NCBI RefSeq assembly: GCF_054482595.1
Contig: NZ_CM137008.1
Reading direction: 5' to 3' (one strand)
Length of the DNA stretch: 64,000 nt
Shown: in pieces, positions 1-64,000 of the stretch
Layout of the letters: the number at the start of each line of letters is the position of its first letter
How positions within the stretch are numbered: position 1 is the first letter of the stretch
Made by a program: the position numbers and the translations under genes
Notes under the pieces: model-generated
Told to the model about the DNA's origin: nothing
Database searches by the model: none
What the model saw: the letters and a program-made list of their open reading frames with translations, nothing else

Positions 1-136
1 TTGATAGCCAGTCATCCCATTGCGACACTCGGCTAAAAAACAGGTCATTTGTCGCCTCGGTTCTGGCTTCATCGCTCGCCATCCAGTCTGCGTCAAACTT
101 ACACAGAATGGAATTGAGTCTGTTTTCGTCGGCCAT
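1..136 (-). CDS. Portal protein, N-terminal fragment (P22 gp1-like); gene runs off the window
   Basis: Minus-strand ATG at 134-136 directly after terL stop; translation [43 protein letters not shown] resembles recalled P22 portal N-terminus. Confidence 0.5.
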
Positions 137-1636
137 TTAAGTTCTCCGTGCGATGGGCCTGATTGGGGCTGGTATCTTTTTCTCTTTTGGTTTTTTGATG
201 TCGCGCATCATTTTGGCGAAGCGGCGCATCATGTATGCATAGCGAACAGCTGAGAGAACGTCGTCGTTAAGCTTGACGATTTTCCCGTTTTCATCACGGT
301 GATAGAGGCGGAACTCCTCAAAGAATGGCTCACAGGTGTTGAATACTTTGAAGCGACCGTCGAGCATCATGTCTCGCAATTCAGTGATGCCAGGCTCAAC
401 AGCATTACCGCCATCAGGCCATGTCGCATGCTCCTGCAACATCATAAATCCAGCGTCTGCATACTGCCCTTTGAGCTGCTCACCGCCGCCCTTCTCGTGC
501 TGGTTTCCGTCATGAGGCCATGCTGTTGGCACTTTATGCGCCCATGATTTAACCGCTCCCCATGCCTGAACGGCTGTTTTTTCTTTCGCCTTCCACACGC
601 GTGAAACGTAGATTGTGTCTGCGTCCTTATCCCACCAAATCTGAACCTGCGCCTGCGGGTGATCCCATCCGAAATCCATCCCGCCAATTACGTAGAAGTG
701 ATCAGGACACTCGAACGGCTGACACTTAATCGTCTCTTCCGGTATCTGGAAGATTCGACCACTACCCATCGTAGGAATACCGCGAGCACGCGCCTCTCTC
801 TCATGCTCAGGATAGGATGCGATGATTTGCTCTTTCTGCTCGTCGGTATAGTGCTCAGCGTCATAGATGGTCATGTTGACCACTTTCTGCGACTTGCTGG
901 GATTCTTCAGGAACTTGGTAACAACGTCAGACATCCCCATCAGCGGGGTAAATGTCAGAATTGAGAATTGCCCGTATTTGTTGGTACGGGTAAGACCTTC
1001 GCCATAAATGCTGTATGGTGGCTCTTCGTCAAACCACACGCCGTGGATTGTGTCACCCTGCCAGCGAGCACGGCCTTGCGAGTATGGCTTGAAGTAGCAG
1101 ATTGAAATGCCATCTTCAACGCCATCAGCCGTGTGATGCTTAACCAGAAGATGATCAACAAGGTTCGGAAAGAAAGGAGACTTCTTCCAGCTAATGATGT
1201 CTTCTTTCGGTATGGAACCGTAGCCAGGCTCATCATTCTCTTCGATACGACCGCACAGGATGCGTTGAGTCGTTTTGGTTACAGTCTCGTTTGTCTCTCC
1301 ACCAATCCAGAAGACAACAGGCTCATAGAAACGCTTACCTTTCCACTCACCGCCATATTTACCATCAGCAGGATAGCCTTTTGTGCCCGGATAACGACCG
1401 GTAAGGTGAAACGCGACTTCAGCAGCACCAGTAAATGACTTACCAAGCTGGTTACCAGCCATAAAACATCGCTCTGGATAGTCATGCCCGGCGTCGATGA
1501 ACTCACGCTGCTTGCTGTATGGCGTAAATTCATATAGCAGGTGTGTGTTCCGGTAGTTCTCTTCTTCTTCGAGTAGCTCGAGCAACTCGATTTGCTCTTC
1601 GTCGCTCAGGTTATCAAGAATCGCGTCCAGTTCCAC
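137..1636 (-). CDS. Terminase large subunit (P22 gp2-like)
   Basis: 499 aa ORF; recalled match to P22 TerL; position after terS. Confidence 0.85.
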
Positions 1637-2102
1637 GGTTGAATAGCTCCTTGATACGAGAGCGCCGCTTATCGCGATCTCCCTTATCAGGTGTCACGTC
1701 TTCAACTTGCGACTGCTCTTTGAGGCCCAAATCACGGGCGATGATGTTAGCGTTGAGAAGGTCAGCGGCTGCGCCAGAGAATTTCTGGTCGTAGATGACC
1801 TGTTCTGCTCGCGTAACGACTTCAGATAAATCTTCTCGCAGGCGATATGTGCGCCATGTTTCAAGCGTCACATCAATGAACAGAGTGAGGCCGGTAATGG
1901 TCATCGCTCGCATCTTGGCGATAGGCTCTTGTATTACTTCACCCTGATACGAGAACGCCTTCATCTCCCATAGCGGGTTAGCTTCCACCCACTCGAAGTA
2001 TTCACAACAAGCAGCCCACAGCGCCTCAGGCGATTCGAATTTAGGATTTCGCCCATGACTACTGCGGGCCTCCCAAAATCGGTTGCCCTTTGGTGCTGCC
2101 AT
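1614..2102 (-). CDS. Terminase small subunit (P22 gp3-like)
   Basis: 162 aa ORF immediately upstream of terL, overlapping it. Confidence 0.75.
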
Positions 2103-2181
2103 ATTGATTATTTCCCTTCTGCTTGCTTATCCCATTCATCGCGGAATTTGGATGGGTTGTCGAAACCTTGAGTTGCCATGT

Positions 2182-2424
2182 TTATGCTCCTGTAGTGAAC
2201 AGATCTAACGCTTCCTTCGATTTACGCACCGCTTCGATAGTGCGGGTCGTGATATCTGAATTAGCGCCGCCTGACTGGAAGTGAATTTTGAATAGCTCAA
2301 GCTTCAACTCGTCAGTGCCAATGAACTGAAATGCTTCTTCTGCGGCTGCGTTCTGGTTCATGACCAGTTTGTAAATCTCTAACTGGAATTTCTGTTCTTC
2401 AGTCATGGGAATAATCTCTGCCAT
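2182..2424 (-). CDS. Hypothetical phage protein
   Basis: 80 aa ORF between lysis genes and terS; no recognised family. Confidence 0.3.
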   Translation of the reverse strand: MAEIIPMTEEQKFQLEIYKLVMNQNAAAEEAFQFIGTDELKLELFKIHFQSGGANSDITTRTIEAVRKSKEALDLFTTGA

Positions 2425-2571
2425 TGTTGGCTCCGTTTATCCGTTAAAAGGGATATCAGTTAAGTTATCCCGTGTAGGGTATAAGCCATTATCAAAGCCA
2501 CTCTGTAGGGAATGGCTTTTGTGATGGCAATAAAAAAGGCCGCCTAAGCGACCTTTCATTTTTCATCCGTT

Positions 2572-2790
2572 TTAATCATCTGGGTAATTAAGCGGCATCC
2601 AGTGTGTAACCTTGCTTGCTCCTGAATCGATGAATGCCTTGGTTCTCTGCCAGTAAGAGCCCATACATGATAGTTTGAACACGTCACCAGTATCAGTAAG
2701 AGCTATAACCTCTTTAGACCACATCCCTTCTTTGCTTTCTGGTAGCCGGTGTTCAACATTGATCCATTGGTTTCCGTTATCATCCATCAC
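2572..2790 (-). CDS. Small phage protein, DUF551-like
   Basis: 72 aa ORF ending ...VTHWMPLNYPDD, reminiscent of the DUF551 C-terminus. Confidence 0.35.
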   Translation of the reverse strand: MMDDNGNQWINVEHRLPESKEGMWSKEVIALTDTGDVFKLSCMGSYWQRTKAFIDSGASKVTHWMPLNYPDD

Positions 2791-3226
2791 AACCTCGTCT
2801 AGTTGTTCGTCATAGATTCAGTGGCTGGCGGTGACGATTCCGCTTTTCGGGAGCTACCCTAGCCACTGTTTTATTCTATCCGATGTCTTTCCATCAGTCC
2901 GCCACCACAAAGAATCTTTTTTGCCATAAGGCAGGAGGTTCATCTTTCAGTGGCTGCCAGTGTTATTTCCCCACCTACTGGCTTGGGTTGTTTCGCTGTA
3001 CTGCCGTAACTGGTTGCCCAGAATAAATTCCGGTTTCATTATCAAGCCCACCCGTAGATAGGCTTTGTAATGAACCGGCTCTTATCTCAACGCAGCCCCT
3101 TACCGCGCGCCAGATGCTCAATATCAAGCATCAGCAATGAGATGTTTAATCTGGATTCACTCCAGAAGTGATCACCACCCTGTCTACAGAGCCAGATGTG
3201 AAGGATGATGAGTAAAATTATCGCTA

Positions 3227-3664
3227 TCATCGAAGGCATTGCGTCCTGATGTATTCCTGCAGGTAGTCAACCTGCGCGGTTATCCTGTCGATTCCACTTC
3301 GGAGACGGTAATAATTGAGTTCAGCATCTGCTGTAAGTCTTGGGCTTTCTCCATTGCCCATGCCGCTGGCTCCGGTCGTTGACTTTGCACAGGTGGCGGC
3401 GACTTGCAGGCGCTTACGACCAGCAGAAACATCAGCACGGAGACTTTCGATAGTCGCGTTAGCATCAGCAAGCTCCTTTGTGTATCTGGCGTCAAGTTCT
3501 GCTACATCACGTTGACGCTTCTGCATGTCAGCGATTGTGGATGTGGCTTTATCACGTTGCTCTTTGTAGGCGATGGCGTTATCACGGTAATGATTAACAG
3601 CCCATGACAGGCAGACGATGATGCAGATAACCAGAGCGGAGATAATCGCGGTTACTCTGCTCAT
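3227..3664 (-). CDS. Rz: Rz i-spanin
   Basis: 145 aa ORF with N-terminal TM segment, directly after endolysin; contains embedded Rz1 frame. Confidence 0.75.
3280..3465 (-). CDS. Rz1: Rz1 o-spanin lipoprotein (embedded in Rz, alternate frame)
   Basis: Embedded ORF with lipobox LVVSAC and proline-rich [14 protein letters not shown] like lambda Rz1; start set at internal Met. Confidence 0.6.
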
Positions 3665-4137
3665 ACCTCAATCTCTCTGACCGTTCCGCCTGCTTCTTTG
3701 AATTTTGCAATCAGGTTGTCAGCCTTATGCTCGAACTGACCATAACCAGCACCCGGCAACGAAGCCCAGATATTGCTGCAACGGTCGATTGCCTGACGGA
3801 TGTCACCGCGATCAATCATCGGTAAAGCGCCACGCTCTTTAATCTGTTGCAATGCCACAGCGTCCTGGCTTTTGGGAGAGAAGTCTTTCAGGCCAAGTTG
3901 CTTGCGGTAGGCATCCCACCAACGTGAAAGAAGCTGGTAACGTCCGGCGGCTGTTGATTTGAGCTTTGGGTTTAGCGTGACACGTTTGCGAGGGTGATCG
4001 GAGTAATCAGTGAATAGCTCTCCGCCAACAATGACGTCATAACCATGATTTCTGGTTTTCTGACGTCCGTTATCAGTTCCCTCCGACCACGCCAGCATAT
4101 CGAGGAACGCCTTACGTTGATTATTGATTTCCACCAT
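3661..4137 (-). CDS. R: Endolysin R (lambda-type lytic transglycosylase)
   Basis: 158 aa; near-identical to recalled lambda R ([35 protein letters not shown]...). Confidence 0.9.
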
Positions 4138-4444
4138 CTTCTACTCCGGCTTTTTTAGCAGCGAAGCGTTTGATAAGCGAACCTATCGAGTCAGTACCGA
4201 TGTAGCCGATAAACACGCTCGTTATATAAGCGAGATTGCTACTTAGTCCGGCGAAGTCGAGAAGGTCACGAATGAACCAGGCGATAATGGCGCACATCGT
4301 TGCGTCGATTACTGTTTTTGTAAACGCACCGCCATTATATCTGCCGCGAAGGTACGCCATTGCAAACGCAAGGATTGCCCCGATGCCTTGTTCCTTTGCC
4401 GCGAGAATGGCGGCTAACAGGTCATGTTTTTCTGGCATCTTCAT
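4121..4444 (-). CDS. S: Holin S (lambda-type)
   Basis: 107 aa; matches recalled lambda S ([62 protein letters not shown]...). Confidence 0.9.
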
Positions 4445-4980
4445 GTCTTACCCCCAATAAGGGGATTTGCTCTATTTAATTAGGAATAAGGTCGATTACT
4501 GATAGAACAAATCCAGGCTACTGTGTTTAGTAATCAGATTTGTTCGTGACCGATATGCACGGGCAAAACGGCATGAGGTTGTTAGCGCAGCCTCTTGCCA
4601 CCCGCTTTCACGAAGGTCATGTGTAGAAGGCCGCAGCATAACTATCACTGATGAATTCAGGACAGCTAGTGGCTACGGCTCAGTTTGGGTTGTGGCGGCC
4701 GGAATCGAACCGGCTTCCATCGGTGCGCTGCCGATTGCAGTACGCGCGGCGGTCAGCTACATGACTAGTATTTTCACTATCGCCTATCTGCTAGCTCGCC
4801 ATTGAGCTTCACCACAACGATAAGAGCACTGCGCGGCACCTTTCACCAATTCCGCGAGGTCTGCGGGTTCAATGCTCTTACCTGTTGTGCAAATAAAAAA
4901 GCCACCGTTGCAACTTAAGAGTCACTAACGGCAGCTTATGCGAATAGTGTTGCTCATTTGTTCAATGATGTCAACACGTT

Positions 4981-5469
4981 CTATGCTACATGTTTAATTT
5001 TCTCTACACGTTTCCGGTTTTTAAACGCACTATCCAGAACTGGGTAAATCATAAACAACGAAGCATTGAGGATTTCGTCAACTTCCCGGCGACAGGTTGC
5101 GAGCGATGGTTTTTGAATACGCCCGCCGCCCCGGCATAACATCTTGCGAGGTCTTGCGACACGATGATAGTAAGATGCAATGGCATGCTTGGAAGATCCA
5201 TGAGCGTAGTAGCTGAGGAGGATGCCAAAGGCTTTCTTGTCAATGCACATGACGGAATCGACGACCTGAGAAATCAACATTCCATCATCATCATTACACA
5301 TTGGCCTTGTCATAACTCTTCCCGGCTCTACGCTCTCCATGAACTTCGCTATTACGCTGCTCATGCGCTTTTCCAGGCGACCTGAATAAACCCATGCGCC
5401 CCACAGTTCAAGCCAGCCATTCAGCCACTCGTGCTGTTCTTTGGTGAGGTTTAGTTCTCTTATGCTCAT
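4981..5469 (-). CDS. Q: Late-gene antiterminator Q-like (phage 21 Q-type)
   Basis: 162 aa ORF immediately downstream of ninH and upstream of the lysis cassette; Cys/His-rich; assignment mainly positional. Confidence 0.55.
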   Translation of the reverse strand: MSIRELNLTKEQHEWLNGWLELWGAWVYSGRLEKRMSSVIAKFMESVEPGRVMTRPMCNDDDGMLISQVVDSVMCIDKKAFGILLSYYAHGSSKHAIASYYHRVARPRKMLCRGGGRIQKPSLATCRREVDEILNASLFMIYPVLDSAFKNRKRVEKIKHVA

Positions 5470-5654
5470 CGCCTTCCCCTCTTGCCCTGTTTGACCATCA
5501 GGACGCCGTTAACTATTACGTGACGCTCACCTTTGCTGTCTCGGTTGTACTTGAGCACTGTTCCTCTTGCACAGGAAAGCATCCTTGCCACTTCGGTCTG
5601 ATTGCCTCGTGTCTGGATAAGAAGCTCTGGTATCGTTTGAATTGTGGCGTTCAT
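5466..5654 (-). CDS. ninH: NinH
   Basis: 62 aa; resembles recalled lambda NinH (TIPELL...GNQTEVARML.C.RGTV.KY...HVIVNGVLMV). Confidence 0.7.
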   Translation of the reverse strand: MNATIQTIPELLIQTRGNQTEVARMLSCARGTVLKYNRDSKGERHVIVNGVLMVKQGKRGRR

Positions 5655-6013
5655 ACGTTCTCCAGTTCGGTGATTTTTATTCCAAGCCTTCCGCCTGGTA
5701 CTTTCACACCACGAATTACGCGAATGTCATCGAATTGCTCGTCGTCTTCCGCAAATCCGGCGTGGATAAGGGAGTCGAGTAAACCCTTCAGGATGTTATC
5801 GAGGTCGCGGCGGCGGGAGTCTGGAACGTCTGCGATGACTTTGATGCGGAGTCGTGATTTGGTGAAAATGTCTAACTTGAGTTGGCGGATGATTTGCTGA
5901 ACGTCTTTTCGGTATTTCTGGCCTTTATCGCTGATGTAGTATTGGCTTCCCCGTCTTCGCCAGTAGGTGTTCACCGACGGCGGGTAAGGAAGCACAAACT
6001 GATATTCGTTCAT
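5651..6013 (-). CDS. rusA: RusA-type Holliday junction resolvase
   Basis: 120 aa; PDSRRRDLDNILK motif and overall similarity to RusA. Confidence 0.85.
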   Translation of the reverse strand: MNEYQFVLPYPPSVNTYWRRRGSQYYISDKGQKYRKDVQQIIRQLKLDIFTKSRLRIKVIADVPDSRRRDLDNILKGLLDSLIHAGFAEDDEQFDDIRVIRGVKVPGGRLGIKITELENV

Positions 6014-6300
6014 GACTTAATCTTCCCCTCCTTCAGCAGTATCGCCTGCGTCCTGATTACGCCTTCGAGGTGGTAAAGTCTGGCGTCTTTGTTGTCGAGA
6101 TTATGGGTGCGTCGGTCGATCTCCGCGTGGCAGTCACTACAAGCCCATGCGCCGATCAGGTCGTCAGGCTTCATTCCCGTTCCGCAAATTCCAGCCATCC
6201 GGTAATGTGCCAGAACTGTAGTTTCAGGGTTGCCATTGCATACGCCGTAAATACGTACCTGACATTCTCTTCCGCGCGCTTCTTTGCGTAGGTTAGCCAT
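6010..6300 (-). CDS. YbcO-like putative nuclease (DUF1364)
   Basis: 96 aa; strong similarity to recalled DLP12 YbcO (ARGRECQVRI.GVCNGNPET.VLAH...CHDEIDRRTH). Confidence 0.7.
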   Translation of the reverse strand: MANLRKEARGRECQVRIYGVCNGNPETTVLAHYRMAGICGTGMKPDDLIGAWACSDCHAEIDRRTHNLDNKDARLYHLEGVIRTQAILLKEGKIKS

Positions 6301-7022
6301 TAAGCAGCCTCCCCTGTTACTTTCAGCATTCCGTTATCGAGCAGCTTTCTGGTCAGCCACTGTTGACCACGCCCGGTGATTTTTGTGGTAAACGATATCT
6401 GTATTCCGTGATTTGTGTTGACCGCTGTTTCTTTCACTGTGAAATAGCCGCGATCCATATATTCCTGCATTGGCACATTGCGCCGGGAACCTGAAGCAAT
6501 AAGGATTTTGTGATCGCGCATCCATGCAAACAGTTTGTTTGGACCAATACCAACAACCTTTGCATAGTTTCCAATCAAAATTCCGCTGGCCTCGCCAACT
6601 CGATCGGCAAACTCAACTTTAGGTGCGGCAATTGCGAGCTGGTTTTCCAGTTGCATTTTCTGCTCAGCAAGATCAGCAGCAAGGCGCAACGCTTCCGGTA
6701 ACGTTTTGGGGATATTAACCGCAGTTTCTTCAAGCTCTCGCCAACGGTCAACAAGACGAGCGGTGAATTCCGGCGACAACTGGGCTACAACGACAATACT
6801 GTCTCGCTTTCCTTGTTCGCCTTCGAAGACGTAAGCCTCGACACTACGGCGCAGCCCTAAGTTATTGATTTTTTCGAAAACCTGCAATGCAGGAAGTTGA
6901 ATAACTCCAGATTTAGCCAGGCGCTCTATTGATATTTTTACGTTATCTGGACGACTTCCCACCAACTCAGCGATTTCAATGCTTGTCATTTTGATGGCAT
7001 TGCCATTTATTAACTCATTCAT
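6300..7022 (-). CDS. Phage antirepressor, Rha N-terminal domain with Ant-type C-terminal domain
   Basis: 240 aa; N-terminus MTSIEIAELVGSRPDNVKISIERL typical of Rha family. Confidence 0.55.
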   Translation of the reverse strand: MNELINGNAIKMTSIEIAELVGSRPDNVKISIERLAKSGVIQLPALQVFEKINNLGLRRSVEAYVFEGEQGKRDSIVVVAQLSPEFTARLVDRWRELEETAVNIPKTLPEALRLAADLAEQKMQLENQLAIAAPKVEFADRVGEASGILIGNYAKVVGIGPNKLFAWMRDHKILIASGSRRNVPMQEYMDRGYFTVKETAVNTNHGIQISFTTKITGRGQQWLTRKLLDNGMLKVTGEAA

Positions 7023-7191
7023 CGTCTTCTTCCTCGTACATTGAGCTATTCGGATCGCTCATCAGTTCTGCGCAGCAGTGCTTACACACGTGAACTTCCA
7101 GCACATGCAGCTTCTGACCGCAGTTAGCGCACGTTAAAGCTCGCTCGACGCTTTCTTTCTGGTATTGAAGGGATTGGGATGGGCTAAGCAT
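7015..7191 (-). CDS. ninF: NinF
   Basis: 58 aa ORF below the track threshold, found by translation: [58 protein letters not shown]; matches recalled lambda NinF. Confidence 0.65.
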   Translation of the reverse strand: MLSPSQSLQYQKESVERALTCANCGQKLHVLEVHVCKHCCAELMSDPNSSMYEEEDDE

Positions 7192-7568
7192 TATTGGATT
7201 CTCTGCATCATGAGAAAGACAATCATGGCGGCGCGGAGAGGTCTGGTATCAAATATTGGGCTTACACCTTTTGCATCCACACACCATTCAGTTAACTGGT
7301 CTAAGATAGAAATCCGGTATTTCTCAATAATCGGCCATGAGGCGCTCGGATCATTGCAGTAGTCAGGTAAAGGGTTTAATGGCTCAAGACTTGTATCAGA
7401 ATTTCCGTAATACCATTTATTGGTGTTATTCCCTGATGTTTCCGGTTTACATGCCCAAAGGCCTTTAAAAATTATGTCTCCTACCATTCTGTTAATTTCA
7501 AAATCACTTAACTGTGAATAATCCATTGTCATTTCCTCGCACGATGTATTAGCCACCGGATATCCCAC
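7191..7568 (-). CDS. Hypothetical nin-region protein
   Basis: 125 aa ORF (true start may be an internal Met); no recognised family. Confidence 0.35.
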
Positions 7569-7701
7569 AGGTGAGCCGTGTAGTTGAATGTTTTTACGTC
7601 AGATTCTTTTGGGATTGGCTTGGGTTTATTTCTGGAGCGTTTCGTTGGAAGGTATTTGCAGTTTTCACAGATTATGTCGGTGATGCTTCGTCGCTGTCGT
7701 C

Positions 7702-8547
7702 TCATGCCGCATCCTCAAAATTAAATCCAAGCTGACATGAAAATGCTTCACATGATTCAGAACACGAACCTGAATCATACTGTCGCATTGATGTCATTCT
7801 TGAGGCTAACTCATCTCTTGATATATCACTAAACAAGGCAATCAGTGATTTAAGTGTATTATTCCCTCGATACATAACCGGTTCCTTTCCTGTTTTTATT
7901 TCTGTATCAAGGATGTTGATAAATGCATCTGCAAGTTCTGGCTCATCCATGGCTGCCAGCGCAACCTTTTGCATACTTTTTTTTATACAGAAAACACAAT
8001 TACCAAGATGCTCCTGTATGCCAAGATCAAACTTCTGCCCACTCCACCAATCAAGCACATCCTGTTTTTCAAAATCGCTTATATCAGCCAGGTACCGAAA
8101 ACCATTAGCCCTTTTAAGCCTGTTTGGTTCATCTGTGCGAATGCCAAGCCATGTGATGTAATTTCCTTTCCCAAACTTTTCCTGACAATATTTGGTGAAT
8201 GGAACAGACTTCATTCTGTCGGTACAGAACGCACCGCCGATATATGGATGTCCGTATTTATTTAACATCCTTTTCCACGGTATAAGATCTGGACCAATAT
8301 CATTGACACCTATCTCTTCATAACTACTGGCCTTCCCCATTTCTGGATTAGGTATTACACGAAGGCAATGTAAGTCTATTTTCCAGTTACTGACGATATT
8401 TCGGATGAACTCATATGTTTTAGGGTGCTCTGCCCCTGTATCCATGAAAACGTAATGCACGTCTTCACCTGACTGTCGCTTTTGCTCCATTAGCCAGAGC
8501 AAATATGCTGACGTCCTGCCACCTGAGAAACTAACGACATTTACCAT
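7702..8547 (-). CDS. PAPS reductase-like / PP-loop ATP pyrophosphatase family protein (possibly NinC-equivalent)
   Basis: N-terminal [16 protein letters not shown]-loop motif; start set at Met MVNVV so it abuts the methyltransferase gene; NinC equivalence not verified. Confidence 0.5.
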
Positions 8548-9071
8548 GCAGCCCTCCTGACGCCCTGCCCGATCGCCATCAATGCCGCTTTGGATACGGT
8601 AGTAAACATCCGTCGAGGACTGATGAACGGTCGCCAAATCAGCAGCATGGAGCCTTTGCTGTTTCCCTTCTTCTCCAGCCCTGTCGATGGTTCGATAAAA
8701 TTAATCCGTCCATCAGTGATGATGCGAACTTCGTCAATACTCTCCAGAGCCTTGCTGAACCATCCGACAGACATATCCTCTGGCACAAGCATCACTACCG
8801 TCTGTCGCTGTTGTATGCACTGCTCAGCGGCTTTTTCCACCCACGGCCTGATATTGCTGTACGGTGGGTTATTCCAGATTGCACCGTGGCTTATCCACTC
8901 AGAATTTAGCGCGTCGTCGGCCTCAGTTAACCAGTGAGCGCACAGAGCATTTTTGTCGCTCGCTGCCGAATCCAGCCAGAATCCAAACTCAATATCCAGT
9001 GCATCAAAAAGCCAAAGCGGCGTTTGCCAGCAGTCCTTGTCGTGTGCTGGCGTATTTGATTTGATAGTCAT
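8541..9071 (-). CDS. Phage Dam-like DNA N6-adenine methyltransferase
   Basis: WQTPLWLFDAL...NPPYS motifs; start set at MTIKSN overlapping ninB stop. Confidence 0.6.
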   Translation of the reverse strand: MTIKSNTPAHDKDCWQTPLWLFDALDIEFGFWLDSAASDKNALCAHWLTEADDALNSEWISHGAIWNNPPYSNIRPWVEKAAEQCIQQRQTVVMLVPEDMSVGWFSKALESIDEVRIITDGRINFIEPSTGLEKKGNSKGSMLLIWRPFISPRRMFTTVSKAALMAIGQGVRRAAW

Positions 9072-9508
9072 GCAGCCCGATCTCCCCATCTCGCTTTCCA
9101 CTCCAGAGCCAGTCTCGCTTCGTCTGACCACTTAACGCCACGCTCTGTACCGAATGCCTGTATAAGCTCTAATAGCTCCGCAAATTCGCCTACACGCATC
9201 CTGCTGGTTGACTGGCCTATTACCACAAAGCCATTCCCGGCAAGGTTAGGAACAACATCCTGCTGCTTTAATGCTGCGGTAAACACACACTTCCAGCTTT
9301 CTGCATCCAGCCAGCGACCATGCCATTCAACCTGACGAGAGACGTCACCAAGGCAAGCCCAAAGCTTTCGATTCTGGTCTAAGCTGCGGTTGCGTTCCTG
9401 AATGGTTACTACGATTGGTTTGGTTGGGTCTGGAAGAATTTGCTGTACCGCGTGAATAGCGTTTTGCTGATGTGCTGGAGATCGAATTTCAAAGGTTAGT
9501 TTTTTCAT
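9068..9508 (-). CDS. ninB: NinB (Orf-family recombination mediator)
   Basis: About 146 aa from Met MKKLTFEIRS with GAGGG-type RBS; NinB-like sequence and position after the helicase gene. Confidence 0.7.
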   Translation of the reverse strand: MKKLTFEIRSPAHQQNAIHAVQQILPDPTKPIVVTIQERNRSLDQNRKLWACLGDVSRQVEWHGRWLDAESWKCVFTAALKQQDVVPNLAGNGFVVIGQSTSRMRVGEFAELLELIQAFGTERGVKWSDEARLALEWKARWGDRAA

Positions 9509-9525
9509 GACTTCCCTCTCCCCCA

Positions 9526-9555
9526 AATAAAAAGGCCTGCGATTACCAGCAGGCC
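9526..9555 (-). terminator. Rho-independent terminator (tR2-like, between helicase gene and nin region)
   Basis: GGCCTGC-N8-GCAGGCC hairpin followed by T-run on the minus strand. Confidence 0.4.
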
Positions 9556-9584
9556 TGTTATTAGCTCAGTGATGTAGATGGTCA

Positions 9585-11036
9585 TCAGAATCCTCCTTTC
9601 TTCTTGGACTGCGGTTCCTCGCGTTCACGTCGGCGCATTTCAGCAGACTGTTGGTCTGTGTCATAAATAGCGCCATTTGCCTGAATGCAATACACCGTGC
9701 CGGTATTGCCATGACGATTGAGACGAAGGATTAGTTCGGTTTCACCAGGCGGAACACTGTCATCAAAAGCACCTTCACGATGGATCCCCACCCAATAATC
9801 GCAATCCTGTTCAATCTGCCCTGTATCGCGCGAGTCACTTGGTAATGGGCGTTTATTGGTTCGGCTTTCCAGTGCGCGGTTAAGCTGCGTCAGAAGCACA
9901 ACAACGCAATCAAGCTCTTTGGCAAGGTTCTTCAGTCCTTTGGTGATCATGCCGTAAGCAAGGTCGTTGCGATCGGCCTTCTCAGCGGTCATTAGTGTCA
10001 GGTAATCGACCAGAATCATGCCAACACATCCTTTTTCTCGCTTGATTCGACGGCTTTCGCTGACGATTTGAGCCAGAGATAATCCCGGCGTGTCGTCGAT
10101 GTAAAGCAGGTCGATTTCACTCAAGCGATTGGCTGTTTCGATCGCCCTGTTGAAGTCACCATCGTAATCACCCTGATAGCCGTCATCAGCGTCATTTGTC
10201 GCCGGAAGGTAAAAAATATTCGGGTTAACACCTGACTTCTGTCCCACCAGTTTTTCCAGTATCTGGTCACCTGGCATTTCAAGGCTGAACATCAGAGCGG
10301 GCTTTTTCTCATGCACTGCGCAGTTGATTGCCATCTGGCTGTATAGCGTCGTTTTCCCCATCTTAGGGCGAGCGCCAATGACAAACAGAGAGCCTTTCAC
10401 CAGACCTTTCGGTGACAGCATCCTGTCCAGCGATGGGATCCCTGTGCTCATTCCCCGTTGTTCGCCTGATGGGTCAAATCGCTTCTCAAGGTCGCTAACC
10501 CAGTCTTCCATGACCTCACCAAATGAACGAAGGCCGCGACGCGATCCGGTTTTTGCATGGTCTGTCAGTTGCGTGAAAATCGACTGAATAGCTTCGTACT
10601 TCTGCGTTGCAGTCATTCCGTTGCGGGAATAGAGCAATTCCGTCGCTTCAGTCATGCGGTTGATGGCGTAGCGTTCCATTGCGGTTTCACGAACCTGCAT
10701 TGCATAGGCAACGATGTTTGCGGCGCTTGGCGTGTTCTTTGCGATCTCAGCGATATAAGCAAAACCGCCAACAGACGCCGTTAACGATTTACGCTCCAGT
10801 TCATCGAAAAGCGTCAGGCCATCTACTGGCTTTTGCTCCCGGTGCATTCTGGTTATTTCTTCGAAAAGGATTTTGTGTGGCCGGCTGTAAAATGAGTCAG
10901 GCTTCAGCATCGCCAGAACTTTCTGGACGCGCTCACTGCTGTCATCATCCAGAAGCAATCCACCAATCACCGCCTGCTCTGCCTCGATGCTATGGGGCGG
11001 CGCATAAAAATTATCGGTCATCGTGTTCACCCTCAC
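9585..11036 (-). CDS. DnaB-family replicative helicase (P22 gene 12-type)
   Basis: 483 aa; DnaB N-terminal domain and Walker A GARPKMGKT. Confidence 0.85.
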   Translation of the reverse strand: MRVNTMTDNFYAPPHSIEAEQAVIGGLLLDDDSSERVQKVLAMLKPDSFYSRPHKILFEEITRMHREQKPVDGLTLFDELERKSLTASVGGFAYIAEIAKNTPSAANIVAYAMQVRETAMERYAINRMTEATELLYSRNGMTATQKYEAIQSIFTQLTDHAKTGSRRGLRSFGEVMEDWVSDLEKRFDPSGEQRGMSTGIPSLDRMLSPKGLVKGSLFVIGARPKMGKTTLYSQMAINCAVHEKKPALMFSLEMPGDQILEKLVGQKSGVNPNIFYLPATNDADDGYQGDYDGDFNRAIETANRLSEIDLLYIDDTPGLSLAQIVSESRRIKREKGCVGMILVDYLTLMTAEKADRNDLAYGMITKGLKNLAKELDCVVVLLTQLNRALESRTNKRPLPSDSRDTGQIEQDCDYWVGIHREGAFDDSVPPGETELILRLNRHGNTGTVYCIQANGAIYDTDQQSAEMRRREREEPQSKKKGGF

Positions 11037-11901
11037 GAACTTTCAGGTAGGTATTGTCGTTAAGCAGGAAATCAAATCCCTTTTTGTGCCAGACGGTTCC
11101 GCGTTGATGGTTTGGACGCTCTTCGAACATCCATCGGCAATTTTCGCCTACGTAGCTCAAATAATTTCTCCAGTCCTGCATCGTGAACCCATGCCCGTCA
11201 AGCTGGCGGGTTATCACTCCGGCTTTGCGCCAGAACGTTCGGATCTGGTTTTTACGCTTGTCATTCAGTGCGCGGATTCTTGGCGCTTCAGGAAGGATTT
11301 CGTGGTAAGCATCGACAACATCCTGACAGCTGACGGAAGGTTTTTTCTTGTCAGACTTTTTGTCTGCTGTGGCACTCTCTAATACGTCAGTATTAGAGAT
11401 ATTATTTATATTATTGTTTATGGACAACCGTTGGACAACCGTTGGACAATCTCCGCTGAGAGCCGCACCATTACTGGTGTTTGCGTTGGACAACTGTTGG
11501 ACAACCGTTGGACAATTTTTTGCCTGAAAATCGTCATATTTAACGATTGTAAACAGGCTAAATTTCTTCCCCATCGAGCAAATATTAAGCATACCTTTCG
11601 ACTCAAAAGTCCGTAATAAGCTCCGAACTTTGTTGTCGGGGATGAATGTTTCTCTGACCAGCGACGGGCGTCCAGTTATCATCTGACCGCGATCAACAGT
11701 TATCGGACCGATATCCGTATTGACGACAGTAGATTCGTGATTAGCCTTGAGGATTAAGTGAAGCCAAAGATGTACTGCCTGAGAGTCCTTATAGAGCCTG
11801 CTGTCCATAAACTGGCGGTGTATAGAGACATACCCCATACTGGATGCCTCCTGATGTTGTACAGGGTTATGCCTGTAATCAGCTAACTTAACGACGCCCA
11901 T
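11011..11901 (-). CDS. Replication initiator, O-like
   Basis: 296 aa ORF upstream of helicase; contains iteron array inside its coding sequence as in lambda O. Confidence 0.7.
   Translation of the reverse strand: MGVVKLADYRHNPVQHQEASSMGYVSIHRQFMDSRLYKDSQAVHLWLHLILKANHESTVVNTDIGPITVDRGQMITGRPSLVRETFIPDNKVRSLLRTFESKGMLNICSMGKKFSLFTIVKYDDFQAKNCPTVVQQLSNANTSNGAALSGDCPTVVQRLSINNNINNISNTDVLESATADKKSDKKKPSVSCQDVVDAYHEILPEAPRIRALNDKRKNQIRTFWRKAGVITRQLDGHGFTMQDWRNYLSYVGENCRWMFEERPNHQRGTVWHKKGFDFLLNDNTYLKVREGEHDDR
11422..11516. repeat. Origin iterons: two triplets of ~11-bp TTGGACAACCG repeats, followed by an AT-rich stretch
   Basis: Direct repeats read at 11422-11450 and 11488-11516; encode repeated CPTVVQ(Q/R)LS in O. 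Confidence 0.6.
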
Positions 11902-12083
11902 GTTTCACTCCTGCTTTGGCTAGTCTGTAAACACCAACAAGGCGCTCTGCGAACGCCCTGTTATTTGCTGCGGCTACCACTAATCCCTCAGGTGAATCAG
12001 GGTGTCGAATCTCTTCTTTTTCCTGGTATTTCTTACGACGTTTTGTCATAATTACTCCTGTGGATTGATCCAGTCTTTCTACA

Positions 12084-12362
12084 TCAGGCCTCGAAGAATT
12101 CGCCGTTCTTCGGGGCTTTTTCTTTTGTCAGCATTCTGGCTACTTTCTTAGCCAGTTCCGCCAACTCCTCGTCTTCAACACCCCATTCAAGAACAGCCAG
12201 AAGCATTCCCATTTTTGGGATGAAGCTGTCTTTCCATCGCGAAATTTGCGATTCATTAATCCCTAATGCATCAGCAACCTTTCGCTGACCACGTACAGCA
12301 ATTCGATTCAGGATGTTGCTTGTAATTGCATTCGCTTTCTTGCGAGTACTTGTAAGTTGCAT
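12084..12362 (-). CDS. cII: CII-like transcriptional activator
   Basis: From Met MQLTSTRKK; strong similarity to recalled lambda CII (GTEKTAEAVGVDKSQISRWKRDWIPKFSMLLAVLEWGV). Confidence 0.7.
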   Translation of the reverse strand: MQLTSTRKKANAITSNILNRIAVRGQRKVADALGINESQISRWKDSFIPKMGMLLAVLEWGVEDEELAELAKKVARMLTKEKAPKNGEFFEA

Positions 12363-12430
12363 ATGTAAGTATTTCCTTAACAAATAAGAAGTTATGCGCA
12401 TCAACTTATGCGCGTTGTATTCCCGCATTT

Positions 12431-12474
12431 CGGCGGGAATGAGGACCATGACTGTTAAAGAGCGGTGTTACTTA
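12431..12474 (-). promoter_or_regulatory. nutR-like site (boxA CGCTCTTTAAC plus boxB hairpin)
   Basis: Minus-strand boxA-like sequence and TCCCGC-N6-GCGGGA hairpin just downstream of cro; same hairpin recurs upstream of N. Confidence 0.45.
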
Positions 12475-12717
12475 TGCTGCCTGATTCGGTTTTGGAAACA
12501 GGTGTGGCAAATCGGGGCGAATTTCGTAAGCCTTGATCTGCCCTCCAGTGGCGTTAACGATGGCGGTAACTTTCTCTGGAGAGACCAACCCGCCTTTCAG
12601 CCATTTGTGTACTGCTGGCTGCGTTACACCACACTTGTCGGCAAGACGCTTTTGGCTACCGACAATTTTCAAGGCTCGTTGAATTACTAAATTCATGAGC
12701 ATACCTCTTGTGGTCAT
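12472..12717 (-). CDS. cro: Cro-like repressor (HTH)
   Basis: 81 aa HTH ORF divergent from cI across the operator region; true start probably an internal Met. Confidence 0.6.
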   Translation of the reverse strand: MTTRGMLMNLVIQRALKIVGSQKRLADKCGVTQPAVHKWLKGGLVSPEKVTAIVNATGGQIKAYEIRPDLPHLFPKPNQAA

Positions 12718-12732
12718 TACTTATAACCAAAG

Positions 12733-12795
12733 ATAACTCAAGTTATAAAAATTAGCAATAACCTTTGTTATTTTACTTTGGATAACCGTAGTTAT
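12733..12795. promoter_or_regulatory. OR operator region: three ATAAC-N4-GTTAT palindromes
   Basis: Sites at 12733-12746, 12758-12771, 12782-12795, centres ~24-25 bp apart, between cro and cI. Confidence 0.5.
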
Positions 12796-12807
12796 AGATT
12801 TGTGGGT

Positions 12808-13515
12808 ATGAAAACATTCGCAGAAAGACTAAATGCAGCCATGAGCTCAGCAGGGGTATCACAATCACAGCTTGCTGACATGGTTGGAATATCTCAGCCA
12901 GCCATACAGAAGATGTCGTCCGGTAAAACAAACGGATCTCGCAAGATGGTTGAATTAGCCAATGCTTTAAAAGTGCGTCCTGAATGGCTTAGTTCTGGTA
13001 TTGGTGAAATGAGGGATGGTGCACATGAAGAACCATCCAATGTCCGTGAGTCATCTTTAAAAGCTGTGGTATGGGAAGACATTAAAAGAAACGATGACGA
13101 GTTTGTTGCGTTGCCTCTTCTTAACGTTTCGCTTTCAGCTGGAAGCGGTAGCTGCGAGCTAGAGGAATCATCGGAGTTCTCTTTGGTTTTCAGAAAGCAC
13201 TATCTGAAAAAGATGGGAGTATCTGAAAGATCAGCCAAGCTAGTTAGGGTTGTAGGGCAAAGCATGGAACCAACGCTTCACGATGGCGATGTTGTTGGTG
13301 TTAACACGCAAGATACCACAATCAGAGATGGTAAAACCTACGCTATTTGCCAGTCTGATTTGTTACGAGTAAAAACATTAATCGCCACCCCTACATCGGT
13401 GATAATCAGATCAATAAATCGCGAAGAGTACCCGGATGAAGTAATGGATAGAGATGAATTTCATAAAACCGTAAGGATTATTGGCAGAGTATTCTGGTCG
13501 TCTCATAGTTGGTAA
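12808..13515 (+). CDS. cI: CI-like repressor (HTH plus S24/LexA-like autocleavage domain)
   Basis: N-terminal HTH, C-terminal GQSMEPT...DGD motif; start set at first ATG of the TTG-initiated ORF. Confidence 0.8.
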   Translation: MKTFAERLNAAMSSAGVSQSQLADMVGISQPAIQKMSSGKTNGSRKMVELANALKVRPEWLSSGIGEMRDGAHEEPSNVRESSLKAVVWEDIKRNDDEFVALPLLNVSLSAGSGSCELEESSEFSLVFRKHYLKKMGVSERSAKLVRVVGQSMEPTLHDGDVVGVNTQDTTIRDGKTYAICQSDLLRVKTLIATPTSVIIRSINREEYPDEVMDRDEFHKTVRIIGRVFWSSHSW

Positions 13516-13757
13516 CCGATAATCAGAAGAAGACTTACGGAAGTGCGGAGGGATAATGGAATTTCTGATAGTTTTTGTTGTTGTTTTGGTCATCATTCTT
13601 TTTGTTTTGCTAAGCATTAGCAAAAAGCTATCTCAAATGATTGAACATAGCTCTAATCGCGCAAAATAGACTGGCCCCCTGAATCTCCAGACAACCAATA
13701 TCACTTATTTAAGTGATAGTCTTAATACTAGTTTTTAGACTAGTCATTGGAGAGCAG

Positions 13758-14123
13758 ATGATTGATGTCTTAGGACCGGAGAAACGCAGACGGCGTACTA
13801 CACAGGAAAAGATCGCTATTGTTCAGCAGAGTTTTGAACCGGGAATGACAGTCTCCCTTGTTGCCCGGCAACACGGTGTGGCAGCCAGCCAGTTATTTCT
13901 CTGGCGCAAGCAATACCAGGAGGGAAGTCTTACTGCTGTGGCCGCAGGAGAACAGGTCGTTCCTGCCTCTGAACTTGCTGCCGCCATGAAGCAGATTAAA
14001 GAACTCCAGCGCCTGCTCGGCAAAAAAACGATGGAAAATGAACTCCTTAAAGAAGCCGTTGAATACGGGCGTGCAAAAAAGTGGATAGCGCACGCGCCCT
14101 TATTGCCCGGGGATGGGGAGTAA
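13758..14123 (+). CDS. insC: IS2 transposase OrfA (InsC)
   Basis: 121 aa [26 protein letters not shown]..., matches IS2 InsC. Confidence 0.9.
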
Positions 14124-14986
14124 GCTTAGTCAGCCGTTGTCTCCGGGTGTCGCGTGCGCAGTTGCACGTCATTCTCAGACGAACCGATGACTGGAAAGAT
14201 GGTCGCCGCAGCCGTCACTCAGATGATACGGATGTGCTTCTCCGTATACACCATGTTATCGGAGAGCTGCCCACATATGGTTATCGTCGGGTATGGGCGC
14301 TGCTTCGCAGACAGGCCGAACTTGATGGTATGCCTGCGATCAATGCCAAACGTATTTACCGGATCATGCGCCAGAATGCGCTGTTGCTTGAGCGAAAACC
14401 CGCTGTACCGCCATCGAAACGGGCACATACCGGCAGAGTGGCTGTGAAAGAAAGTAATCAGCGATGGTGCTCTGACGGGTTCGAGTTCCGCTGTGATAAC
14501 GGAGAAAAACTGCGAGTCACGTTCGCGCTGGACTGCTGTGACCGTGAGGCACTGCACTGGGCGGTCACTACGGGCGGCTTCAACAGTGAAACAGTACAGG
14601 ACGTCATGCTGGGAGCGGTGGAACGCCGTTTCGGCAACGAGCTTCCGGCGTCTCCAGTAGAGTGGCTGACGGATAATGGTTCATGCTACCGGGCTAATGA
14701 AACACGGCAGTTTGCCCGGATGTTGGGGCTTGAACCGAAGAACACGGCGGTGCGGAGTCCGGAGAGTAACGGCATAGCAGAGAGCTTCGTGAAAACGATA
14801 AAGCGTGACTACATCAGTGTCATGCCCAAACCAGACGGGTTAACGGCAGCAAAGAACCTTGCAGAGGCATTCGAGCATTATAACGAATGGCATCCGCATA
14901 GTGCACTGGGTTATCGCTCGCCACGGGAATATCTACGGCAGCAAGCCAGTAATGGGTTAAGTGATAACAGGTGTCTGGAAATATAG
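14081..14986 (+). CDS. insD: IS2 transposase OrfB (InsD)
   Basis: 301 aa ORF overlapping insC as in IS2. Confidence 0.9.
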
Positions 14987-15193
14987 GGGCAAATCCACAA
15001 AAGAAGAAGAGCATCTAATTGATATAAAAGAGATTCTATCTGATATAAAAATCACATTAGATGAAATAAAATACACAACAGATCTAATTGAACAGTATAA
15101 AATACCAACCCCAAACGAGAGAAAAGCAATAGATCAATATCGTATTGACTTAGAAATCGACGAAATGCTAAGCAAAAGAAAAGACTAAAAACA

Positions 15194-15220
15194 CCCGGCC
15201 TCAGCGCCGGGTTTTCTTTT
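15194..15220 (+). terminator. Rho-independent terminator after the rex-locus gene
   Basis: CCCGGC-loop-GCCGGG hairpin followed by TTTTCTTTT. Confidence 0.5.
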
Positions 15221-15385
15221 CCTGCCGTTCACCACCCAATCACCCATCATCATCATAGACAAGCATCAAGCCAAAGGTAACACCTTCACCCCGCACGCAA
15301 GCCCTCAAACACCAATCAATCAGCAACATTTACAAAAATAAAATACATTTGTTATCCATCACTTATAACTTATTTACCACAAAAT

Positions 15386-15424
15386 ATAAGTTAGGTTATT
15401 GACCACACCTATAACCTAAGTTAT
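15386..15424. promoter_or_regulatory. OL operator region: two ATAAC/G-N4-GTTAT sites flanking a putative pL -35 TTGACC
   Basis: Sites at 15386-15399 and 15411-15424, same half-sites as OR. Confidence 0.45.
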
Positions 15425-15472
15425 CTTTAAGCCATCAGCAGGACGCTGGTAGCCAAACGGAACAGATTGGCA

Positions 15473-15515
15473 GGCTCTTTAACATTGATGGGATTGTCCC
15501 GCCGAAATGCGGGAA
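15473..15515 (+). promoter_or_regulatory. nutL-like site (boxA GCTCTTTAACA plus boxB hairpin)
   Basis: boxA-like sequence at 15473-15484 and TCCCGC-N6-GCGGGA hairpin at 15497-15515 upstream of N. Confidence 0.45.
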
Positions 15516-15708
15516 CCAAAGAGTAGTTGGCTTTGGGATTGGATGAATGAGCAGGCTGATGCTCGACCAATGTATAAACAGCGCTCATGGCAAGCAGTAA
15601 CCAATCTGCGCCTCAAGACAGCGTCACTGGTAGTGCGGGCGCTCTAACCAGTAAGCCGGAATTCAGCACCGGCCATCCAATCACCAAAGTCAATCATCGG
15701 AGGTCAAC

Positions 15709-16008
15709 ATGACAGTAGTCATTACATATCTGGCTGACGATAACGCCAGAAATCGCCGCAGAGCACGCAGACAGACTCAACGTGAACAGGCAATGCAAGA
15801 GCAGCGACTGGCGCGAAAAATTGCGCTAAAGCTCTCTGGTTGCGTCAGAGCAGATAAAGCAGCATCACTCGGAAGCCTTCGCTGCAAGAAGGCAGAAGAA
15901 GTCGAGCGTAAACAGAACCGTATTTACTACCGCAAGCCACGCAGTGAAATGGGTGTGACTTGTGTTGGTCGCCAGAAAATGAAATTAGGCAGCAAACCAC
16001 TTATTTGA
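15709..16008 (+). CDS. N: Antiterminator N-like
   Basis: 99 aa; arginine-rich N-terminus NARNRRRARRQ; C-terminus matches recalled lambda N (R.YY.KP....G.TC.GRQK.K..S.PLI). Confidence 0.7.
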   Translation: MTVVITYLADDNARNRRRARRQTQREQAMQEQRLARKIALKLSGCVRADKAASLGSLRCKKAEEVERKQNRIYYRKPRSEMGVTCVGRQKMKLGSKPLI

Positions 16009-16016
16009 GGTGAGAT

Positions 16017-16439
16017 GTGGAAGAACAAGCAAACAAGATTCTCGTAGAACTACTGCAAAAAGCCAGCAATGGAATAGACGCGGCTGTTTCATTTAGCCAG
16101 GCACAGATTCCTGATGTTGTTCATCAGTTGCTAATATGGAGTTTTGTCCATAGCGCACTTTTCCAAGTGACTGGGTTGTTGCTTTTAATTGCAGCAATGA
16201 AACTTCCTAGTTTTGCAAGAACGGCAAGAAATAATGGCGAGAGATGGACGTCTTTCGATGGATGTCCAAATGATGGATATTTTATATCTTCGTTTTATTA
16301 CGATATATGCACTGTATTTGCTCCTGTATTTGGCCCAATTATTGGCGTTTTAATTATTGCCTTCAATTTCGAATGGTTGAAGATTTGGCTTGCACCTAAG
16401 TTATTCCTAATTGAATATGCAGCGTCATTGGTTAAGTAA
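16017..16439 (+). CDS. Predicted multi-pass membrane protein in the early-left operon (SieB position)
   Basis: 140 aa, GTG start after SD GAGGTGAG; several hydrophobic segments; family not recognised. Confidence 0.4.
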   Translation: MEEQANKILVELLQKASNGIDAAVSFSQAQIPDVVHQLLIWSFVHSALFQVTGLLLLIAAMKLPSFARTARNNGERWTSFDGCPNDGYFISSFYYDICTVFAPVFGPIIGVLIIAFNFEWLKIWLAPKLFLIEYAASLVK

Positions 16440-16490
16440 TTTCAGGCCGAATATTCGGCCTTTATTTTTAGCATAAACAACAGAGGTGAA

Positions 16491-16625
16491 TATGAACGCA
16501 GTTGAATTTACAAAATGGATGGCAGAGCAAGATATCACAGGAGCCGACGAAAAGGCTGTGTACTACATGGCTATGCTATGGATTCACAAAGCAAAAGAGG
16601 CTGCAAATGCTCTTGGAGGTGAGTG
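16491..16625 (+). CDS. Small hypothetical phage protein
   Basis: 44-codon ORF found by translation (MNAVEFTKWMAEQDITGADEKAVYYMAMLWIHKAKEAANALGGE). Confidence 0.25.
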
Positions 16626-16826
16626 ATGTGCGAGTTTTATGAAGCAGATATCAAACGCCCAGAAATGGCAAGTGATGCGACATTACGTGATTACTTCGCA
16701 GCAAAGGCTATGCAAGCAATGATTAGCAATCCATCGATTATCGATAATGATTCTGATGGAGATGTTAATTATGCAGCAAGCGCTGCATATAAGTTTGCAG
16801 ACGCAATGCTCAAAGCTCGCGAATAA
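16623..16826 (+). CDS. Hypothetical phage protein
   Basis: 67 aa ORF, acidic, no recognised family. Confidence 0.3.
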   Translation: MMCEFYEADIKRPEMASDATLRDYFAAKAMQAMISNPSIIDNDSDGDVNYAASAAYKFADAMLKARE

Positions 16827-16961
16827 GCACTGTGTATTCATTCCAACGAGTGAATACACGGAGCAATGTCGCTCGTAACTAAACAGGAGCCGACTTGTTC
16901 TGATTGTTGGAAATCTTCTTTGCCCTCCAGTGTGAGGGCAATTTTTTTTGATGGAGGATAT

Positions 16962-17930
16962 ATGAGTGAAGTAACAGATTTAGTTGTTATTGAAAAAGCA
17001 AATGCAATGACTGTATTTCAGTCTGCCGACCAGATTGAAGAAATTCTCCAAAAGGTTGAACGTGAAGTTATGTCATTTGTGCCTGATATCACAACGGCAA
17101 AGGGCAGAAAGGAGATCGCTTCTCTGGCGTATAAAGTTGCGCAGACGAAAACATATCTCGATGGTCTTGGCAAAGACCTTGTTGCTGAACTGAAGGAAAT
17201 TCCAAAGCTAATTGATGCCAACCGCAAGACAGTGCGCGATCGCCTTGATGAACTGAAAGCCAAGGCGCGCCAGCCTCTTACTGATTATGAGGAAGAACAG
17301 GCGCGGATTAAAGCCGAAGAAGAAGCTAAGGCAGCAGCTGAAGCTCTCGCAAAGCAAATTGAGTCTGACCATGAAATAGCGATTTTGATGGATCGCGAAT
17401 TTGACCGCCAAAGAGAAGAGGCAAGACTCAAAGCGGAGCAGGAAAAGCGAGAGCATGAAGAACGATTAAAAAGAGAAGCTGAAGAGAAAGCCAGAGCTGA
17501 AGCCGAAGCAAAGGCAAAAGCCGAAATTGAAGCAGCAGCAAGACGAGAAGCAGAGGCTAAGGCCGCAGCGGAACGTGCAGAGCGTGAACGCATTGAAGCC
17601 GAGCAACGAGCACAGCGCGAAGCAAAAGAGGCAGCAGAACGAGCTGAAAGAGAAAAGCATGCGGCAATTGAAGCAGAACGCCGTAAAGCACAGGAGGAGG
17701 CAGAACGAATCCGGCGCGAGGCTGAAGCAAAAGAGCAAGCCAGAATAGCAGAAGAAAAAAGAATCAAGGACGAAGAAGAGCGTAGAGCAAAGGATAAAGC
17801 TCACCGGAAAGAAGTAAATAACAAAATACTTGCTGACCTTATCAAGGTTGGCGCATCAGAAGATGTTGCTAAAAATATCATAACAGCCATCGTAAAAGGC
17901 GAAGTATTCGCAACAAAAATAACCTACTAA
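16962..17930 (+). CDS. Coiled-coil protein with long Ala/Glu/Lys/Arg-rich region
   Basis: Start set at Met after SD GGAGGA; central ~150 aa EAEAKAKAEIEAAARREAEAK-type repeats. Confidence 0.4.
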   Translation: MSEVTDLVVIEKANAMTVFQSADQIEEILQKVEREVMSFVPDITTAKGRKEIASLAYKVAQTKTYLDGLGKDLVAELKEIPKLIDANRKTVRDRLDELKAKARQPLTDYEEEQARIKAEEEAKAAAEALAKQIESDHEIAILMDREFDRQREEARLKAEQEKREHEERLKREAEEKARAEAEAKAKAEIEAAARREAEAKAAAERAERERIEAEQRAQREAKEAAERAEREKHAAIEAERRKAQEEAERIRREAEAKEQARIAEEKRIKDEEERRAKDKAHRKEVNNKILADLIKVGASEDVAKNIITAIVKGEVFATKITY

Positions 17931-17954
17931 TAAAACCAACATAAGGAACCACCC

Positions 17955-18086
17955 ATGATTTACGCAATCGCGGGAGGCGCTCGCATGGGTGCCTTCCAAT
18001 TAAATGAATCTTTACTTGAACGAATCACCCGTAAATTACGTGACGGATGGAAAAGAGTTGAGGTCTTATTATGCGCAATGAAATAG
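17955..18086 (+). CDS. cIII: CIII-like protease inhibitor
   Basis: 43 aa; ESLLERITRKLRDGWKR matches recalled lambda CIII core. Confidence 0.7.
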   Translation: MIYAIAGGARMGAFQLNESLLERITRKLRDGWKRVEVLLCAMK

Positions 18087-18223
18087 CCATTAATCACCAG
18101 ATGCTTCGTGCGGCACAAAACAAAGCAGTAATAGCCAGATTTATTGGTGATTCCAAAATGTGGCTTGAAGCAAATAAAGCGATGAAATCAGCTATCAACC
18201 TTCCGTGGTATCGCAGGAAATGA
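18071..18223 (+). CDS. kil: Kil-like host division inhibitor
   Basis: 50 aa; QNKAVIARFIGDSKMWLEANKAMKS resembles recalled lambda Kil; position after cIII. Confidence 0.55.
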   Translation: MRNEIAINHQMLRAAQNKAVIARFIGDSKMWLEANKAMKSAINLPWYRRK

Positions 18224-18378
18224 GTTTTACAGATAACTGGTCAGACGAAGAATTCATTCGTCAGATGAAAGATTTAATCGGTAACGAAGGAGATATTCAT
18301 GTCACTTGCAACCACAGTGAAGGAGAGCAAGTTACAGAGACGCATGTACACGCAGAAAGCTCTCTGGTATCGCCATAA
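18220..18378 (+). CDS. Small hypothetical phage protein
   Basis: 52-codon ORF by translation; no family recognised. Confidence 0.2.
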   Translation: MSFTDNWSDEEFIRQMKDLIGNEGDIHVTCNHSEGEQVTETHVHAESSLVSP

Positions 18379-18477
18379 TGGCGACCGCGAAGGAATGCGG
18401 GTATGCCTTAATTTGTCCCGAGTCGAAGTATTAAATCAGCGTTATTTCCTTGGGCCATGTCCATTCTGAGGTGAATT

Positions 18478-19185
18478 ATGGATTTGAATAAATTCGATGA
18501 GCCATTCAGCCCTGAAGATATCGAATGGCGAATACAGCAAAGCGGTAAAACACGCGATGGCAAAGTGTGGGCTATGGTGCTGGCTTATGTCACGAACCGG
18601 GCAATCATGAAACGCCTGGACGATGTTTGCGGCAAAGCAGGATGGCGCAATGAATACCGCGATATTCCCAACAACGGCGGCGTTGAATGCGGCATATCAA
18701 TAAAGATTGATTCCGAATGGGTAACCAAATGGGATGCTGCTGAAAACACGCAGGTAGAAGCCGTCAAAGGTGGTCGTTCCGGTGCAATGAAGCGCGCTGC
18801 CGTTCAGTGGGGAATCGGTAGGTATCTGTATAACCTTGAGGAAGGTTTCGCACAAACATCTCTCGATAAAAAGCAGGGGTGGCACAGGGCAAAACTCAAG
18901 GATGGAACAGGATTTTACTGGCTCCCTCCATCGCTGCCGGGATGGGCAATCCCAGCATCAGATAACAAACCATCACCAGAAAATACCAACCAGAAATCTC
19001 CATCGGTTAACTGCGAACAAATCCTGAAAGACTTCAGCGATTATGCGTCAACAGAAACTGACAAGAAAAAACTCATCGAGCGTTATCAGCGTGACTGGCA
19101 ATTAATGGCTGGCAACGAGGAGGCGCAGGCTAAATGCGTTCAGGTAATGAACATCAGAGTTAACGAGCTAAAACAGGCGGCATAA
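18478..19185 (+). CDS. Putative single-strand annealing protein (Rad52-like)
   Basis: 235 aa immediately upstream of ssb in the position occupied by bet in lambda; family call tentative. Confidence 0.45.
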   Translation: MDLNKFDEPFSPEDIEWRIQQSGKTRDGKVWAMVLAYVTNRAIMKRLDDVCGKAGWRNEYRDIPNNGGVECGISIKIDSEWVTKWDAAENTQVEAVKGGRSGAMKRAAVQWGIGRYLYNLEEGFAQTSLDKKQGWHRAKLKDGTGFYWLPPSLPGWAIPASDNKPSPENTNQKSPSVNCEQILKDFSDYASTETDKKKLIERYQRDWQLMAGNEEAQAKCVQVMNIRVNELKQAA

Positions 19186-19659
19186 ATGGCAAGTAGAGGC
19201 GTAAATAAGGTGATCATTATTGGTCGCCTTGGGCATGATCCAGAAATCAGATATTCACCATCAGGAACGGCATTTGCAAACCTTACAGTTGCTACGTCAG
19301 AACAATGGCGTGATAAGAAAACTGGAGAGCAAAAGGAGCAGACGGAGTGGCACCGCGTGGTAATGAGCGGGAAACTGGCAGAAATTGCCAGCGAATATCT
19401 GCGAAAAGGCTCTGAGGTTTATCTTGAAGGAAAATTGCGGACAAGAAAATGGCAGGATCAAAGCGGACAGGATAGGTTCACTACCGAAGTCATCGTGGGC
19501 GTTGGTGGAACCATGCAAATGCTTGGTGGCAAGCAAGGAGGCAATGAACAGTCTTCACCTCAGCGAAATAACGGTCAGCAACAAAGACAGCAATCTCAGC
19601 AGCAGGGGAATCACAGCGAACCACCTATGAACTTCGACGATTCGGATATTCCGTTCTAG
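19186..19659 (+). CDS. ssb: Single-stranded DNA-binding protein
   Basis: 157 aa; OB-fold region nearly identical to E. coli SSB; Gln/Gly-rich tail ending DIPF. Confidence 0.9.
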
Positions 19660-19668
19660 GAGCTGAAT

Positions 19669-20148
19669 ATGAAAATCTGCTCAAGATGCCATCAACAGAA
19701 GGAAGAAAGGGACTTTCAAATCAGAAGAGCATCCAGAGATGGATTAACTGCCGCTTGCCGGGCTTGCCTGGCTGAATATGACAAAGAGCGCGCGGGATTG
19801 CCACATCGAGTATCAGCAAGGAGAAAATATCAATCATCGGAACGCGGAAGAGAACGGTGTAACGCAGCCAAAAAGCGGTTCATTCAGAGCAACCCATGGA
19901 AAAGAAAAGCCCACATCATCGTGGGTAATTTTTTGCGCGACGGTAAGCTAATCCGACCACCACAATGTGAGTGCTGCGGATCAGAATGTAAACCACAGTC
20001 GCACCACTGCGACTACAGCAAACCAACCGATGTGATGTGGCTCTGCAAGTCATGTCATGTCGAGTGGCACAAACATAACAAACCTATCTACCCAGACGAG
20101 GAACCAGTAACTCTCCCCTTCCCTCGTCACGCTATTCACGCAATTTAA
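19669..20148 (+). CDS. Zn-ribbon/HNH-type nuclease-like protein
   Basis: CSRCH and CRAC N-terminal motifs; C-terminal SHHCDYSKP...WLCKSCHVEWH resembles the HNH His-Me finger. Confidence 0.45.
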   Translation: MKICSRCHQQKEERDFQIRRASRDGLTAACRACLAEYDKERAGLPHRVSARRKYQSSERGRERCNAAKKRFIQSNPWKRKAHIIVGNFLRDGKLIRPPQCECCGSECKPQSHHCDYSKPTDVMWLCKSCHVEWHKHNKPIYPDEEPVTLPFPRHAIHAI

Positions 20149-20156
20149 GGACTTAC

Positions 20157-20705
20157 ATGAATCACTTGATGGTTGACCTTGAAACAATGGGCAACGGGCC
20201 ATACGCGCCAGTTATTTCTATTGGGGCGGTATTCTTTGATCCGAATACCGGAGAAACAGGAGAAGAGTTCTCGGTAAATATCTCGCTTGAATCATCAATG
20301 CGATATCGAGCGCGTCCTGACGCTTCAACGATTTTATGGTGGCTGGAACAGAGTGAAGAAGCCAGAAAATCGCTAACCAGCAACACTCAGGAGCTTTCAA
20401 CGGCTCTTTCATGGTTATCTGAATTCATCATAAAGAACGCTAACCACAAATTCGTTCAGGTTTGGGGGAATGGAGCATCATTTGACTGCGTTATTCTCCG
20501 AAACAGTTATTCGCTGACAGGGCAGCCAGTTCCGTGGCAGTGGTGGAATGACCGCGACGTAAGAACAATCGTCGAACTTGGGAAGGTAATAGGATTCGAC
20601 CCTAAGCGAGATATGCCATTCAAAGGAACTCGCCACAACGCTCTTGATGATGCCATTCACCAAGCCAAATACGTTTCAGCGATCTGGAAAAAGTTAGCTA
20701 AATAA
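20157..20705 (+). CDS. DEDDh-type 3'-5' exonuclease
   Basis: MVDLETMG (Exo I) and HNALDDA (Exo III) motifs. Confidence 0.65.
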   Translation: MNHLMVDLETMGNGPYAPVISIGAVFFDPNTGETGEEFSVNISLESSMRYRARPDASTILWWLEQSEEARKSLTSNTQELSTALSWLSEFIIKNANHKFVQVWGNGASFDCVILRNSYSLTGQPVPWQWWNDRDVRTIVELGKVIGFDPKRDMPFKGTRHNALDDAIHQAKYVSAIWKKLAK

Positions 20706-20721
20706 TCAACAGGAGAAAACC

Positions 20722-21018
20722 ATGCCAGCGCCTCTGTATGGTGCGGATGACCCGCGCCGCTGTTCCGGCAATTCCGTATCGGAGGTGCTGGATAAATTCA
20801 GAAAAAACTACGATCGGATAATGTCGCTACCTCAGGAAACGAAAGAGGAAAAGGAATTTCGCCATTGTATATGGCTTGCAGAGAAAGAAGAACGCGAGCG
20901 AATTTACCAGACATCAATCCGACCATTCCGCAAAGCCACATATACCCACTTCCCTGAATATATCGACCCGCGCCTGCGTAATTACCGCTCACGCTATGGC
21001 GCTATCAGTAATGACTGA
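20722..21018 (+). CDS. Hypothetical phage protein
   Basis: 98 aa ORF, no recognised family. Confidence 0.3.
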
Positions 21019-21171
21019 GGAATTTACCATGAGAGGACTTGCATACAATCCCGGCATTCTTCCGGCAGAAATGATTATTCGCCAACGCGTAAAGCCAATG
21101 CCATCGAGAGAGGGATTACTTAAGCGAAACTCGTTTCCATCAGTGAATCAAAACAAATATCTGAATGCGAT

Positions 21172-21576
21172 GTGGCGGAGTGGGAAGAAATGAAACAAAT
21201 GTCACTAATTGAGATGGATGGTTTTCTGAAAGGTAAATGCATCCCACGAGATTTAAAGGTTAACGAAACAAACGCTGAATATCTGGTGCGTAAATTTGCT
21301 GAAGCGGAGGCCAAGTGCGCGGCGCTGGCAGCGGATAATGCGGCGCTTAAACAGTCGGAGAAGGAATTTAATAACTTCTGTCGTCAGGAGTACTACGGTT
21401 GGGAGGACAACTTCACGGAAACCCCAGCCACCGATGCTTTCCTGGCTGAAGTACGGGCGCAGGGTGTGGAGATGGCTATGGAGCATATGCAGTCGAGCGG
21501 TTCGTTAACATTTGGAGATTGCTACATATCACTTAACGAGTTCGCCGCAGAGCTTCGCAAAGGAGGTAACCAGTGA
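21172..21576 (+). CDS. Hypothetical phage protein (start uncertain)
   Basis: 134 aa ORF; internal Mets at codons 7 and 10 are alternative starts. Confidence 0.3.
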
Positions 21577-21872
21577 GTGTATATCTCATTGATAAACGCC
21601 GACGTGGGCAACAAATACCACCTGTAGGAATTCCGAATCACACATGGTTTTGCGTACTTGATATCGATGGCATGGATAAGTTTGTTGACACTCGTCATTA
21701 CTGCGATACCGCAACAGCTACTCCGGCGAAAGCAAAGAAAATGGCTGCTCTGATAGAAAACTGGACTCCACCTGATGGGTGGTGCAATGGGAATGATCGA
21801 GATTGGCATGAAAAAATGAAGGGCTATATCTGCGATTTCTTACGTAAATGCAACGGCTTCAGGGTGATGTGA
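21573..21872 (+). CDS. Hypothetical phage protein
   Basis: 99 aa ORF overlapping neighbours by 4 bp, typical operon packing. Confidence 0.3.
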   Translation: MSVYLIDKRRRGQQIPPVGIPNHTWFCVLDIDGMDKFVDTRHYCDTATATPAKAKKMAALIENWTPPDGWCNGNDRDWHEKMKGYICDFLRKCNGFRVM

Positions 21873-21873
21873 C

Positions 21874-22554
21874 ATGAACAAGATTGACTATCAGGCACTG
21901 CGTGAGGCAGCAGAAAAAGCAACGTGTGGTGCGTGGTCGCTCGAATATGGAGAGGAGAGATTTGATGCTGGTGATGCGCTAATTCATCGTGAAGTTGTTG
22001 GATATCTTCCCATTTGCAGAATTGAAGGAGCGCATCCTGAAAGCGGTTTCGATGAAGATTTCCAAATGGAACAGCAGGCCAATGCTGAATTCATCGCCGC
22101 AGCCAATCCGGCTACCGTCTTGGCGCTGCTTGATGAACTGGAAGCCGCAGAGAAGCGTATCGCTGAATTGGAGTCACTGACTGTACCACAGTTACCGCAG
22201 CAAGCGGTGCCGGATGAAATGCCGGAGCCAGATACCGCGAGAATGTTCTTTACCGATGCAGTTGTGGCAATAGCTAAGGTTCAAGGCTGGAACGCCTGCC
22301 GCGCTGCCATGCTTCATAGTGCCGAACCTGTAAGCCAGGCTTACAAGTTGAACGCGCTGGATGGCAACTCTCCGGTAACTCCGGATGGTTGGGTTATGGT
22401 GCCGAAGGAGTTAACGCCGGAAATGATGAGAGCCGTTCAGATTAGAAGTGAGCTTGGAGGGTATGCCACTTCCAATCTATCTGGTGCATACAATATGTTT
22501 TCTGAGTTCTGGAATGTTGCTGTCTCAGCTGCGCCTAAGGTGGATGATTTATGA
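21874..22554 (+). CDS. Ead/Ea22-like protein
   Basis: 226 aa; N-terminal ALREAAEKAT.GAW...AAANPATVLALLDELEAAE resembles the Ead/Ea22 family. Confidence 0.45.
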   Translation: MNKIDYQALREAAEKATCGAWSLEYGEERFDAGDALIHREVVGYLPICRIEGAHPESGFDEDFQMEQQANAEFIAAANPATVLALLDELEAAEKRIAELESLTVPQLPQQAVPDEMPEPDTARMFFTDAVVAIAKVQGWNACRAAMLHSAEPVSQAYKLNALDGNSPVTPDGWVMVPKELTPEMMRAVQIRSELGGYATSNLSGAYNMFSEFWNVAVSAAPKVDDL

Positions 22555-22853
22555 ATCTCTATCGCTGCCCATTCTGTGGTTCCACTGTGCTTAACATCGG
22601 ATACTCATTCAGTATCAGAGGGAAAATGCGCTATGTGTCATGCAAATGTGGTGCCCAAGGACCAGAAAAACGAACTAGATCTGAAGCGATTTCTTCATGG
22701 AATAGTCGAATGAAAGTATGGGTTTATGATCCAGAAACCATATTAAACGCTGAAGAGCGCAGGAGAACGGAAGTCTATATTCATAACCTTAATGAAGATG
22801 GATTTACACCAGTGCTTGTAAAGGCTACTCCGCAGGAGGTTAACCATGGCTAA
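22551..22853 (+). CDS. Lar-like restriction alleviation family protein
   Basis: N-terminal YRCPFCGS zinc-ribbon typical of the Lar family; 100 aa. Confidence 0.45.
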   Translation: MNLYRCPFCGSTVLNIGYSFSIRGKMRYVSCKCGAQGPEKRTRSEAISSWNSRMKVWVYDPETILNAEERRRTEVYIHNLNEDGFTPVLVKATPQEVNHG

Positions 22854-22940
22854 CCTGCAACTTGACGTCAAAGGTGAATAACAATCCTCGCATTCGCGGG
22901 GATTTCTTTTATCTGAACTCGCTACGGCGAGTTTTATTTT

Positions 22941-23252
22941 ATGGAGATGATTATGACCTGTTCAACATTCAACCCTCTAACGTTACAGAAATACCAGCCA
23001 GACCCTGAAGATTTATGCTCACTGTGTGGCGGAAATCATGGTAAAGCCGCCATGATCGAATGTAAGGACAAAATCCACATTTGCCTTAATTGCGTTGATG
23101 TCCTCGTTGATATCAAAAATGAGAGAGAAGATAAAAAGCGTAGCGAGGCTGTTAGCGCCTTAGATTCATGGATGCGAGATGGGTATAGTGCCGCGCAAAT
23201 TTATGACTTAGCCATTTCAAAAGGCGAAATACCAGGAGTACGCATCGAATAA
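22941..23252 (+). CDS. Hypothetical Cys-rich (zinc-finger-like) protein
   Basis: 103 aa with CSLCGG and CLNC motifs. Confidence 0.3.
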   Translation: MEMIMTCSTFNPLTLQKYQPDPEDLCSLCGGNHGKAAMIECKDKIHICLNCVDVLVDIKNEREDKKRSEAVSALDSWMRDGYSAAQIYDLAISKGEIPGVRIE

Positions 23253-23292
23253 GACATAACCGATATTCGAATTGAAGAACTGAAAGAACACC

Positions 23293-23318
23293 AAGCCGCC
23301 TGATGGCGGTTTTTTCTT
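23293..23318 (+). terminator. Rho-independent terminator upstream of xis
   Basis: GCCGCC-TGAT-GGCGGT hairpin followed by TTTTTT. Confidence 0.4.
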
Positions 23319-23342
23319 GCGTGTAATTGCGGAGACTTTGCG

Positions 23343-23561
23343 ATGTACTTGACACTTCAGGAGTGGAACGCACGCCAGCGACGCCCAAGAAGCCTTGAAA
23401 CAGTTCGTCGATGGGTACGCGAGTGCAGGATATTCCCTCCTCCGGTTAAGGATGGAAGAGAGTATCTGTTCCACGAATCAGCGGTAAAGGTTGACTTAAA
23501 TCGACCAGTAACAGGTAGCCTTTTGAAGAGGATCAGAAATGGGAAGAAGGCGAAGTCATGA
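23343..23561 (+). CDS. xis: Excisionase (lambda Xis)
   Basis: 72 aa MYLTLQEWNARQRRPRSLETVRRWVRE..., matches recalled lambda Xis. Confidence 0.9.
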   Translation: MYLTLQEWNARQRRPRSLETVRRWVRECRIFPPPVKDGREYLFHESAVKVDLNRPVTGSLLKRIRNGKKAKS

Positions 23562-24609
23562 GCGCCGGGATTTACCCCCTAACCTTTATATAAGAAACAA
23601 TGGATATTACTGCTACAGGGACCCAAGGACGGGTAAAGAGTTTGGATTAGGCAGAGACAGGCGAATCGCAATCACTGAAGCCATACAGGCCAACATTGAG
23701 TTATTTTCAGGACACAAACACAAGCCTCTGACAGCGAGAATCAACAGTGATAATTCCGTTACGTTACATTCATGGCTTGATCGCTACGAAAAAATCCTGG
23801 CCAGCAGAGGAATCAAGCAGAAGACACTCATAAATTACATGAGCAAAATTAAAGCAATACGGGGGGGGCTGCCTGATGCTCCACTTGAAGACATCACCAC
23901 AAAAGAAATTGCGGCAATGCTCAATGGATACATAGACGAGGGCAAGGCGGCGTCAGCCAAGTTAATCAGATCAACACTGAGCGATGCATTCCGAGAGGCA
24001 ATAGCTGAAGGCCATATAACAACAAACCCTGTCGCTGCCACTCGCGCAGCAAAATCAGAGGTAAGGAGATCAAGACTTACGGCTGACGAATACCTGAAAA
24101 TTTATCAAGCAGCAGAATCATCACCATGTTGGCTCAGACTTGCAATGGAACTGGCTGTTGTTACCGGGCAACGAGTTGGTGATTTATGCGAAATGAAGTG
24201 GTCTGATATCGTAGATGGATATCTTTATGTCGAGCAAAGCAAAACAGGCGTAAAAATTGCCATCCCAACAACATTGCATGTTGATGCTCTCGGGATATCA
24301 ATGAAGGAAACACTCGATAAATGCAAAGAGATTCTTGGCGGAGAAACCATAATTGCATCTACTCGTCGTGAACCGCTTTCATCCGGCACAGTATCAAGGT
24401 ATTTTATGCGCGCACGAAAAGCATCAGGTCTTTCCTTCGAAGGGGATCCGCCTACCTTTCACGAGTTGCGCAGTTTGTCTGCAAGACTCTATGAGAAGCA
24501 GATAAGCGATAAGTTTGCTCAACATCTTCTCGGGCATAAGTCGGACACCATGGCATCACAGTATCGTGATGACAGAGGCAGGGAGTGGGACAAAATTGAA
24601 ATCAAATAA
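23539..24609 (+). CDS. int: Tyrosine integrase (lambda Int)
   Basis: 356 aa; matches recalled lambda Int; overlaps xis as in lambda. Confidence 0.95.
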   Translation: MGRRRSHERRDLPPNLYIRNNGYYCYRDPRTGKEFGLGRDRRIAITEAIQANIELFSGHKHKPLTARINSDNSVTLHSWLDRYEKILASRGIKQKTLINYMSKIKAIRGGLPDAPLEDITTKEIAAMLNGYIDEGKAASAKLIRSTLSDAFREAIAEGHITTNPVAATRAAKSEVRRSRLTADEYLKIYQAAESSPCWLRLAMELAVVTGQRVGDLCEMKWSDIVDGYLYVEQSKTGVKIAIPTTLHVDALGISMKETLDKCKEILGGETIIASTRREPLSSGTVSRYFMRARKASGLSFEGDPPTFHELRSLSARLYEKQISDKFAQHLLGHKSDTMASQYRDDRGREWDKIEIK

Positions 24610-24663
24610 TGATTTTATTTTGACTGATAGTGACCTGTTCGTTGCAACAAATTGATAAGCAAT

Positions 24664-24697
24664 GCTTTTTTATAATGCCAACTTAGTATAAAAAAGC
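24664..24697. promoter_or_regulatory. sib/tI-like inverted repeat overlapping the att core
   Basis: GCTTTTTTATA ... TATAAAAAAGC inverted repeat immediately downstream of int. Confidence 0.45.
24683..24697. other. attL: attL core of prophage (lambda common core, reverse complement TTAGTATAAAAAAGC) at the prophage-host junction
   Basis: 15-bp core flanked on one side by recalled lambda P' arm sequence and on the other by host sequence (AGGCTTCA = reverse complement of the attB left arm TGAAGCCT). Confidence 0.85.
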
Positions 24698-24743
24698 AGG
24701 CTTCAACGGATTCATTTTTCTATTTCATAGCCCGGAGCAACCT

Positions 24744-26027
24744 GTGAACACATTTTCAGTTTCCCGTCTGGCGCTGGCATTGGCTTTTGGCGTGACGCTG
24801 ACCGCCTGTAGCTCAACACCACCCGATCAACGTCCTTCTGATCAAACTGCGCCTGGTACCTCTTCTCGCCCGATTCTGTCGGCAAAAGAAGCGCAGAATT
24901 TCGATGCTCAACACTATTTTGCATCCCTGACACCAGGTGCTGCAGCGTGGAATCCGTCCCCGATAACCCTGCCTGCGCAACCTGACTTTGTTGTCGGCCC
25001 GGCGGGTACTCAAGGTGTAACGCATACCACGATTCAGGCGGCGGTAGATGCGGCAATTATCAAGCGCACCAACAAGCGCCAGTATATTGCCGTGATGCCT
25101 GGTGAGTATCAGGGAACGGTGTATGTCCCTGCTGCTCCAGGTGGAATTACTCTGTACGGTACAGGTGAAAAACCGATTGATGTGAAGATTGGGCTTTCCC
25201 TTGATGGGGGCATGAGCCCTGCCGACTGGCGTCACGACGTCAACCCGCGCGGCAAATATATGCCAGGTAAACCAGCGTGGTATATGTACGATAGCTGCCA
25301 GAGCAAACGCAGCGACAGTATCGGTGTTCTGTGTTCTGCGGTCTTCTGGTCACAAAACAATGGCCTGCAACTGCAAAACCTGACCATCGAAAACACGCTG
25401 GGTGATAGCGTAGATGCGGGTAACCATCCGGCGGTGGCACTGCGTACTGACGGTGACCAGGTACAGATTAACAACGTTAACATTCTCGGTCGTCAGAACA
25501 CCTTCTTTGTCACCAACAGCGGTGTGCAGAACCGTCTGGAAACGAATCGTCAGCCGCGTACGCTGGTGACCAACAGCTACATTGAAGGGGATGTGGATAT
25601 CGTTTCTGGTCGCGGCGCAGTGGTGTTCGATAACACCGAATTCCGCGTGGTGAACTCACGTACTCAGCAAGAAGCGTATGTGTTTGCACCGGCTACGCTG
25701 TCCAACATTTACTACGGTTTCCTCGCCGTAAACAGCCGTTTCAATGCTTCCGGTGATGGCGTGGCACAACTGGGCCGCTCGCTGGATGTTGATGCCAATA
25801 CCAACGGTCAGGTGGTGATCCGTGATAGCGCCATCAACGAAGGTTTTAATACGGCTAAACCGTGGGGCGATGCGGTGATCTCTAATCGTCCGTTTGCGGG
25901 TAACACCGGCAGCGTTGACGATAGCGACGAAATACAGCGCAATCTGAATGACACTAACTACAACCGCATGTGGGAATACAATAACCGCGGCGTGGGTAGC
26001 AAAGTGGTTGCAGAGGCGAAGAAGTAA
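24744..26027 (+). CDS. ybhC: Pectinesterase-family outer-membrane lipoprotein (putative acyl-CoA thioesterase) YbhC
   Basis: 427 aa with lipoprotein signal (LTACSS); recognised as E. coli YbhC. Confidence 0.85.
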   Translation: MNTFSVSRLALALAFGVTLTACSSTPPDQRPSDQTAPGTSSRPILSAKEAQNFDAQHYFASLTPGAAAWNPSPITLPAQPDFVVGPAGTQGVTHTTIQAAVDAAIIKRTNKRQYIAVMPGEYQGTVYVPAAPGGITLYGTGEKPIDVKIGLSLDGGMSPADWRHDVNPRGKYMPGKPAWYMYDSCQSKRSDSIGVLCSAVFWSQNNGLQLQNLTIENTLGDSVDAGNHPAVALRTDGDQVQINNVNILGRQNTFFVTNSGVQNRLETNRQPRTLVTNSYIEGDVDIVSGRGAVVFDNTEFRVVNSRTQQEAYVFAPATLSNIYYGFLAVNSRFNASGDGVAQLGRSLDVDANTNGQVVIRDSAINEGFNTAKPWGDAVISNRPFAGNTGSVDDSDEIQRNLNDTNYNRMWEYNNRGVGSKVVAEAKK

Positions 26028-26039
26028 GAGCTATTAACT

Positions 26040-26165
<126 letters not shown>

Positions 26166-26167
26166 TT

Positions 26168-28429
26168 TTACATCTGACGGTTTTTATTGAAGTTAATCAA
26201 ACTACCCGCCTTGATAATCTCGCGCTCTTCAGCAGTCAGACTTTCCATATAGAGCGTAATTTCCGTTACCGGCGCATCTTCATGGATCACATAACCTTTA
26301 AACGTCGTACCCGGATTATCCAGCGCCGCTTTAATGCCAGGGATGTAAATGTAATCCCCCACTTCAAAGGTTGGCACTTCCGCCATCTGCAGAGGTAACA
26401 TCCCCCAGTTGATGACGTTAGAACGGTAGCGTTTAGTCGCGTACTCCTCGGCAATATTCGCCAGACCGCCAATCACACGCTGACAACTCGCCGCCTGTTC
26501 ACGCGCAGAACCATCGCCTGGTTTCACCGCATAGACCATGCTGCCAATTTCAGTTTGCAGCGGATCAATATGCTCCTGACCAGCAATCTGCTTAATGCGC
26601 GCAAACACCTCTGTCAGCTCGCTGACATTCCCCGCCAGACGCTGATTTTCCAGCTCAGCAGTCGCTTTACTTCTGCCAACATAACCTGGATCGCGGCGTG
26701 ACAGGGTAAACTCCGCCAGACCAATCGGATTTGAACGATAAGAAGAGGTTTCACCGGAAGGAATCAGTTCGTCGGTGGTGGTCACTTCGTCGAGGATCTT
26801 CGAGCACACTTTGAGGACGATATTGTCAGTCAGCGCCCCCAATTCCGGCCAGTCTTTAATGTTCGGTCCGTAAATCAGCGGTTGCTGAGTTGCCCCTTTC
26901 ACAATGCCCTGATAAACACGGTTTTTATACGGCGTTACATCGAAGGCGTACTCCGGCACGTTGTCCCAGCAATCAAGTTCGCTGGCAGAGGTTAAATAGC
27001 CACCGTTTGCCGCAGTCGCAGCGATAGAACGAGCGTCCATCAACGCCACCGCTGACATCTGCCCATTAGCTGGCTTAGAGCCTTCGCGGTTCGGGAAGTT
27101 ACGCGTGGTGTGGCGAATACTCAAACCGTTGTTGATTGGCGTATCGCCCGCGCCAAAGCATGGGCCACAGAACGCGGTTCTGATAATTGCGCCTGCGCCA
27201 ATCAAATCTGCTACCACACCTTTTTTGGCTAAATCCATAAACACCGGCTGTGATGACGGGTAAACCGCCAGCGAGAAGGTGTCATTGCCACAGGATTGAC
27301 CGCGCAGTGCATTCGCCGCCGCGATGACGTTTTCGTAGTTACCGCCAGAACAGCCCGCGATAATCCCCTGCTGCACTTTCAGGCGACCATTTTCCACTTT
27401 ATCCAGCAGCGAGAGTTTGGCCTTACCGTGCGCCACGCGTTCGGACTCAATTTCAATCTCACGCAGAATGTCGGTCAGGTTCTGGTTCAGTGTGTCGATT
27501 TCATACACGTTGCTCGGGTGGAACGGCAGCGCAATCATTGGTTTGATGGCACTTAAATCAACGCTGATGCAGCCATCGTAGTACGCCATCGGTTGAGGGT
27601 TAAGCTGGCAGTAATCCTGGCCGCGACCGTGCAGCGTCAGCCAGTTATGGACTTCTTCATCGGTTTGCCAGACAGAACTTAAACAGGTCGTTTCAGTGGT
27701 CATAACGTCAACGCTGTTACGGAAATCGGTAGAGAGCGCAGCAACACCGGGACCTACGAATTCCATCACTTTGTTTTTGACGTAGCCGTTTTTGAACACG
27801 GCACCGATGATAGCCAGCGCCACATCCTGCGGCCCCACATACGGCGCTGGTTTTCCGGTCAGATGCACCGCAACAACTCCCGGATAGTCGATATCCCAGG
27901 TGTCATTAAGCAGCTGTTTTACCAACTCACCGCCGCCCTCACCGACTGCCATTGTCCCTAATGCACCGTAACGGGTGTGGCTGTCTGACCCGAGGATCAT
28001 TTTGCCCCCGCCTGCCATCATCTCACGCATATATTGATGGATGACCGCAATATGCGGAGGCACAAAAATACCGCCATAACGCTGAGCTGCCGATAAACCA
28101 AAAACATGGTCATCACCGTTAATGGTGCCGCCGACGGCGCAGAGTGAGTTATGGCAGTTGGTCAGCACATACGGCAGCGGGAAACGTTCCATTCCGGACG
28201 CTTTAGCGGTCTGTACAATACCAACAAAGGTAATATCGTGAGAGGCTAATGAATCAAACTTAATTTTAAGTTTATCCATATTTCCGGACGTATTATGAGA
28301 ATAGAGAATAGACCAGGCAATAGTGCCTTTTTTGGCTTCTTCTTTTTTAATTTCGCCGGTGAAATGTTCTTCGGCAATTATTTCGTTATTACTGGCGAGA
28401 AACACGCCTTTTTCAGATAACTTGATCAT
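26168..28429 (-). CDS. ybhJ: Aconitase-family hydratase YbhJ
   Basis: Aconitase signature GSDSHT and Fe-S ligand cysteines; start set at Met MIKLSEK. Confidence 0.8.
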
Positions 28430-28611
28430 CAAATGCTCCAGACATCTGCGCACCGTGAAGTGCGCAGCAAGAAAATAAATGGATATACTCTAAATAATTC
28501 GAGTTGCAGGAAGGCGACAAGCGAGTGAATCCCCAGGAGCTTACATAAGTAAGTGACTGGGGTGAGCGAACGCAGACGCAGCACATGCAACTTGAAGTAT
28601 GACGAGTATAT

Positions 28612-30045
28612 TTACAGCATGTTCCAGCCGATCAGCATATTCCACCACCACACTCCGAGGGTGATATGCACCAGGAAGGTTAATATCGTCAGTACCGCAC
28701 CGACCAACCACCAGGATTTAATATCGTTGTAACCCACGCCAAAGATGACCGGACCTGCCGCGCCGCCATAGTGAGTAACCATGCCGCCATAGGAGTTGGA
28801 GAACAACAGTGCCAGCGCGGTTAACATTAACGGTGCGCCGGAGACGTTCGCCAGCATGGCAAATACCGGTAACATAGCAACGATATAGGCACTACCGGAA
28901 GCGAAGAAATAACGCACGATGATGCTGAGGAAAATAATAACGAAGAAAGCAACGTTACCGTGACCATCAAATGCCAGGTTATTTTTAAAGACTTCAGCTA
29001 ACCATTCGAAAAATTTAACTTTCGATAATAAGGAGCTTAAGCCGATAATACCGCCGTACCAGATTAAGGTATTCCAGCCGCCTTTATTTTTAACCACGTC
29101 TTCCCAGGTAACGATACCCAGCAGCAGCATAGTCGCCATAACAACGATTGCCACGGTGGATTCATCAACCCCCAGAGACTTACTGAAAATCCAGCCCAGC
29201 AGCGCCAGCACAAAGACACCGAGCAGCATTTTTTCGCGGATTTTCATCGGTCCCAGTTCGGCAAGGCCCGCTTTAGCGATGGTTTTGTTATCCACCTTCT
29301 TAATTTCTGGTGGATACATGGTGTAAATCACCAGCGGGGTGACCAGCAGCATAATGATGCCCGGCAATCCGGCGGCCAGCGCCCATCCACCCCAGCTAAT
29401 TTGCAGGTGCAGAATGTCGTTGATCATTTTCAGCGCCAGAATGTTCCCCGCCATTGCGGTAAAGAACATATAGCTGGTGGTTTTGGTGACCATGTAAATG
29501 GACATCATCAGGTAATGTCCGACACGACGCGGACTTTTTTCCGGTTCGGACCCCAAAGCCACCGCCACGCTGTTGATGATCGGTAACACAATGCCGCCCG
29601 CACGCGCGGTGTTAGACGGTGTTGCCGGAGCCAGTACCAGATCGAGGAAAACCGTAACGTAACCCAGACCCAGCGTGGTGTTACCGATTTTACCAATCAG
29701 CAGATAGGCAATACGTTTACCTAAACCGGTGGTCACAAATGCGGCGCTTAAGGTAAACGCCGAGAACACCAGCCAGGTAGTACCTGAAGAGTAACCGCTT
29801 AATACGGCGGTGGTTTTAAACGCACCGTCGGATAAGTTACCGACCACCACCATGGAGGCAGCAACGGCAATTAACAGTACGACAGGTTCCGGGAAAGGCT
29901 TGATAACCAGCCCCACAATGGCCGCCAGGTAAATACCAAAAAGCACCCACGCCAGTTCGCTTAATCCTGCCGGAGCTGGCATAAAGCCAATAATACATGG
30001 GATCGCTAATATCAGAATTAGCTTCCATAACGATTTCTTATTCAT
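28612..30045 (-). CDS. ybhI: DASS-family anion transporter YbhI
   Basis: 477 aa polytopic membrane protein, recognised as YbhI. Confidence 0.8.
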   Translation of the reverse strand: MNKKSLWKLILILAIPCIIGFMPAPAGLSELAWVLFGIYLAAIVGLVIKPFPEPVVLLIAVAASMVVVGNLSDGAFKTTAVLSGYSSGTTWLVFSAFTLSAAFVTTGLGKRIAYLLIGKIGNTTLGLGYVTVFLDLVLAPATPSNTARAGGIVLPIINSVAVALGSEPEKSPRRVGHYLMMSIYMVTKTTSYMFFTAMAGNILALKMINDILHLQISWGGWALAAGLPGIIMLLVTPLVIYTMYPPEIKKVDNKTIAKAGLAELGPMKIREKMLLGVFVLALLGWIFSKSLGVDESTVAIVVMATMLLLGIVTWEDVVKNKGGWNTLIWYGGIIGLSSLLSKVKFFEWLAEVFKNNLAFDGHGNVAFFVIIFLSIIVRYFFASGSAYIVAMLPVFAMLANVSGAPLMLTALALLFSNSYGGMVTHYGGAAGPVIFGVGYNDIKSWWLVGAVLTILTFLVHITLGVWWWNMLIGWNML

Positions 30046-30120
30046 TTAAAATCCTGTTCTTTCTGTATGACTCATACAGAAGTCCTTTATTGATTGTCCT
30101 TATCCTGACAACGAATCTTT

Positions 30121-31173
30121 TCAGGGAAGATAAACTTCACCGGAAAATATTTTTCTGGTCGTCCGAATAACAGATGCGCGTAACGTCGTGGCATCCTGAC
30201 CTTCATTACTTAAATGAACGTCGAGCGCACCACTGGGGTGTTCAATATTGATATTGCCATATCCTACAGAAGGGATGATTTGTCGGGTGACGGTGCCTTC
30301 CAATGCACAACTACTGGAAATAGCAATAGCACCGGTTATCGCCAACGCGCGATGGCAAGAATGCGGCATAAAATAACGCACATTAATTGCCCCGCCTTTC
30401 TGCGCTGGAGAAATAAGCACAGGTTTAGGGATAACCATATTACTGACATCACCTAAGCCCATTGCTTTACCCGCTTGTAGACGGATAGATTCAATGCGGG
30501 CTAATAATGCTTTGTCGGCATCCAGTTCCGCCGGTAATTCATAGCCTGTTTTTCCCAGATATTCAGCCGGAATAATGACGACTGGCATCGCCATATCGAT
30601 ACAGGTCACCGGGACATCGTCAAAATAATCAATCTGATTATCAGTCGGGAAAACTTTTCCGGTTTTGGTTCCAGCGGCATTCAGGAAAGTGAGCGCAACC
30701 GGTGCGGCAGTACCCGGTACGCCGTCAATTCTGGCACTACCCTCGTACTCGACAACACCATTTGGCGTTTGCACATCAGCTTCGATGAACGTACCCGTAT
30801 TGACGTTGCGGATACGTACGCGGGTAACTGGCGAAGTCGCTGCAATCAAACCATTTTCAATGGCGAATGCCCCAACGCCAGACAGCATATTGCCGCAGTT
30901 AGGCGTGGTATCGACACGTTGCTCATGGACGATAACTTGAGCAAACAGATAATCAACATCAGCACGCGGATCGCTGGAACGGCTTATAATGGCGACTTTA
31001 CTGGTCAGTGGATTACCGCCGCCAATACCGTCAATTTCCAGATCGTTACCGGAACCCATAATTGCCATCAATATTTTATCGCGCTGCGTTTGATCTTCGG
31101 GTAAATGTTCCGCTAACAGGAACGCGCCCCTCGAGGTTCCACCTCGCATCATCACGCAGGGTATTTTTTTCAT
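30121..31173 (-). CDS. ybhH: PrpF-family isomerase YbhH
   Basis: 350 aa, PrpF/AcnD-accessory-like fold family. Confidence 0.8.
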   Translation of the reverse strand: MKKIPCVMMRGGTSRGAFLLAEHLPEDQTQRDKILMAIMGSGNDLEIDGIGGGNPLTSKVAIISRSSDPRADVDYLFAQVIVHEQRVDTTPNCGNMLSGVGAFAIENGLIAATSPVTRVRIRNVNTGTFIEADVQTPNGVVEYEGSARIDGVPGTAAPVALTFLNAAGTKTGKVFPTDNQIDYFDDVPVTCIDMAMPVVIIPAEYLGKTGYELPAELDADKALLARIESIRLQAGKAMGLGDVSNMVIPKPVLISPAQKGGAINVRYFMPHSCHRALAITGAIAISSSCALEGTVTRQIIPSVGYGNINIEHPSGALDVHLSNEGQDATTLRASVIRTTRKIFSGEVYLP

Positions 31174-31356
31174 AATAATGCCCTCAATTTAAAAACATAA
31201 CTTATTGCGATATGGTTACATTAAGGGCAAAGCATCTCTAATGACTTTAGCTCAACGATTAATAACATTTTTTCATTAATTTAAGTTGGCTAAATGCAGT
31301 TAAAATTTTTAACGGCCAGCCACCCAAAATCAACGCTTCCATTTTCCGGAGTAATA

Positions 31357-32310
31357 ATGAAGCATGAATTATCAAGTATGAAGGCATTTGTCATACTGGC
31401 AGAGTCCAGTTCATTTAACAATGCCGCTAAATTACTCAACATTACGCAACCTGCATTAACGCGAAGAATAAAAAAGATGGAGGAAGATTTACATATTCAA
31501 CTATTTGAGCGTACAACTCGCAAGGTTACGTTAACAAAAGCAGGAAAAAGGTTGCTCCCGGAGGCGCGGGAATTAATAAAGAAATTCGATGAAACGCTTT
31601 TTAATATTCGTGATATGAATGCTTATCATCGTGGTATGGTGACGTTAGCGTGTATTCCGACCGCAGTATTTTATTTTTTACCGCTGGCAATCGGTAAATT
31701 TAATGAGCTGTATCCCAATATTAAAGTGCGGATTCTGGAACAAGGCACGAATAATTGCATGGAATCGGTGCTATGTAACGAATCAGACTTTGGCATAAAC
31801 ATGAACAACGTCACAAATTCATCCATTGATTTTAGCCCACTGGTCAACGAGCCGTTCGTGCTGGCCTGTCGGCGTGACCATCCATTGGCCAAAAAGCAGC
31901 TTGTAGAATGGCAGGAGTTAGTGGGTTACAAAATGATTGGCGTACGCTCCTCCAGCGGCAACCGACTGTTGATAGAACAACAGCTAGCCGACAAGCCCTG
32001 GAAGCTGGACTGGTTTTACGAAGTGCGTCATCTTTCGACGTCATTAGGACTGGTGGAGGCAGGACTGGGGATTTCAGCGCTTCCTGGTCTGGCAATGCCC
32101 CATGCGCCCTATTCTTCGATTATTGGTATCCCACTGGTGGAACCCGTTATACGTCGGACATTGGGGATTATTCGCCGCAAAGATGCCGTGCTTTCTCCGG
32201 CAGCTGAACGCTTTTTTGCCTTGCTGATTAATTTGTGGACTGACGATAAAGACAATTTGTGGACCAATATCGTCGAACGCCAGAGACATGCGTTACAGGA
32301 GATAGGTTAA
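31357..32310 (+). CDS. ybhD: LysR-type transcriptional regulator YbhD
   Basis: N-terminal HTH (AFVILAESSSFNNAAKLLNITQPALTRRIKKME); start set at Met MKHEL; divergent from ybhH. Confidence 0.8.
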   Translation: MKHELSSMKAFVILAESSSFNNAAKLLNITQPALTRRIKKMEEDLHIQLFERTTRKVTLTKAGKRLLPEARELIKKFDETLFNIRDMNAYHRGMVTLACIPTAVFYFLPLAIGKFNELYPNIKVRILEQGTNNCMESVLCNESDFGINMNNVTNSSIDFSPLVNEPFVLACRRDHPLAKKQLVEWQELVGYKMIGVRSSSGNRLLIEQQLADKPWKLDWFYEVRHLSTSLGLVEAGLGISALPGLAMPHAPYSSIIGIPLVEPVIRRTLGIIRRKDAVLSPAAERFFALLINLWTDDKDNLWTNIVERQRHALQEIG

Positions 32311-32350
32311 TACACCGGCGCAGGAGAGACTGCGCCGGGTAAATCAGCGG

Positions 32351-33382
<1,032 letters not shown>

Positions 33383-33500
33383 CTAAAATTAGTCGCTTTT
33401 GGCGGTGAATGCTGAATTAAAACGCAGAATTTTGTCCGATAGTGGTATCGGTGTACCATTCGCGCAGAAGTAAATTCTTAACCTTAATCTGGAATACGCC

Positions 33501-34319
33501 ATGACCACACGCGTGATTGCTCTCGACTTAGACGGCACCTTATTGACCCCGAAAAAGACCTTGCTTCCATCATCGATAGAAGCCCTGGCCCGCGCTCGCG
33601 AAGCAGGCTATCAATTAATCATCGTCACAGGTCGCCATCACGTCGCTATTCATCCTTTTTATCAGGCGCTGGCGCTGGATACACCTGCTATTTGCTGTAA
33701 TGGCACCTATTTGTATGATTATCATGCAAAAACCGTGCTGGAAGCGGACCCAATGCCCGTTAATAAAGCCCTGCAACTCATTGAGATGCTGAATGAACAC
33801 CACATTCACGGTCTGATGTATGTCGATGATGCAATGGTCTATGAGCACCCGACCGGGCATGTCATTCGCACGTCTAACTGGGCGCAAACCCTGCCGCCGG
33901 AACAGCGTCCGACTTTCACACAAGTCGCTTCTCTGGCTGAAACGGCGCAACAAGTTAACGCCGTATGGAAGTTCGCCCTGACGCACGATGACCTGCCGCA
34001 ATTGCAGCATTTTGGTAAGCATGTCGAACATGAACTGGGACTGGAGTGTGAATGGTCCTGGCACGATCAGGTTGATATTGCACGCGGCGGCAACAGCAAA
34101 GGTAAACGTTTGACGAAATGGGTTGAGGCGCAAGGCTGGTCGATGGAAAACGTCGTGGCGTTCGGCGATAACTTTAATGATATCAGTATGCTGGAGGCCG
34201 CTGGTACAGGCGTGGCGATGGGCAACGCCGATGACGCGGTAAAAGCGCGCGCCAACATTGTGATTGGTGATAACACCACCGACAGCATTGCCCAGTTCAT
34301 TTATAGCCACCTGATTTAA
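33501..34319 (+). CDS. ybhA: HAD-family phosphatase YbhA (pyridoxal phosphate phosphatase)
   Basis: 272 aa; HAD motif I (LDLDGTLL). Confidence 0.85.
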   Translation: MTTRVIALDLDGTLLTPKKTLLPSSIEALARAREAGYQLIIVTGRHHVAIHPFYQALALDTPAICCNGTYLYDYHAKTVLEADPMPVNKALQLIEMLNEHHIHGLMYVDDAMVYEHPTGHVIRTSNWAQTLPPEQRPTFTQVASLAETAQQVNAVWKFALTHDDLPQLQHFGKHVEHELGLECEWSWHDQVDIARGGNSKGKRLTKWVEAQGWSMENVVAFGDNFNDISMLEAAGTGVAMGNADDAVKARANIVIGDNTTDSIAQFIYSHLI

Positions 34320-35378
34320 TCAGGCGGTTATCGACACACTTTTAATTTGCGCGTACAGCCACAGGCCAGGTTTGATCGCCAGTTCATCCCTGGCCCACGG
34401 GCTGATACGCGCCCACAGCGTTTTACCGCCGACTTCCAGTTCCACTTCCACCTGGCCGTTGTCGTCATAACTATTAACAACTTTTGCCCGCAATACGTTA
34501 CGAATGCTGGTTTGCTGCGGCGGTTGTAAAACCAGAGAAACATCGGAAGCCTGAATGCGGATACGTAGCGCAGCTTGCAGCGGTTCGTCCAGCTTATTGA
34601 CCCACAAATGCTGATCGCCCAGCGCCAGCGCAGTCATCGCGTAATGCGGATGATGCTCAAGTACCGTCACTTTCAGAATGCTACTTTGTTGCTCTTTCGG
34701 CAGCCACGGATTCATCACGCTACTACCCCAGACTTCTTCCAGCGCGCCAAAGGCTTTCACCTGACCGTTTTCCAGTACCATCACTCTGTCTGCCAGATGG
34801 AGGATCTCATCCAGCGAATGGCTGACATACAACATCGGGATGTTGATTTCCCGCGTCAGACGTTGCAGATAAGGCAACAGTTCGCGTTTACGCGGAATAT
34901 CCAGTGACGCCAGCGGTTCATCCAGCAACAGCAATTCTGGTGCCGTCAGCAAAGCCCGCCCAATCGCTACGCGCTGTTTTTCGCCTCCGGACAGGCTGCC
35001 TGGTAAACGGTCAAGCAACGGTTCAATGCCTAAAAGCGCCACCAGCTTATCGAACTGATCGACCATGCTTTTCGCCATGCCGTAGCGCAGATTGCCACGC
35101 ACTTTGTAATGCGGAAACAGCCGCGCATCCTGAAAAACATAGCCAACGCGACGCTTTTCCGGCGTCAGGCAGATACCTTTTTCGGCATCATTTAGTACCC
35201 GCCCATTGAGGACAATCCGCCCTTTTTGCGGGCGCGTCAGTCCACTGATGGCGTTAATCAGCGAAGTTTTTCCGGCACCGGAGACGCCAAAGATAGCAGT
35301 GATGCCATTGGCGGGCAGCGTTTCATTAATGGTCAGGCAATGGTTGCCCAACGTCTGGGAAAAATTCAGTTCCAGCAT
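34320..35378 (-). CDS. modC: Molybdate ABC transporter ATP-binding protein
   Basis: 352 aa; Walker [13 protein letters not shown] signature LSGGEKQR. Confidence 0.9.
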
Positions 35379-35380
35379 GA

Positions 35381-36070
35381 TTAGCGCCCCGCCCGTTCAC
35401 GGCTGATTCTGGCCAGCCATTCTGAAATCAACAGGGAGATCATCGCCAGCGCAATAGAAATAATGCACAGTCTCGCTGCGCCACTTTCCCCGCCGGGGGT
35501 CTGAATCAGGGTATACATGGCAGAAGGAATGGTTCGCGTTTCACCAGGAATGTTCGACACAAAGGTGATGGTTGCGCCAAATTCACCGAGAGAACGAGCA
35601 AAAGCCAGTACCGTACCAACAATAATTCCCGGTAAGGTCAGCGGTAACGTGATAGTAAAGAAAACGCGCCAGCGCCCGGCACCCAGTGTTCTTGCGGCCT
35701 GTTCCAGTTTGACATCAACTCCTTCCAGCGCCAGACGAATTGCCCGCACCATCAGCGGAAACGACATGACGGCGGCAGCGAGAACCGCGCCGCGCCAGCT
35801 AAAGGCGAAGGTAATGCCAAACCAGTCATACAGACGTTCACCGATAAATCCGCGCCGTCCCATCGAAACTAATAATAAGTAACCGACGACCACGGGCGGT
35901 AACACCAGCGGTAGATGCAGTACGCTGTCGAGCAGAGCTTTGCCCGGAAACGTGCAACGCACCAGTAACCAGGCAAAAAAGATCCCAAACGGCAGGCTAA
36001 ACAGCACAGCCAGGGAAGAAACTTTCAGGCTTAATAAAACTGCCTGCCATTCTGGATCGGTCAGTATCAT
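35381..36070 (-). CDS. modB: Molybdate ABC transporter permease
   Basis: 229 aa membrane protein adjacent to modA/modC. Confidence 0.9.
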
Positions 36071-36843
36071 TACTTGGTTGTAAATCCGTAACGTTTAAAG
36101 ATTTCCGCAGCCTGCGGCCCTTTCAGATAATCATAAAATGCTTTCACTGTCGCATTGTTATGCCCTTCCACAACAGCAACCGGATATTCCACTTTTTTAT
36201 GTGAATCTTCCGGGAAGGTGGCAACCACTTTTACCCCTTTGCTGGCAACTGCATCAGAACCGTAGACAATGCCCAGAGGCGCTTCGTTACGTTCGACCAG
36301 CGCCAGCGCCCCACGAACATCTTCCGCTGGGGCCAGTTTCGGAGAGAGCGTATCCCATGCGCCCAGTTTTTGCAGTGCTTCTTTTGCATAAATGCCAGCG
36401 GGAACATGTTCCGGATCGCCAACCGCCAGGCGACCGCCATTCAGCAGCGAAGTCCAGTTGGTTTTGCTGTCGATGATGAAATCTTTCTGCTCGCTGGCTT
36501 TCGGTGCTACAACGACCAGGCTATTGCCGAGCAGTGTCTGACGCGTAGCTGTATCGATCGCTTTTTTATCAACCGCATAATCCATCCATTTCTGATCGGC
36601 AGAAATAAACAGATCCGCAGGCGCACCCGCTTCAATCTGACGGGCGAGAGTAGATGACGAAGCGAAAGAAGAAACCACATCCACGCCTTTCTCTTTTTTA
36701 TACTGCGTAGCAATGTCCTGCATTGCGTTAGTCAGTGATGCGGCGGCGAACACCGTGATTTTCCCTTCATCTGCCAGTGCATTGCCAGCAACAGCGAAAG
36801 AGAGTGCCGCCCCAGCAAACAAGTTCAACCATTTACGAGCCAT
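36070..36843 (-). CDS. modA: Molybdate-binding periplasmic protein
   Basis: 257 aa with signal peptide, recognised as ModA. Confidence 0.9.
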   Translation of the reverse strand: MARKWLNLFAGAALSFAVAGNALADEGKITVFAAASLTNAMQDIATQYKKEKGVDVVSSFASSSTLARQIEAGAPADLFISADQKWMDYAVDKKAIDTATRQTLLGNSLVVVAPKASEQKDFIIDSKTNWTSLLNGGRLAVGDPEHVPAGIYAKEALQKLGAWDTLSPKLAPAEDVRGALALVERNEAPLGIVYGSDAVASKGVKVVATFPEDSHKKVEYPVAVVEGHNNATVKAFYDYLKGPQAAEIFKRYGFTTK

Positions 36844-37009
36844 TGGTAACCCCTTAATGTAACGTTATGTAGGCGACAATATAACGACTAACTCGGAATT
36901 TTCCCAGCAGTTATTGCTAACCTTTGTGAGGTAGATAAGAAAAAATATCGGCAGGAAAAGCAGGAAGTTGAGAAAAAGAAAATGCCCGACTAAGCGGGCA
37001 TTCAGGGAA

Positions 37010-37177
<168 letters not shown>

Positions 37178-37287
37178 TCATGAGACTATTCTAACCGCTA
37201 AGCACAGAAAAGCACTCCCCTTTTGTGCGGTCAGCTTTGCGTGGCGTTCGTTTTCCGTCACAATAAGACTTTTGCCAGGACATTGTT

Positions 37288-38076
37288 ATGCAGGCCGAAA
37301 TCCTTCTCACCCTTAAGCTCCAACAAAAATTATTCGCCGACCCGCGCCGCATTTCGCTACTAAAACACATTGCGCTTTCCGGTTCCATTAGCCAGGGAGC
37401 GAAAGATGCCGGTATCAGCTATAAAAGCGCCTGGGATGCCATTAACGAGATGAATCAGTTAAGTGAGCATATTCTGGTCGAGCGTGCAACAGGCGGTAAA
37501 GGTGGCGGCGGCGCAGTACTGACCCGCTATGGTCAGCGACTGATTCAGCTCTATGACTTACTGGCGCAAATCCAGCAAAAAGCCTTTGATGTGTTAAGTG
37601 ACGATGACGCCCTGCCGCTGAACAGCCTGCTGGCCGCGATCTCACGTTTTTCACTGCAAACCAGCGCCCGTAACCAGTGGTTCGGTACCATCACCGCCCG
37701 CGATCATGATGACGTTCAACAGCATGTTGATGTCTTACTGGCTGATGGAAAAACACGCCTGAAAGTCGCAATTACCGCACAAAGCGGCGCGCGTCTGGGG
37801 CTGGATGAAGGCAAAGAAGTGTTGATATTGCTAAAAGCGCCGTGGGTAGGCATTACTCAGGACGAAGCGGTCGCGCAAAACGCTGACAACCAATTACCGG
37901 GTATTATTAGTCATATTGAGCGCGGCGCAGAGCAGTGCGAAGTATTAATGGCGCTACCGGACGGGCAAACACTGTGCGCCACAGTGCCGGTAAATGAAGC
38001 GACTTCTCTTCAGCAAGGACAGAATGTCACGGCCTACTTTAATGCCGACAGCGTGATTATCGCCACGCTGTGCTAA
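37288..38076 (+). CDS. modE: Molybdate-responsive transcriptional regulator
   Basis: 262 aa recognised as ModE. Confidence 0.9.
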   Translation: MQAEILLTLKLQQKLFADPRRISLLKHIALSGSISQGAKDAGISYKSAWDAINEMNQLSEHILVERATGGKGGGGAVLTRYGQRLIQLYDLLAQIQQKAFDVLSDDDALPLNSLLAAISRFSLQTSARNQWFGTITARDHDDVQQHVDVLLADGKTRLKVAITAQSGARLGLDEGKEVLILLKAPWVGITQDEAVAQNADNQLPGIISHIERGAEQCEVLMALPDGQTLCATVPVNEATSLQQGQNVTAYFNADSVIIATLC

Positions 38077-38143
38077 GCGTGTTGACAATTTGTTATGAAA
38101 CACGTATCCCTGTCAGTAATCGCTGCACAAAATGGGATATAAA

Positions 38144-39616
38144 ATGTCATCGTTGCAAATTTTGCAAGGCACGTTTCGTCTTGGCGACACAAAAACGCTG
38201 CAATTGCCTCAGCTAACGTTAAACGCGGGTGATAGTTGGGCGTTTGTCGGTTCGAATGGAAGCGGGAAATCGGCGCTGGCCCGCGCGCTGGCGGGGGAAC
38301 TTCCGCTTTTGAAAGGTGAACGGCAAAGCCAGTTTTCCCACATCACTCGTCTCTCCTTCGAGCAATTGCAAAAGCTCGTCAGCGACGAATGGCAGCGGAA
38401 TAACACCGATATGCTCGGCCCTGGCGAAGATGACACCGGACGCACTACGGCTGAGATTATTCAGGATGAAGTAAAGGATGCACCGCGCTGCATGCAACTG
38501 GCACAGCAGTTCGGTATTACCGCCCTCCTCGACCGACGCTTTAAATACCTTTCCACTGGCGAGACGCGAAAAACCCTGCTGTGTCAGGCGCTGATGTCGG
38601 AGCCTGACTTGTTGATTCTTGATGAGCCGTTCGATGGCCTGGATGTTGCCTCACGTCAGCAGTTGGCTGAGCGACTCGCCTCGTTACATCAGTCCGGTAT
38701 TACTCTGGTACTGGTGCTCAATCGCTTCGATGAGATCCCGGAATTTGTCCAGTTTGCTGGCGTGCTGGCGGATTGCACGTTAGCGGAAACTGGCGCTAAA
38801 GAGGAACTGCTCCAACAAGCACTCGTCGCGCAACTGGCGCATAGCGAACAGCTTGAAGGTGTGCAACTGCCGGAGCCGGATGAACCTTCAGCACGTCACG
38901 CCTTACCCACCAACGAACCGCGCATTGTGCTGAATAATGGCGTGGTTTTTTATAACGATCGCCCCATTCTTAATAACCTTAGCTGGCAGGTGAATCCTGG
39001 CGAGCACTGGCAAATTGTCGGGCCAAATGGCGCGGGAAAATCGACGTTATTGAGCCTTATCACTGGCGATCATCCGCAGGGATACAGCAACGATTTAACG
39101 CTTTTCGGACGGCGTCGGGGCAGCGGTGAAACCATCTGGGACATCAAAAAACATATTGGTTACGTCAGCAGTAGTTTGCATCTGGATTACCGTGTCAGTA
39201 CTACCGTGCGTAACGTTATTCTTTCGGGGTATTTTGATTCGATTGGCATTTATCAGGCCGTTTCGGATCGCCAGCAAAAACTGGTGCAGCAGTGGCTGGA
39301 TATTCTCGGCATTGATAAACGCACCGCTGACGCTCCTTTCCATAGTCTTTCCTGGGGACAGCAGCGTCTGGCGCTGATCGTCCGCGCGCTGGTGAAACAT
39401 CCGACGTTGCTTATTCTCGATGAACCACTACAGGGGCTTGATCCGCTCAATCGCCAGCTTATCCGCCGTTTTGTTGATGTGCTGATTAGCGAAGGTGAAA
39501 CGCAATTGTTGTTTGTTTCGCACCACGCTGAAGATGCACCTGCCTGTATTACCCATCGTCTTGAGTTCGTGCCGGACGGTGGACTCTATCGCTATGTGCT
39601 GACAAAAATATATTGA
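38144..39616 (+). CDS. modF: ABC-family ATPase ModF (two ATP-binding domains)
   Basis: Two Walker A motifs (GSNGSGKS, GPNGAGKS); start set at Met MSSLQI. Confidence 0.85.
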   Translation: MSSLQILQGTFRLGDTKTLQLPQLTLNAGDSWAFVGSNGSGKSALARALAGELPLLKGERQSQFSHITRLSFEQLQKLVSDEWQRNNTDMLGPGEDDTGRTTAEIIQDEVKDAPRCMQLAQQFGITALLDRRFKYLSTGETRKTLLCQALMSEPDLLILDEPFDGLDVASRQQLAERLASLHQSGITLVLVLNRFDEIPEFVQFAGVLADCTLAETGAKEELLQQALVAQLAHSEQLEGVQLPEPDEPSARHALPTNEPRIVLNNGVVFYNDRPILNNLSWQVNPGEHWQIVGPNGAGKSTLLSLITGDHPQGYSNDLTLFGRRRGSGETIWDIKKHIGYVSSSLHLDYRVSTTVRNVILSGYFDSIGIYQAVSDRQQKLVQQWLDILGIDKRTADAPFHSLSWGQQRLALIVRALVKHPTLLILDEPLQGLDPLNRQLIRRFVDVLISEGETQLLFVSHHAEDAPACITHRLEFVPDGGLYRYVLTKIY

Positions 39617-39877
39617 GTCGGTAGTGCTGACCTTGCCGGAGGCGGCCTAAGCGCCCTCTCCGGCCAACGGTTCGACGCATGCAGGCATGAAACCGCGTCT
39701 TTTTTTCAGATAAAAAGCGCAATCATTCATAAACCCTCTGTTTTATAATCACTTAATCGCACATAAAAAATGGCTAAACTCTTGTGTAAACGATTCCACT
39801 AATTTATTCCATGTCACACTTTTCGCATCTTTGTTATGCTATGGTTATTTCATACCATAAGCCTAATGGAGCGAATT

Positions 39878-40894
39878 ATGAGAGTTCTGGTTACCGGTGG
39901 TAGCGGTTACATTGGAAGTCATACCTGCGTGCAACTACTGCAAAACGGTCATGATGTCATCATTCTTGATAACCTCTGTAACAGTAAGCGCAGCGTACTG
40001 CCTGTTATCGAGCGTTTAGGCGGCAAACATCCAACGTTTGTTGAAGGCGATATCCGTAACGAAGCGTTGATGACCGAGATCCTGCACGATCACGCTATCG
40101 ACACCGTGATCCACTTCGCCGGGCTGAAAGCCGTTGGCGAATCGGTACAAAAACCGCTGGAATATTACGACAACAATGTCAACGGTACTCTGCGCCTGAT
40201 TAGCGCCATGCGCGCCGCTAACGTCAAAAACTTTATTTTTAGCTCCTCCGCCACCGTTTATGGCGATCAGCCCAAAATTCCATACGTTGAAAGCTTCCCG
40301 ACCGGCACACCGCAAAGCCCTTACGGCAAAAGCAAGCTGATGGTGGAACAGATCCTCACCGATCTGCAAAAAGCCCAGCCGGACTGGAGCATTGCCCTGC
40401 TGCGCTATTTCAACCCGGTTGGCGCGCATCCGTCGGGCGATATGGGCGAAGATCCGCAAGGCATTCCGAATAACCTGATGCCATACATCGCCCAGGTTGC
40501 TGTAGGCCGTCGCGACTCGCTGGCGATTTTTGGTAACGATTATCCGACCGAAGACGGTACTGGCGTACGCGATTACATCCACGTAATGGATCTGGCGGAC
40601 GGTCACGTCGTGGCGATGGAAAAACTGGCGAACAAGCCAGGCGTACACATCTACAACCTCGGTGCTGGCGTAGGCAGCAGCGTGCTGGACGTGGTTAATG
40701 CCTTCAGCAAAGCCTGCGGCAAACCGGTTAACTATCATTTTGCACCGCGTCGCGAGGGCGACCTTCCGGCCTACTGGGCGGACGCCAGCAAAGCCGACCG
40801 TGAACTGAACTGGCGCGTAACGCGCACACTCGATGAAATGGCGCAGGACACCTGGCACTGGCAGTCACGCCATCCACAGGGATATCCCGATTAA
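39878..40894 (+). CDS. galE: UDP-glucose 4-epimerase
   Basis: 338 aa from MRVLVTGGSGYIGSH; recognised as GalE. Confidence 0.95.
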   Translation: MRVLVTGGSGYIGSHTCVQLLQNGHDVIILDNLCNSKRSVLPVIERLGGKHPTFVEGDIRNEALMTEILHDHAIDTVIHFAGLKAVGESVQKPLEYYDNNVNGTLRLISAMRAANVKNFIFSSSATVYGDQPKIPYVESFPTGTPQSPYGKSKLMVEQILTDLQKAQPDWSIALLRYFNPVGAHPSGDMGEDPQGIPNNLMPYIAQVAVGRRDSLAIFGNDYPTEDGTGVRDYIHVMDLADGHVVAMEKLANKPGVHIYNLGAGVGSSVLDVVNAFSKACGKPVNYHFAPRREGDLPAYWADASKADRELNWRVTRTLDEMAQDTWHWQSRHPQGYPD

Positions 40895-40903
40895 GGAACG
40901 ACC

Positions 40904-41950
40904 ATGACGCAATTTAATCCCGTTGATCATCCACATCGCCGCTACAACCCGCTCACCGGGCAATGGATTCTGGTTTCACCGCACCGCGCTAAGCGCCCCT
41001 GGCAGGGGGCGCAGGAAACGCCAGCCAAACAGGTGTTACCTGCGCACGATCCAGATTGCTTCCTCTGCGCAGGTAATGTGCGGGTGACAGGCGATAAAAA
41101 CCCCGATTACACCGGGACTTACGTTTTCACTAATGACTTTGCGGCCTTGATGTCTGACACGCCAGATGCGCCAGAAAGCAACGATCCTTTGATGCGTTGC
41201 CAGAGCGCGCGCGGTACCAGCCGGGTGATCTGCTTTTCACCGGATCACAGTAAAACGCTGCCAGAGCTCAGTGTTGCGGCATTGACGGAAATCGTCAAAA
41301 CCTGGCAGGAGCAAACCGCAGAACTGGGGAAAACGTACCCATGGGTGCAGGTCTTTGAAAACAAAGGCGCGGCGATGGGCTGCTCTAACCCGCATCCGCA
41401 CGGACAGGTTTGGGCAAATAGCTTCCTGCCTAACGAAGCTGAGCGCGAAGACCGCCTGCAAAAAGAATATTTTGCCGAGCAGAAATCACCAATGCTGGTG
41501 GATTATGTTCAGCGCGAGCTGGCAGACGGTAGCCGTACCGTTGTTGAAACCGAACACTGGTTAGCCGTAGTGCCTTACTGGGCTGCCTGGCCGTTCGAAA
41601 CGCTACTGCTGCCCAAAGCCCACGTTTTACGGATCACCGATTTGACCGACGCCCAGCGCAGCGATCTGGCGCTGGCGTTGAAAAAGCTGACCAGTCGTTA
41701 TGACAACCTCTTCCAGTGCTCCTTCCCCTACTCTATGGGCTGGCACGGCGCGCCATTTAATGGCGAAGAGAATCAACACTGGCAGCTGCACGCGCACTTT
41801 TATCCGCCTCTGTTGCGCTCCGCCACCGTACGTAAATTTATGGTTGGTTATGAAATGCTGGCAGAGACCCAGCGAGACCTGACCGCAGAACAGGCAGCAG
41901 AGCGTTTGCGCGCAGTCAGCGATATCCATTTTCGCGAATCCGGAGTGTAA
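40904..41950 (+). CDS. galT: Galactose-1-phosphate uridylyltransferase
   Basis: 348 aa recognised as GalT. Confidence 0.95.
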
Positions 41951-41953
41951 GAA

Positions 41954-43102
41954 ATGAGTCTGAAAGAAAAAACGCAATCTCTGTTTGCCAACGCATTTGG
42001 CTACCCTGCCACTCACACCATTCAGGCGCCTGGCCGCGTGAATTTGATTGGTGAACACACCGACTACAACGACGGTTTCGTTCTGCCCTGCGCGATTGAT
42101 TATCAAACCGTGATCAGTTGTGCGCCACGCGATGACCGTAAAGTTCGCGTAATGGCAGCCGATTATGAAAATCAGCTCGACGAGTTTTCCCTCGATGCGC
42201 CCATTATCGCGCATGAAAACTATCAATGGGCGAACTACGTTCGTGGCGTGGTGAAACATCTGCAACTGCGTAACAACAGCTTCGGCGGTGTGGACATGGT
42301 GATCAGCGGCAATGTGCCGCAGGGTGCCGGGTTAAGTTCTTCCGCTTCACTGGAAGTCGCGGTCGGAACCGTATTGCAGCAGCTTTATCATCTGCCGCTG
42401 GACGGCGCACAAATCGCGCTTAACGGTCAGGAAGCAGAAAACCAGTTTGTTGGCTGTAACTGCGGGATCATGGATCAGCTAATTTCCGCACTCGGCAAGA
42501 AAGATCATGCCTTGCTGATTGACTGTCGCTCACTGGGGACCAAAGCAGTTTCCATGCCGAAAGGTGTGGCTGTCGTCATCATCAACAGTAACTTCAAACG
42601 TACCCTGGTTGGCAGCGAATACAACACCCGTCGTGAACAGTGCGAAACCGGTGCGCGTTTCTTCCAGCAGCCAGCTCTGCGCGATGTCACCATTGAAGCG
42701 TTCAACGCTGTTGCACATGAGCTGGACCCAATCGTGGCGAAACGCGTGCGTCATATCCTGACTGAAAACGCCCGCACCGTTGAAGCTGCCAGCGCGCTGG
42801 AGCAAGGCGACCTGAAACGTATGGGCGAGTTGATGGCGGAGTCTCATGCCTCTATGCGCGATGATTTCGAAATCACCGTGCCGCAAATTGACACTCTGGT
42901 AGAAATCGTCAAAGCTGTGATTGGCGACAAAGGTGGCGTACGCATGACCGGCGGCGGATTTGGCGGCTGTATCGTCGCGCTTATTCCGGAAGAGCTGGTG
43001 CCTGCCGTACAGCAAGCTGTCGCTGAACAATATGAAGCAAAAACAGGTATTAAAGAGACTTTTTACGTTTGTAAACCATCACAAGGAGCAGGACAGTGCT
43101 GA
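41954..43102 (+). CDS. galK: Galactokinase
   Basis: 382 aa recognised as GalK. Confidence 0.95.
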
Positions 43103-44136
43103 ACGAAACTCCCGCACTGGCACCCGATGGTCAGCCGTACCGACTGTTAACTTTGCGTAACAACGCAGGGATGGTAGTCACGCTGATGGACTGGGGTGCG
43201 ACTTTACTTTCAGCCCGTATTCCGCTTTCCGATGGCAGCGTCCGCGAGGCGCTGCTCGGCTGTGCCAGCCCGGAATGCTATCAGGATCAGGCCGCGTTTC
43301 TGGGGGCCTCTATTGGTCGTTATGCCAACCGCATCGCCAATAGCCGTTATACCTTTGACGGTAAAACCGTGACGCTTTCGCCAAGTCAGGGCGTTAACCA
43401 GCTGCACGGCGGCCCGGAAGGGTTCGACAAACGTCGCTGGCAGATTGTGAACCAGAACGATCGTCAGGTGCTGTTTGCCCTGAGTTCAGATGATGGCGAT
43501 CAGGGCTTCCCGGGTAATCTCGGCGCGACGGTGCAATATCGTCTGACCGACGATAACCGTATCTCCATTACTTATCGCGCCACAGTTGATAAACCTTGCC
43601 CGGTGAATATGACTAATCACGTCTATTTCAATCTTGACGGCGAGCAGTCTGACGTGCGCAATCACAAGTTGCAGATTCTGGCGGACGAATATCTGCCGGT
43701 TGATGAAGGCGGCATTCCGCTCGACGGCCTGAAATCTGTCGCCGGAACGTCTTTTGATTTCCGCAGCGCCAAAATCATCGCCAGTGAGTTTCTTGCCGAC
43801 GAAGATCAGCGCAAAGTGAAAGGTTACGATCACGCATTCTTGTTACAGGCCAAAGGCGATGGCAAGAAAGTGGCGGCGCATGTCTGGTCAGCAGATGAAA
43901 AATTGCAGCTGAAGGTCTACACCACCGCTCCGGCTCTGCAATTCTACTCCGGCAACTTCCTCGGCGGCACACCGTCGCGGGGAACCGAACCTTACGCCGA
44001 CTGGCAAGGGCTGGCTCTGGAAAGCGAGTTTCTGCCGGACAGCCCGAACCACCCTGAATGGCCGCAACCGGACTGCTTCCTGCGTCCTGGCGAAGAGTAT
44101 TCCAGCCTGACGGAATATCAGTTTATTGCTGAGTAA
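43096..44136 (+). CDS. galM: Aldose 1-epimerase (galactose mutarotase)
   Basis: 346 aa recognised as GalM. Confidence 0.9.
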
Positions 44137-44142
44137 TGTTAA

Positions 44143-44166
44143 GCCCTCGTCATGAGGGCTTTATCT
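44143..44166 (+). terminator. Rho-independent terminator of the gal operon
   Basis: GCCCTC-GTCAT-GAGGGC hairpin followed by T-rich tail. Confidence 0.5.
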
Positions 44167-44337
44167 CATATTGTTCAAATCACCAGCAAACACCGACATA
44201 TTTGCAACTCAATATTCACAACAACCTTACACTGCGCCACTATTTTCGCTATGGTTATGCGTAAGCATTGCTGTTGCTTCGTCACGGCAATATAATGAGA
44301 ATTATTATCATTAAAAGATGATTTGAGGAGTAAGTAT

Positions 44338-45090
44338 ATGGCTGTAACTAAGCTGGTTCTGGTTCGTCATGGCGAAAGTCAGTGGAACAAAGAAAACCGT
44401 TTCACCGGTTGGTACGACGTGGATCTGTCTGAGAAAGGCGTAAGCGAAGCAAAAGCAGCAGGTAAGCTGCTGAAAGAGGAAGGTTACAGCTTTGACTTTG
44501 CTTACACCTCTGTGCTGAAACGCGCTATCCATACCCTGTGGAATGTGCTGGACGAACTGGATCAGGCATGGCTGCCCGTTGAGAAATCCTGGAAACTGAA
44601 CGAACGTCACTACGGTGCGTTGCAGGGTCTGAACAAAGCGGAAACTGCTGAAAAGTATGGCGACGAGCAGGTGAAACAGTGGCGTCGTGGTTTTGCAGTG
44701 ACTCCGCCGGAACTGACTAAAGATGATGAGCGTTATCCGGGTCACGATCCGCGTTACGCGAAACTGAGCGAGAAAGAACTGCCGCTGACGGAAAGCCTGG
44801 CGCTGACCATTGACCGCGTGATCCCTTACTGGAATGAAACTATTCTACCGCGTATGAAGAGCGGTGAGCGCGTAATCATCGCCGCACACGGTAACTCCCT
44901 GCGTGCGCTGGTGAAATATCTTGATAACATGAGCGAAGAAGAGATTCTTGAGCTGAATATCCCGACTGGCGTGCCGCTGGTGTATGAGTTCGACGAGAAT
45001 TTCAAACCGCTGAAACGCTATTATCTGGGTAATGCTGACGAGATCGCAGCGAAAGCAGCGGCGGTTGCTAACCAGGGTAAAGCGAAGTAA
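44338..45090 (+). CDS. gpmA: 2,3-bisphosphoglycerate-dependent phosphoglycerate mutase
   Basis: 250 aa from [17 protein letters not shown]. Confidence 0.95.
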
Positions 45091-45115
45091 ATGTCATTCG
45101 TTTAAAAATGAGAAA

Positions 45116-45143
45116 GCCGACTGCAAGTGAGTCGGCTTTTTTG
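45116..45143 (+). terminator. Rho-independent terminator after gpmA
   Basis: GCCGACTGCAAGTGAGTCGGC hairpin followed by TTTTTTGTT. Confidence 0.6.
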
Positions 45144-45248
45144 TTGCTAACAATGGAGCACATTGCCTGATGCGACGCTGCGCGTCTTATCAGGCCTATG
45201 GTGATTCATCGGATACGCCACTCTTGCGGTGCATCCGACAATTAAACC

Positions 45249-46301
45249 TTACCCGCGACGCGCTTTTACTGCATTCGCCAGTTGACGTAACAGAGCATCG
45301 GTATCATCCCAGCCAATGCAGGCATCGGTGATGCTCTTACCGTAGGCCAGCGGCTCCCCGCTCTCGAGGCTCTGATTGCCTTCCACCAGATGGCTTTCCA
45401 CCATCACGCCAATAATGGCCTTTTCGCCACCGGCAATCTGCTGGCAAACGTCAGCACAAACATCCATCTGCTTTTTGAATTGTTTTGACGAGTTAGCATG
45501 GCTGAAATCGATCATCACCTGTGCTGGCAGGCCTGCTTTGTTCAGCCCTTCTTTCACTTCAGCAACGTGCTTCGCGCTGTAGTTAGGCTCTTTACCGCCG
45601 CGCAGAATGATATGGCAATCGCCGTTACCGCTGGTATTCACAATCGCCGAATGCCCCCATTTAGTTACGGACAGGAAGCAGTGCGGCGCACCGGCGGCAT
45701 TAATGGCATCGATAGCCACTTTAATCGTACCGTCTGTGCCATTTTTAAAACCTACCGGACAAGAAAGACCAGACGCCAGTTCGCGGTGCACCTGCGATTC
45801 CGTGGTACGTGCACCAATTGCGCCCCAGCTCATCAGGTCAGCGAGATACTGAGGAGTGATCATATCGAGGAATTCACCCGCAGCTGGCAGACCGCTGTCG
45901 TTAATATCGAGCAGCAATTTACGGGCAATACGCAAACCGTCGTTGATCTGGAAGCTATTGTCCATATGCGGATCGTTAATCAGCCCTTTCCAGCCCACCG
46001 TGGTGCGCGGCTTTTCAAAATAGACGCGCATTACGATTTCCAGCTCATCTTTCAGCTCTTCACGCAGCGCCAACAAGCGAGTTGCGTACTCTTTAGCCGC
46101 TACAGGATCATGAATTGAGCACGGACCAATCACCACTAACAGGCGATCATCATTCCCTTTCAGGATTTTATGGATCGCTTTTCGGGCATGGGCAACCGTA
46201 TTAGCGGCATTTTCAGTAGCGGGGAATTTTTCCAGCAATGCGACAGGAGGAAGTAACTCTTTGATTTCTTTGATGCGTAAATCGTCGTTCTGATAATTCA
46301 T
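45249..46301 (-). CDS. aroG: DAHP synthase, Phe-sensitive
   Basis: 350 aa recognised as AroG. Confidence 0.95.
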   Translation of the reverse strand: MNYQNDDLRIKEIKELLPPVALLEKFPATENAANTVAHARKAIHKILKGNDDRLLVVIGPCSIHDPVAAKEYATRLLALREELKDELEIVMRVYFEKPRTTVGWKGLINDPHMDNSFQINDGLRIARKLLLDINDSGLPAAGEFLDMITPQYLADLMSWGAIGARTTESQVHRELASGLSCPVGFKNGTDGTIKVAIDAINAAGAPHCFLSVTKWGHSAIVNTSGNGDCHIILRGGKEPNYSAKHVAEVKEGLNKAGLPAQVMIDFSHANSSKQFKKQMDVCADVCQQIAGGEKAIIGVMVESHLVEGNQSLESGEPLAYGKSITDACIGWDDTDALLRQLANAVKARRG

Positions 46302-46616
46302 GTCTGTTCCAGTGTTGCCATACTTATCTTAGTGAATGCAATACCTCCAATCTATATCTTCCGTCAGAATGTGTAAACGGGGTTTTACACTATGAACGGA
46401 TTAATCCTGGAATTAGCAAGAAAAACGCCAGATTGTCGCGAAAAACGAGATCTCTCCTACAATTTCTAACTGTAACTCCTTTGTTTGTTAATTATTTCAA
46501 GATTCTCTGCTGGATTTCTTTGCCTGGCTGAAATCTTAAACCAATGCCTTATATTCACCTGCAAATGCACTGTTGGAAGAGGTTATCCGACATAACGACC
46601 ATAACAGGAGCATCCT

Positions 46617-46997
46617 ATGAAAATGACAAAACTGGCCACACTATTTCTGACTGCCACTCTAAGCCTTGCCAGCGGTGCCGCACTGGCTGCCGATAGCGGA
46701 GCGCAAACCAATAACGGCCAGGCAAACGCCGCAGCTGATGCGGGCCAGGTAGCCCCTGACGCCCGTGAAAATGTCGCGCCAAATAACGTCGACAATAACG
46801 GGGTAAATACCGGTTCTGGCGGCACTATGCTGCATCCGGATGGTTCTTCAATGAACAATGACGGCATGACCAAAGATGAAGAGCACAAGAACACCATGTG
46901 CAAAGATGGTCGCTGCCCGGATATCAATAAAAAGGTACAAACCGGTGATGGCATCAATAATGATGTCGATACCAAAACCGACGGTACCACGCAGTAA
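46617..46997 (+). CDS. ybgS: Secreted low-complexity protein YbgS
   Basis: 126 aa with signal peptide, recognised as YbgS. Confidence 0.7.
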
Positions 46998-47110
46998 CCC
47001 TGCAAAATAGCCAATAATGGGAGAGCGGAGTCTCTCCCTTTTAATTTTTCACTTCTAAAAGCAGTATGATGTCATAAAGTTAAGTGAGAATAATTAAGGG
47101 ATGACTCGTC

Positions 47111-48052
47111 ATGGCGCACTCACACTCACACACGTCCTCACACCTGCCAGAAGATAATAATGCTCGTCGCTTGTTGTATGCTTTCGGCGTGACTGCCGGG
47201 TTTATGCTGGTAGAAGTCATTGGTGGTTTTCTTTCTGGTTCTCTGGCTTTGCTGGCCGATGCGGGTCATATGTTGACCGATACTGCCGCCCTGCTTTTCG
47301 CCCTACTCGCCGTGCAATTTTCACGTCGTCCTCCCACCATTCGCCATACTTTCGGTTGGCTAAGACTGACCACGCTCGCGGCGTTTGTGAATGCCATCGC
47401 CCTCGTGGTAATTACCATTTTGATTGTCTGGGAGGCGATAGAACGCTTCCGCACGCCGCGTCCGGTAGAGGGCGGCATGATGATGGCAATTGCCGTGGCT
47501 GGGTTGCTGGCAAATATACTTTCTTTCTGGTTACTTCATCACGGCAGCGAAGAGAAAAACCTCAACGTACGAGCAGCGGCACTGCATGTGCTCGGGGACC
47601 TGCTGGGTTCGGTTGGGGCTATTATTGCCGCGTTGATTATTATCTGGACCGGCTGGACACCTGCTGACCCCATTCTCTCGATACTGGTGTCGCTTCTGGT
47701 TCTGCGTAGCGCGTGGCGACTGTTGAAAGATAGCGTGAATGAATTACTTGAGGGTGCACCGGTATCGCTGGATATCGCTGAACTGAAGCGTCGTATGTGC
47801 CGGGAAATCCCGGAAGTCCGCAATGTGCACCATGTGCATGTATGGATGGTAGGCGAGAAGCCGGTGATGACGTTGCATGTGCAGGTGATCCCGCCACACG
47901 ATCACGATGCCTTGTTGGATCAGATCCAACACTACCTGATGGATCACTATCAGATTGAGCACGCCACCATTCAGATGGAATATCAACCTTGTCATGGGCC
48001 AGACTGCCACCTGAATGAAGGGGTGTCTGGCCATTCACATCATCACCATTAA
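47111..48052 (+). CDS. zitB: Zinc efflux cation-diffusion facilitator
   Basis: 313 aa CDF protein with His-rich termini. Confidence 0.9.
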
Positions 48053-48768
48053 TGGGACAGCGCGCGTGAGCCTCTTTCACGTGCGCTGTTGATCCACATC
48101 CGGCTGCCGTTGAGCGCAATAAAGGTCAGGATGATGTACTCTAGAGACATGGCGTAAACGCCCTGAAGTGCAAAAATAACGACGCTAATCACGTTAATAA
48201 TCACCCACAACAGCCAGTTTTCCACATACTTACGCGTCATCAGAATCATTGCCACGATAGATAACACCATCATGCAGGAATCCCAAAACGGGAAAGCGTC
48301 CGGTTGCAGTTCAGGCATCACAACCTGTAATCCTAATGCTTGCATGATCATGACTGCCACGCGGGTCAAAAATGCAAACACCGGATTGATAAATACCGTC
48401 ATCAGACCAATCGAAACAACGCAAACCGCCAACCAGCTGAGTGCCTTCGGCAATGGCAACCAGCGAATTTTCAACTCCGCCTCGTTCTGACTGGTTTGTC
48501 GCGACCACGCATACCAGCCGTAAATATTCGCGGCAAAGAAAAACACCTGTAATAGCAGGCTGGCATACAGCTGAATCTGAAAGAAAATAATGCCAAATAA
48601 GGTGACGTTGATCAGGCCAAAGAAGTAGTTGCTGATCTTCTCCAGACTGGCAAGGCCAATACACAGCAACCCGGCGATTGTGCCTACCGCTTCGATCCAT
48701 GAGAGATCATAACCGCCTGCTCCTATTGGTATATGTACCAGGATATTCTGCACACTAAAAAAATCCAT
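48049..48768 (-). CDS. pnuC: Nicotinamide riboside transporter
   Basis: 239 aa membrane protein recognised as PnuC. Confidence 0.9.
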
Positions 48769-48805
48769 CTTTCCCCCAAAGCGTAACGTTACGCCTTATT
48801 ATTCG

Positions 48806-49849
48806 TTATCCACGTAGTGTAGCCGCAAAATCCAGCATACGATTGAGCGGCACCAGCGCCCTCTCTCGCAGCCTTTCATCAACATGAACCTCGTGATTGC
48901 TTCCTTCCTGTTCTAATGCCTCAGCGATGGCCTGGAGGCCATTCATGGCCATCCACGGACAATGCGCGCAGCTGCGGCAGGTTGCGCCCTCACCCGCGGT
49001 TGGTGCTTCCAGTAACTCTTTATCTGGCACCGCCTGCTGCATTTTGTAGAAAATACCCCGATCGGTTGCCACGATAAGCCGCTGATGTGGCAATGTTTTC
49101 GCAGCAGCGATCAGTTGACTGGTGGAACCGACCGCATCCGCCATATCGACAATAGCTTGTGGTGATTCTGGATGCACCAGTATGGCAGCATCCGGGTATT
49201 CTTCTTGCAAGCGGGTTAACGCCTGAGTCTTAAATTCATCATGCACAATGCAAGCACCCTGCCAGCATAAAATGTCTGCGCCCGTCTGTTTTTGCACGTA
49301 ACGCCCCAGATGTTTGTCGGGTGCCCAGATGATTTTTTCACCCAAACTATCAAGATGATCAATAAGTTCGACGGCAATGCTTGAAGTTACCACCCAATCT
49401 GCCCGCGCTTTTACCGCAGCAGAAGTGTTGGCGTAGACGACGACAGTACGATCGGGATGGGCATCGCAAAATGCGTTAAATTCTTCAACAGGGCAGCCGA
49501 GATCCAGTGAACACTCAGCCTGAAGTGTCGGCATCAGAATTGTTTTTTCCGGACTGAGAATTTTGGCGGTTTCTCCCATAAATCTCACCCCAGCGACTAA
49601 CAACGTAGAAGCGGGATGCTTTGCACCGAAGCGCGCCATTTCCAAAGAATCAGAAATACAGCCACCGGTTTCTTCTGCCAGTTGTTGAATTTCGGGATCG
49701 GTATAGTAGTGGGCAACCATCACCGCATTACGTTCTTTTAGCAGACGTTTTATCTTCTCGCGGTAATACGCTTTTTCATCAATGCTTAACGGCGTCGGCT
49801 TCGGGGGGAAAGGATAAATCGCCGTGTCTGGATCAAACATCACGCTCAT
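48806..49849 (-). CDS. nadA: Quinolinate synthase
   Basis: 347 aa recognised as NadA. Confidence 0.9.
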
Positions 49850-50094
49850 CTTACCATCTCGTTTTACAGGCTTAACGTTAAAACCGACATTAGCGTGATA
49901 TTCGCTGTTATCGGTGTAATTTGTTTTATATGCTAAACAAGATAGTCGAATGGTAGGGAAAAGTCACTCGAATTACGTATGAGATGCCGAATGCCACACT
50001 TTGCGTCTTATTCCTCCGACGTAAAGTTGTTTACGCAGCAAGCGCGGAGTATGTCATCAGGGTCAAGAATTGAAATTGAGAGATGCCTGAATAG

Positions 50095-50123
50095 CAAAAA
50101 AGCGCCTTTAGGGCGCTTTTTTA
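50095..50123 (-). terminator. Rho-independent terminator at the end of the tRNA operon
   Basis: AGCGCC-TTTA-GGGCGCT hairpin flanked by A/T runs; identical copy at 50251-50279. Confidence 0.5.
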
Positions 50124-50282
50124 CATTGGTGGGTCGTGCAGGATGACTCGCTTCGCTCGCCCTTCGGGCCGTCGCCGCGAGCGGCTCCGTTGTTTCGCTA
50201 CGCTCAACTCAAACCTGCTGCAGGTTCGAATCTTTGAGTATCGCAGATAGCAAAAAAGCGCCTTTAGGGCGCTTTTTTACAT

Positions 50283-50358
50283 TGGTGGGTCGTGCAGGAT
50301 TCGAACCTGCGACCAATTGATTAAAAGTCAACTGCTCTACCAACTGAGCTAACGACCC
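50283..50358 (-). tRNA. lysQ: tRNA-Lys (anticodon UUU)
   Basis: 76-nt exact reverse complement of recalled E. coli tRNA-Lys. Confidence 0.9.
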
Positions 50359-50391
50359 CTTGCGGGATTATGCTGCTTTAATCATTCAGGA

Positions 50392-50467
50392 TGGTGGGTC
50401 GTGCAGGATTCGAACCTGCGACCAATTGATTAAAAGTCAACTGCTCTACCAACTGAGCTAACGACCC
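50392..50467 (-). tRNA. lysZ: tRNA-Lys (anticodon UUU)
   Basis: 76-nt exact reverse complement of recalled E. coli tRNA-Lys. Confidence 0.9.
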
Positions 50468-50613
50468 ATACGGGTGTTACCTGAAAGATTTTTACTCGGG
50501 GCCAATCTTTAAGATTGGTGGGTCGTGCAGGATGACTCGCTTCGCTCGCCCTACGGGCCGTTGCTGGCGCAACGTTATCCTTCACGCTTAACATCTGAGT
50601 TTGATGTTAAAAT

Positions 50614-50689
50614 TGGTGGGTCGTGCAGGATTCGAACCTGCGACCAATTGATTAAAAGTCAACTGCTCTACCAACTGAGCTAACGACCC
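50614..50689 (-). tRNA. lysY: tRNA-Lys (anticodon UUU)
   Basis: 76-nt exact reverse complement of recalled E. coli tRNA-Lys. Confidence 0.9.
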
Positions 50690-50692
50690 GAG

Positions 50693-50768
50693 TGGTGGGT
50701 GATGACGGGATCGAACCGCCGACCCCCTCCTTGTAAGGGAGGTGCTCTCCCAGCTGAGCTAATCACCC
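50693..50768 (-). tRNA. valZ: tRNA-Val (anticodon UAC)
   Basis: 76-nt exact reverse complement of recalled E. coli tRNA-Val. Confidence 0.9.
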
Positions 50769-50819
50769 GATACTGCGCTGGATACTACAAACTACTTCCA
50801 CCGAACCCACCGTAATTAG

Positions 50820-50895
50820 TGGTGGGTCGTGCAGGATTCGAACCTGCGACCAATTGATTAAAAGTCAACTGCTCTACCAACTGAGCTAACGACCC
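50820..50895 (-). tRNA. lysW: tRNA-Lys (anticodon UUU)
   Basis: 76-nt exact reverse complement of recalled E. coli tRNA-Lys. Confidence 0.9.
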
Positions 50896-50897
50896 GG

Positions 50898-50973
50898 TGG
50901 TGGGTGATGACGGGATCGAACCGCCGACCCCCTCCTTGTAAGGGAGGTGCTCTCCCAGCTGAGCTAATCACCC
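50898..50973 (-). tRNA. valT: tRNA-Val (anticodon UAC)
   Basis: 76-nt exact reverse complement of recalled E. coli tRNA-Val. Confidence 0.9.
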
Positions 50974-51008
50974 GATACTTCGCTGGATACTACAACTAAC
51001 TAGGTTAG

Positions 51009-51084
51009 TGGTGGGTCGTGCAGGATTCGAACCTGCGACCAATTGATTAAAAGTCAACTGCTCTACCAACTGAGCTAACGACCC
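51009..51084 (-). tRNA. lysT: tRNA-Lys (anticodon UUU)
   Basis: 76-nt exact reverse complement of recalled E. coli tRNA-Lys. Confidence 0.9.
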
Positions 51085-51248
51085 ACTTTTTCGTTGCTTT
51101 CGGTTTGTTTGATATCCCGTGGCAACGGCGGCATATATTACTGATTTCAGACTTGAGCGCAACAAAAATTTCGATGTAGATCACTCAACTGCTTATGATT
51201 CGCACGACACGACCAGAAATAATGCGACTTCTGGTCGTGTGTTATGCA

Positions 51249-52040
51249 TTACATCGCGTTCAGACGTTTTTGCGCCTGTTTAGCGCCATCAGTACCAGGG
51301 TATTTACTGATAACCTGCTGGTATACGGCTTTCGCTTTTGCGGTGTCACCTTTGTCCTGCATGATGACGCCGACTTTAAACATCGCATCTGCAGCCTTTG
51401 GTGACTTCGGATAGTTTTTCACTACCGAAGCAAAATAGTACGCCGCATCATCTTTTTTACCCTTGTTGTAGTTTAACTGACCCAGCCAATAATTGGCGTT
51501 TGGCAGGTAAGTTGAATCAGGGTAATTTTTGATGAAATTCTGAAATGCCACCATTGCGTCATCCTGGCGGGATTTATCCTGCACCAGCGCAATAGCTGCA
51601 TTGTAATCCGTGTTTGCATCACCGCTTTTCACCGGCGCGCCAGTATTCGCAGTACCAGCATCAGCTGTCGGCGTCGTTGATGCCGCCGCACCGCTTTGAT
51701 CACCGCTGGTTGATTGCGCCGCTGCACCACCGCTGCTGAGGCTGTCGATCTGCAACAGGATCTGCTTTTGCCGCTCCACGACCTGATTCAGTTGATACTG
51801 ATTTTCCTGAATCTGACCACGCAGGGAATCAATATCGGATTGATTATCAGAGAGTTGTTGCTGGAGTTGGGTTAAAAGCTGGCTGTGAGCATTAGAAATA
51901 CGCTCAAGTTGAGTGACGCGGTCTTCGACCGAGCCTGAGCCGACACTACTGATTGGTGCCTGAGCAAAAGCGGCCCAGGGGGCCGCTATACCAACCAGTA
52001 ACGACAGACTCAATAGTTGATGTCTGAAGTTACTGCTCAT
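51249..52040 (-). CDS. cpoB: Cell division coordinator CpoB (YbgF), TPR protein
   Basis: 263 aa with signal peptide and Gln-rich coiled coil. Confidence 0.9.
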   Translation of the reverse strand: MSSNFRHQLLSLSLLVGIAAPWAAFAQAPISSVGSGSVEDRVTQLERISNAHSQLLTQLQQQLSDNQSDIDSLRGQIQENQYQLNQVVERQKQILLQIDSLSSGGAAAQSTSGDQSGAAASTTPTADAGTANTGAPVKSGDANTDYNAAIALVQDKSRQDDAMVAFQNFIKNYPDSTYLPNANYWLGQLNYNKGKKDDAAYYFASVVKNYPKSPKAADAMFKVGVIMQDKGDTAKAKAVYQQVISKYPGTDGAKQAQKRLNAM

Positions 52041-52049
52041 GCAATTCTC

Positions 52050-52595
<546 letters not shown>

Positions 52596-52605
52596 TTAAT
52601 TATTA

Positions 52606-53898
52606 TCACAGATACGGCGACCAGGCAGGGAATTTGACCTGTCCATCAGTTGCCGGAAGACGCGCTTTGAAACGCCCATCTGTAGAAACCAAATTCAGCA
52701 CGGATCCCATCCCCTGAGAAGAGCTGTAGATTACCATAGTGCCGTTAGGTGCCAGACTTGGCGTTTCATCCAGGAACGTGGACGACAGAACTTGTACGCC
52801 TCCCGTTGCCAGATCTTGTTTGGCAATGTGCTGCTGCCCACCGTTGGAGCTGACCATTACCATAAATTTACCGTCGCTGCTGACATCCGCATCCTGGTTC
52901 TGCGAACCTTCCCAGGTAATACGTTGTGGCGCACCGCCGTTGATATTCACTTTATAAACCTGTGGACGACCGGCCTGGTCAGAAGTAAATGCCAGGTTCT
53001 GGCTGTCCGGGAACCAGGTCGGTTCGGTATTGTTACTGCGACCATCAGTCACCTGGCGGATCTGACCAGAAGCCAAATCCATTACGTACAGGTTCAGGCT
53101 ACCGGTTTTCGACAAGGCGAATGCCAGTTTGCTGCCGTCTGGCGAGAATGCAGGCGCACCGTTGTGACGCGGGAATGAAGCCACCTGACGTACAGCGCCG
53201 TTTGCCAGCGTTTGGATAACCAGCGCGGAACGACCGCTTTCGAAGGTCACATAAGCCAGTTTAGAACCGTCTGGTGACCACGCCGGGGACATCAGCGGCT
53301 GTGGTGAACGGTGAACGACAAACTGGTTGTAACCGTCATAGTCAGATACGCGCAGTTCATACGGGAACTGACCGCCGTTGGTCTGAACAACGTAGGCAAT
53401 ACGGGTACGGAACGCACCTTTAATACCGGTCAGTTTTTCAAACACTTCATCACTGGCGGTATGACCAGCATAACGCAGCCACTGCTTGTTCACTTTGTAC
53501 GAGTTCTGAGCAAGTACAGTACCCGGTGCGCCGCCAGTGTCAACAAGTTGATAAGCAACATTGTAAGAACCATCCGGATTCGGAGTGACCTGACCGACAA
53601 CTACAGCGTCAATACCCAGCGCGGACCATGCAGCTGGTTGTACTTCCTGCGCACTACCCGGCTGCTGTGGCAGACGAGCGCGATCTAACGGATTAAATTT
53701 ACCGCTGTTACGCAAGTCGGCAGCAACGATGCCGCCAATATCTTCAGGTGCCGCACCAGGGCCCGCCCACTGGAAAGGAACAACTCCAATAGGACGACCG
53801 GAATCTACACCGCTGTCGATCACAATGCGGACTTCAGCATGCAGAACTGATGCCCACAGTATGAGAAAACCAAATGCTACTCGTAATGCCTGCTTCAT
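52606..53898 (-). CDS. tolB: Tol-Pal system periplasmic protein TolB
   Basis: 430 aa beta-propeller with signal peptide. Confidence 0.9.
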
Positions 53899-54030
53899 CA
53901 TATCTCCCTTATCTGGACCGATGGCCCACGATAATTTAGCAGAATGTTAACAAACTAAAATACACAAAACTACCAGAACCCCGTGGCAACCGGTGCCTGA
54001 TGTTGACCGTCGGAACAGTCAACATCGCGA

Positions 54031-55296
54031 TTACGGTTTGAAGTCCAATGGCGCGTTTTTGAACACTTCATATACTGCCTGGCTTGGTGGTTTCGGGATC
54101 TTCGCAAGTTTAGCTGCTGCCAACGCAGCCTGACAAAGTGCGGGATCGCCACCTTCAGGTTTGATATCCAGTAACATGCCATCGGGTGCCAGTTTTATGC
54201 GCAGCGTACAGGTTTTGCCTGCATAGGACGATGCGTCATAGAACTTACTTTCGATAGCAGATTTAATCTGCCCGGCATAGTTATTGATATCGGCCCCTGA
54301 TGCGCCATTGTTTTTAGTATTACCACTCCCGGCAGGCGAAGCATTGTTCCCTTTCGCCCCTCCCCCCGTTTTCGGTGCATTCTTACCAGAGCTTAGCTCA
54401 CCGAAAATATCATCTGCCTCTGCGGCAGCTTTTGCTGCAGCGGCTTTTTCAGCTGCTGCTTTTGCAGCTGCCGCTTTTTTGTCTGCGGCGGCTTTTTCTG
54501 CCGCTGCTTTCTTATCAGCTGCTGCCTTTTCTGCAGCCGCTTTTTCTGCTGCTTTTTTGTCGGCTGCAGCTTTCTCTGCTGCCGCTTTCTTATCAGCTGC
54601 AGCCTTTTCAGCAGCCGCTTTCTTCTCAGCTTCTGCCTTGGCTTTTTCAGCAGCTTCAGTTGCCGCTTTCTTTCTTGCTTCAGCTGCAGCTGCTTCTGCC
54701 GCTTCCGCTTTCTTCTTCAGCGCCGCAGCGGCTGCCTCGGCTTTTTTCTGCGCTTCGGCTGCGGCTTTGGCGGCTTCTGCTTCTGCTTTTTTCTTCGCAT
54801 CTGCAGCCGCTTTCTTCGCTGCATCTTCCGCAGCTTTAGCATCCGCTTCGGCCTTCGCTTTAGCATCTGCCGCCGCTTTCGCTGCCGCCTCTTCCGCTTG
54901 CTTCTGCTTTAACTCGGCCTGTTTTGCGGCTTCTTCAGCCTGCTTTTTCTGTTCCTGAGCAGCTAACCGCTCTTTCTCAAGTTGCTTCAGGCGTTCCTGT
55001 TCAGCCGCTTGTTTCTCACGCAGTTCTTCAGCAGCCTGCTGTTCCTTCATCTTGCGCTGCTCATCAGAACGCTTCGCGCTTGATTCCTGGCTTTGCATGC
55101 GTTTGTACTGCTCAACTACCGCACCTGAATCAACCATGACAGCGTCGATGGACGAACCACCGCCGCCTCCGGCTGAAGCTTCTATATTCTCATCGAACGA
55201 ACTCCAGATCAGCGCCGCAAATAAGATGACATGCAGCACTGCTGAAATAATTATCGCCCGCTTGAGCTTGTCGTTTTGTTCGGTTGCCTTTGACAC
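54031..55296 (-). CDS. tolA: Tol-Pal system protein TolA
   Basis: 421 aa with long Ala/Lys/Glu-rich helical domain. Confidence 0.9.
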   Translation of the reverse strand: MSKATEQNDKLKRAIIISAVLHVILFAALIWSSFDENIEASAGGGGGSSIDAVMVDSGAVVEQYKRMQSQESSAKRSDEQRKMKEQQAAEELREKQAAEQERLKQLEKERLAAQEQKKQAEEAAKQAELKQKQAEEAAAKAAADAKAKAEADAKAAEDAAKKAAADAKKKAEAEAAKAAAEAQKKAEAAAAALKKKAEAAEAAAAEARKKAATEAAEKAKAEAEKKAAAEKAAADKKAAAEKAAADKKAAEKAAAEKAAADKKAAAEKAAADKKAAAAKAAAEKAAAAKAAAEADDIFGELSSGKNAPKTGGGAKGNNASPAGSGNTKNNGASGADINNYAGQIKSAIESKFYDASSYAGKTCTLRIKLAPDGMLLDIKPEGGDPALCQAALAAAKLAKIPKPPSQAVYEVFKNAPLDFKP

Positions 55297-55360
55297 TCTC
55301 GGTTTCCAAAAACTGTTCGCCTGTTACCCGCTCTCTTTCAAGCAAGGGAAACGCAGATGT

Positions 55361-55789
55361 TTAGATAGGCTGCGTCATTAAACCAACCGATTTCACACCC
55401 GCACTATGTAACAAGTTCAGTGCTTTAATTATTTCATCGTAAGGCACATCTTTTGCGCCACCGATCAGAAAGACCGTTTTCGGGTTGGCCTTGAAACGGC
55501 TGGACACTTCCGCCACCACCTGCTCTGGTGGTAAACGCTCCAGGCGATCTTTCTCAACCACCACGGTGTACTGACCAATACCAGACACTTCAACAATCAC
55601 TGGCGGATTATCGTTACTGCTCACCGCCTGTGATTCAGTAGCGTCTGGCAGATCGACCTCCACGCTCTGGGTGATGATGGGCGCTGTCGCCATAAAGATC
55701 AGCAACAGCACCAGCAGTACGTCCAGCAACGGTACAATGTTGATTTCGGACTTGAGATCGCGACGACCTCGTCCACGCGCTCTGGCCAT
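55361..55789 (-). CDS. tolR: Tol-Pal system protein TolR
   Basis: 142 aa recognised as TolR. Confidence 0.9.
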   Translation of the reverse strand: MARARGRGRRDLKSEINIVPLLDVLLVLLLIFMATAPIITQSVEVDLPDATESQAVSSNDNPPVIVEVSGIGQYTVVVEKDRLERLPPEQVVAEVSSRFKANPKTVFLIGGAKDVPYDEIIKALNLLHSAGVKSVGLMTQPI

Positions 55790-55792
55790 GGC

Positions 55793-56886
<1,094 letters not shown>

Positions 56887-57035
56887 TTTACATCCCGGTA
56901 ATGCAACAAAAGTTAGAGCTTTTAAACGCTGCTACTATACGCGCGCGATTGAGGTTTGGGAATGAGGGCAAGTTAAGGGAGCGTAAAAATTTATGGGCCT
57001 GGAGCGGCCCATAATTTTTTAAAGAGAATTCTGAT

Positions 57036-57329
57036 TTAAAAGAAGAAGAAAATCAGCCCGACAATGAGAACAATATCGGCAAGCAATGGGCAAAAAATCC
57101 CTTGCCAAAGAACCTTCTGCGGACGAAAGCCCACGCCGTGAATCACACCAGCACAGACGGCCCACATCAGCAATAAACCATGCCAGATTTCCAGTTCACT
57201 GGTCTTCGCGGCGAAACGTGATGGGTCCCAAAACATACATCCTGCTAACAGAAGCGCCATCACGAAGGAAAGCGCCCGCAGGGGGCGCTTGTCCATTACC
57301 GCATACAAGGTTGCGATAATCTTACTCAT
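57036..57329 (-). CDS. ybgE: Small membrane protein YbgE
   Basis: 97 aa membrane protein downstream of cydX. Confidence 0.8.
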   Translation of the reverse strand: MSKIIATLYAVMDKRPLRALSFVMALLLAGCMFWDPSRFAAKTSELEIWHGLLLMWAVCAGVIHGVGFRPQKVLWQGIFCPLLADIVLIVGLIFFFF

Positions 57330-57442
57330 CAGATGTCTTCTTGACCGGCTTTGCCTGATTCGACGTGCTCAAGCGCCAGCGCGGTGATTACCCCAAACGA
57401 ACAGGCAAGAAGCGTTCCCAGAATCCATGCGAAATACCACAT
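57329..57442 (-). CDS. cydX: Cytochrome bd-I small subunit CydX
   Basis: 37-codon ORF by translation: MWYFAWILGTLLACSFGVITALALEHVESGKAGQEDI. Confidence 0.8.
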   Translation of the reverse strand: MWYFAWILGTLLACSFGVITALALEHVESGKAGQEDI

Positions 57443-57456
57443 TTTTAGCTCCTTAC

Positions 57457-58596
57457 TTAGTACAGAGAGTGGGTGTTACGTTCAATATCTTCTTTGGTGA
57501 TACGACCGAACATTTTCCAGTAACACCAGGCGGTGTAGAGCAGAATGATCGGTACCAGAACCACCGCAACCCAGGTCATGACGTTAAGTGTCAGCTGGCT
57601 GGAAGTTGCATCCCACATTGTCAGGCTTGCGTTCATCATGGTGCTGGACGGCATCACAAACGGGAACATTGCGATACCGGCAGTCAGGATGATGCAGGCC
57701 AGCGTCAGGGAGGAGAACACAAACGCCCATGCGGCTTTATCCATACGTGCAGTCAGGATGGTCAGCAGCGGCAGAACCACACCCAGTGCCGGAATAGCCC
57801 ACAGAATTGGCGTGTTGTTGAAGTTAACCAGCCATGCGCCAGCTTCACGAACCACTTCTTTATTCAGCGGGTTAGAGGCTGCGTAATGGTCCATTGTCGA
57901 TTTCACGACATAACCATCGATACCGTACATCACCCATACACCAGCCAGTGCGAAGCAGACCAGTGTCACCAGTGCCGCCACCTGAGCCGTTGCACGGGTA
58001 CGCAGGTGCAGTTCGCCCACGGTACGCATTTGCAGATAGGTTGCGCCCTGAGTAATGATCATCCCTACGCTCACCACGCCTGCCAGCAGGCCGAACGGGT
58101 TAAGCAGCTGGAAGAAGTTACCGGTGTAGTACAGACGCAGATATTCATCAACGTTGAACGGTACGCCCTGCAACAGGTTACCGAACGCTACACCAATCAC
58201 CAACGGCGGAACGAAGCTACCAATGAAGATGCCCCAGTCCCACATGTTACGCCAGCGGGTTTCTTCAATCTTGGAGCGGTAGTCAAAACCGACCGGACGG
58301 AAGAACAAAGACGCCAGCACGAGGATCATCGCCACATAGAAGCCGGAGAACGCAGCGGCATAGACCATCGGCCAGGCAGCAAACAGTGCGCCGCCTGCGG
58401 TGATCAGCCAAACCTGGTTACCGTCCCAGTGTGGTGCGATGGAGTTAATCATAATTCGACGCTCGGTGTCGTTACGACCGAGGAAACGGGTGAGCATGCC
58501 CACCCCCATGTCGAAACCATCAGTGACTGCAAAACCAATCAGCAGAACGCCAACCAGCAGCCACCAGATAAAACGCAATACTTCATAATCGATCAT
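57457..58596 (-). CDS. cydB: Cytochrome bd-I ubiquinol oxidase subunit II
   Basis: 379 aa recognised as CydB. Confidence 0.95.
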   Translation of the reverse strand: MIDYEVLRFIWWLLVGVLLIGFAVTDGFDMGVGMLTRFLGRNDTERRIMINSIAPHWDGNQVWLITAGGALFAAWPMVYAAAFSGFYVAMILVLASLFFRPVGFDYRSKIEETRWRNMWDWGIFIGSFVPPLVIGVAFGNLLQGVPFNVDEYLRLYYTGNFFQLLNPFGLLAGVVSVGMIITQGATYLQMRTVGELHLRTRATAQVAALVTLVCFALAGVWVMYGIDGYVVKSTMDHYAASNPLNKEVVREAGAWLVNFNNTPILWAIPALGVVLPLLTILTARMDKAAWAFVFSSLTLACIILTAGIAMFPFVMPSSTMMNASLTMWDATSSQLTLNVMTWVAVVLVPIILLYTAWCYWKMFGRITKEDIERNTHSLY

Positions 58597-58611
58597 TTGA
58601 CGACTCCTGTC

Positions 58612-60180
58612 TTAGCGTGCCGGCTGAGTAGTCGTGGAAGACTGCTCAAAGTGATAGCGACCGGTTTTCAGGCTGCTTGGGCCGAGGCGTGCAAACTTGA
58701 ACATTAAGAACAATTCTGCCACCAGGAACAGGGTATACAGGCCGCAAATCAGCACCATTGAGAAGATGAGATCGCCTGCGGTCAGTGACGAGTTCGCCAC
58801 AGCTGTCGGCAGCACTTCACCGATAGCCCACGGTTGGCGGCCATATTCAGCCACGAACCAGCCCGCTTCTACAGCAATCCACGGCAGCGGAATACCGTAC
58901 AGCGCGGCGCGCAGGAGCCATTTTTTCTCGCCAATGCGGTTGCGGATGACACTCCAGAAAGAGAGCGCGATGATTGCCAGCAGCAGGAAGCCACACGCCA
59001 CCATGATACGGAACGCGAAGTACAGCGGCGCTACACGCGGAATGGAGTCTTTGGTTGCCTGTTGAATCTGCGCTTCAGTCGCATCAGCCACGTTTGGCGT
59101 ATAGCGTTTCAGCAGCAGACCGTAACCGAGGTCCTTCTTCATGCTATTGAACTGGTCACGAACCGCCTGGTCGGTAGAACCAGAACGCAGTTGTTCGAGC
59201 AGAGAGTACGCCTTCATCCCGTTACGAATGCGTTCTTCATGCTGCACCATCAGTTCTTTCAGGCCGATAACTGGAGTATCCACGGAACGCGTTGCAATGA
59301 TGCCCAGCGCGTAAGGGATCTGGATCGCAAATTTGTTCGTCTCCTCTTCCTGATCAGGAATGCCGAACAGAGTAAAGGCAGCAGGCGCAGGTTGCGTTTC
59401 CCACTCGGCTTCAATAGCAGCCAGTTTGGTTTTCTGCACGTCGCCCATTTCGTAGCCGGATTCATCACCCAGAACAATAACAGACAGAACGGCAGCCATA
59501 CCGAAGCTGGCAGCGATAGCAAAGGAGCGTTTAGCGAAGGCGAAGTCACGACCTTTCAGCATATACCATGCGCTGATACCGAGGATGAACATCGCGCCAG
59601 TAACATAACCAGACGCTACAGTGTGAACGAATTTCACCTGAGCAACCGGGTTAAGCACCAGCTCGGAGAAGCTCACCATCTCCATACGCATAGTTTCAAA
59701 GTTGAAATCGGACGCGATTGGGTTTTGCATCCAGCCGTTCGCAACCAGAATCCACAGTGCGGACAGGTTTGAACCGAGCGCCACCAGCCAGGTGACACAC
59801 ATATGCTGAACTTTACCCAGACGATCCCAACCGAAGAAGAACAGACCTACAAAGGTGGATTCGAGGAAGAAGGCCATCAGACCTTCGATTGCCAGCGGCG
59901 CACCGAAGATATCCCCTACATAGTGGGAATAGTAAGACCAGTTAGTCCCGAACTGGAACTCCATGGTCAGACCGGTAGCCACACCCAGAGCGAAGTTGAT
60001 ACCAAACAACTTGCCCCAGAACTTGGTCATATCTTTATAAATCTGTTTGCCGGAAAGGACGTAGACCGTTTCCATAATGGCCAGCAGGAACGCCATACCG
60101 AGCGTCAGTGGCACAAAAAGGAAGTGGTACATCGCGGTCAAGGCAAACTGTAAGCGCGACAGTTCGACTATATCTAACAT
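58612..60180 (-). CDS. cydA: Cytochrome bd-I ubiquinol oxidase subunit I
   Basis: 522 aa from [12 protein letters not shown]. Confidence 0.95.
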
Positions 60181-60517
60181 CATGACTCCTTGCTCATCGC
60201 ATGAAGACTCCGAGAGTGAACCCCGTTAGAAAGGGTCACACGCATGCCCCAATACAAAATTATTTGCTCGCCTCTATCGTTGCCATTTCATCTAAAGAGG
60301 AAAAGACAATGATAAAAAAGTTACAAATATGTTAATGAATAAACCAAATTGATCCCGTAATTATATTACGCCGCAAAATCCTTACAATAAACAGGTTTTT
60401 ATTGAGCAAATTTGCATTTTTCGACAGTGATCAATTTATAGCGAAATTGTCACGATCTCACCAATTTGATCTACGACAATTTATCGTGTTTTGCAGATTT
60501 TTTTCAAGAATTAAAAA

Positions 60518-60531
60518 TTGATTTATATCAA
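60518..60531. promoter_or_regulatory. FNR-type binding site in the cydAB promoter region
   Basis: TTGATTTATATCAA matches the FNR consensus TTGAT-N4-ATCAA within the AT-rich region upstream of cydA. Confidence 0.5.
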
Positions 60532-60985
60532 AACCAACCAAATATGTTAATTATGTATAAACCATAGATCATTGGTGATTTTATTGTTAATTTATTGTGA
60601 AATATTTATGCAACACAATTATTACAATGAAAAGGTATAGATAAAAAACCAGTATTTTATTTAACAGAACCGCCTTATCCACTTTTTATAATACCAATTG
60701 ATTAGAGTAGCCAATTTGTTGCTATTTTACATAACATATTTTTATCAAAGTTAATTGATTGTTGCCTTTATGAGCACCGACCGTAAGCCCGTTATGTTAT
60801 TGTTTCATTAGTAATAATCACTTAAATGTATCGATGAAACAGGTATGACTTACCGGGAGTGATTGTTTCTGAGTGAACAGAGGCCACTTTCGCCTGATAA
60901 ATGAAAAATGAGCGATTTTTGCAAGTTAGTTTTTCTATAGCCGAGTACGCTCAGCGCCTCGCTTGATTACAATGAGGTTGCTGCT

Positions 60986-61930
60986 ATGAGTCCTGATAAT
61001 ATCGGTTCGGCTGTCAATCGCTTCTCAGGTTGGCCATCTAATGATCCTCTAAAAACAGATGAAGAATCAATGACATCACCCGTGACTGTGCAGGTAATAA
61101 AGATGATTGCCGCCATCCTTGATCCACATCGGATAGTCGTTGGAATTGATACACTTTATACAACGCAGCGCGAAACATTTACCTCAGAGAGTCAACAGCT
61201 CATTGAATCAGCATTGCAAACACTTCATGTGATGAATTTAAATAACCTGGAAACAAATCGCGATGAAGAAGGTCACTATCTGGCTTTTGAATATAACGTT
61301 GACACCTCTGACAGAATAACCGTTTCTGCTTATAATGAAAAAAAACCTGGCTGCTATGGCCAATGTCTTGTAATACAGGATGACGAAACAAACTTATTTA
61401 ACCTGATAAAAATTAAAATTTTCGAAGCCAGGCATAATTATGTCGCTCAATTGATGAGCGATCCGGAATTTATGTTCAAATTTAGTTATAGCGCTCAACA
61501 AAATAGATTAGAACCTCATCTTCTGGTTCCCACTTATTTCCCTCTAAAAACAAACGAACCGGTTACGCAAGAGGATATACTGTTACTTTATCGTTTCTTT
61601 AAAATGGATGGTGATTTTAATATATTAACATCAGATGAATACATGAGTATCATGACACCTCTGATGAAGTGTGAGCGCAGCATCCACGACCACAACAGGT
61701 ATGTGACGGGCAAAGATACCCTTCTTCTGGACTATCCTCCTTCTGGTAACCAGATATATTTCCATATTTTTCCTGACGAATCAGCAACACTAGTCCTTTA
61801 TTTTTCAAACAATGACATTGAATGTTTCGTCTTTGAAAGAGATATTCCGAGCCAGTATCGCTTTTTCAAAATGTTTACCAATCTGGCACTGGTTATTGAT
61901 CAGTTAACCGATGCCAATCAAATACTTTAA
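60986..61930 (+). CDS. Hypothetical protein in AT-rich segment
   Basis: 314 aa ORF with visibly low GC; no recognised family. Confidence 0.4.
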   Translation: MSPDNIGSAVNRFSGWPSNDPLKTDEESMTSPVTVQVIKMIAAILDPHRIVVGIDTLYTTQRETFTSESQQLIESALQTLHVMNLNNLETNRDEEGHYLAFEYNVDTSDRITVSAYNEKKPGCYGQCLVIQDDETNLFNLIKIKIFEARHNYVAQLMSDPEFMFKFSYSAQQNRLEPHLLVPTYFPLKTNEPVTQEDILLLYRFFKMDGDFNILTSDEYMSIMTPLMKCERSIHDHNRYVTGKDTLLLDYPPSGNQIYFHIFPDESATLVLYFSNNDIECFVFERDIPSQYRFFKMFTNLALVIDQLTDANQIL

Positions 61931-62011
61931 TTTTCTATATATCCCCTATGGCAAATATTGCTAAACAATGCCTGGGGATTAATTTTTATTACTCACGGAA
62001 AGATTTAAATA

Positions 62012-62434
62012 ATGATACCATCTCAGATCTCTTTCAATACCCTTCCAGTCAATGCAACATACGCTTCAGAGACAACAGTTGACACACAAAAATTCTCTGA
62101 CATCCTCTACTCAGCGGGGTGTTCCCTAAAGGATATGGCTTATCTGAGCAGATGTCTGGCATCAATACACCCGACTCTCGCCAAAAACATTTATGAAACA
62201 GAAAATCTCAGCGATCAAAAATTACTGCATATTGATTGCCGTAGTACAAATGACATCAAGATAAATATCTTTTTTGGTCAACAACGAGAAGGATTAATTG
62301 AAATTAATTCTGACACAGTCATTTTTTCGATATTGTCTTCATTAATTGACTCCGCCATTTCTAAATTTCAACACCAAATCCCCGTTAACGGTTCAGTTAA
62401 TCGTGAACTATTGTATGAGGATTATACTGATTAA
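62012..62434 (+). CDS. Hypothetical protein in AT-rich segment
   Basis: 140 aa ORF, low GC, no recognised family. Confidence 0.4.
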   Translation: MIPSQISFNTLPVNATYASETTVDTQKFSDILYSAGCSLKDMAYLSRCLASIHPTLAKNIYETENLSDQKLLHIDCRSTNDIKINIFFGQQREGLIEINSDTVIFSILSSLIDSAISKFQHQIPVNGSVNRELLYEDYTD

Positions 62435-62981
62435 ATCCACCCTGTCGCGAAAAATGGCCTGCGTTATTGCCAGACGTAATAAAACCTTTGATTAACGTTA
62501 CTCATACTGATAGCACCTTCATGTACCTCTCTTTTTTACGAAAAATTAAAAGAGCTAACTAAGGTCATAATTCGCATGAATCATTAACCATTTGTTATTT
62601 TCAACATTATTTTTACATTAAGCAGAGATGAATTGCAGTGAAATTCGACTTAAATCTTATGAAATGCATTTACTCATGGCTAAAACCACGTCACAAAAAT
62701 GCAAATTAGAAGTAGATCACAATTATCTCAATACATTAAATCAAGTTAATTTTAAAAATTTAACACTCATGACATTAGTTGACATAACACACTGAATTAA
62801 CATGAGAATTTAAAAACATACTTTAAACAATCATTTCCCGAAAGACATTTTGAAAATAGATCAATTGCAACATTACGGTCAGATAAAGACACTCCTGTGA
62901 TATTAAACCTGTGCCGTTATGAACGGCCATAAATACGACGTGTGTAACTTATTTTACTCTCTGTCTTACAAAGGATTACCC

Positions 62982-63431
62982 ATGAAGAAAGCAACACTTG
63001 TGATTGGCGTTATTGGCGCGGACTGCCATGCAGTAGGCAATAAAGTTCTGGACCGCGTTTTTAGCAACCACGACTTCAGAGTCATTAATCTGGGCGTAAT
63101 GGTCAGCCAGGACGAATATATTGATGCGGCCATTGAAACTGGCGCTGACGCGATTGTCGTCTCCTCTATCTATGGGCATGGTGATATCGACTGTCTGGGC
63201 ATGCGCGAACGCTGCATCGAGCGTGGACTGGGGGACATCCTGCTCTATGTGGGCGGTAACCTGGTAGTCGGAAAACATGACTTCGCTGACGTGGAAACCA
63301 AATTCAAAGAGATGGGATTTGATCGCGTCTTTGCCCCAAGTCATGACTTAGAAGAGGTTTGTCAGCTGATGGCCCACGATATCAACCAACGTCATGACGT
63401 TGATACTCGTATTCTTGAAGAGGCTATCTGA
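62982..63431 (+). CDS. glmS: Glutamate mutase small (B12-binding) subunit
   Basis: B12-binding domain ([11 protein letters not shown]); start set at Met MKKATL after SD AAGGAT. Confidence 0.8.
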
Positions 63432-64000
63432 TGCAAATCGTCTCTGTCGATATTGGATCGACGTGGACCAAAGCAGCCCTCTTCACCCGGGAGGGGGACG
63501 CGTTAACGTTGGTTAACCACGTACTGACCCCAACCACCACCCATCATCTGGCGAAGGGGTTTTTCTCCAGCCTGAACCAGGTGTTAAACGTAGATAATGC
63601 CCTCCCCCTGTTAAACAGCGGTGAGGTTGCATTGAAGTATTCCTCCTCTGCCAAAGGTGGGCTGGCGGTTGCCGCAATGGGATTGGTGCCTTCTATCACC
63701 CTGGAAACCGCGAAAGTAACCGCTCACTCTGCGGGTGCTAAAATTGCGCAATATTACGCCTACAAGCTGAACCGCCGTGATATCCAGGCACTGGAAGAAA
63801 CGCAGCCCGATATTCTCTTGTTCACCGGCGGCACCGACGGCGGAGAAGAAAGCTACGGACTGAATAACGCCCGTGTGCTGGCAGAATCCAAACTCGACTG
63901 CGCCATTATTTATGCCGGAAACCGGGATATTCAGGACGAGGTGCAGGAGATCCTCGGGCATAAAGACCTGACCATCGTCGACAACGTTCTGCCCGATCTT
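63431..64000 (+). CDS. glmL: Glutamate mutase accessory protein MutL/GlmL-like (partial, runs off the window)
   Basis: ATG overlapping glmS stop; open frame to window end reading [18 protein letters not shown]... Confidence 0.6.
   Translation, partial: MQIVSVDIGSTWTKAALFTREGDALTLVNHVLTPTTTHHLAKGFFSSLNQVLNVDNALPLLNSGEVALKYSSSAKGGLAVAAMGLVPSITLETAKVTAHSAGAKIAQYYAYKLNRRDIQALEETQPDILLFTGGTDGGEESYGLNNARVLAESKLDCAIIYAGNRDIQDEVQEILGHKDLTIVDNVLPDL

Follow-up and report, generated by a model that had tools for sequence, protein, structure and literature searches.

A lambda-type site-specific recombination module forms one end of a prophage that otherwise resembles phages P22 and Sf6 and that occupies the classical lambda attachment site of an Escherichia coli chromosome. 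In the window, i.e., the whole 64,000-nucleotide stretch of DNA that was analyzed, positions 1-24697 are prophage and the sequence switches from phage to host at 24697. We assign a probability of roughly 0.92 to the reading that this junction is the attL of a P22-like (Lederbergvirus-type, headful-packaging) lambdoid prophage, which carries the xis/int/attP module of lambda.

The junction is marked by a 15-bp common core, GCTTTTTTATACTAA (24683-24697, minus strand), for which one exact match is found in the entire 64-kb window. In a three-way alignment of the window, lambda attP and the spacer between ybhB and ybhC of E. coli strain XH990, the window is identical to lambda through the core and identical to the host from 24698, i.e., the switch point falls at the core, which is the crossover region of attL (BOP'). 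The host B arm that follows (24698-24743), which is the ybhC side of the ybhB-ybhC spacer, is identical to the empty attB of XH990. It leads into the host gene ybhC (24744-26027, plus strand, 427 aa; RefSeq annotation in strains that are 100% identical), the GTG of which, at 24744, is found 47 positions past the final base of the core. An initial annotation of this DNA, made from the letters alone, had placed the joint between core and host sequence 47 bp upstream of ybhC, and the alignment confirms this placement. Beyond ybhC the host genes are found in the order ybhC-ybhJIHD-pgl-ybhA-modCBA-acrZ-modEF-galETKM, continuing to tol-pal-cydAB, which is the classical gal side of attB-lambda. Because the sequence is that of lambda through the core and thereafter that of ybhC and the gal-side host region, the region is best interpreted as attL (BOP'), i.e., the int-proximal junction of a prophage integrated at the classical attachment site of lambda, adjacent to ybhC. 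The prophage extends past the left end of the window and the core is unique, so any second junction must be located outside of the window, on the ybhB/bio side; the claim that the window contains only one junction is thereby upheld.

The host flank offers a direct comparison with an unoccupied site. In XH990, a urine isolate from China, ybhB and ybhC are adjacent, which means that attB-lambda is empty in this strain. The segment 24679-64000 of the window is 99.995% identical to XH990, with 2 mismatches over 39,322 bp, one of which is a phage-derived base just outside of the core, and the near-identical XH990 sequence departs from that of the window exactly at 24697. Together, these data constitute a clean occupied/empty comparison of attB-lambda, and the proposal that the classical lambda attachment site is occupied in this chromosome holds: the ybhB-ybhC spacer continues beyond the core, while the same site is empty in XH990. 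Because the flank is this similar to that of the empty-site strain, gain of the prophage, or its precise loss, presumably occurred very recently compared with the divergence of the hosts.

Two additional features of the host flank were observed. The segment 50100-52150 holds a host tRNA Lys/Val cluster (7 tRNAs), RtT repeats and a CpoB/ybgF RNA thermometer, as expected for this region of E. coli. A low-GC stretch at about 60000-62500 (37-43% GC) separates cydA from the methylaspartate mutase genes glmS/glmL; in XH990 the same stretch contains two genes that are annotated as hypothetical, and it looks like an accessory island.

On the phage side of the core, the 88 bp that follow the int stop codon and end with the last base of the core (24610-24697) are identical to lambda at 88/88 positions, in line with the initial claim of a lambda match over the 80 bp that follow int. 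The P' arm of attL (24606-24682, minus strand), in which all bases are those of lambda, is assigned the sites P'3, P'2, P'1 and the IHF site H' using names from the lambda literature. The arm-type Int sites P'3, P'2 and P'1 are presumably found at about 24606-24636, with P'3 overlapping the int stop codon, and what we take to be the core of the H' site is found at about 24645-24657, with an A-tract at 24664-24674. In the lambda record J02459, an annotated Int-binding site spans the int stop codon.

The P' arm also contains an inverted repeat, in which TGCTTTTTTATA (24663-24674) pairs with TATAAAAAAGCA (24687-24698) over 12/12 nucleotides. This repeat had been described as sib-like. The repeat itself is present, but its identification as sib is rejected, because it consists of the core paired with the A-tract beside the H' IHF site. 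In lambda, sib is a downstream element that acts on int and is the basis of retroregulation, and in the lambda prophage it is separated from int and located at the far junction. Folding places the lambda sib/tI hairpin (CATTAGCGCAAGG...CTTGCGCTAATTTTTT) about 145-190 nucleotides beyond the core, in the P arm (a terminator scan of the lambda P arm missed tI owing to the criteria of the scan, while folding detected it), and this position is maintained in the attP of phage Huey and in the attR of the prophage of E. coli fECg99.1, which are both discussed below. The sib hairpin has no match in the window when up to 3 mismatches are allowed (<=3).

The genes adjacent to the P' arm are those of lambda as well. 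The excisionase gene xis (23343-23561, plus strand) encodes a 72-aa protein that is identical to lambda Xis at 71/72 residues (Pfam Exc, E=3.9e-41). It is found directly upstream of int (23539-24609, plus strand), with which it overlaps by 23 nucleotides and which encodes a lambda-type tyrosine integrase of 356 aa, identical to lambda Int at 352/356 residues and composed of the Pfam domains Arm-DNA-bind_1 and Phage_integrase. All six catalytic residues (R212, K235, H308, R311, H333 and Y342) are present. At the nucleotide level, megablast aligns 23252-24697 of the window with 29169-27724 of lambda at 98.8% identity. Taken as a module, xis, int and the P' arm are in essence DNA of lambda itself, and the similarity is far beyond chance. 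The initial annotation had named Int and Xis as lambda matches, with a failure of the int-proximal sequence to align to lambda as a possible refutation, and on both points the comparison turned out in its favor.

The integrase differs from lambda Int by H164P, A245T and I248V, which are also found in Huey and in the fECg99.1 prophage, and by R109G, which is unique to the window and is the sole difference from the integrases of these two relatives. Codon 109 (23863-23865) is found within a run of eight G (23861-23868), and R109G could be a real variant or a sequencing error in this homopolymer. An exact-protein look-up of this Int returned no record in the public collection.

The left border of the lambda module (23252-23342, plus strand) ends just before xis and is near-identical to lambda. 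A three-way alignment, here with Sf6 and lambda, showed that the first ~65 bp of this segment (23252-23316) are common to Sf6, lambda and the window. To the left of this block the window is equivalent to Sf6 (about 98% identity), while to the right it is equivalent to lambda and Sf6 diverges. Because the window is Sf6-like on one side and lambda-like on the other, the block is interpreted as the recombination joint between the lambda integration module and an Sf6-like left arm. Joining of modules through a short shared block is the ordinary form of lambdoid module exchange. A terminator scan identified a terminator-like hairpin (23293-23312) inside the block. In the lambda-identical stretch to its right, just upstream of xis, there is a TTGC-N6-TTGC motif (23317-23330), the position of which we take to be that of the lambda cII site at pI. 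Just before the border a 103-aa open reading frame (22941-23252) is Sf6-like; its exact protein is found elsewhere only in Sf6-type contexts, upstream of different integrases.

The remainder of the prophage up to this border (2103-23251) was described using open reading frame lists as well as Pfam and PHROG matches. The late and early-right genes are transcribed leftward (1-12717) and the early-left operon rightward (12778-24609). The leftward part includes the lysis genes (3227-4444), Q (4981-5469), the nin region, a gene for a DnaB-like helicase (9585-11036), O (11011-11901), a gene for an activator of the CII/C1 family (12084-12449) and cro (12472-12717). The rightward part starts with a gene for a CI-like repressor (12778-13515), followed by a copy of IS2 (13667-14997), an N-like gene (15709-16008) and an Sf6-like early-left operon (16.0-23.3 kb). 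All recognizable genes in the 24.7 kb are full-length open reading frames.

The origin of this DNA is mixed. Of the in-window part of the prophage, 17.8% aligns to lambda, which comprises the int module, S/R/Rz (the lysis genes are 92.8% lambda-like) and scraps of nin, and 23.5% aligns to P22, which comprises the packaging genes and scattered segments. The description of the prophage as a lambda/P22 mosaic is thus supported by the alignment of the in-window part, where a lambda int module is combined with P22 packaging genes. A larger fraction, 45%, aligns to Huey and includes replication genes at 99% identity. Taken overall, the strongest phage matches are to IME10, Sf6, mEp506 and Huey.

The IS2 element (IS3 family) is complete, 1331 bp in length, and flanked by a 5-bp target duplication, CAAAA (13662-13666 and 14998-15002). 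It interrupts a 98-aa accessory open reading frame (phrog_18389) downstream of the CI-like repressor gene, and removal of the element in silico restores this frame, which encodes a transmembrane helix and a coiled coil and occupies the slot of lambda rexAB. Disruption of the pL operon or of the repressor by IS2 was considered and rejected; the insertion is found between the repressor stop codon and the putative pL region. Among the other features of the prophage, a marginal match to the Rfam int-alpA sRNA (42.0 bits; gathering score 35.8) is found on the minus strand at 2807-2869, in the spacer that separates gene 3 from the lysis genes. In the early-left operon, a 354-aa open reading frame (16866-17930, plus strand; phrog_1376 and phrog_21365) has a long, highly charged center that is rich in E, A, K and R.

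At the other end of the window the genes are those of a headful-packaging phage of the P22 type, all on the minus strand. The small terminase gene, i.e., gene 3 of the P22 type (1614-2102), is complete (Pfam GP3_package, E=3.5e-33) and contains a 22-bp pac site (1814-1835) that is identical to the pac annotated in P22 (positions 4-25). Directly downstream, and overlapping with gene 3, is gene 2 (137-1636), the 499-aa product of which is a large terminase of the P22 type (Pfam Terminase_6N and Terminase_6C) that is identical to P22 gp2 at 460/497 residues (93%). What is probably the start of a portal gene of the P22 type follows (1-136, open reading frame 136..2) and runs off the window after the first 45 codons. 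The Pfam P22_portal match of this stub is weak (21.6 bits, below the cut-off of 26.1) because the stub is short. In 8/8 contigs that carry the identical large terminase, a 721-aa P22_portal gene is found next to it, followed by genes for scaffold, coat, gp4, gp10, needle and ejection proteins. In the present prophage, any genes for scaffold, coat, gp4/10/26, ejection proteins and tailspike would be located outside of the window. The initial annotation had placed P22-like portal and terminase genes at this end. This statement stands for the terminase, where genes 3 and 2 are complete, while the portal is represented only by the stub of 45 codons. An exact-protein look-up of the large terminase returned many contigs, none of which contained the same prophage.

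Comparison with known phages and prophages places this element among familiar relatives. It shares with lambda Xis (71/72), Int (352/356), the P' arm, the core, the host site and the placement of int on the gal side, adjacent to ybhC. The remainder differs from lambda, the window having pac/headful packaging genes of the P22 type, a DnaB-type helicase and a different immunity region; in addition, where lambda has exo/bet/gam, this prophage has a Rad52-type recombinase and SSB instead. With P22 it shares the identical pac, gp2 (93% of residues) and the gene order 3-2-1, and with Sf6 the early-left operon at 16.0-23.3 kb (about 98% identity), including the 103-aa open reading frame before the border. 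P22 and Sf6, however, use integrases and att sites of their own rather than those of lambda (the Sf6 integrase has an Arm-DNA-bind_3 domain and P22 attP is found at 21300).

Closer counterparts combine both parts. Huey (PQ850609), an isolated P22/Sf6-like podophage, is a mosaic of the same kind with lambda-type int/xis/attP and an integrase that differs at one residue; its attP has a P arm with sib beyond the core. In contrast to the window, its large terminase gene (1416 bp) does not align to the one found here, and its immunity region and nin content differ. In the closed genome of E. coli fECg99.1 (NZ_CP085637), the interval between ybhB and ybhC is occupied by a P22-like prophage that has the orientation seen here, with lambda-type int next to ybhC. 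This prophage has terminase, portal, coat and tailspike genes of the P22 type and is delimited by the core, which occurs twice in direct orientation at a distance of 42.1 kb; its attR, i.e., the ybhB end, has sib and a P arm similar to that of lambda. Its early regions resemble those of the window only in patches (blocks of 95-98% identity), and neither the immunity region nor the IS insertion is the same. The temperate P22-like phage phiHS3, from E. coli HS, is reported to integrate upstream of ybhC, to excise both spontaneously and upon addition of mitomycin C, and to perform lateral transduction (bioRxiv 10.64898/2026.05.19.726188); its likeness to the prophage in the window is based on the description in that paper rather than on sequence. 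Among 5426 complete E. coli genomes, 1890 (35%) contain the junction composed of the 3' end of int, P' and ybhC. The same prophage was found in none of the complete E. coli genomes, the best match covering 83% of 21000-27000 of the window at 97% identity.

Other explanations of the data must be weighed against this reading. A genuine lambda prophage, i.e., a Lambdavirus of the cos-packaging siphovirus type with a superficial likeness to P22, would account for the 98.8% identity of the int/xis/attP arm and for the lambda-like lysis genes (92.8%). However, lambda DNA accounts for only 17.8% of the in-window prophage, the place of Nu1/A is taken by gp3 with a P22 pac, by a gp2 that is 93% identical to that of P22 and by the start of a P22 portal gene, and it is IME10, Sf6 and Huey to which its replication, immunity and early-left regions correspond. 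The alignment share together with the P22 pac and gp2 refutes this explanation, and we assign almost no probability to it. An assembly chimera, in which a lambda-int prophage at attB-lambda has been mis-joined to a P22-like prophage located elsewhere, is highly improbable, albeit slightly less so. The switch from Sf6-like to lambda-like sequence does occur inside the ~65-bp block, which is near-identical in Sf6 and lambda and could have guided such a mis-joining, and neither the exact Int nor the exact prophage is found in the public collections. Yet, typical reads are longer than the shared block, the same combination is found in the closed genome of fECg99.1 as well as in the isolated phage Huey, and joints of this type are the normal form of lambdoid mosaicism.

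The remaining explanation concerns the state of the prophage rather than its identity. The element could be a defective remnant that has retained the int-proximal 24.7 kb, but where the virion genes and/or attR are deleted or rearranged such that neither excision nor formation of particles occurs. This scenario is in agreement with a window that ends in the portal gene, with insertion of IS2 in the prophage and with the frequency of the int/ybhC junction among complete E. coli genomes (35%), the listed examples of which have IS insertions and partial genes here. On the other hand, the recognizable genes in the 24.7 kb are all full-length, IS2 has hit only the 98-aa accessory open reading frame with a clean 5-bp duplication, and the att arm, the pac site and the catalytic residues of Int are intact. 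Furthermore, the 99.995% identity of the host backbone to the empty-site strain suggests a recent acquisition. On balance, a remnant is unlikely, and the P22-like prophage with the lambda module is probably complete and able to excise.

For a prophage of this type, the events at the junction can be outlined by analogy with lambda. Upon integration, Int and IHF would have carried out recombination between the attP (POP') and BOB' within the 7-bp core overlap. The products would be BOP' at the junction discussed here and, at the ybhB end, POB', located no less than about 17 kb left of position 1 of the window. After infection, an activator of the C1/CII type may act at TTGC-N6-TTGC upstream of xis, which would result in synthesis of Int without Xis. 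Upon induction, transcription from pL, antiterminated by the N-like protein, would cross the Sf6-like early-left operon and reach xis and int. The int message of the prophage would escape retroregulation because sib/tI is found past the core in the P arm and is therefore apart from int in the prophage. Excision would then be catalyzed by Int and Xis together with IHF and Fis. The assignments of pI and the cII site and the proposed escape from sib are transferred from lambda on the basis of sequence identity.

The packaging end of the window suggests an additional, more tentative scenario. The P22 pac directs packaging toward the 3' end of the small terminase gene, and with this direction packaging in situ would proceed leftward out of the window, to attR, ybhB and bio. 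It is conceivable, although on present evidence rather doubtful, that the prophage is intact, excises late as do P22 and phiHS3, and is packaged in situ from the pac at 1814-1835, past attR and on to ybhB and the bio operon.

The arrangement itself is common, its kind and site are already known, and it reflects ordinary lambdoid mosaicism, i.e., textbook module exchange in which a lambda integration cassette has been placed on a genome similar to those of Sf6 and P22. The result names the end of a prophage and its integration site and matters little beyond annotation, where it may be used in prophage typing and in the design of primers for attL/attB assays. In more general terms, the presence of a lambda-type int at attB-lambda says nothing on the type of virion that the prophage encodes. 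If packaging in situ were to occur as outlined above, the classical lambda attachment site would serve as the starting point from which the bio side of the chromosome is laterally transduced at high frequency, by a mechanism and in a direction unlike those of the rare gal/bio specialized transduction of lambda.

Follow-up and report, generated by a model that had tools for sequence, protein, structure and literature searches.

Several described systems bear on the locus analyzed here. In Bacillus velezensis FZB42, the tarR gene and the divergent tarA-tarB genes (PMC11495376) encode a LysR-type regulator, a PrpF-superfamily isomerase and an adjoining importer of the MFS type; TarR is an activator that binds short AT-rich palindromes (TTATAA) in the joint promoter region, and the system has no dedicated hydratase. 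In the 2-methylcitrate cycle of Shewanella oneidensis, the aconitase-family Fe-S enzyme AcnD is paired with the allylic isomerase PrpF, whose catalytic residues are K73 and C107 (PMC5690661). LigU/GalD, the (4E)-oxalomesaconate delta-isomerases of the protocatechuate 4,5-cleavage and gallate pathways, have the same fold as PrpF-family YbhH and the same catalytic Lys/Cys pair, and carry out the kind of 1,3-allylic shift on a tricarboxylate that is predicted for YbhH. E. coli itself has two antiporters of the DASS subfamily, CitT (citrate:succinate) and TtdT (tartrate:succinate), each encoded beside the enzymes for its own substrate.

The window, the whole 64-kb stretch of DNA that was analyzed, is E. 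coli chromosome, and the gene region has 100% identical counterparts in many E. coli chromosomes, with gene names matching exactly. The list of open reading frames bears out the sequence-only reading that ybhH, ybhI and ybhJ are co-directional and that ybhD diverges from them. Its family assignments also held: YbhJ matches Pfam Aconitase and Aconitase_C (PF00330 and PF00694) and carries GSDSHT, YbhI belongs to the DASS model TIGR00785, Pfam PrpF matches YbhH end to end, and YbhD is assigned to the LysR family by its profile match. The features of the locus are as follows.

26030-26165, unstranded: REP-like elements between the convergent genes ybhJ and ybhC, with sub-threshold matches to Rfam naRNA4 (REP-derived) at 26030-26074 and 26096-26165
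26168-28429, minus strand: ybhJ, 753 aa, [4Fe-4S] hydratase of the aconitase family that belongs to a clade of its own (NCBIfam NF008503)
28430-28611: ybhI-ybhJ spacer, 182 bp
28483-28606, unstranded: ERIC/IRU element occupying most of that spacer; a sub-threshold Rfam V_AS5 match spans the same stretch
28612-30045, minus strand: ybhI, 477 aa, DASS-family anion transporter
30121-31173, minus strand: ybhH, 350 aa, PrpF-superfamily allylic isomerase, predicted aconitate isomerase
31174-31356: ybhH/ybhD divergent control region, read from sequence
31258-31280, unstranded: candidate YbhD (LysR-type) box, ATTAAT-N11-ATTAAT, a perfect dyad
31357-32310, plus strand: ybhD, 317 aa, divergent LysR-type regulator; the reading frame extends to 31294

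The ybhJ frame is extensible to a GTG at 28453; the ATG at 28429 is the start in homologs and in RefSeq. About 99% of complete E. coli genomes have the ybhD-ybhH-ybhI-ybhJ module. Of 5426 such genomes, 5315 carry at least 80% of the region, and about 5375-5380 have internal ybhJ segments. All four genes are under strong purifying selection, with dN/dS values against E. albertii of 0.02-0.04, the same as for the housekeeping neighbor pgl. Within Enterobacterales the module changes its chromosomal site as one block. All four genes occur together, with their order kept, elsewhere on the chromosomes of Klebsiella, Edwardsiella and Citrobacter; the Klebsiella copy is ~4 kb away from the citS-oadGAB-citAB genes for citrate fermentation. 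K-12 RefSeq still labels the products "putative isomerase," "putative tricarboxylate transporter" and "putative hydratase," and our literature search found no paper assigning a substrate to any of the four genes, in agreement with the sequence-only reading. That reading had, however, missed prior knowledge, namely the de-repression caused by ybhD deletion, a ChIP-exo site, the structure 6OTV and a 2024 survey of TarA homologs. We know of no instance of E. coli growing on trans-aconitate (TAA).

We propose, with a probability of about 0.5, that ybhD and the divergent ybhH-ybhI-ybhJ genes constitute a TAA assimilation module, the architecture of which, by analogy, mirrors that of tarR and tarA-tarB. 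The earlier suggestion of an uptake, isomerization and hydration module for an aconitate-like tricarboxylate is supported by genes that travel together across genera, and the comparative evidence most likely narrows its substrate to trans-aconitate. In the proposed pathway, YbhD would keep ybhH-ybhI off by binding the ATTAAT-N11-ATTAAT dyad; the repression is taken from the literature, while the site and the inducer, TAA, are predicted. YbhI, a CitT/TtdT-like DASS carrier, would import the tricarboxylate, possibly by anion exchange. YbhH would then turn trans-aconitate into its cis isomer through a 1,3-allylic proton shift that involves Lys59 and Cys93, and YbhJ, judging from its catalytic residues and the operon context of its homologs, would hydrate cis-aconitate to citrate and/or isocitrate. 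The products would feed the TCA cycle or, under anaerobic conditions, the pathway through citrate lyase. The evidence suggests that isomerization comes first and hydration second, probably the reverse of the order in AcnD/PrpF.

The prediction for YbhH draws on enzymes that have been assayed. The TarA homologs AI-7-1, AI-16-1, AI-32-1 and AI-41-1 show 88-101% of the forward aconitate-isomerase activity of TarA (PMC11495376 Table S4). They come from Pseudomonas isolates growing on TAA, and the primers of all four encode the N terminus QRIPCV..., those of AI-7-1 and AI-16-1 also encoding the C terminus ...FRRLAG (PMC11495376). The exact 21-nt primer core is present in 29 metagenome loci, and the isomerase gene of the Pseudomonas locus L099 reads MQRIPCVL...FRRLAG, with the reverse primer matching at 16 of 18 bases. 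The L099 protein is 60% identical to YbhH over the full length, its type being tied to the active enzymes through primer sequences only rather than full or deposited protein sequences, and it is on this identity that we predict YbhH to be an aconitate isomerase. The predicted catalytic residues of YbhH, K59 and C93, align with K66/C100 of LigU and are invariant across the YbhH group; they would be equivalent to K73/C107 of PrpF, as read from common motifs rather than a tool alignment. A crystal structure of YbhH exists (6OTV). The 2024 survey lists Shigella and other enterobacterial proteins as homologs of the aconitate isomerase TarA, and by its Shigella entry YbhH is ~40% identical to TarA (PMC11495376 Table S6). 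A Providencia PrpF-family protein, AI-79, was inactive (PMC11495376); its construct seems to begin at a conserved internal Met.

Comparison with tarRAB shows that the ybh module contains the same type of features, a PrpF-superfamily isomerase with Lys and Cys, a divergent LysR gene and an adjoining importer. However, YbhD is a reported repressor, the importer is of the DASS rather than the MFS family, and the module includes a dedicated hydratase, YbhJ. A second comparison is provided by Pseudomonas, where a LysR gene diverges from an isomerase-DctA-CitMHS-OprD island next to tcuB. The regulator is 51% identical to YbhD and, together with the 60% identical isomerase, it appears from these values to form a pair orthologous to YbhD and YbhH. 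In these Pseudomonas loci the pair is surrounded by tricarboxylate genes, which encode TcuB, a DctA-like carrier, the citrate symporter CitMHS and an OprD-like product recognized by eye without an NCBIfam match; the ybh module, likewise in a tricarboxylate context, has a DASS carrier instead, and the island has no YbhJ-type hydratase. In Sinorhizobium, an ABC importer is all that accompanies the same LysR-isomerase pair; neither a hydratase nor an aldolase was found in the neighborhood of this locus, as one would expect were the product of the isomerase itself a central metabolite. Because the Pseudomonas and rhizobial versions do without a YbhJ-type hydratase, necessity does not account for the role of YbhJ in the module.

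Deletion of ybhD strongly de-represses ybhH (and ybhI), a ChIP-exo site has been reported, and the sole reported ybhD phenotype concerns L-malate (PMC9068703). The candidate YbhD box, with its two copies of ATTAAT, is a short AT-rich palindrome in the joint promoter region, as are the sites of TarR. It is the single match to ATTAAT-N11-ATTAAT in the 64-kb window, against 0.02 expected by chance, and its left half-site and spacing are kept across genera. The ybhH/ybhD spacer also has conserved blocks common to E. albertii, Citrobacter and Edwardsiella. YbhI, which scores 554 bits on TIGR00785 (cut-off 199), is by its sequence a third paralog beside CitT and TtdT, similar to them in length and likewise encoded beside candidate enzymes for its substrate. 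At only 33% identity to CitT and 34% to TtdT over the whole length, its substrate and coupling mode are not readable from the sequence.

Canonical aconitases (the mitochondrial type, PRK07229/TIGR01342, AcnA and AcnB) share with YbhJ the domain order 1-2-3-4, the three Cys ligands, the DSH motif, the Arg residues and the Ser base. YbhJ has retained the cluster cysteines C360, C421 and C424, which are invariant in its clade. The catalytic set of mitochondrial aconitase that we compared (D100-H101, H147, D165-S166-H167, R447, R452, R580, S642 and R644) is present in YbhJ in all but D100: YbhJ keeps H131, R443/R448, S641/R643 and GSDSHT, and R565, the putative equivalent of R580, lies in a "YRSN" that aligns with the "MRSN" of PRK07229 aconitases. 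In contrast, the Asp of the Asp-His dyad, found in all canonical aconitases, is Cys92 in YbhJ, within the motif "NCHNSLC." YbhJ is also ~100 residues longer than the PRK07229 proteins, falls in a separate clade with its own "hydratase" model (NF008503), and scores 344 bits against the 612-bit cut-off of the best curated aconitase model, NF005558 (PRK07229). Our literature search found no characterized member of this clade; a genome scan returned at least 598 relatives. Among the 65-72% identical homologs of gut Firmicutes, citrate synthase adjoins in 10 loci, an isocitrate-dehydrogenase-family gene in 14 and citrate lyase citDEF in 4; a tight operon is seen in locus L019 (10001-12304, 12328-13671 and 13675-14676). 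A YbhJ homolog of this type is also present in Acidaminococcus fermentans, an organism that ferments TAA via citrate. Because of the cysteines, the nearly complete set of catalytic residues and the relatives in citrate operons, YbhJ is probably a genuine aconitase rather than a dead paralog, although it has been called a "catalytically inactive paralog" of aconitase (PMC4054840). YbhJ does not replace AcnA or AcnB under laboratory conditions, since acnA acnB mutants stay glutamate auxotrophs; it may simply be repressed under those conditions.

Could only ybhD-ybhH-ybhI be the aconitate system, with ybhJ a mere neighbor that is expressed on its own and encodes a third aconitase or a redox or stress protein of the Fe-S type? 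The ybhI-ybhJ spacer contains an exact match to what we take to be the ERIC2 primer sequence (28547-28568, once in the window), and the ERIC1R primer sequence is also readable there. ERIC elements typically lie within transcribed regions, however, and Klebsiella has a second transporter gene in place of the ERIC spacer. YbhJ homologs lacking a PrpF neighbor are widespread, but in the tree the YbhJ proteins of enterobacteria fall into a single clade whose genes are always accompanied by PrpF, DASS and LysR neighbors, and in five genera, whose chromosomal sites differ, ybhJ has retained its position downstream of the isomerase and transporter genes. The literature has ybhH (and ybhI) de-repressed and is silent on ybhJ; the ybhJ mutant is H2O2-sensitive with low NADPH (PMC4054840), and in algal co-culture ybhJ was reported up 18-fold with ybhH and ybhI unmentioned. 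A separate ybhJ is in our estimate unlikely. The analogy to AcnD/PrpF drawn in the sequence-only reading is useful for the chemistry and fails as membership: YbhJ scores 64 bits on TIGR02333 (AcnD; cut-off 1419.85), YbhH 187 bits on TIGR02334 (PrpF; cut-off 440.55), and no prp genes, prpB and prpC included, lie within 8 kb of the module in E. coli. The Shewanella precedent (PMC5690661) and the adjacency of aconitase-family and PrpF-family genes would nevertheless allow the same order on a hydroxy-tricarboxylate (for example an isomer of methylcitrate or hydroxycitrate, or a different plant acid), with YbhJ dehydrating the imported acid to an unusual alkene, YbhH shifting the double bond, and AcnA/AcnB finishing. 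This order would explain the need for a dedicated hydratase, and a metagenomic locus, L009, combines LysR, isocitrate-DH-family, PrpF-family and three aconitase-family genes. Against it, the regulator-isomerase pair appears orthologous to one working without a dedicated hydratase, and the contexts of the nearest YbhJ relatives point to citrate, not methylcitrate; we regard it as unlikely.

A further candidate is another allylic tricarboxylate such as 4-oxalomesaconate (OMA), with YbhH an isomerase of the LigU/GalD type and YbhJ replacing LigJ/GalB to give 4-carboxy-4-hydroxy-2-oxoadipate. By reasoning, the LigU reaction is the one-carbonyl-longer homolog of aconitate isomerization, and the hydration would yield a citrate analog. 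LigU is the best solved-structure relative of YbhH apart from YbhH itself (E = 3e-93), an RraA/CHA-aldolase-like gene adjoins the YbhJ homolog in the Blautia locus L023, and YbhH passes the "OMA_tautomer" equivalog NF033377 (515 bits, cut-off 440). The L099 isomerase, however, scores even higher on this model (521 bits), so that the model name is too broad to discriminate. The automatic name of YbhH, "4-oxalomesaconate tautomerase," derives from LigU. YbhH is nearer the Pseudomonas aconitate-isomerase type (60%) than LigU (45%) and groups with aconitate isomerases; proteins of the YbhH group are 56-68% identical among themselves and 44-50% to LigU, which differs at 37 positions invariant in the group. 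Moreover, no ring-cleavage dioxygenase, LigJ/GalB or LigK/GalC was found near the module in E. coli, Klebsiella, Edwardsiella, Sinorhizobium or Pseudomonas, and close YbhJ homologs lie in citrate operons. This reading is in our judgment highly improbable.

Returning to the TAA assimilation module, trans-aconitate is a plant acid, and the module would let E. coli turn it into citric-acid-cycle intermediates. More tentatively, and at less than even odds, the YbhJ clade may be a widespread, genuine type of aconitase with Cys in place of the Asp of the Asp-His dyad; in many gut Firmicutes and Actinobacteria it would be the aconitase that serves the citric-acid branch, and in Enterobacterales it would have been recruited beside an aconitate isomerase. 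The recruitment may reflect tolerance by YbhJ of trans-aconitate, an inhibitor of canonical aconitases, or alternatively YbhJ may work in anaerobic, citrate-lyase-linked conditions. If this is true, E. coli has a third, cryptic aconitase and a cryptic route for trans-aconitate fermentation.

The window lies in the bio–gal region of the E. coli chromosome and carries ybhD and, divergent from it, ybhH, ybhI and ybhJ:

26168-28429, minus strand: ybhJ, 753 aa, Pfam Aconitase and Aconitase_C domains, motif GSDSHT
28612-30045, minus strand: ybhI, 477 aa, DASS transporter
30121-31173, minus strand: ybhH, 350 aa, PrpF-family protein, full length
31357-32310, plus strand: ybhD, 317 aa, LysR-type regulator

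The sequence-only reading had named the same four genes within 26168-32310, and the Pfam and NCBIfam assignments agree with the families it gave them. It had also proposed that they form a module handling an aconitate-like tricarboxylate; orthology, conserved residues and gene context support that interpretation and narrow it to trans-aconitate (TAA). The K-12 RefSeq names of the ybh genes are "putative" (including "putative tricarboxylate transporter"), and in the literature searched we found no substrate assigned to them.

Of 5426 complete E. coli genomes, 5315 contain at least 80% of the ybh region and about 5375-5380 contain internal ybhJ segments; the ybh genes are core to E. coli. All four show dN/dS values of 0.02-0.04 against E. 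albertii, the same as the neighboring gene pgl, and the GC content of the region bears no clear mark of recent transfer. In Klebsiella aerogenes the order LysR / PrpF-DASS-…-aconitase-family is retained at another chromosomal site, flanked by ileS-ispH-rihC and by the citrate-fermentation genes citS-oadGAB-citAB, and in Edwardsiella and Citrobacter the module is also present, in surroundings that differ again. That the block is kept in such differing contexts argues for a shared function of its genes. Directly to the left of ybhC, where the classical site of lambda attachment lies between bio and gal, the window also contains a Sf6/P22/IME10-type lambdoid prophage (14000-24650). Shigella phage Sf6 matches it at 98% across 57% of the query, and a lambda-like integrase ORF stands at its right end (23539-24609, plus strand).

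The nearest known system to the E. coli module is the tarR / tarA-tarB system for TAA assimilation, together with its Pseudomonas counterpart. The two have the same type of regulator, isomerases of one family and the same layout. In contrast, the E. coli module uses a different transporter family, its regulator is a repressor, and it has a hydratase of its own, from an uncharacterized aconitase clade.

YbhH has better-supported relatives than LigU among Pseudomonas isomerases. TarA homologues from isolates growing on TAA were assayed in 2024 (PMC11495376): four Pseudomonas proteins, AI-7-1, AI-16-1, AI-32-1 and AI-41-1, showed 88-101% of TarA forward activity, whereas the genuine PrpF proteins from those strains showed 2-4% (Table S4 of that study). 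The published primers encode an N terminus QRIPCV... and, for AI-7-1 and AI-16-1, a C terminus ...FRRLAG. We found the exact 21-nt primer core in 29 metagenome loci; the assayed enzymes and these locus sequences are linked through the primers only. In one of the loci (L099) the gene reads MQRIPCVL...FRRLAG, with the reverse primer matching at 16 of 18 bases; its product shares 60% identity with YbhH along the full length, and the LysR protein encoded divergently from it is 51% identical to YbhD. Across the 29 loci this pair lies within a tricarboxylate island: TcuB comes next to the LysR gene, and the isomerase gene, divergent from LysR, is accompanied by a DctA-like carrier, a citrate symporter (CitMHS) and an OprD-like ORF, the last named by eye and lacking an NCBIfam match. 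In Sinorhizobium, the LysR-isomerase pair is accompanied solely by an ABC importer. An isomerase and an importer with neither hydratase nor aldolase suit a substrate that has a central metabolite as its isomer, as holds for trans-/cis-aconitate and not for 4-oxalomesaconate (OMA).

Table S6 of PMC11495376 lists TarA homologues at 37-40.5% identity in Shigella, E. fergusonii, Citrobacter, Klebsiella and Edwardsiella. The ybh genes are not discussed in that paper; the Shigella homologue should be YbhH. Small Providencia plasmids carry a YbhD-like/YbhH-like pair with no transporter or hydratase (L094 7769-9940; L127 919-3089). The primer for AI-79, another protein of the 2024 study, has no match in the two Providencia plasmid genes, and its negative assay is thus not attributable to a YbhH-type gene.

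At 33% identity to CitT and 34% to TtdT, YbhI falls by sequence in the CitT/TtdT subfamily; as it is equidistant from the two, the comparison does not discriminate substrate. The best named relatives of YbhD in NCBIfam all fall under the model cut-off. Published data show that ybhH is strongly de-repressed in a ybhD deletion, which also has a growth effect with L-malate, and report a ChIP-exo site for YbhD; the authors limited their conclusion to YbhD regulating adjacent y-genes (PMC9068703). The accessible part of the RNA-seq supplement to that study holds no fold-change for ybhJ. Within the 183-bp divergent spacer we found a perfect dyad, ATTAAT-N11-ATTAAT (31258-31280), the sole match in the window (0.02 expected), and E. 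albertii, Citrobacter and Edwardsiella share its left half and its spacing. TarR binds short AT-rich palindromes, and by analogy the dyad is a candidate binding site for YbhD.

Scans yielded fewer promoter-like sites than chance (5 vs 9.4 in shuffles) and no stand-out among terminator-like sites (11 vs 7.5 in shuffles), and nothing scored above the Rfam gathering score. Sub-threshold Rfam matches include an antisense "Ysr283" match inside ybhI (29329-29580) and naRNA4, which corresponds to REP-like repeats in the convergent ybhJ/ybhC spacer (26030-26165). A complete ERIC/IRU repeat (28483-28606) fills nearly the whole 182-bp ybhI-ybhJ spacer; where E. coli has this element, K. aerogenes has a second DASS gene (L002 8683-9945).

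YbhJ retains the three cluster cysteines C360, C421 and C424, H131 and the D149-S150-H151 motif, the R443/R448 pair (RNFPNREG) and S641/R643 (GDGSARE). The arginine of its "YRSN" aligns with "MRSN" of PRK07229-type aconitases, and we take it as the putative equivalent of R580 in aconitase, the residue that binds the third carboxylate. The single clear departure is Cys92, which replaces the Asp of the Asp-His dyad and lies in a motif, "NCHNSLC," found throughout the clade. Scanning one genome per species with a profile, we found at least 598 relatives; the best 80 include proteins from Lachnospiraceae, Megasphaera, Collinsella, Ellagibacter and Acidaminococcus fermentans that are 65-72% identical to E. 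coli YbhJ. Beside these, the YbhJ proteins of enterobacteria group as a single clade in a distance tree, and in the clade alignment the listed motifs are intact in every member.

We called and clustered ORFs at the YbhJ-homologue loci and named recurrent neighbors by NCBIfam. Citrate synthase (NF010635, 587 bits vs a cut-off of 426) is a neighbor at 10 loci, an isocitrate-dehydrogenase-family gene at 14 and citrate lyase citD-citE-citF at 4; jointly, such context marks about 17 of the roughly 40 non-Collinsella loci, many of the others being short contigs. In one three-gene run (L019) the gaps are 24 nt and 4 nt. The simplest reading of these sequences is that the clade members are working aconitases, and in many gut anaerobes aconitase activity probably comes from this clade. 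The context is uninformative in Collinsella (dnaK, dnaJ, hspR and clpB alongside) and Acidaminococcus (lgt and leuS). One metagenomic locus (L009 2199-12202) combines two YbhJ-type genes and a PRK07229-type gene, all three of the aconitase family, with a PrpF-family gene, a LysR gene and a long isocitrate-DH-family gene, which suggests a more elaborate tricarboxylate pathway. In a Blautia sp. (L023 4741-12432) the YbhJ-type gene is followed by genes for an RraA/CHA-aldolase-like protein, a GltD-like oxidoreductase, a PRK07229 aconitase and a long isocitrate-DH-family protein; the homologue in L078 likewise has RraA-like genes nearby.

One paper calls YbhJ an aconitase paralogue without catalytic activity and also reports that its mutant is H2O2-sensitive and low in NADPH (PMC4054840). 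Two homologues, P0148 and P0156 (39% identical; L010 10001-12115 and L011 1175-3436), no longer have the DSH motif or the cluster cysteines and were excluded as degenerate; a Macro-domain gene comes next after each, and they are probably noncatalytic derivatives of the family. In some E. coli strains, a rare in-frame deletion allele (119 aa, residues 418-536; P0034 and similar proteins of 634-648 aa) takes out RNFPNREG together with two of the three cluster cysteines. Widespread pseudogenization was rejected, as the deleted segment is about as frequent as a control segment (5375 vs 5380 complete genomes). Genotypes of laboratory MG1655 derivatives include ybhJ(L54I) (PMC13192712; window about 28268-28270), a position that is invariant across the clade alignment.

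Another allylic tricarboxylate might be the substrate, OMA being the obvious example: YbhH scores above the cut-off of NF033377, the NCBIfam "4-oxalomesaconate tautomerase" model (515 vs 440 bits), and LigU is its best solved-structure relative, YbhH's own deposited structure ("putative isomerase YbhH," 6OTV) aside. However, Pseudomonas proteins of the aconitate-isomerase type (521 bits for L099) and the rhizobial and Providencia proteins score equally, all at about 515-521 bits. Members of this YbhH group (E. coli, Klebsiella, Providencia plasmid, Sinorhizobium and Pseudomonas) share 56-68% identity with one another but only 44-50% with LigU, which differs at 37 group-invariant positions, and protocatechuate 4,5-cleavage and gallate genes are absent near the E. 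coli, Klebsiella, Edwardsiella, Sinorhizobium and Pseudomonas loci. With partners absent and identity lower, the module does not behave as a LigU/GalD system, and we regard such a substrate as highly improbable; "4-oxalomesaconate tautomerase" is probably the wrong product name for this subgroup. An AcnD/PrpF-like order acting on a hydroxy-tricarboxylate is also unlikely, since both family models score far below their cut-offs and the module is not an AcnD/PrpF pair. That ybhJ is functionally independent of ybhD-ybhH-ybhI is suggested by the ERIC-bearing spacer, but the block order is held at differing sites in other genera, and we consider such a split rather unlikely.

In the TAA mechanism that we favor, YbhD would hold the operon repressed until an inducer, probably TAA, arrives; YbhI would import TAA, YbhH would shift its double bond to give cis-aconitate, and YbhJ would hydrate this to citrate or isocitrate, which could enter the TCA cycle or a citrate lyase route. 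Repression comes from the literature and the other steps from orthology, conserved residues and gene context; we put the probability of the whole at about 0.5. Doubt arises from the Asp-to-Cys change and inactive reputation of YbhJ, from Pseudomonas and rhizobia managing without a YbhJ-type hydratase, from the primer-only match to the assayed enzymes, and from co-regulation of ybhJ with ybhH being undocumented.

The idea of a TAA module is unsurprising in kind, and it would give four unassigned core genes of the best-studied bacterium a concrete, cheaply testable function. Grasses, maize and sugar cane are rich in TAA, and its reduction in the rumen yields tricarballylate, which is linked to grass tetany. 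A TAA route in E. coli and Klebsiella, if true, would be relevant to gut ecology. TAA production in E. coli is under way (PMC12492653); a native system for taking TAA up and re-assimilating it would be pertinent there as a knock-out target. The findings also indicate that the "4-oxalomesaconate tautomerase" label is too broad for a whole subgroup and point to a large, unstudied aconitase clade in gut anaerobes.

Follow-up and report, generated by a model that had tools for sequence, protein, structure and literature searches.

The duplicated tRNA-Lys 3' ends of a lysT tRNA operon are very probably parts of tRNA-linked repeats of the RtT family

Two copies of a tRNA-Lys 3' end, each fused to the same GC-rich sequence, lie outside the tRNA genes of the lysT operon analysed here. 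We conclude that both fragments are very probably the 3' parts of tRNA-linked repeats (TLRs; Rfam RtT, RF00391), non-coding modules that stand behind enterobacterial tRNA and rRNA genes. The feature, which was picked out in the initial annotation of a 64-kb stretch of DNA (the window), is real and was accurately described. The elements are already known, and they are an ordinary catalogued component of enterobacterial tRNA operons. TLRs were first seen by Egan and Landy in 1978 as 178-bp repeats at tyrT and were catalogued by Rudd in 1999 (PMC8144298). K-12 has 22 of them at 10 loci, with one to five per locus, and their hallmark is a 3'-terminal stretch of 18-19 nt identical to the upstream tRNA or rRNA (PMC8144298). 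The strain table of that paper includes five TLRs in the lysT operon, and the function of TLRs in tRNA operons is given as not known (PMC8144298).

The operon lies on the minus strand at 50283..51084, between cpoB and nadA. It holds seven tRNA genes, all called by ARAGORN and the Rfam tRNA model: lysT (51009-51084), valT (50898-50973), lysW (50820-50895), valZ (50693-50768), lysY (50614-50689), lysZ (50392-50467) and lysQ (50283-50358). The lysY-lysZ spacer is 146 nt long and holds the short TLR, also on the minus strand. Directly after the lysY CCA comes a variable leader (50591..50613), whose predicted fold is a hairpin, AACAUC...GAUGUU, and which belongs to a 98-nt block that is present or absent between strains. 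The body follows at 50534..50590 and was delimited by its RNA fold, by covariation on 64 homologues and by an Rfam RtT match. The 3' end (50516..50533) is an 18-nt copy of tRNA-Lys nt 59-76, AUCCUGCACGACCCACCA, which matches the 3' ends of the five tRNA-Lys genes exactly and whose first 10 nt form the 3' strand of the predicted closing helix. The long TLR (50127..50252, minus strand) was recognised by its Rfam RtT match and from RefSeq. It lies downstream of lysQ and ends in its own 18-nt copy of the tRNA-Lys 3' end (50127-50144).

Two identical terminator hairpins flank the long TLR. The first, T1, is a Rho-independent hairpin directly after lysQ (50252-50278, minus strand), detected as direct repeat D3 and inverted repeat I1; its equivalent is the operon terminator by experiment (PMC4176162). 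The second copy, T2, follows the long TLR (50096-50122, minus strand), and the terminator copies lie within a 54-nt repeat that is 100% identical at 50091-50144 and 50247-50300. The terminator assignment rests on the repeat finder and the literature. A consensus terminator scan gave no call at either hairpin, the A and U tracts probably having been absorbed into the stem. Elsewhere on the minus strand, the CpoB/ybgF intercistronic RNA thermometer gave a strong Rfam match (142 bits) at 52011-52149, upstream of the tRNA operon. A match to int-alpA RNA at 2807-2869 (42 bits against a threshold of 35.8) suggests a P4-like integrase/alpA region, and hence a prophage or island, near the window start.

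We determined how often the fused sequences occur. The 18-mer TGGTGGGTCGTGCAGGAT, the reverse complement of tRNA-Lys nt 59-76 with the CCA included, is found seven times in the 64-kb window. Five occurrences lie within tRNA-Lys genes and two outside any tRNA (50127-50144 and 50516-50533); dinucleotide-preserving shuffles of the window contained no match. Directly after both of the extra 18-mers stands a 27-nt GC-rich sequence (50145-50171 and 50534-50560), which has no further copy anywhere in the 64 kb and was matched in 0 of 100 shuffles. The fused fragments of 18 and 27 nt, at 50127-50171 and 50516-50560, are therefore unique to these two sites in the window. The exact matches and the empty shuffles bear out the description of a tRNA-Lys 3' end joined to a shared GC-rich element in two copies. 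The placement given for them, one in the lysY-lysZ spacer and the other downstream of lysQ beside duplicated terminators, was likewise correct. Two details needed amendment. The shared sequence had been written with two variable bases; the copies do differ, but at a single position (CCCTTCGGG vs CCCTACGGG). The spans had been set at 50127..50170 and 50516..50560; the fragments are there, but the real units are larger, with 126 nt for the long unit (50127-50252) and 98 nt for the short one (50516-50613). The ungapped similarity of the two copies covers 57 nt at 93% (50119-50175 vs 50508-50564; family D4 of the repeat finder) and extends further once gaps are allowed.

The assignment to the RtT family was supported by scores, by position and by comparison with other loci. 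Against a gathering score of 45 bits for RF00391, the long TLR scored 47.1 bits and the short TLR 54.4 bits, the latter in a forced match that carries a 44-nt insertion and is stretched into lysY. An all-Rfam scan of the region gave no credible family besides the tRNAs and RtT. The other sub-threshold matches, including YrlA, plastid leaders, AgrB and STnc420, all fell on tRNA genes or terminators and were rejected as artefacts. That to YrlA, a Y RNA-like family (50307-50447, minus strand; 44 bits vs 69), spans lysZ and lysQ and is an artefact of the tRNA-like module in the model. An 'RtT sRNA' label for the equivalent of 50127-50252 stands in the RefSeq (PGAP) annotation of strain Santai O157:H16, which has a 100% match to the window at this locus, and of K-12 W3110 and many others; the curated MG1655 record carries the same stretch without an RtT annotation.

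Both elements have the place, the tail and the core of a TLR. The short TLR starts right after the lysY CCA, the long TLR follows lysQ and T1, and both are on the minus strand like the tRNA genes. The tail is identical to tRNA-Lys nt 59-76 at 18 of 18 positions in both copies. The core is common to the K-12 tyrT, argV operon, serX, proK and lysV loci and is fused to Tyr, Ser, Arg, Pro and Lys tRNA 3' ends in that strain. Family membership could have failed if the RtT matches had been spurious or if the core had not been common to other loci; both were tested, and neither was the case. The K-12 sequence confirms five TLRs in its lysT operon, four short (behind lysT, lysW, lysY and lysZ) and one long (beyond lysQ and the terminator), and the window strain keeps two of these, the lysY and lysQ copies. 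Its long TLR matches the K-12 lysQ and lysV long TLRs except for one base (GAGCGTAGCG here, GAGCGCAGCG in K-12), and all three have the same 107-nt spacing.

To describe the anatomy of the elements, we compared the K-12 TLRs behind tyrT/tyrV, serX, the argV operon, proK, lysV and in the lysT operon. They share a common plan. A 5' arm that ends in GGAU is complementary to the start of the tail. In the long forms only, a GAGAA segment comes next and is followed by a hairpin whose 3' strand consists of the 5' strand of the local T-stem plus GGUUCGA, and then by a small hairpin, CUCGAGCG-AAG-CGAGAG. The conserved core, AACGUUGC-loop-GCAACG GCCCG-N-AGGGC GAG-hairpin-CGAGU(A/C), precedes a 3' end equal to nt 59-76 of the local tRNA.

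The short TLR of the window, about 75 nt long with 50516-50533 included, is predicted by RNA folding to form four helices in a cloverleaf-like arrangement. In this model, the arm CGUGAAGGAU (50586-50577) would pair with 50533-50524, the first 10 nt of the tRNA-derived tail, in a closing helix that would leave an 8-nt single-stranded tail, ACCCACCA. Hairpin 1 occupies 50574-50559, hairpin 2 occupies 50558-50548, and hairpin 3 is a small GC-GAA-GC. Folding yields -25.5 kcal/mol (z -2.1) for the 75-nt unit alone and -32.7 kcal/mol (z -3.6) for the full 98 nt, and the z-scores of homologues are -3.7 for K-12 and -4.1 for the Arg type. The window's long TLR has the same core and an extra 5' hairpin of T-arm-like sequence. 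Its arm and tail can pair at no more than 5 of 10 positions, which shows that not every TLR has the closing helix; in this copy, CUCAAA...UUUGAG lengthens the first hairpin instead. The closing helix is already in the Rfam consensus, and the structure is therefore not new.

The closing helix of the Lys type contains a recurrent irregularity. At columns 11/71 of the covariation alignment A1 (50582 with 50528), an A-G mismatch is found in 28 of 29 Lys TLRs across genera. A C in place of this mismatch would make the helix a perfect 10 bp, and K-12 lysW has U-G there. The Lys-type arm GAAGGAU fits the tRNA-Tyr tail, which hints at descent from a Tyr-type TLR that is only partly adapted. Both TLRs also contain arginine-rich ORFs with TTG starts, one of 28 aa at 50121-50207 and one of 26 aa at 50492-50572 (both minus strand). 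They resemble the 'protamine-like' tpr ORF annotated in the tyrT repeat of MG1655 and are probably a by-product of the CGN-rich core. Coding potential was considered and rejected; the ORFs are short chance ones, and the compensatory changes described below argue for RNA structure.

A search for the 18 specified bases of the core, with each species represented by one genome, gave at least 161 matches in at least 120 loci. Among the matches listed, most are in Enterobacterales (Citrobacter, Enterobacter, Klebsiella, Serratia, Erwinia, Hafnia, Yersinia, Edwardsiella, Budvicia and others), some are in other Gammaproteobacteria, and a few are obvious chance matches in GC-rich genomes. For 121 of the matches listed, the retrieved DNA includes an upstream same-strand tRNA, and 106 of these carry its last 18 nt with at most one mismatch. 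The upstream tRNA in these 106 was Arg(ACG) in 40, Lys(UUU) in 36, Pro(CGG) in 14, Pro(UGG) in 8, Tyr in 6, and Gln and Arg(CCG) in one each. Across Enterobacterales the core is fused to Arg, Lys, Pro, Tyr, Gln and Ser tRNA 3' ends, and in other genera, too, tRNA-Lys genes are followed by TLRs that share this core and have similar spacers at their flanks. In Photobacterium and relatives (L028, L064, L096-L099 and L131), the core is followed by AGUAAAUCC... tails that have no hairpin 3. Compared with the tRNA-Ser(UGA) nearest upstream, the tails of L028 and L096-L099 have 7-9 differences in 18 positions.

Covariation was assessed under the four-helix structure after aligning 64 distinct short TLRs of the Lys and Arg types. 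Standard pairs fill 94.6% of the helix cells, a share that drops to 28-50% if the partners are shifted 1 to 3 columns; the aligned TLRs are related by descent, so that cell counts overstate the independent events, and the invariance of hairpin 2 and half of hairpin 1, which were set by the search pattern, is uninformative. Compensatory changes were seen at four pairs, 9-73 and 13-69 in the closing helix and 48-60 and 49-59 in hairpin 3. Pair 9-73 is UA in 29 TLRs, GC in 25, AU in 5 and GU in 2; pair 49-59 is GC in 43, AU in 9, CG in 9, and UA and UG in one each. Pair 13-69 tracks the ATCC-to-ATCT variant of tRNA-Arg in Hafnia and relatives. There are 19 G-U cells and 5 A-C cells, an excess that favours folding of the tRNA-sense RNA over a DNA structure. 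We also asked how well the 5' arm pairs with its own tail. The best complement anywhere upstream was too noisy a statistic, and a position-anchored test was used instead. With the arm anchored at a fixed position, it pairs its own tail better than the tails of other tRNA types (means of 3.81 vs 3.26 over six informative positions), a value that none of 5000 shuffles reached. Arg, Lys, Tyr and Gln TLRs show this preference clearly; Pro TLRs, with a helix of no more than 6-7 bp, do not show it.

The TLR content of the operon varies among E. coli strains. When the operons of ten strains were parsed, each TLR was either there in full or missing in full, with the 18-nt repeats as the exact limits. 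Spacers without a TLR measure 35, 51, 48 and 33 nt, and those with one are about 98-100 nt longer. The operon of SF-468 is devoid of TLRs, those of K-12 and CEA106S include four short TLRs each, and 2017C-4173W12 (L003) carries two 156-bp units of terminator and long TLR in tandem. AUSMDU00002545 (L133) has four tRNA-Lys genes in the operon instead of five. In AVS0578 (L137), the pattern scan found neither terminator nor TLR behind lysV in the valU operon. The lysY-lysZ spacers of MB7671 (L132) and EC96 (L134) keep the TLR length of 146 nt with a tail that is no longer the exact 18-mer; some TLR copies have thus drifted from the tRNA sequence. Among 5426 complete E. coli genomes, the lysY-lysZ TLR is present in 4067 (~75%) and the long lysQ-nadA TLR, beside the nadA-side flank, in 2507 (~46%).

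The simplest reading of this variation is repeated loss of TLRs by recombination or slippage between the repeats. We infer loss because TLRs with the same core and similar flanks follow tRNA-Lys genes in other genera, and the direction of change, deletion as opposed to insertion, rests only on these TLRs at similar positions. The copy number of the short unit would shift by recombination or slippage between the 18-nt repeats, and that of the long unit between the 156-nt units of terminator and TLR. The initial annotation had held that its proposal would fail if the sequences were ordinary conserved spacers or terminators with no fragment-like boundaries in other strains, or if no transcript accumulated. 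In part this is what was found: the sequence is ordinary for the locus in many strains, and Northern blots showed no stable small RNA. In part it was otherwise, as fragment-like boundaries exist and whole units are present or absent between strains.

The fate of the lysT transcript has been studied in K-12. The operon is transcribed as a single transcript of ~1100 nt that ends at the first terminator (Agrawal et al., PMC4176162). RNase P separates the transcript, RNase E gives minor help in the spacers, and there are surprisingly few processing intermediates in the wild type (PMC4176162). Northern probes for the lysY-lysZ spacer detected large precursors only, in RNase mutants, and no stable small RNA was reported (PMC4176162). 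The short TLR lies inside this single primary transcript and is therefore transcribed; it is apparently short-lived. The location of the elements in a transcribed spacer and trailer makes the processing link proposed in the initial annotation plausible. Cuts by RNase P and RNase E would release the TLR from the precursor as a by-product. The exonucleases that trim 3' ends may then treat its terminus as that of a tRNA, as for the tyrT-derived RttR, and the released RNA of the lysT operon would be quickly degraded. The long TLR would be reachable only by read-through of T1, as reported for the TLRs of rrn operons.

The fragments had also been described as duplicated relics of tRNA 3' ends, perhaps former integration targets. 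They are indeed duplicated tRNA-Lys 3' ends joined to a shared element, but the term relic does not suit conserved, structured members of a named family. Integration of a phage or island into the tRNA-Lys 3' end, with duplication of an 18-nt attachment core and decay to a GC-rich remnant, would explain why exact 18-nt direct repeats bound the units and start in the T-loop, the classical integrase crossover position, and why precise units are present or absent between strains. However, only 80-138 nt lie between the repeats, with no integrase and no gene remnants, only chance ORFs of at most 55 aa. At least seven tRNA species have this one core attached to their 3' ends, as does 5S rRNA according to PMC8144298. 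An element carrying its own attachment site would not leave one core behind many tRNA species in many genera. The covariation of the upstream arm with the local tRNA is unlike decay, and the core and its flanking spacers recur behind tRNA-Lys genes of other genera. Given the lack of a coding remnant and the same core behind many different tRNAs, we ruled out a prophage attachment relic, which is exceedingly improbable, and the proposal of former integration targets did not survive. We also ruled out decayed tRNA-Lys pseudogenes, left by tandem gene duplication with only the 3' end recognisable, as a very improbable source. The operon is a tandem array of identical tRNA-Lys genes, and long-form TLRs hold the T-stem 5' strand and a GGTTCGA that match the local tRNA, as such an origin would predict. 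Against it, both elements escape ARAGORN, whose calls are limited to the seven real genes, and the Rfam tRNA model, even with E-values up to 10 allowed. The core does not align to tRNA-Lys, is shared with the TLRs of unrelated tRNAs, and is conserved with compensatory changes and not in the manner of neutral decay; no intermediates grading from an intact tRNA to the TLR core were present among the core matches listed (at least 161). MITE-like elements, small pieces of mobile but non-autonomous DNA inserting at tRNA 3' ends, would fit the direct repeats that flank presence and absence, the inverted repeat that arm and tail make around a conserved core, and the spread over many tRNA loci and many genera. 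Yet the 'terminal repeats' vary by locus, agreeing with the local tRNA each time, and thus are not part of what the element carries. Every K-12 copy checked follows a tRNA gene, and none is documented away from a tRNA or rRNA 3' end. The excess of G-U over A-C pairs points to selection on RNA and not DNA, and we know of no candidate transposase; such an origin is quite improbable.

A different possibility is that TLRs are active genes for functional regulatory or decoy RNAs and not by-products. They could be sponges, protein-binding RNAs like RrA/B/F or 3'ETS-leuZ, or tRNA 3'-end mimics that titrate enzymes, toxins or integrases. In favour of this, TLRs have kept their sequence and structure across Enterobacterales, with a closing helix that follows the host tRNA. 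The rrn TLRs bind Hfq and CsrA in vitro (PMC8144298), and a 171-nt RNA, RttR, accumulates from tyrT and has an annotation in MG1655. However, TLRs are frequently lost in E. coli, where ~25% of genomes are without the lysY-lysZ copy and ~54% without the lysQ-nadA copy, and one strain has none in the operon. TLRs are also dispensable, because a strain deleted for all 22 has been constructed, and those in tRNA operons scored <0.01 in a CsrA binding predictor (PMC8144298). The absence of a reported stable small RNA from the lysT spacers (PMC4176162) likewise speaks against active genes, and we consider them unlikely here. Roles of TLRs such as insulation of folding or processing between identical tRNAs, or regulatory or decoy RNA, are putative and unproven. 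We also entertain, with considerable doubt, that the short TLR, far from being a passive by-product, is under selection as a tRNA-mimic RNA. It would be a cloverleaf-like molecule of ~75 nt and four helices whose closing helix is kept complementary to the host tRNA 3' end, and it would act in cis or as a decoy with a function that has been missed. If so, the kept complementarity would include the conserved A-G mismatch of the Lys type. In a cis role, the 'anti-3'-end' arm would pair with one of two identical tails, that of the TLR itself or that of the upstream tRNA; in a decoy role, the targets would be tRNA 3'-end factors such as nucleases, the CCA-adding enzyme, toxins or integrases. The function would have been missed since single copies are dispensable and RNA turnover is fast.

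Identification of the two fragments as RtT-family TLRs adds nothing new to the family, which was described in 1978 and 1999 and has an Rfam model; the NCBI pipeline already labels one of the two copies. It touches a small, old question, namely why conserved structured repeats that co-vary with the host tRNA across Enterobacterales persist though they are freely lost in E. coli. E. coli strains with 0 to 6 TLR modules in this operon form a convenient isogenic-like series in which maturation of tRNA-Lys and tRNA-Val, or fitness, could be compared.

The elements of the window can be compared with several known systems. The RtT archetype, rttR of the tyrT-tyrV operon, is likewise placed directly behind a same-strand tRNA and has last 18 nt equal to the upstream tRNA. 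The core AACGUUGC..GCAACGGCCCG.AGGGCGAG..CGAGU(A/C)AUCC is shared, with scores above the Rfam threshold, and the lysT-operon copies are among the 22 TLRs listed for K-12 (PMC8144298). In contrast to the archetype, the tail here is that of tRNA-Lys and not of tRNA-Tyr. Compared with the 130-nt RtT consensus, the lysY-lysZ copy is short (~75 nt) and lacks the GAGAA, the T-arm-like hairpin and the CUCGAGCGAAGCGAGAG segment, and the long copy of the window is without most of the closing-helix complementarity. The long lysQ TLR has the same layout as RrA, RrB and RrF, the TLRs between T1 and T2 of rrnA, rrnB and rrnD (PMC8144298): the 3' end of a gene, T1, a TLR that ends in an 18-nt copy of that gene's 3' end, and T2. 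Given this rrn-like layout, the long lysQ TLR would be expected only by T1 read-through. The likeness is one of layout; the rrn TLRs end in a copy of the 5S rRNA 3' end and contain GGA motifs, and they are bound by Hfq and CsrA in vitro. The 3'ETS-leuZ and ITS metZ-metW RNAs (Lalaouna et al. 2015, cited in PMC8144298) resemble the lysT TLRs as transcribed spacers or trailers of polycistronic tRNA precursors and in release by tRNA-processing nucleases. They differ in that they act by sRNA base-pairing and are without a duplicated tRNA 3' end; for the lysT TLRs, a literature search on the lysT spacers found no documented sRNA pairing, Hfq binding or accumulation. Finally, the attachment sites of prophages and islands also have a short direct repeat of a tRNA 3' end that starts in the T-loop. 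Their repeats flank kilobases of foreign DNA and an integrase, whereas those described here enclose a conserved, structured core of 80-138 nt that is common to different tRNAs.

Follow-up and report, generated by a model that had tools for sequence, protein, structure and literature searches.

We found that two adjacent open reading frames between cydAB and the glutamate mutase (glm) genes of E. coli, here called ORF-A and ORF-B, are probably an old, real and fast-evolving gene pair confined to Escherichia and kept as an H-NS-type silenced accessory module, a reading to which we assign a probability of about 0.6. The practical value of this result is modest and chiefly clarifying: two 'hypothetical proteins' carried by about one-fifth of sequenced E. 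coli, O157:H7 included, turn out to be real genes that are selected, genus-restricted and old, neither annotation noise nor recent imports.

The window, by which we mean the whole 64-kb stretch of DNA analysed, holds ORF-A and ORF-B head-to-tail and divergent from cydAB within an AT-rich tract of ~2.8 kb. The features of the locus, in window coordinates, are as follows.

60184..60560, minus strand: cydAB proximal regulatory region (context, outside the module)
60636..60825, no strand assigned: conserved distal non-coding block in the cydA-ORF-A interval
60880..60985, plus strand: conserved 5' region of ORF-A, presumed promoter and 5'UTR
60986..61930, plus strand: ORF-A, ATG start, 314 aa
61931..62011, plus strand: spacer between ORF-A and ORF-B, 81 nt
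62012..62434, plus strand: ORF-B, ATG start, 140 aa
62435..62981, plus strand: AT-rich spacer between ORF-B and glmS
62982..63431, plus strand: glmS, methylaspartate (glutamate) mutase subunit S, from its RefSeq start at 62982; opens the adjacent glm island

A preliminary description of this DNA had placed two same-strand ORFs of 314 and 140 aa here, and their coordinates proved exact; windowed GC likewise bore out its statement that they are visibly more AT-rich than the cyd and glm flanks. GC content is 0.381 in ORF-A, 0.369 in ORF-B and 0.296 in the gap between them, against 0.529 in cydA, 0.539 in cydB, 0.496 in glmS and 0.489 over the whole window. Indeed, 60250-62950 is the GC minimum of the window (1-kb windows at 0.34-0.38, against a mean of 0.489 with s.d. 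0.043), and its GC of 0.30-0.38 amounts to an AT excess sustained over at least 1 kb, as in H-NS-silenced regions. The long AT-rich non-coding stretches described on both sides were also evident (GC 0.332 over 60184-60985 and 0.320 over 62435-62981), although the left one is mostly cydAB control region, 93-100% identical between the window and E. albertii over 60184-60540. No integrase, tRNA or repeat boundary flanks ORF-A/B in the examined region, and repeats and inverted repeats around the locus were unremarkable.

Both ORFs appear to be genuine protein-coding genes under purifying selection. Their dN/dS was 0.32-0.45 for ORF-A (p between 5e-4 and 1e-6) and 0.11-0.48 for ORF-B (p from 0.04 to 7e-5), and their variable sites fell mostly at codon positions 1 and 3 (segregating sites at positions 1/2/3: 42/16/46 in ORF-A, 17/13/27 in ORF-B), so that both combine purifying selection with a codon-position pattern, all p<0.05. 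For comparison, dN/dS was 0.00-0.01 for cydA and 0.07-0.08 for glmS; values of 0.3-0.45 point to weak constraint. Against its E. albertii counterpart, ORF-A retains 65% amino acid identity over 314 codons with zero indels at a dS of ~0.5, and its stop-free length of 314 codons exceeded that of all 2000 composition-matched shuffles (mean 81, maximum 197). The 140 codons of ORF-B were within the range of such shuffles; because its length does not beat shuffled sequence, the coding status of ORF-B rests on conservation. ORF-A has a GAGG 8 nt 5' of its ATG (ribosome-binding site 60974-60977, inside the conserved 5' region), and ORF-B a weak GGAAAG ~10 nt upstream of its start. In O157 the two are annotated as ECs_0767 (WP_001310136.1) and ECs_0766 (WP_000613117.1), respectively. 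Both products are acidic (pI 4.67 for ORF-A, 4.78 for ORF-B), and neither contains a hydrophobic stretch of the kind found in transmembrane helices.

We consider it unlikely that the ORFs are non-functional relics or that ORF-B is a chance ORF. Near-zero transcription, decay that recurs across lineages, fairly high dN/dS and the shuffle-range length of ORF-B all fit such an account, but it sits poorly with dN/dS significantly below 1 for both, with variation that follows codon position, and with an ORF-A that has stayed intact and free of indels between species. It also sits poorly with the annotation of both ORFs as intact CDSs in 38 of the 40 genomes drawn from along the ranking; the exceptions were E. 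coli wlxctx60, in which ORF-B is frameshifted and ORF-A intact, and E. coli Br_112, in which IS elements break both.

The preliminary description had recognised neither protein, and the homology and structure-prediction checks agreed, with no match in any family library tried. Neither ORF-A nor ORF-B matched Pfam, NCBIfam, PADLOC or PHROGs, and Pfam returned nothing for any member of the ORF-A alignment; PDB sequences searched by phmmer and by profile gave zero matches for both, and tblastn against plasmids and phages found no homologue of either. A word-indexed search of 5.8 G proteins returned matches only from Escherichia and Shigella, while exhaustive phmmer of ORF-A alone against 1.84 G representative proteins returned ORF-A fragments and one Tricorn/TolB-like beta-propeller repeat protein (P0063), which we rejected as a distant relative because it matches one 30-50-residue stretch of ORF-A repeatedly. 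The scan of 100,044 species genomes picked out two mis-binned MAG contigs and, apart from these, only E. albertii and Escherichia sp. MOD1-EC7003. Relatives of ORF-A/B are confined to E. coli/Shigella, E. albertii and a further Escherichia species, with no homologue beyond that narrow taxon, and both genes appear to be orphans limited to the genus Escherichia (Shigella included). AF2 models were poor (mean pLDDT 46.2 for ORF-A and 46.7 for ORF-B); Foldseek of these models against AFDB50 returned the proteins' own family alone, and fold searches are uninformative because both models are poor. Internal duplication of ORF-A and kinship between ORF-A and ORF-B were also rejected, as hhalign assigned less than 1% probability to A aligned with B and to the halves of A aligned with one another or with B. 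Neither gene is listed in the supplements of PMC4765031, PMC8524897, PMC10469882 or PMC4764244.

Being genus-only, fast-evolving, weakly expressed and annotated as 'hypothetical', ORF-A and ORF-B resemble the orphan genes of EHEC EDL933 described by combined RNA-seq and Ribo-seq. Unlike typical young orphans, however, ORF-A is much longer (314 aa), has a predicted alpha/beta content and is older than the split between E. coli and E. albertii. As no shuffle exceeded 197 stop-free codons, an unsampled donor is a more likely origin of ORF-A than de novo birth.

ORF-A and ORF-B occur together in 1135 of 5426 complete E. coli genomes (~21%), among them the O157 strains BB24-1 and Sakai; glmS-glmL are also found in 1135 of 5426, and the contiguous A+B-glmS arrangement in 1130 of 5426. 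In HB101, a K-12 derivative, mngRAB occupies this site instead, and the statement in the preliminary description that mngB is upstream of cydA was confirmed for K-12-type genomes. The locus therefore has the distribution of an O-island, present in O157:H7 and missing from K-12. The segment had been called strain-specific, and with respect to K-12 and to its frequency within E. coli it is; beyond E. coli it is not, as ORF-A is syntenic in E. albertii and another Escherichia species. cydA, then the same 640-nt upstream region, then ORF-A follow one another in E. coli, E. albertii and MOD1, and no glm genes or remnants were found in E. albertii bearing ORF-A. B2 strains have a TPR gene and a glmS remnant at the locus (LF82 keeps a GlmS remnant).

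Synteny places the module at cydA before the E. coli-E. albertii split, with vertical descent thereafter. Because ORF-A occupies the same position in E. albertii and another Escherichia species, and because the B2 layout has a glmS remnant, the module is ancestral to the genus at this locus; the B2 layout, by its remnant, is derived, and parsimony suggests the same of the K-12 layout. The K-12 mngRAB and B2 layouts look like replacements or deletions. Within E. coli, ORF-A/B and the adjacent glm island form one haplotype block.

These observations bear on the proposal that ORF-A/B are recent, strain-specific cargo of the glm island, acquired together with the glutamate mutase genes, to which we give a low probability. 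It would account for the AT-richness of ORF-A/B relative to the genome, their absence from K-12 and their contiguity with glmS-glmL in 1130 of the 1135 E. coli carriers. It is contradicted by E. albertii, where ORF-A lies beside cydA in the absence of glm genes, by the difference in GC between ORF-A/B (0.37) and glmS (0.50), and by the lack of plasmid and phage homologues; moreover, glm clusters have been reported in five other genera, Citrobacter, Klebsiella, Salmonella, Yersinia and Morganella (PMC4682846), whereas homologues of ORF-A/B were found only in Escherichia. The marks of a recent genomic island were likewise missing: the module is present in the sister species, and we saw neither a flanking integrase or tRNA nor homologues on plasmids or phages. 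The suggestions that low GC reflects recent horizontal acquisition and that ORF-A/B came with the glm genes consequently did not hold.

Retention of the old module has nevertheless been uneven, and it appears to have been deleted, replaced or pseudogenised repeatedly. ORF-B is degraded in E. albertii, while ORF-A is intact in many of those strains, and both genes are degraded in Escherichia sp. MOD1-EC7003. The genes therefore appear to be dispensable and, because weak constraint coincides with repeated decay, may be sliding to loss in many lineages. The survival of ORF-A in E. albertii where ORF-B has decayed suggests that ORF-A works without ORF-B, and the loss of ORF-B with ORF-A intact argues against an obligate pair.

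Possible H-NS silencing, raised in the preliminary description, was found to be plausible. Matches to the high-affinity H-NS motif have a density of 4.3/kb in the segment against 1.3/kb elsewhere in the window, and in published EDL933 RNA-seq ORF-A/B have RPKM values of 0-5 in 11 conditions, in one strain and with the Z-tags assigned to the ORFs from gene order; in EDL933, then, the genes are almost silent transcriptionally under standard conditions. H-NS is reported to repress cydAB, with ArcA relieving this repression (Govantes et al. 2000, cited in PMC3708157), and H-NS binds AT-rich regions selectively in E. coli and Salmonella, according to earlier work cited in PMC4764244, whose own EHEC mapping gives H-NS-bound regions an average of 1.6 kb. 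Composition, the near-zero RNA-seq signal and the fact that H-NS is known to control the cydAB promoter next door together suggest that the AT-rich tract is probably coated by H-NS/StpA and that ORF-A/B are thereby kept almost silent in ordinary conditions; expression would occur only upon de-repression.

The segment thus resembles the AT-rich accessory segments that H-NS silences in E. coli and Salmonella (xenogeneic silencing) in its GC (0.30-0.38 against 0.489), its length (~2.8 kb), its motif enrichment, its position adjoining the reportedly H-NS-repressed cydAB promoter, its near-silence across conditions and its variable presence. It differs from them in being syntenic across Escherichia and not recently foreign, and in that H-NS binding is something we infer here.

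The presumed promoter region of ORF-A, 60880..60985, is 85-93% identical to E. albertii, above the identity of the ORF-A coding sequence. A sigma-70 consensus scan of this region returned zero sites, and promoter-like sites over 60150-63050 were at chance level (12 against 12.5 expected). A terminator scan found none after ORF-A, in the A-B spacer or after ORF-B, where a fold z-score of 0.21 likewise indicates no terminator-like hairpin; Rfam gave no match, and so no riboswitch, over 59800-63300. ORF-A and ORF-B are presumably co-transcribed.

The products themselves, both acidic, may be soluble, cytoplasmic alpha/beta proteins, a prediction of low confidence, and no feature pointing to catalysis, DNA binding, secretion or a membrane location is recognisable in them. 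With similarly low confidence, we suggest that they work via protein-protein contacts in a non-essential, conditional accessory function. Should a de-repressing condition be found, the module would offer a clean test case for the upkeep of long-lived silenced orphan genes.

The preliminary description had offered a regulatory, effector-like or toxin/immunity role, none of which gained support from any test. That ORF-A/B serve their neighbours, as accessory or regulatory genes of the glm (methylaspartate) pathway or of the divergent cydAB, seems quite unlikely to us. Near-complete linkage to glmS in E. coli, the lack of a detected terminator between ORF-B and glmS and an 800-nt control region common to ORF-A and cydAB would suit such a role. 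However, the other genera reported with a glm cluster (PMC4682846) contain no A/B homologue, ORF-A persists without glm in E. albertii, and cydAB is present without ORF-A/B in K-12 and B2 strains; the searches revealed neither a DNA-binding nor an enzyme domain, and a LysR regulator is already present at the far end of the glm island.

It is distinctly improbable that ORF-A and ORF-B are founders of an unrecognised Escherichia-specific pair, H-NS-silent, switched on only in a host or stress niche and with folds new to structure databases. Such a pair could be a secreted substrate and its partner, a toxin/immunity-like couple or a respiration- or redox-linked factor sharing the cydAB control region.

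A toxin-antitoxin or toxin-immunity pair, one product toxic and the other neutralising, is very unlikely. ORF-A/B resemble type II toxin-antitoxin and polymorphic-toxin immunity modules in forming a small cassette of two genes on one strand (81-nt gap) at a variable locus, in their fast evolution and, faintly, in very weak Foldseek matches to SMI1/KNR4 immunity-like proteins, which at E 0.3-0.4 are not significant. Unlike in those modules, searches of PADLOC, Pfam and NCBIfam turned up no domain of a toxin, an antitoxin or an immunity protein; the two products are acidic (pI 4.7-4.8) and devoid of a DNA-binding domain, ORF-A is atypically long for an antitoxin, and no association with mobile elements was seen. 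Nor are the partners co-retained, to judge from E. albertii and wlxctx60, although an arrangement with B as toxin and A as antitoxin stays compatible with that pattern.

We regard as highly improbable, too, a type III secretion substrate of LEE or ETT2 with a small acidic chaperone, ORF-B being either a class I-like chaperone or itself secreted. The case for it is one of resemblance only to effector and class I chaperone pairs such as tir-cesT: two adjacent genes, a 140-aa ORF-B product of pI 4.78 with predicted helices, three strands and a long helix beside a larger protein, and polar, S/T/N/Q/P-rich N-termini (0.52 over the first 25 residues of ORF-B, against 0.34 overall). Unlike such pairs, ORF-A/B have no family match, as Pfam gave nothing even at E<=10, chaperone families included, and they lie amid core metabolic genes with no adjoining secretion system. 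By source, isolates from urine, from wildlife (gull and bear faeces) and from livestock (a porcine ETEC) are among the carriers. ORF-B has, moreover, decayed in E. albertii, a species that carries LEE. Anti-phage defence gained no support from PADLOC-DB, in which either protein matched 0 families at E<=1, and support is thus lacking for toxin-antitoxin, T3SS effector/chaperone, defence and glm-pathway roles alike.

These comparisons mark out the sucD-cydA interval as a hot spot of replacement, for which we count at least four alternative contents. The distal non-coding block, 60636..60825, hardly varies among E. coli, E. albertii, Escherichia sp. MOD1 and LF82, a B2 strain that keeps the block though it lacks ORF-A/B; within the block, 60680-60760 is 90-93% identical to E. 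albertii, against 50-75% in the flanking stretches. This block is missing from K-12-type genomes, which have in common with the window only the cydAB-proximal part (~373 nt, ~80% identity overall). The K-12 layout, on which work on cydAB regulation is based, thus appears to be derived, without a distal conserved block common to other Escherichia. We do not regard the K-12 cyd promoter region as a foreign allele, as its ~80% identity to all other Escherichia might suggest, because the alignment consists of invariant core blocks with patchy divergence; the core blocks of the cydAB-proximal region are invariant in K-12, LF82 and an E. albertii-like locus.

Our comparisons indicate that the AT-rich segment between cydA and glmS is a typical case of something already familiar: orphan genes that are confined to one genus, long-lived and apparently silenced, lying in a hot spot of replacement. 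Its two open reading frames lie exactly where the preliminary description had placed them:

60986..61930, plus strand, ORF-A (A), 314 aa, GC 0.381
62012..62434, plus strand, ORF-B (B), 140 aa, GC 0.369

The AT-richness described earlier was confirmed, and windowed GC showed this segment to be the lowest-GC stretch of the window; the three non-coding spacers around A and B have GC contents of 0.332, 0.296 and 0.320, compared with 0.529 for cydA, 0.539 for cydB, 0.496 for glmS and 0.489 for the entire window. The 314 stop-free codons of A exceed all of 2000 composition-matched shuffles (maximum 197), and the 140 codons of B are not beyond the range of 2000 such shuffles; a GAGG ribosome-binding site lies 8 nt 5' of the start of A, and B has only a weak one. 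E. coli XH990 matches the window at 100% identity from 60200 to 64000, and its annotation at matching coordinates lists the usual core genes, running from rhlE by way of bio, gal and tol-pal to cyd.

The segment varies between strains, as had been proposed: both genes are present in 1135 of 5426 complete E. coli genomes, and K-12-type genomes have mngRAB. glmS-glmL is likewise found in 1135 of the 5426, and A-B-glmS-glmL is contiguous in 1130, meaning that the pair and the glm island, which carries glutamate mutase and methylaspartate pathway genes, travel as a single block in E. coli. This linkage is the one observation in favour of A and B serving as accessory genes of glm or cyd.

Neither protein proved recognizable, as anticipated. 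Single-sequence and profile searches of Pfam, NCBIfam, PADLOC, PHROGs and PDB sequences gave no significant match for A or B; a search of 5.8 billion proteins returned matches from Escherichia and Shigella only, and exhaustive phmmer comparison of A with 1.84 billion representatives recovered pieces of A itself and one other match, a beta-propeller repeat protein that we judged spurious. AlphaFold2 models of both were poor (pLDDT 46-47), and fold searches with them yielded nothing credible. A scan of 100,044 species, one genome each, found A in E. albertii and Escherichia sp. MOD1-EC7003 (MOD1) only, plus two MAG contigs labelled 'Collinsella sp.' (JAIJJM010000209.1) and 'Citrobacter sp.' (DXKH01000067.1); these contigs are 96-97% identical to E. 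coli, the A and B they encode are 94-97% identical to the window proteins, and they are most likely mis-binned E. coli. Plasmid and phage collections held no A/B homologue. Three 'plasmid' matches were discounted because the records are of chromosomal size (0.7-4.9 Mb); these PLSDB entries, which carry the A/B chromosomal locus (CP088669.1, 730 kb; NZ_CP141089.1, 4.94 Mb; NZ_CP134663.1, 4.90 Mb), look like chromosomes, or pieces of chromosomes, filed under the wrong label.

No relatedness between A and B was detectable, no internal duplication was seen within A, and neither protein has a hydrophobic stretch long enough for a membrane helix; both are acidic (pI 4.67 and 4.78). The missing enzymatic, DNA-binding, membrane and secretion signatures point, weakly, to roles in protein-protein interaction. 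An effector-like role had been suggested, and the small acidic B and polar N-termini do recall a T3SS substrate with its chaperone, but the resemblance is superficial, with no family match and no secretion system nearby. The suggested toxin-immunity pair, or a toxin-antitoxin pair, is at odds with the lack of any such domains in A or B, with the acidity of both products and with the failure of the partners to be kept together across lineages.

Many E. albertii strains have an intact 314-aa A, which is frameshifted in the type strain, and B is reduced there to a remnant with a stop codon. In MOD1, A is full of stops and insertions and B has lost all but its final 47 codons, next to glmS, glmL and glmE that are still full-length ORFs; the decayed A copy, at about 8300-8800 of MOD1 locus L012, has two insertions relative to E. 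coli, near window positions 61334 and 61620. Of 40 E. coli genomes drawn from the whole span of the ranking, 38 list both A and B as CDS; strain wlxctx60 has a frameshift in B alone, and E. coli Br_112_kylling (NZ_CP182371.1 4316036-4322070) has IS4-family (ISVsa5-like) insertions in both genes, with downstream glmS intact. This record of decay argues that A does not need B and that neither gene is essential.

Across Escherichia at least four different gene contents occupy the sucD-cydA interval, a hot spot of replacement.

Contents of the sucD-cydA interval
K-12 type (L005, HB101): mngR-mngA-mngB and a 75-aa ORF
B2 type (L004, LF82): one TPR-protein gene
Window and O157:H7 (L001/L008): LysR, cobO, fumD, symporter, DUF4387, AtuA, methylaspartate ammonia-lyase, glmE, glmL, glmS, then B, A
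E. albertii (L002, L011): A, then degraded B, then an OMP-like gene or sucD directly

The O157-type content is described as a 12-gene glm island plus A/B; the E. albertii OMP-like gene encodes 258 aa and is truncated in the type strain. Vestiges of the glm island persist in B2 strains: in LF82, 35 residues of GlmS survive upstream of cydA (L004, about 6827-6928), which indicates that the B2 layout arose by deletion. An O127:H6 genome (H52, NZ_LT903847.1) shows a 98.6% match to the first 510 nt of the glmS-glmL query.

The pair did not arrive together with glm, since GC differs (0.37 versus 0.50), none of the other genera in which a glm cluster has been reported (PMC4682846) yielded an A/B homologue, and in E. 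albertii A occupies the same place beside cydA without glm genes or remnants. Recent co-acquisition with glm is thus contradicted by synteny, composition and distribution, and the E. albertii locus also contradicts a recent acquisition of A/B, as implied earlier. On the simplest history, the ancestor shared by E. coli and E. albertii would already have had cydA-A-B, the glm island would have lain next to it no later than in the E. coli ancestor, and several lineages would since have lost or replaced the A-B module.

Comparison of nine alleles of A (eight E. coli, one E. albertii-like) and seven of B indicates that both are genuine protein-coding genes, with purifying selection of weak to moderate strength: Nei-Gojobori dN/dS was 0.32-0.45 for A (p versus neutrality between 5e-4 and 1e-6) and 0.11-0.48 for B (p from 0.04 to 7e-5), the counts of segregating sites at codon positions 1/2/3 were 42/16/46 and 17/13/27, respectively, and the A alignment held zero indels at 65% amino-acid identity and dS ~0.5. 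A reading as dead relics is contradicted by these ratios and by ORF integrity, weak as the constraint is. Both genes evolve far faster than their neighbours (dN/dS 0.00-0.01 for cydA, 0.07-0.08 for glmS).

The module is close to silent: in EDL933 RNA-seq across 11 conditions, its four candidate tags all have RPKM <=12, whichever tag is which ORF, and cydA ranges from 2 to 212 (PMC4048457 Tables S3 and S4). H-NS coats AT-rich DNA of this kind, according to the review and EHEC mapping in PMC4764244, and represses the cydAB promoter, with relief by ArcA, according to PMC3708157, citing Govantes et al. 2000. High-affinity H-NS motif matches are 3x denser in the A-B tract than elsewhere in the window. 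Together with the AT-richness and the H-NS-repressed neighbour, this suggests that H-NS/StpA would keep A-B silent, with expression limited to de-repressed states; composition, motif density and low RNA-seq signal make the silencing proposed in the preliminary description probable.

Scans of the A-B region found no convincing sigma-70 promoter or terminator. The ~100 nt 5' of A are 85-93% identical between species, more conserved than the coding sequence, suggesting that a control region or 5'UTR has been maintained there. The left flank, earlier taken as plain AT-rich non-coding sequence, is largely cydAB control region instead. Some 640 nt upstream of cydA are common to the window, B2 strains, E. 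albertii and MOD1, whereas K-12-type genomes share only ~373 nt at ~80% identity (window 60184-60560; HB101 locus L005 5982-6355), with invariant core blocks between diverged patches and a nearly identical cydA; next to the cyd control region of other Escherichia, the textbook K-12 version is thus shortened and diverged. A ~190-nt block (window 60636-60825), absent from K-12-type genomes and without an Rfam match, is nearly invariant between variable flanks in E. coli, E. albertii, MOD1 and LF82, which keeps it despite lacking A/B. Its core (60680-60760; 90-93% identity to E. albertii) contains the palindrome ATCAAAGTTAATTGAT, and the block may act as a distal control element of cydAB, or correspond to a small RNA or small gene that has escaped annotation.

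Follow-up and report, generated by a model that had tools for sequence, protein, structure and literature searches.

The right end of the window, the 64,000-nucleotide stretch of Escherichia coli DNA analysed here, very probably holds the first two genes, glmS and glmL, of a complete methylaspartate-route operon that lies on an accessory island, would be controlled through a putative LysR-type box and occupies a cassette site between sucD and cydA. The gene cluster is the enterobacterial methylaspartate-pathway cluster already described by Kronen and Berg (2015); its annotation is correct, and the island is a known one. For a facultative gut bacterium such a cluster would mean a B12-dependent route from glutamate, which is abundant in the intestine, to pyruvate, acetate and ammonia. 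The enzymology has already been assigned step by step and offers nothing new. Regulation is the remaining question, to which the box and the LysR-type regulator are the entry point. The features of this end of the window are collected in Table 1.

Table 1. Features between cydA and the right end of the window
Feature	Start	End	Strand	Description	Models and structures
cydA	58612	60180	-	cytochrome bd-I subunit I; left core gene of the variable interval; from the RefSeq annotation of an identical genome	
cydAB regulatory region, non-K-12 haplotype	60181	60620	-	perfect FNR consensus TTGATTTATATCAA at 60518-60531	
orphan gene 1	60986	61930	+	314 aa, GC 0.38; Escherichia-restricted; neighbour of the cluster, outside the pathway	
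orphan gene 2	62012	62434	+	140 aa, GC 0.37; Escherichia and Shigella only	
AT-rich spacer, orphan gene 2 to glmS	62435	62981	+	GC 0.32; only the last ~170 bp alignable across genera	
conserved 21-bp box	62848	62868	+	TTTTGAAAATAGATCAATTGC; ends 114 bp before the glmS ATG; candidate LysR operator (inferred)	
putative weak sigma-70 promoter	62865	62893	+	-35 TTGCAA 62865-62870; 17-bp spacer; -10 GACACT 62888-62893	
glmS	62982	63431	+	methylaspartate (glutamate) mutase subunit S, adenosylcobalamin-binding; 149 aa	NF002612, TIGR01501, PF02310, PDB 1I9C/1CCW
glmL (mutL), 5' part	63431	64000	+	first 190 of 462 codons; N-terminus VDIGSTWTK	TIGR01319, PF13941

Glutamate mutase genes at the end of the window

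Judged by its sequence, the product of glmS is the S subunit of glutamate mutase and would take part in the adenosylcobalamin-dependent interconversion of glutamate and 3-methylaspartate. The open reading frame is preceded by AGGA (62972-62975), 6 bases 5' of its ATG. Its product scores 253.5 bits against NF002612 (cut-off 110) and 246.2 bits against TIGR01501 (cut-off 135.8), both of which are NCBIfam equivalog models for "methylaspartate mutase subunit S" with curated cut-offs, and the Pfam B12-binding domain (PF02310) is present. Residues 1-124 align without gaps to the sigma subunit of glutamate mutase from Clostridium cochlearium (PDB 1I9C/1CCW) with 61% identity and an E value of 1.3e-49. 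The segment G-A-D14-C-H16-A-V-G19 pairs with GSDCHAVG of 1I9C, and the DxHxxG motif, which supplies the histidine ligand to cobalt in the base-off/His-on form, is therefore kept at residues 14-19 (D14, H16, G19).

The B12-binding domain is common to several families, and weak matches link the protein to the methylmalonyl-CoA mutase type, to ornithine/lysine aminomutases and to corrinoid methyltransferase proteins. That it works with one of those enzymes is hardly credible, since their models reach 27-49 bits against cut-offs of 57-1500, as opposed to about 250 bits for the models of glutamate mutase S, and since the same operon carries glmE and mal downstream of glmS. A different B12-dependent mutase is thus refuted for GlmS by the HMM scores, by the operon partners glmE and mal and by the alignment to 1I9C.

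The second gene, glmL, shares one base with the first, its ATG overlapping the TGA of glmS (ATCTGATG), and runs past the window end. The fragment of 190 residues scores 346.5 bits against TIGR01319 (cut-off 204) and matches the Pfam MutL family PF13941 with an E value of 1.3e-59; the full-length protein of E. coli XH990 (L001), where glmL is placed between glmS and glmE, scores 510.5 bits against NF040745 (cut-off 475). GlmL is presumed to be the accessory protein of glutamate mutase, with a role in its reactivation. The RefSeq annotation of an identical genome lists the same two genes. A first-pass annotation of the window, made from the letters alone, had named an S-subunit gene followed by the start of a MutL/GlmL-like gene; its coordinates are exact, and the HMM scores lie above the cut-offs.

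The operon beyond the window and the encoded route

Genes to the right of base 64000 were read from the public E. coli XH990 chromosome and not from the window. Several complete E. coli chromosomes, XH990 included, match positions 60200-64000 of the window at 100% identity. In XH990 the gene order is glmS-glmL-glmE-mal-cmlA-cmlB-(GltP-like transporter)-fumD-cobO, followed by a LysR-type regulator on the opposite strand and then by sucD. GlmE scores 863 bits against TIGR01503 (cut-off 390), methylaspartate ammonia-lyase (mal) 544 bits against TIGR01502 and the class I fumarase (FumD) 1273 bits against NF011921; the latter two and CobO also exceed the curated cut-offs. An AtuA-family protein, a DUF4387 protein and a symporter of the SDF family (dicarboxylates and amino acids) are encoded as well. 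Among the first six genes the coding regions overlap by 1 and 4 bases or are separated by gaps of 3-18 bases, and the operon is ~11 kb long. The O157:H7 locus (L003) has the same arrangement, and the gene set of Kronen and Berg (glmS, glmL, glmE, mal, DUF1446, GltP-like transporter, fumD, cobA/cobO and LysR) is complete in both loci. Neither a two-subunit mesaconase MesAB nor a citramalate lyase of the CitDEF type is annotated between cydA and sucD in XH990.

The expectation of the first-pass annotation that a methylaspartate cluster continues off the right edge was borne out in XH990 by glmE, mal, cmlAB, the transporter, fumD, cobO and the LysR gene. It had proposed to look downstream for glmE and methylaspartate ammonia-lyase, and both come directly after glmL. 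The matches to TIGR01503 and TIGR01502, together with some 250 bits for the GlmS models, speak against the two outcomes that it had named as fatal, a lack of glmE and mal or an S subunit of another mutase. The comparison that it suggested with other genomes carrying the pathway gave the core glmS-glmL-glmE-mal-cmlA-cmlB-transporter in 7 of 7 non-Escherichia loci.

The encoded steps may be ordered as follows. Glutamate would be imported by the GltP-like symporter and rearranged to (2S,3S)-3-methylaspartate by glutamate mutase, in which GlmS would hold adenosylcobalamin via His16 and GlmE would be the catalytic subunit. Methylaspartate ammonia-lyase would convert methylaspartate to mesaconate and ammonia, FumD would add water to mesaconate to give (S)-citramalate, and CmlAB would cleave citramalate, so that pyruvate and acetate, besides ammonia, would be the end products of the cluster. 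E. coli does not synthesize B12 de novo, and the likely task of CobO is therefore the adenosylation of scavenged corrinoid.

Two of these steps deserve comment. FumD corresponds to ECs0757, which has been measured as a mesaconase and prefers mesaconate (PMC4682846). In the same 2015 study the DUF1446 gene after mal was left unexplained, and a citramalate lyase was looked for and not found. The AtuA/DUF1446 protein is about 92% identical to chain A of PDB 9ERQ/9EVF, which carries the name "Citramalate lyase, subunit A (cmlA)"; to chain B, "subunit B (cmlB)", the DUF4387 protein aligns over 104 residues with an E value of 5e-57. Activity of CmlAB is stated in a preprint (10.64898/2026.01.16.699985). 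The citramalate-cleaving step of the cluster is now assigned to CmlAB, on the basis of the PDB molecule names and of the usage in this one preprint. Because this assignment fills the once-missing citramalate step, the encoded route is complete.

The sucD-cydA interval as a cassette site

To the left of cydA, positions 1-58611 of the window are ordinary E. coli core genome, in the annotation of which nothing unusual appears. The order is rhlE, ybh genes, the moa operon with its Moco riboswitch, uvrB, bio, mod, gal, gpmA, aroG, ybgS, zitB, pnuC, nadA, a tRNA-Lys/Val array, tol-pal, ybgC and cyd.

In E. coli the interval between sucD and cydA is polymorphic and occurs in three forms, with mngRAB, with the glm island or with a TPR pseudogene. 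Among 5426 complete genomes, 3884 (72%), K-12 among them, carry mngRAB and 1138 (21%) carry the glm island, which is near full length in 1117 of them at 98-100% identity and partial in about 20 genomes. EcN-like strains have the TPR pseudogene only. On the sucD side the boundary is sharp: the three forms are identical through the sdhX sRNA and its terminator and diverge right after the T-run. A search with Rfam gathering thresholds returned nothing for sdhX downstream of sucD; the alignment is nonetheless identical to K-12 there. On the cydA side the boundary is diffuse and falls within the cyd regulatory region. No integrase, tRNA or repeat was found to mark the site (window 60181 to beyond 64000; L001 13982-28431; L002, L004 and L005).

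A derivative of E2348/69 (O127:H6; L004 4007-9283) carries a hybrid locus, in which orphan gene 1, orphan gene 2 and glmS are followed by ISEc13, a truncated mngA (a 5' fragment), mngR and sucD; mngB and the other genes of the glm operon are absent. This suggests that an ancestor with both cassettes underwent an IS-associated deletion, or that the two types recombined. In Citrobacter koseri (L008 4042-10450) a single sucD-cydA interval holds cydA, mngB, mngA, mngR and glmS, and since both cassettes coexist there, they are not inherently exclusive.

The two open reading frames between cydA and glmS are found together with the island in 1134 genomes of E. coli. The AT-rich genes noted at this place in the first-pass annotation are real, with GC contents well below the 0.49 of the window (Table 1). 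Neither has a match in Pfam, NCBIfam, PHROG or PADLOC. Orphan gene 1 falls into only 5 clusters among 5.8 billion proteins, and its AlphaFold model, built from an alignment of 4 sequences, has a pLDDT of 41.9 and is unusable. A copy of exactly the same length, with 65% identity, lies beside cydA in an Escherichia relative (L006) that has no glm genes. The dN/dS of the gene is 0.43, and its 65% identity is found where the cydA protein is nearly identical. Given the same-length copy in a genome without glm genes and this dN/dS, orphan gene 1 is a real gene that evolves fast and goes with the cydA side of the interval, not with the pathway. All named homologues of orphan gene 2 are from E. coli, Shigella or E. 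albertii.

Position beside cydAB

The ATG of glmS lies 2.8 kb from that of cydA (60180). Between them are the 805-bp cyd upstream region (GC 0.33), the two AT-rich open reading frames and an AT-rich spacer of 547 bp. The statement in the first-pass annotation that the glutamate mutase genes directly abut the cyd regulatory region is therefore overstated, as two genes and an upstream region of their own intervene.

In the cyd regulatory region, the bases 338-351 bp upstream of the cydA ATG match the FNR consensus perfectly (TTGATTTATATCAA); K-12, Citrobacter, Salmonella and Pseudescherichia conserve the site in the form TTGAT-N4-ATCAA. In E. coli this region exists as two deeply divergent haplotypes (window 60181-60620; L002 8900-9458). 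The haplotype of the window is common to O157, E2348/69, EcN and an Escherichia relative at 94-100% identity. Compared with that of K-12, it is only 77% identical in the 380 bp that precede the cydA ATG, a distance as large as that separating E. coli from Salmonella. Conserved across the haplotypes are the last ~75 bp and the blocks that resemble transcription-factor sites. K-12, the reference for all work on the cyd promoter, is the odd haplotype.

The cluster also occupies the sucD-cydA interval in Salmonella enterica, in Pseudescherichia vulneris and on an enterobacterial metagenome contig (L010); there, glmS and cydA are directly adjacent and divergent, with 0.85-1.2 kb between them. In Yersinia enterocolitica, Yokenella regensburgei and Morganella psychrotolerans the cluster is found outside this interval. 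It lies beside cbi/cob biosynthesis genes in Morganella and Yersinia and beside a TonB receptor and an ABC transporter in Yokenella (cobalamin-gene neighbourhoods: L011 7860-9545; L013 5121-9703; L014 1-9154). Outside the sucD-cydA interval, the recurrent linkage appears to be one of cofactor supply and not of oxygen control. The clusters differ also in content. A glutaminase gene is inserted between the transporter and fumD in Salmonella, Yokenella and the metagenome contig (L009 17799-18800; L013 17620-18633; L010 17632-18630). The E. coli cluster has no glutaminase gene, and that of Pseudescherichia vulneris (L012) lacks cobO.

The cydAB operon is itself one of low oxygen; ArcA activates it in opposition to H-NS, and FNR represses it in part (PMC3798270, PMC3688515). 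It could be supposed that the position is functional, the glm operon being under the same ArcA, FNR and H-NS control as the divergent cydAB, with both operons on at low oxygen. The presence of the cluster in this interval in four genera, the close divergent arrangement in Salmonella, P. vulneris and the metagenome contig, and the oxygen tolerance of glutamate mutase (PMC8473912) are consistent with such control; moreover, the K-12 cyd upstream region is a target of H-NS and ArcA (PMC3798270), and the DNA is AT-rich up to glmS. However, in the window cydA and glmS are separated by 2.8 kb and two genes, in Citrobacter koseri mngRAB intervenes, and the clusters of Yersinia, Yokenella and Morganella lie elsewhere, by cobalamin genes, under the same upstream box. 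In addition, the sole FNR-consensus site of the region is the one belonging to cyd. Co-regulation with cydAB is therefore very improbable.

We infer instead that the adjacency reflects an inherited gene order, or exchange through conserved flanks, at a cassette site shared by several Enterobacteriaceae, because Salmonella, Pseudescherichia and Citrobacter use the same interval and Yersinia, Yokenella and Morganella do not. The first-pass annotation had called the position notable for an anaerobic B12-dependent pathway. This did not hold up, as the place is a cassette site and glmS has its own upstream box and no FNR site nearby. Of the two routes of glutamate fermentation, it is the one through glutamate mutase that has the oxygen-tolerant radical enzyme (PMC8473912), and cytochrome bd-I, too, works at low oxygen (PMC3798270); an anaerobic pathway by cydAB is therefore hardly paradoxical.

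Upstream box and regulation of glmS

Within the alignable end of the spacer upstream of glmS lies a 21-bp box (TTTTGAAAATAGATCAATTGC) with the dyad TTGA-N7-TCAA (62850-62864). E. coli, Salmonella and Citrobacter koseri have the box in identical form; in Pseudescherichia vulneris and the metagenome contig it has 0-1 mismatches out of 21. Its core, ATCAATTG, is invariant in 8 of 8 genera, including the three in which the cluster lies elsewhere. It is unique in the 31.8-kb locus, where 0 copies are expected; no second copy was found in the island, for example 5' of the regulator gene or of fumD. Sites of LysR-type regulators typically have a T-N11-A arrangement, and the TTGA-N7-TCAA box, which contains this form, fits such a site.

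The box is followed by a putative weak sigma-70 promoter, from which a transcription start near 62900 is predicted. The pattern TTG(C/T)NN and (G/C)ACA(C/T)T recurs at the same 17-bp spacing in 7 of 8 aligned genera. A generic scan for sigma-70 promoters and terminators gave no more sites than in shuffled sequence, and none at the conserved box or promoter. Neither a cobalamin riboswitch nor any other Rfam family was detected in 60100-64000 at E <= 1.

FNR was considered as a regulator of glmS and rejected. The dyad has a spacing that exceeds the FNR/CRP geometry by one base, and glmS has no other FNR-like site nearby: with up to one mismatch allowed, TTGAT-N4-ATCAA occurs once in the cydA-glmS region, at the cyd site.

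The divergent LysR-type regulator of the island would be expected to switch the operon on via the conserved box. It is possible, although doubtful in this full form, that the box is the operator for LysR activation, in response to a gut signal, of an operon silenced by H-NS, with an extra tie to low oxygen where glmS and cydA are direct divergent neighbours. If true, silencing by H-NS and activation by LysR would account for the fact that expression of the pathway has never been seen in E. coli. The tie to low oxygen, if true, would act via the AT-rich intergenic region that the two genes share in those Enterobacteriaceae. A literature search by O157 locus tags (ECs0761 and similar, Z089x) gave no relevant matches, and a review of O-island regulators does not mention the LysR gene of the cluster.

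Distribution and maintenance in E. coli

Kronen and Berg reported the cluster in 26.5% of E. coli strains and in 90.6% of O157:H7 strains (PMC4682846), the latter an example of its enrichment in pathogenic lineages. In O157:H7, no methylaspartase activity and no glutamate-dependent anaerobic growth were detected under any condition tried, with or without cobalamins (PMC4682846). In view of this lack of expression and activity, one may ask whether E. coli carries the cluster along as a silent relic, which is never expressed and is decaying; the E2348/69 locus, which retains glmS alone beside an ISEc13 insertion, and the partial copies in about 20 genomes could be read in the same way.

There are several observations against decay. 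First, the dN/dS of glmS is 0.03-0.06 relative to the copies in O157, Salmonella and Citrobacter koseri, that is, both within E. coli and across genera; relative to the E2348/69 copy it is 0.14. Second, the cluster is intact at 98-100% identity in the 1117 genomes mentioned above, and the upstream box is conserved. Third, FumD (PMC4682846) and, according to the preprint, CmlAB are active when produced. Finally, methylaspartase activity is widespread among enterobacteria according to Kato and Asano, as cited in PMC4682846. A silent relic is therefore improbable, and the glm genes are maintained in E. coli, not decaying.

Comparison with known systems

The closest known system is the O157:H7 cluster (PMC4682846). 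It agrees in gene content, gene order and chromosomal site, its DNA is 99.1-99.2% identical, and there is no material difference. What has changed since 2015 is that the DUF1446 and DUF4387 genes, then unassigned, now correspond to proteins named citramalate lyase CmlAB in the PDB.

The mngRAB cassette of K-12, for mannosylglycerate, occupies the same interval and has an identical limit towards sucD, right behind the sdhX terminator, but its function is unrelated. The two cassettes are largely alternatives in E. coli and occur together in Citrobacter koseri.

The clostridial cluster, known from Clostridium tetanomorphum, C. cochlearium as well as C. tetani, shares the core glmS(mutS)-glmL(mutL)-glmE(mutE)-mal and the same chemistry up to citramalate. 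Clostridia use a two-subunit mesaconase, MesAB, a citrate-lyase-like citramalate lyase, CitDEF, and a GntR regulator (PMC4682846), whereas the E. coli cluster has a single-chain FumD and the unrelated CmlAB, and in addition a transporter, CobO and a LysR regulator. In the methylaspartate cycle of haloarchaea, mesaconate is converted to mesaconyl-CoA for the assimilation of acetate (PMC4682846). In contrast, the E. coli cluster has no CoA-transferase and no mesaconyl-CoA hydratase, and carries a mesaconase and a citramalate lyase in their place.
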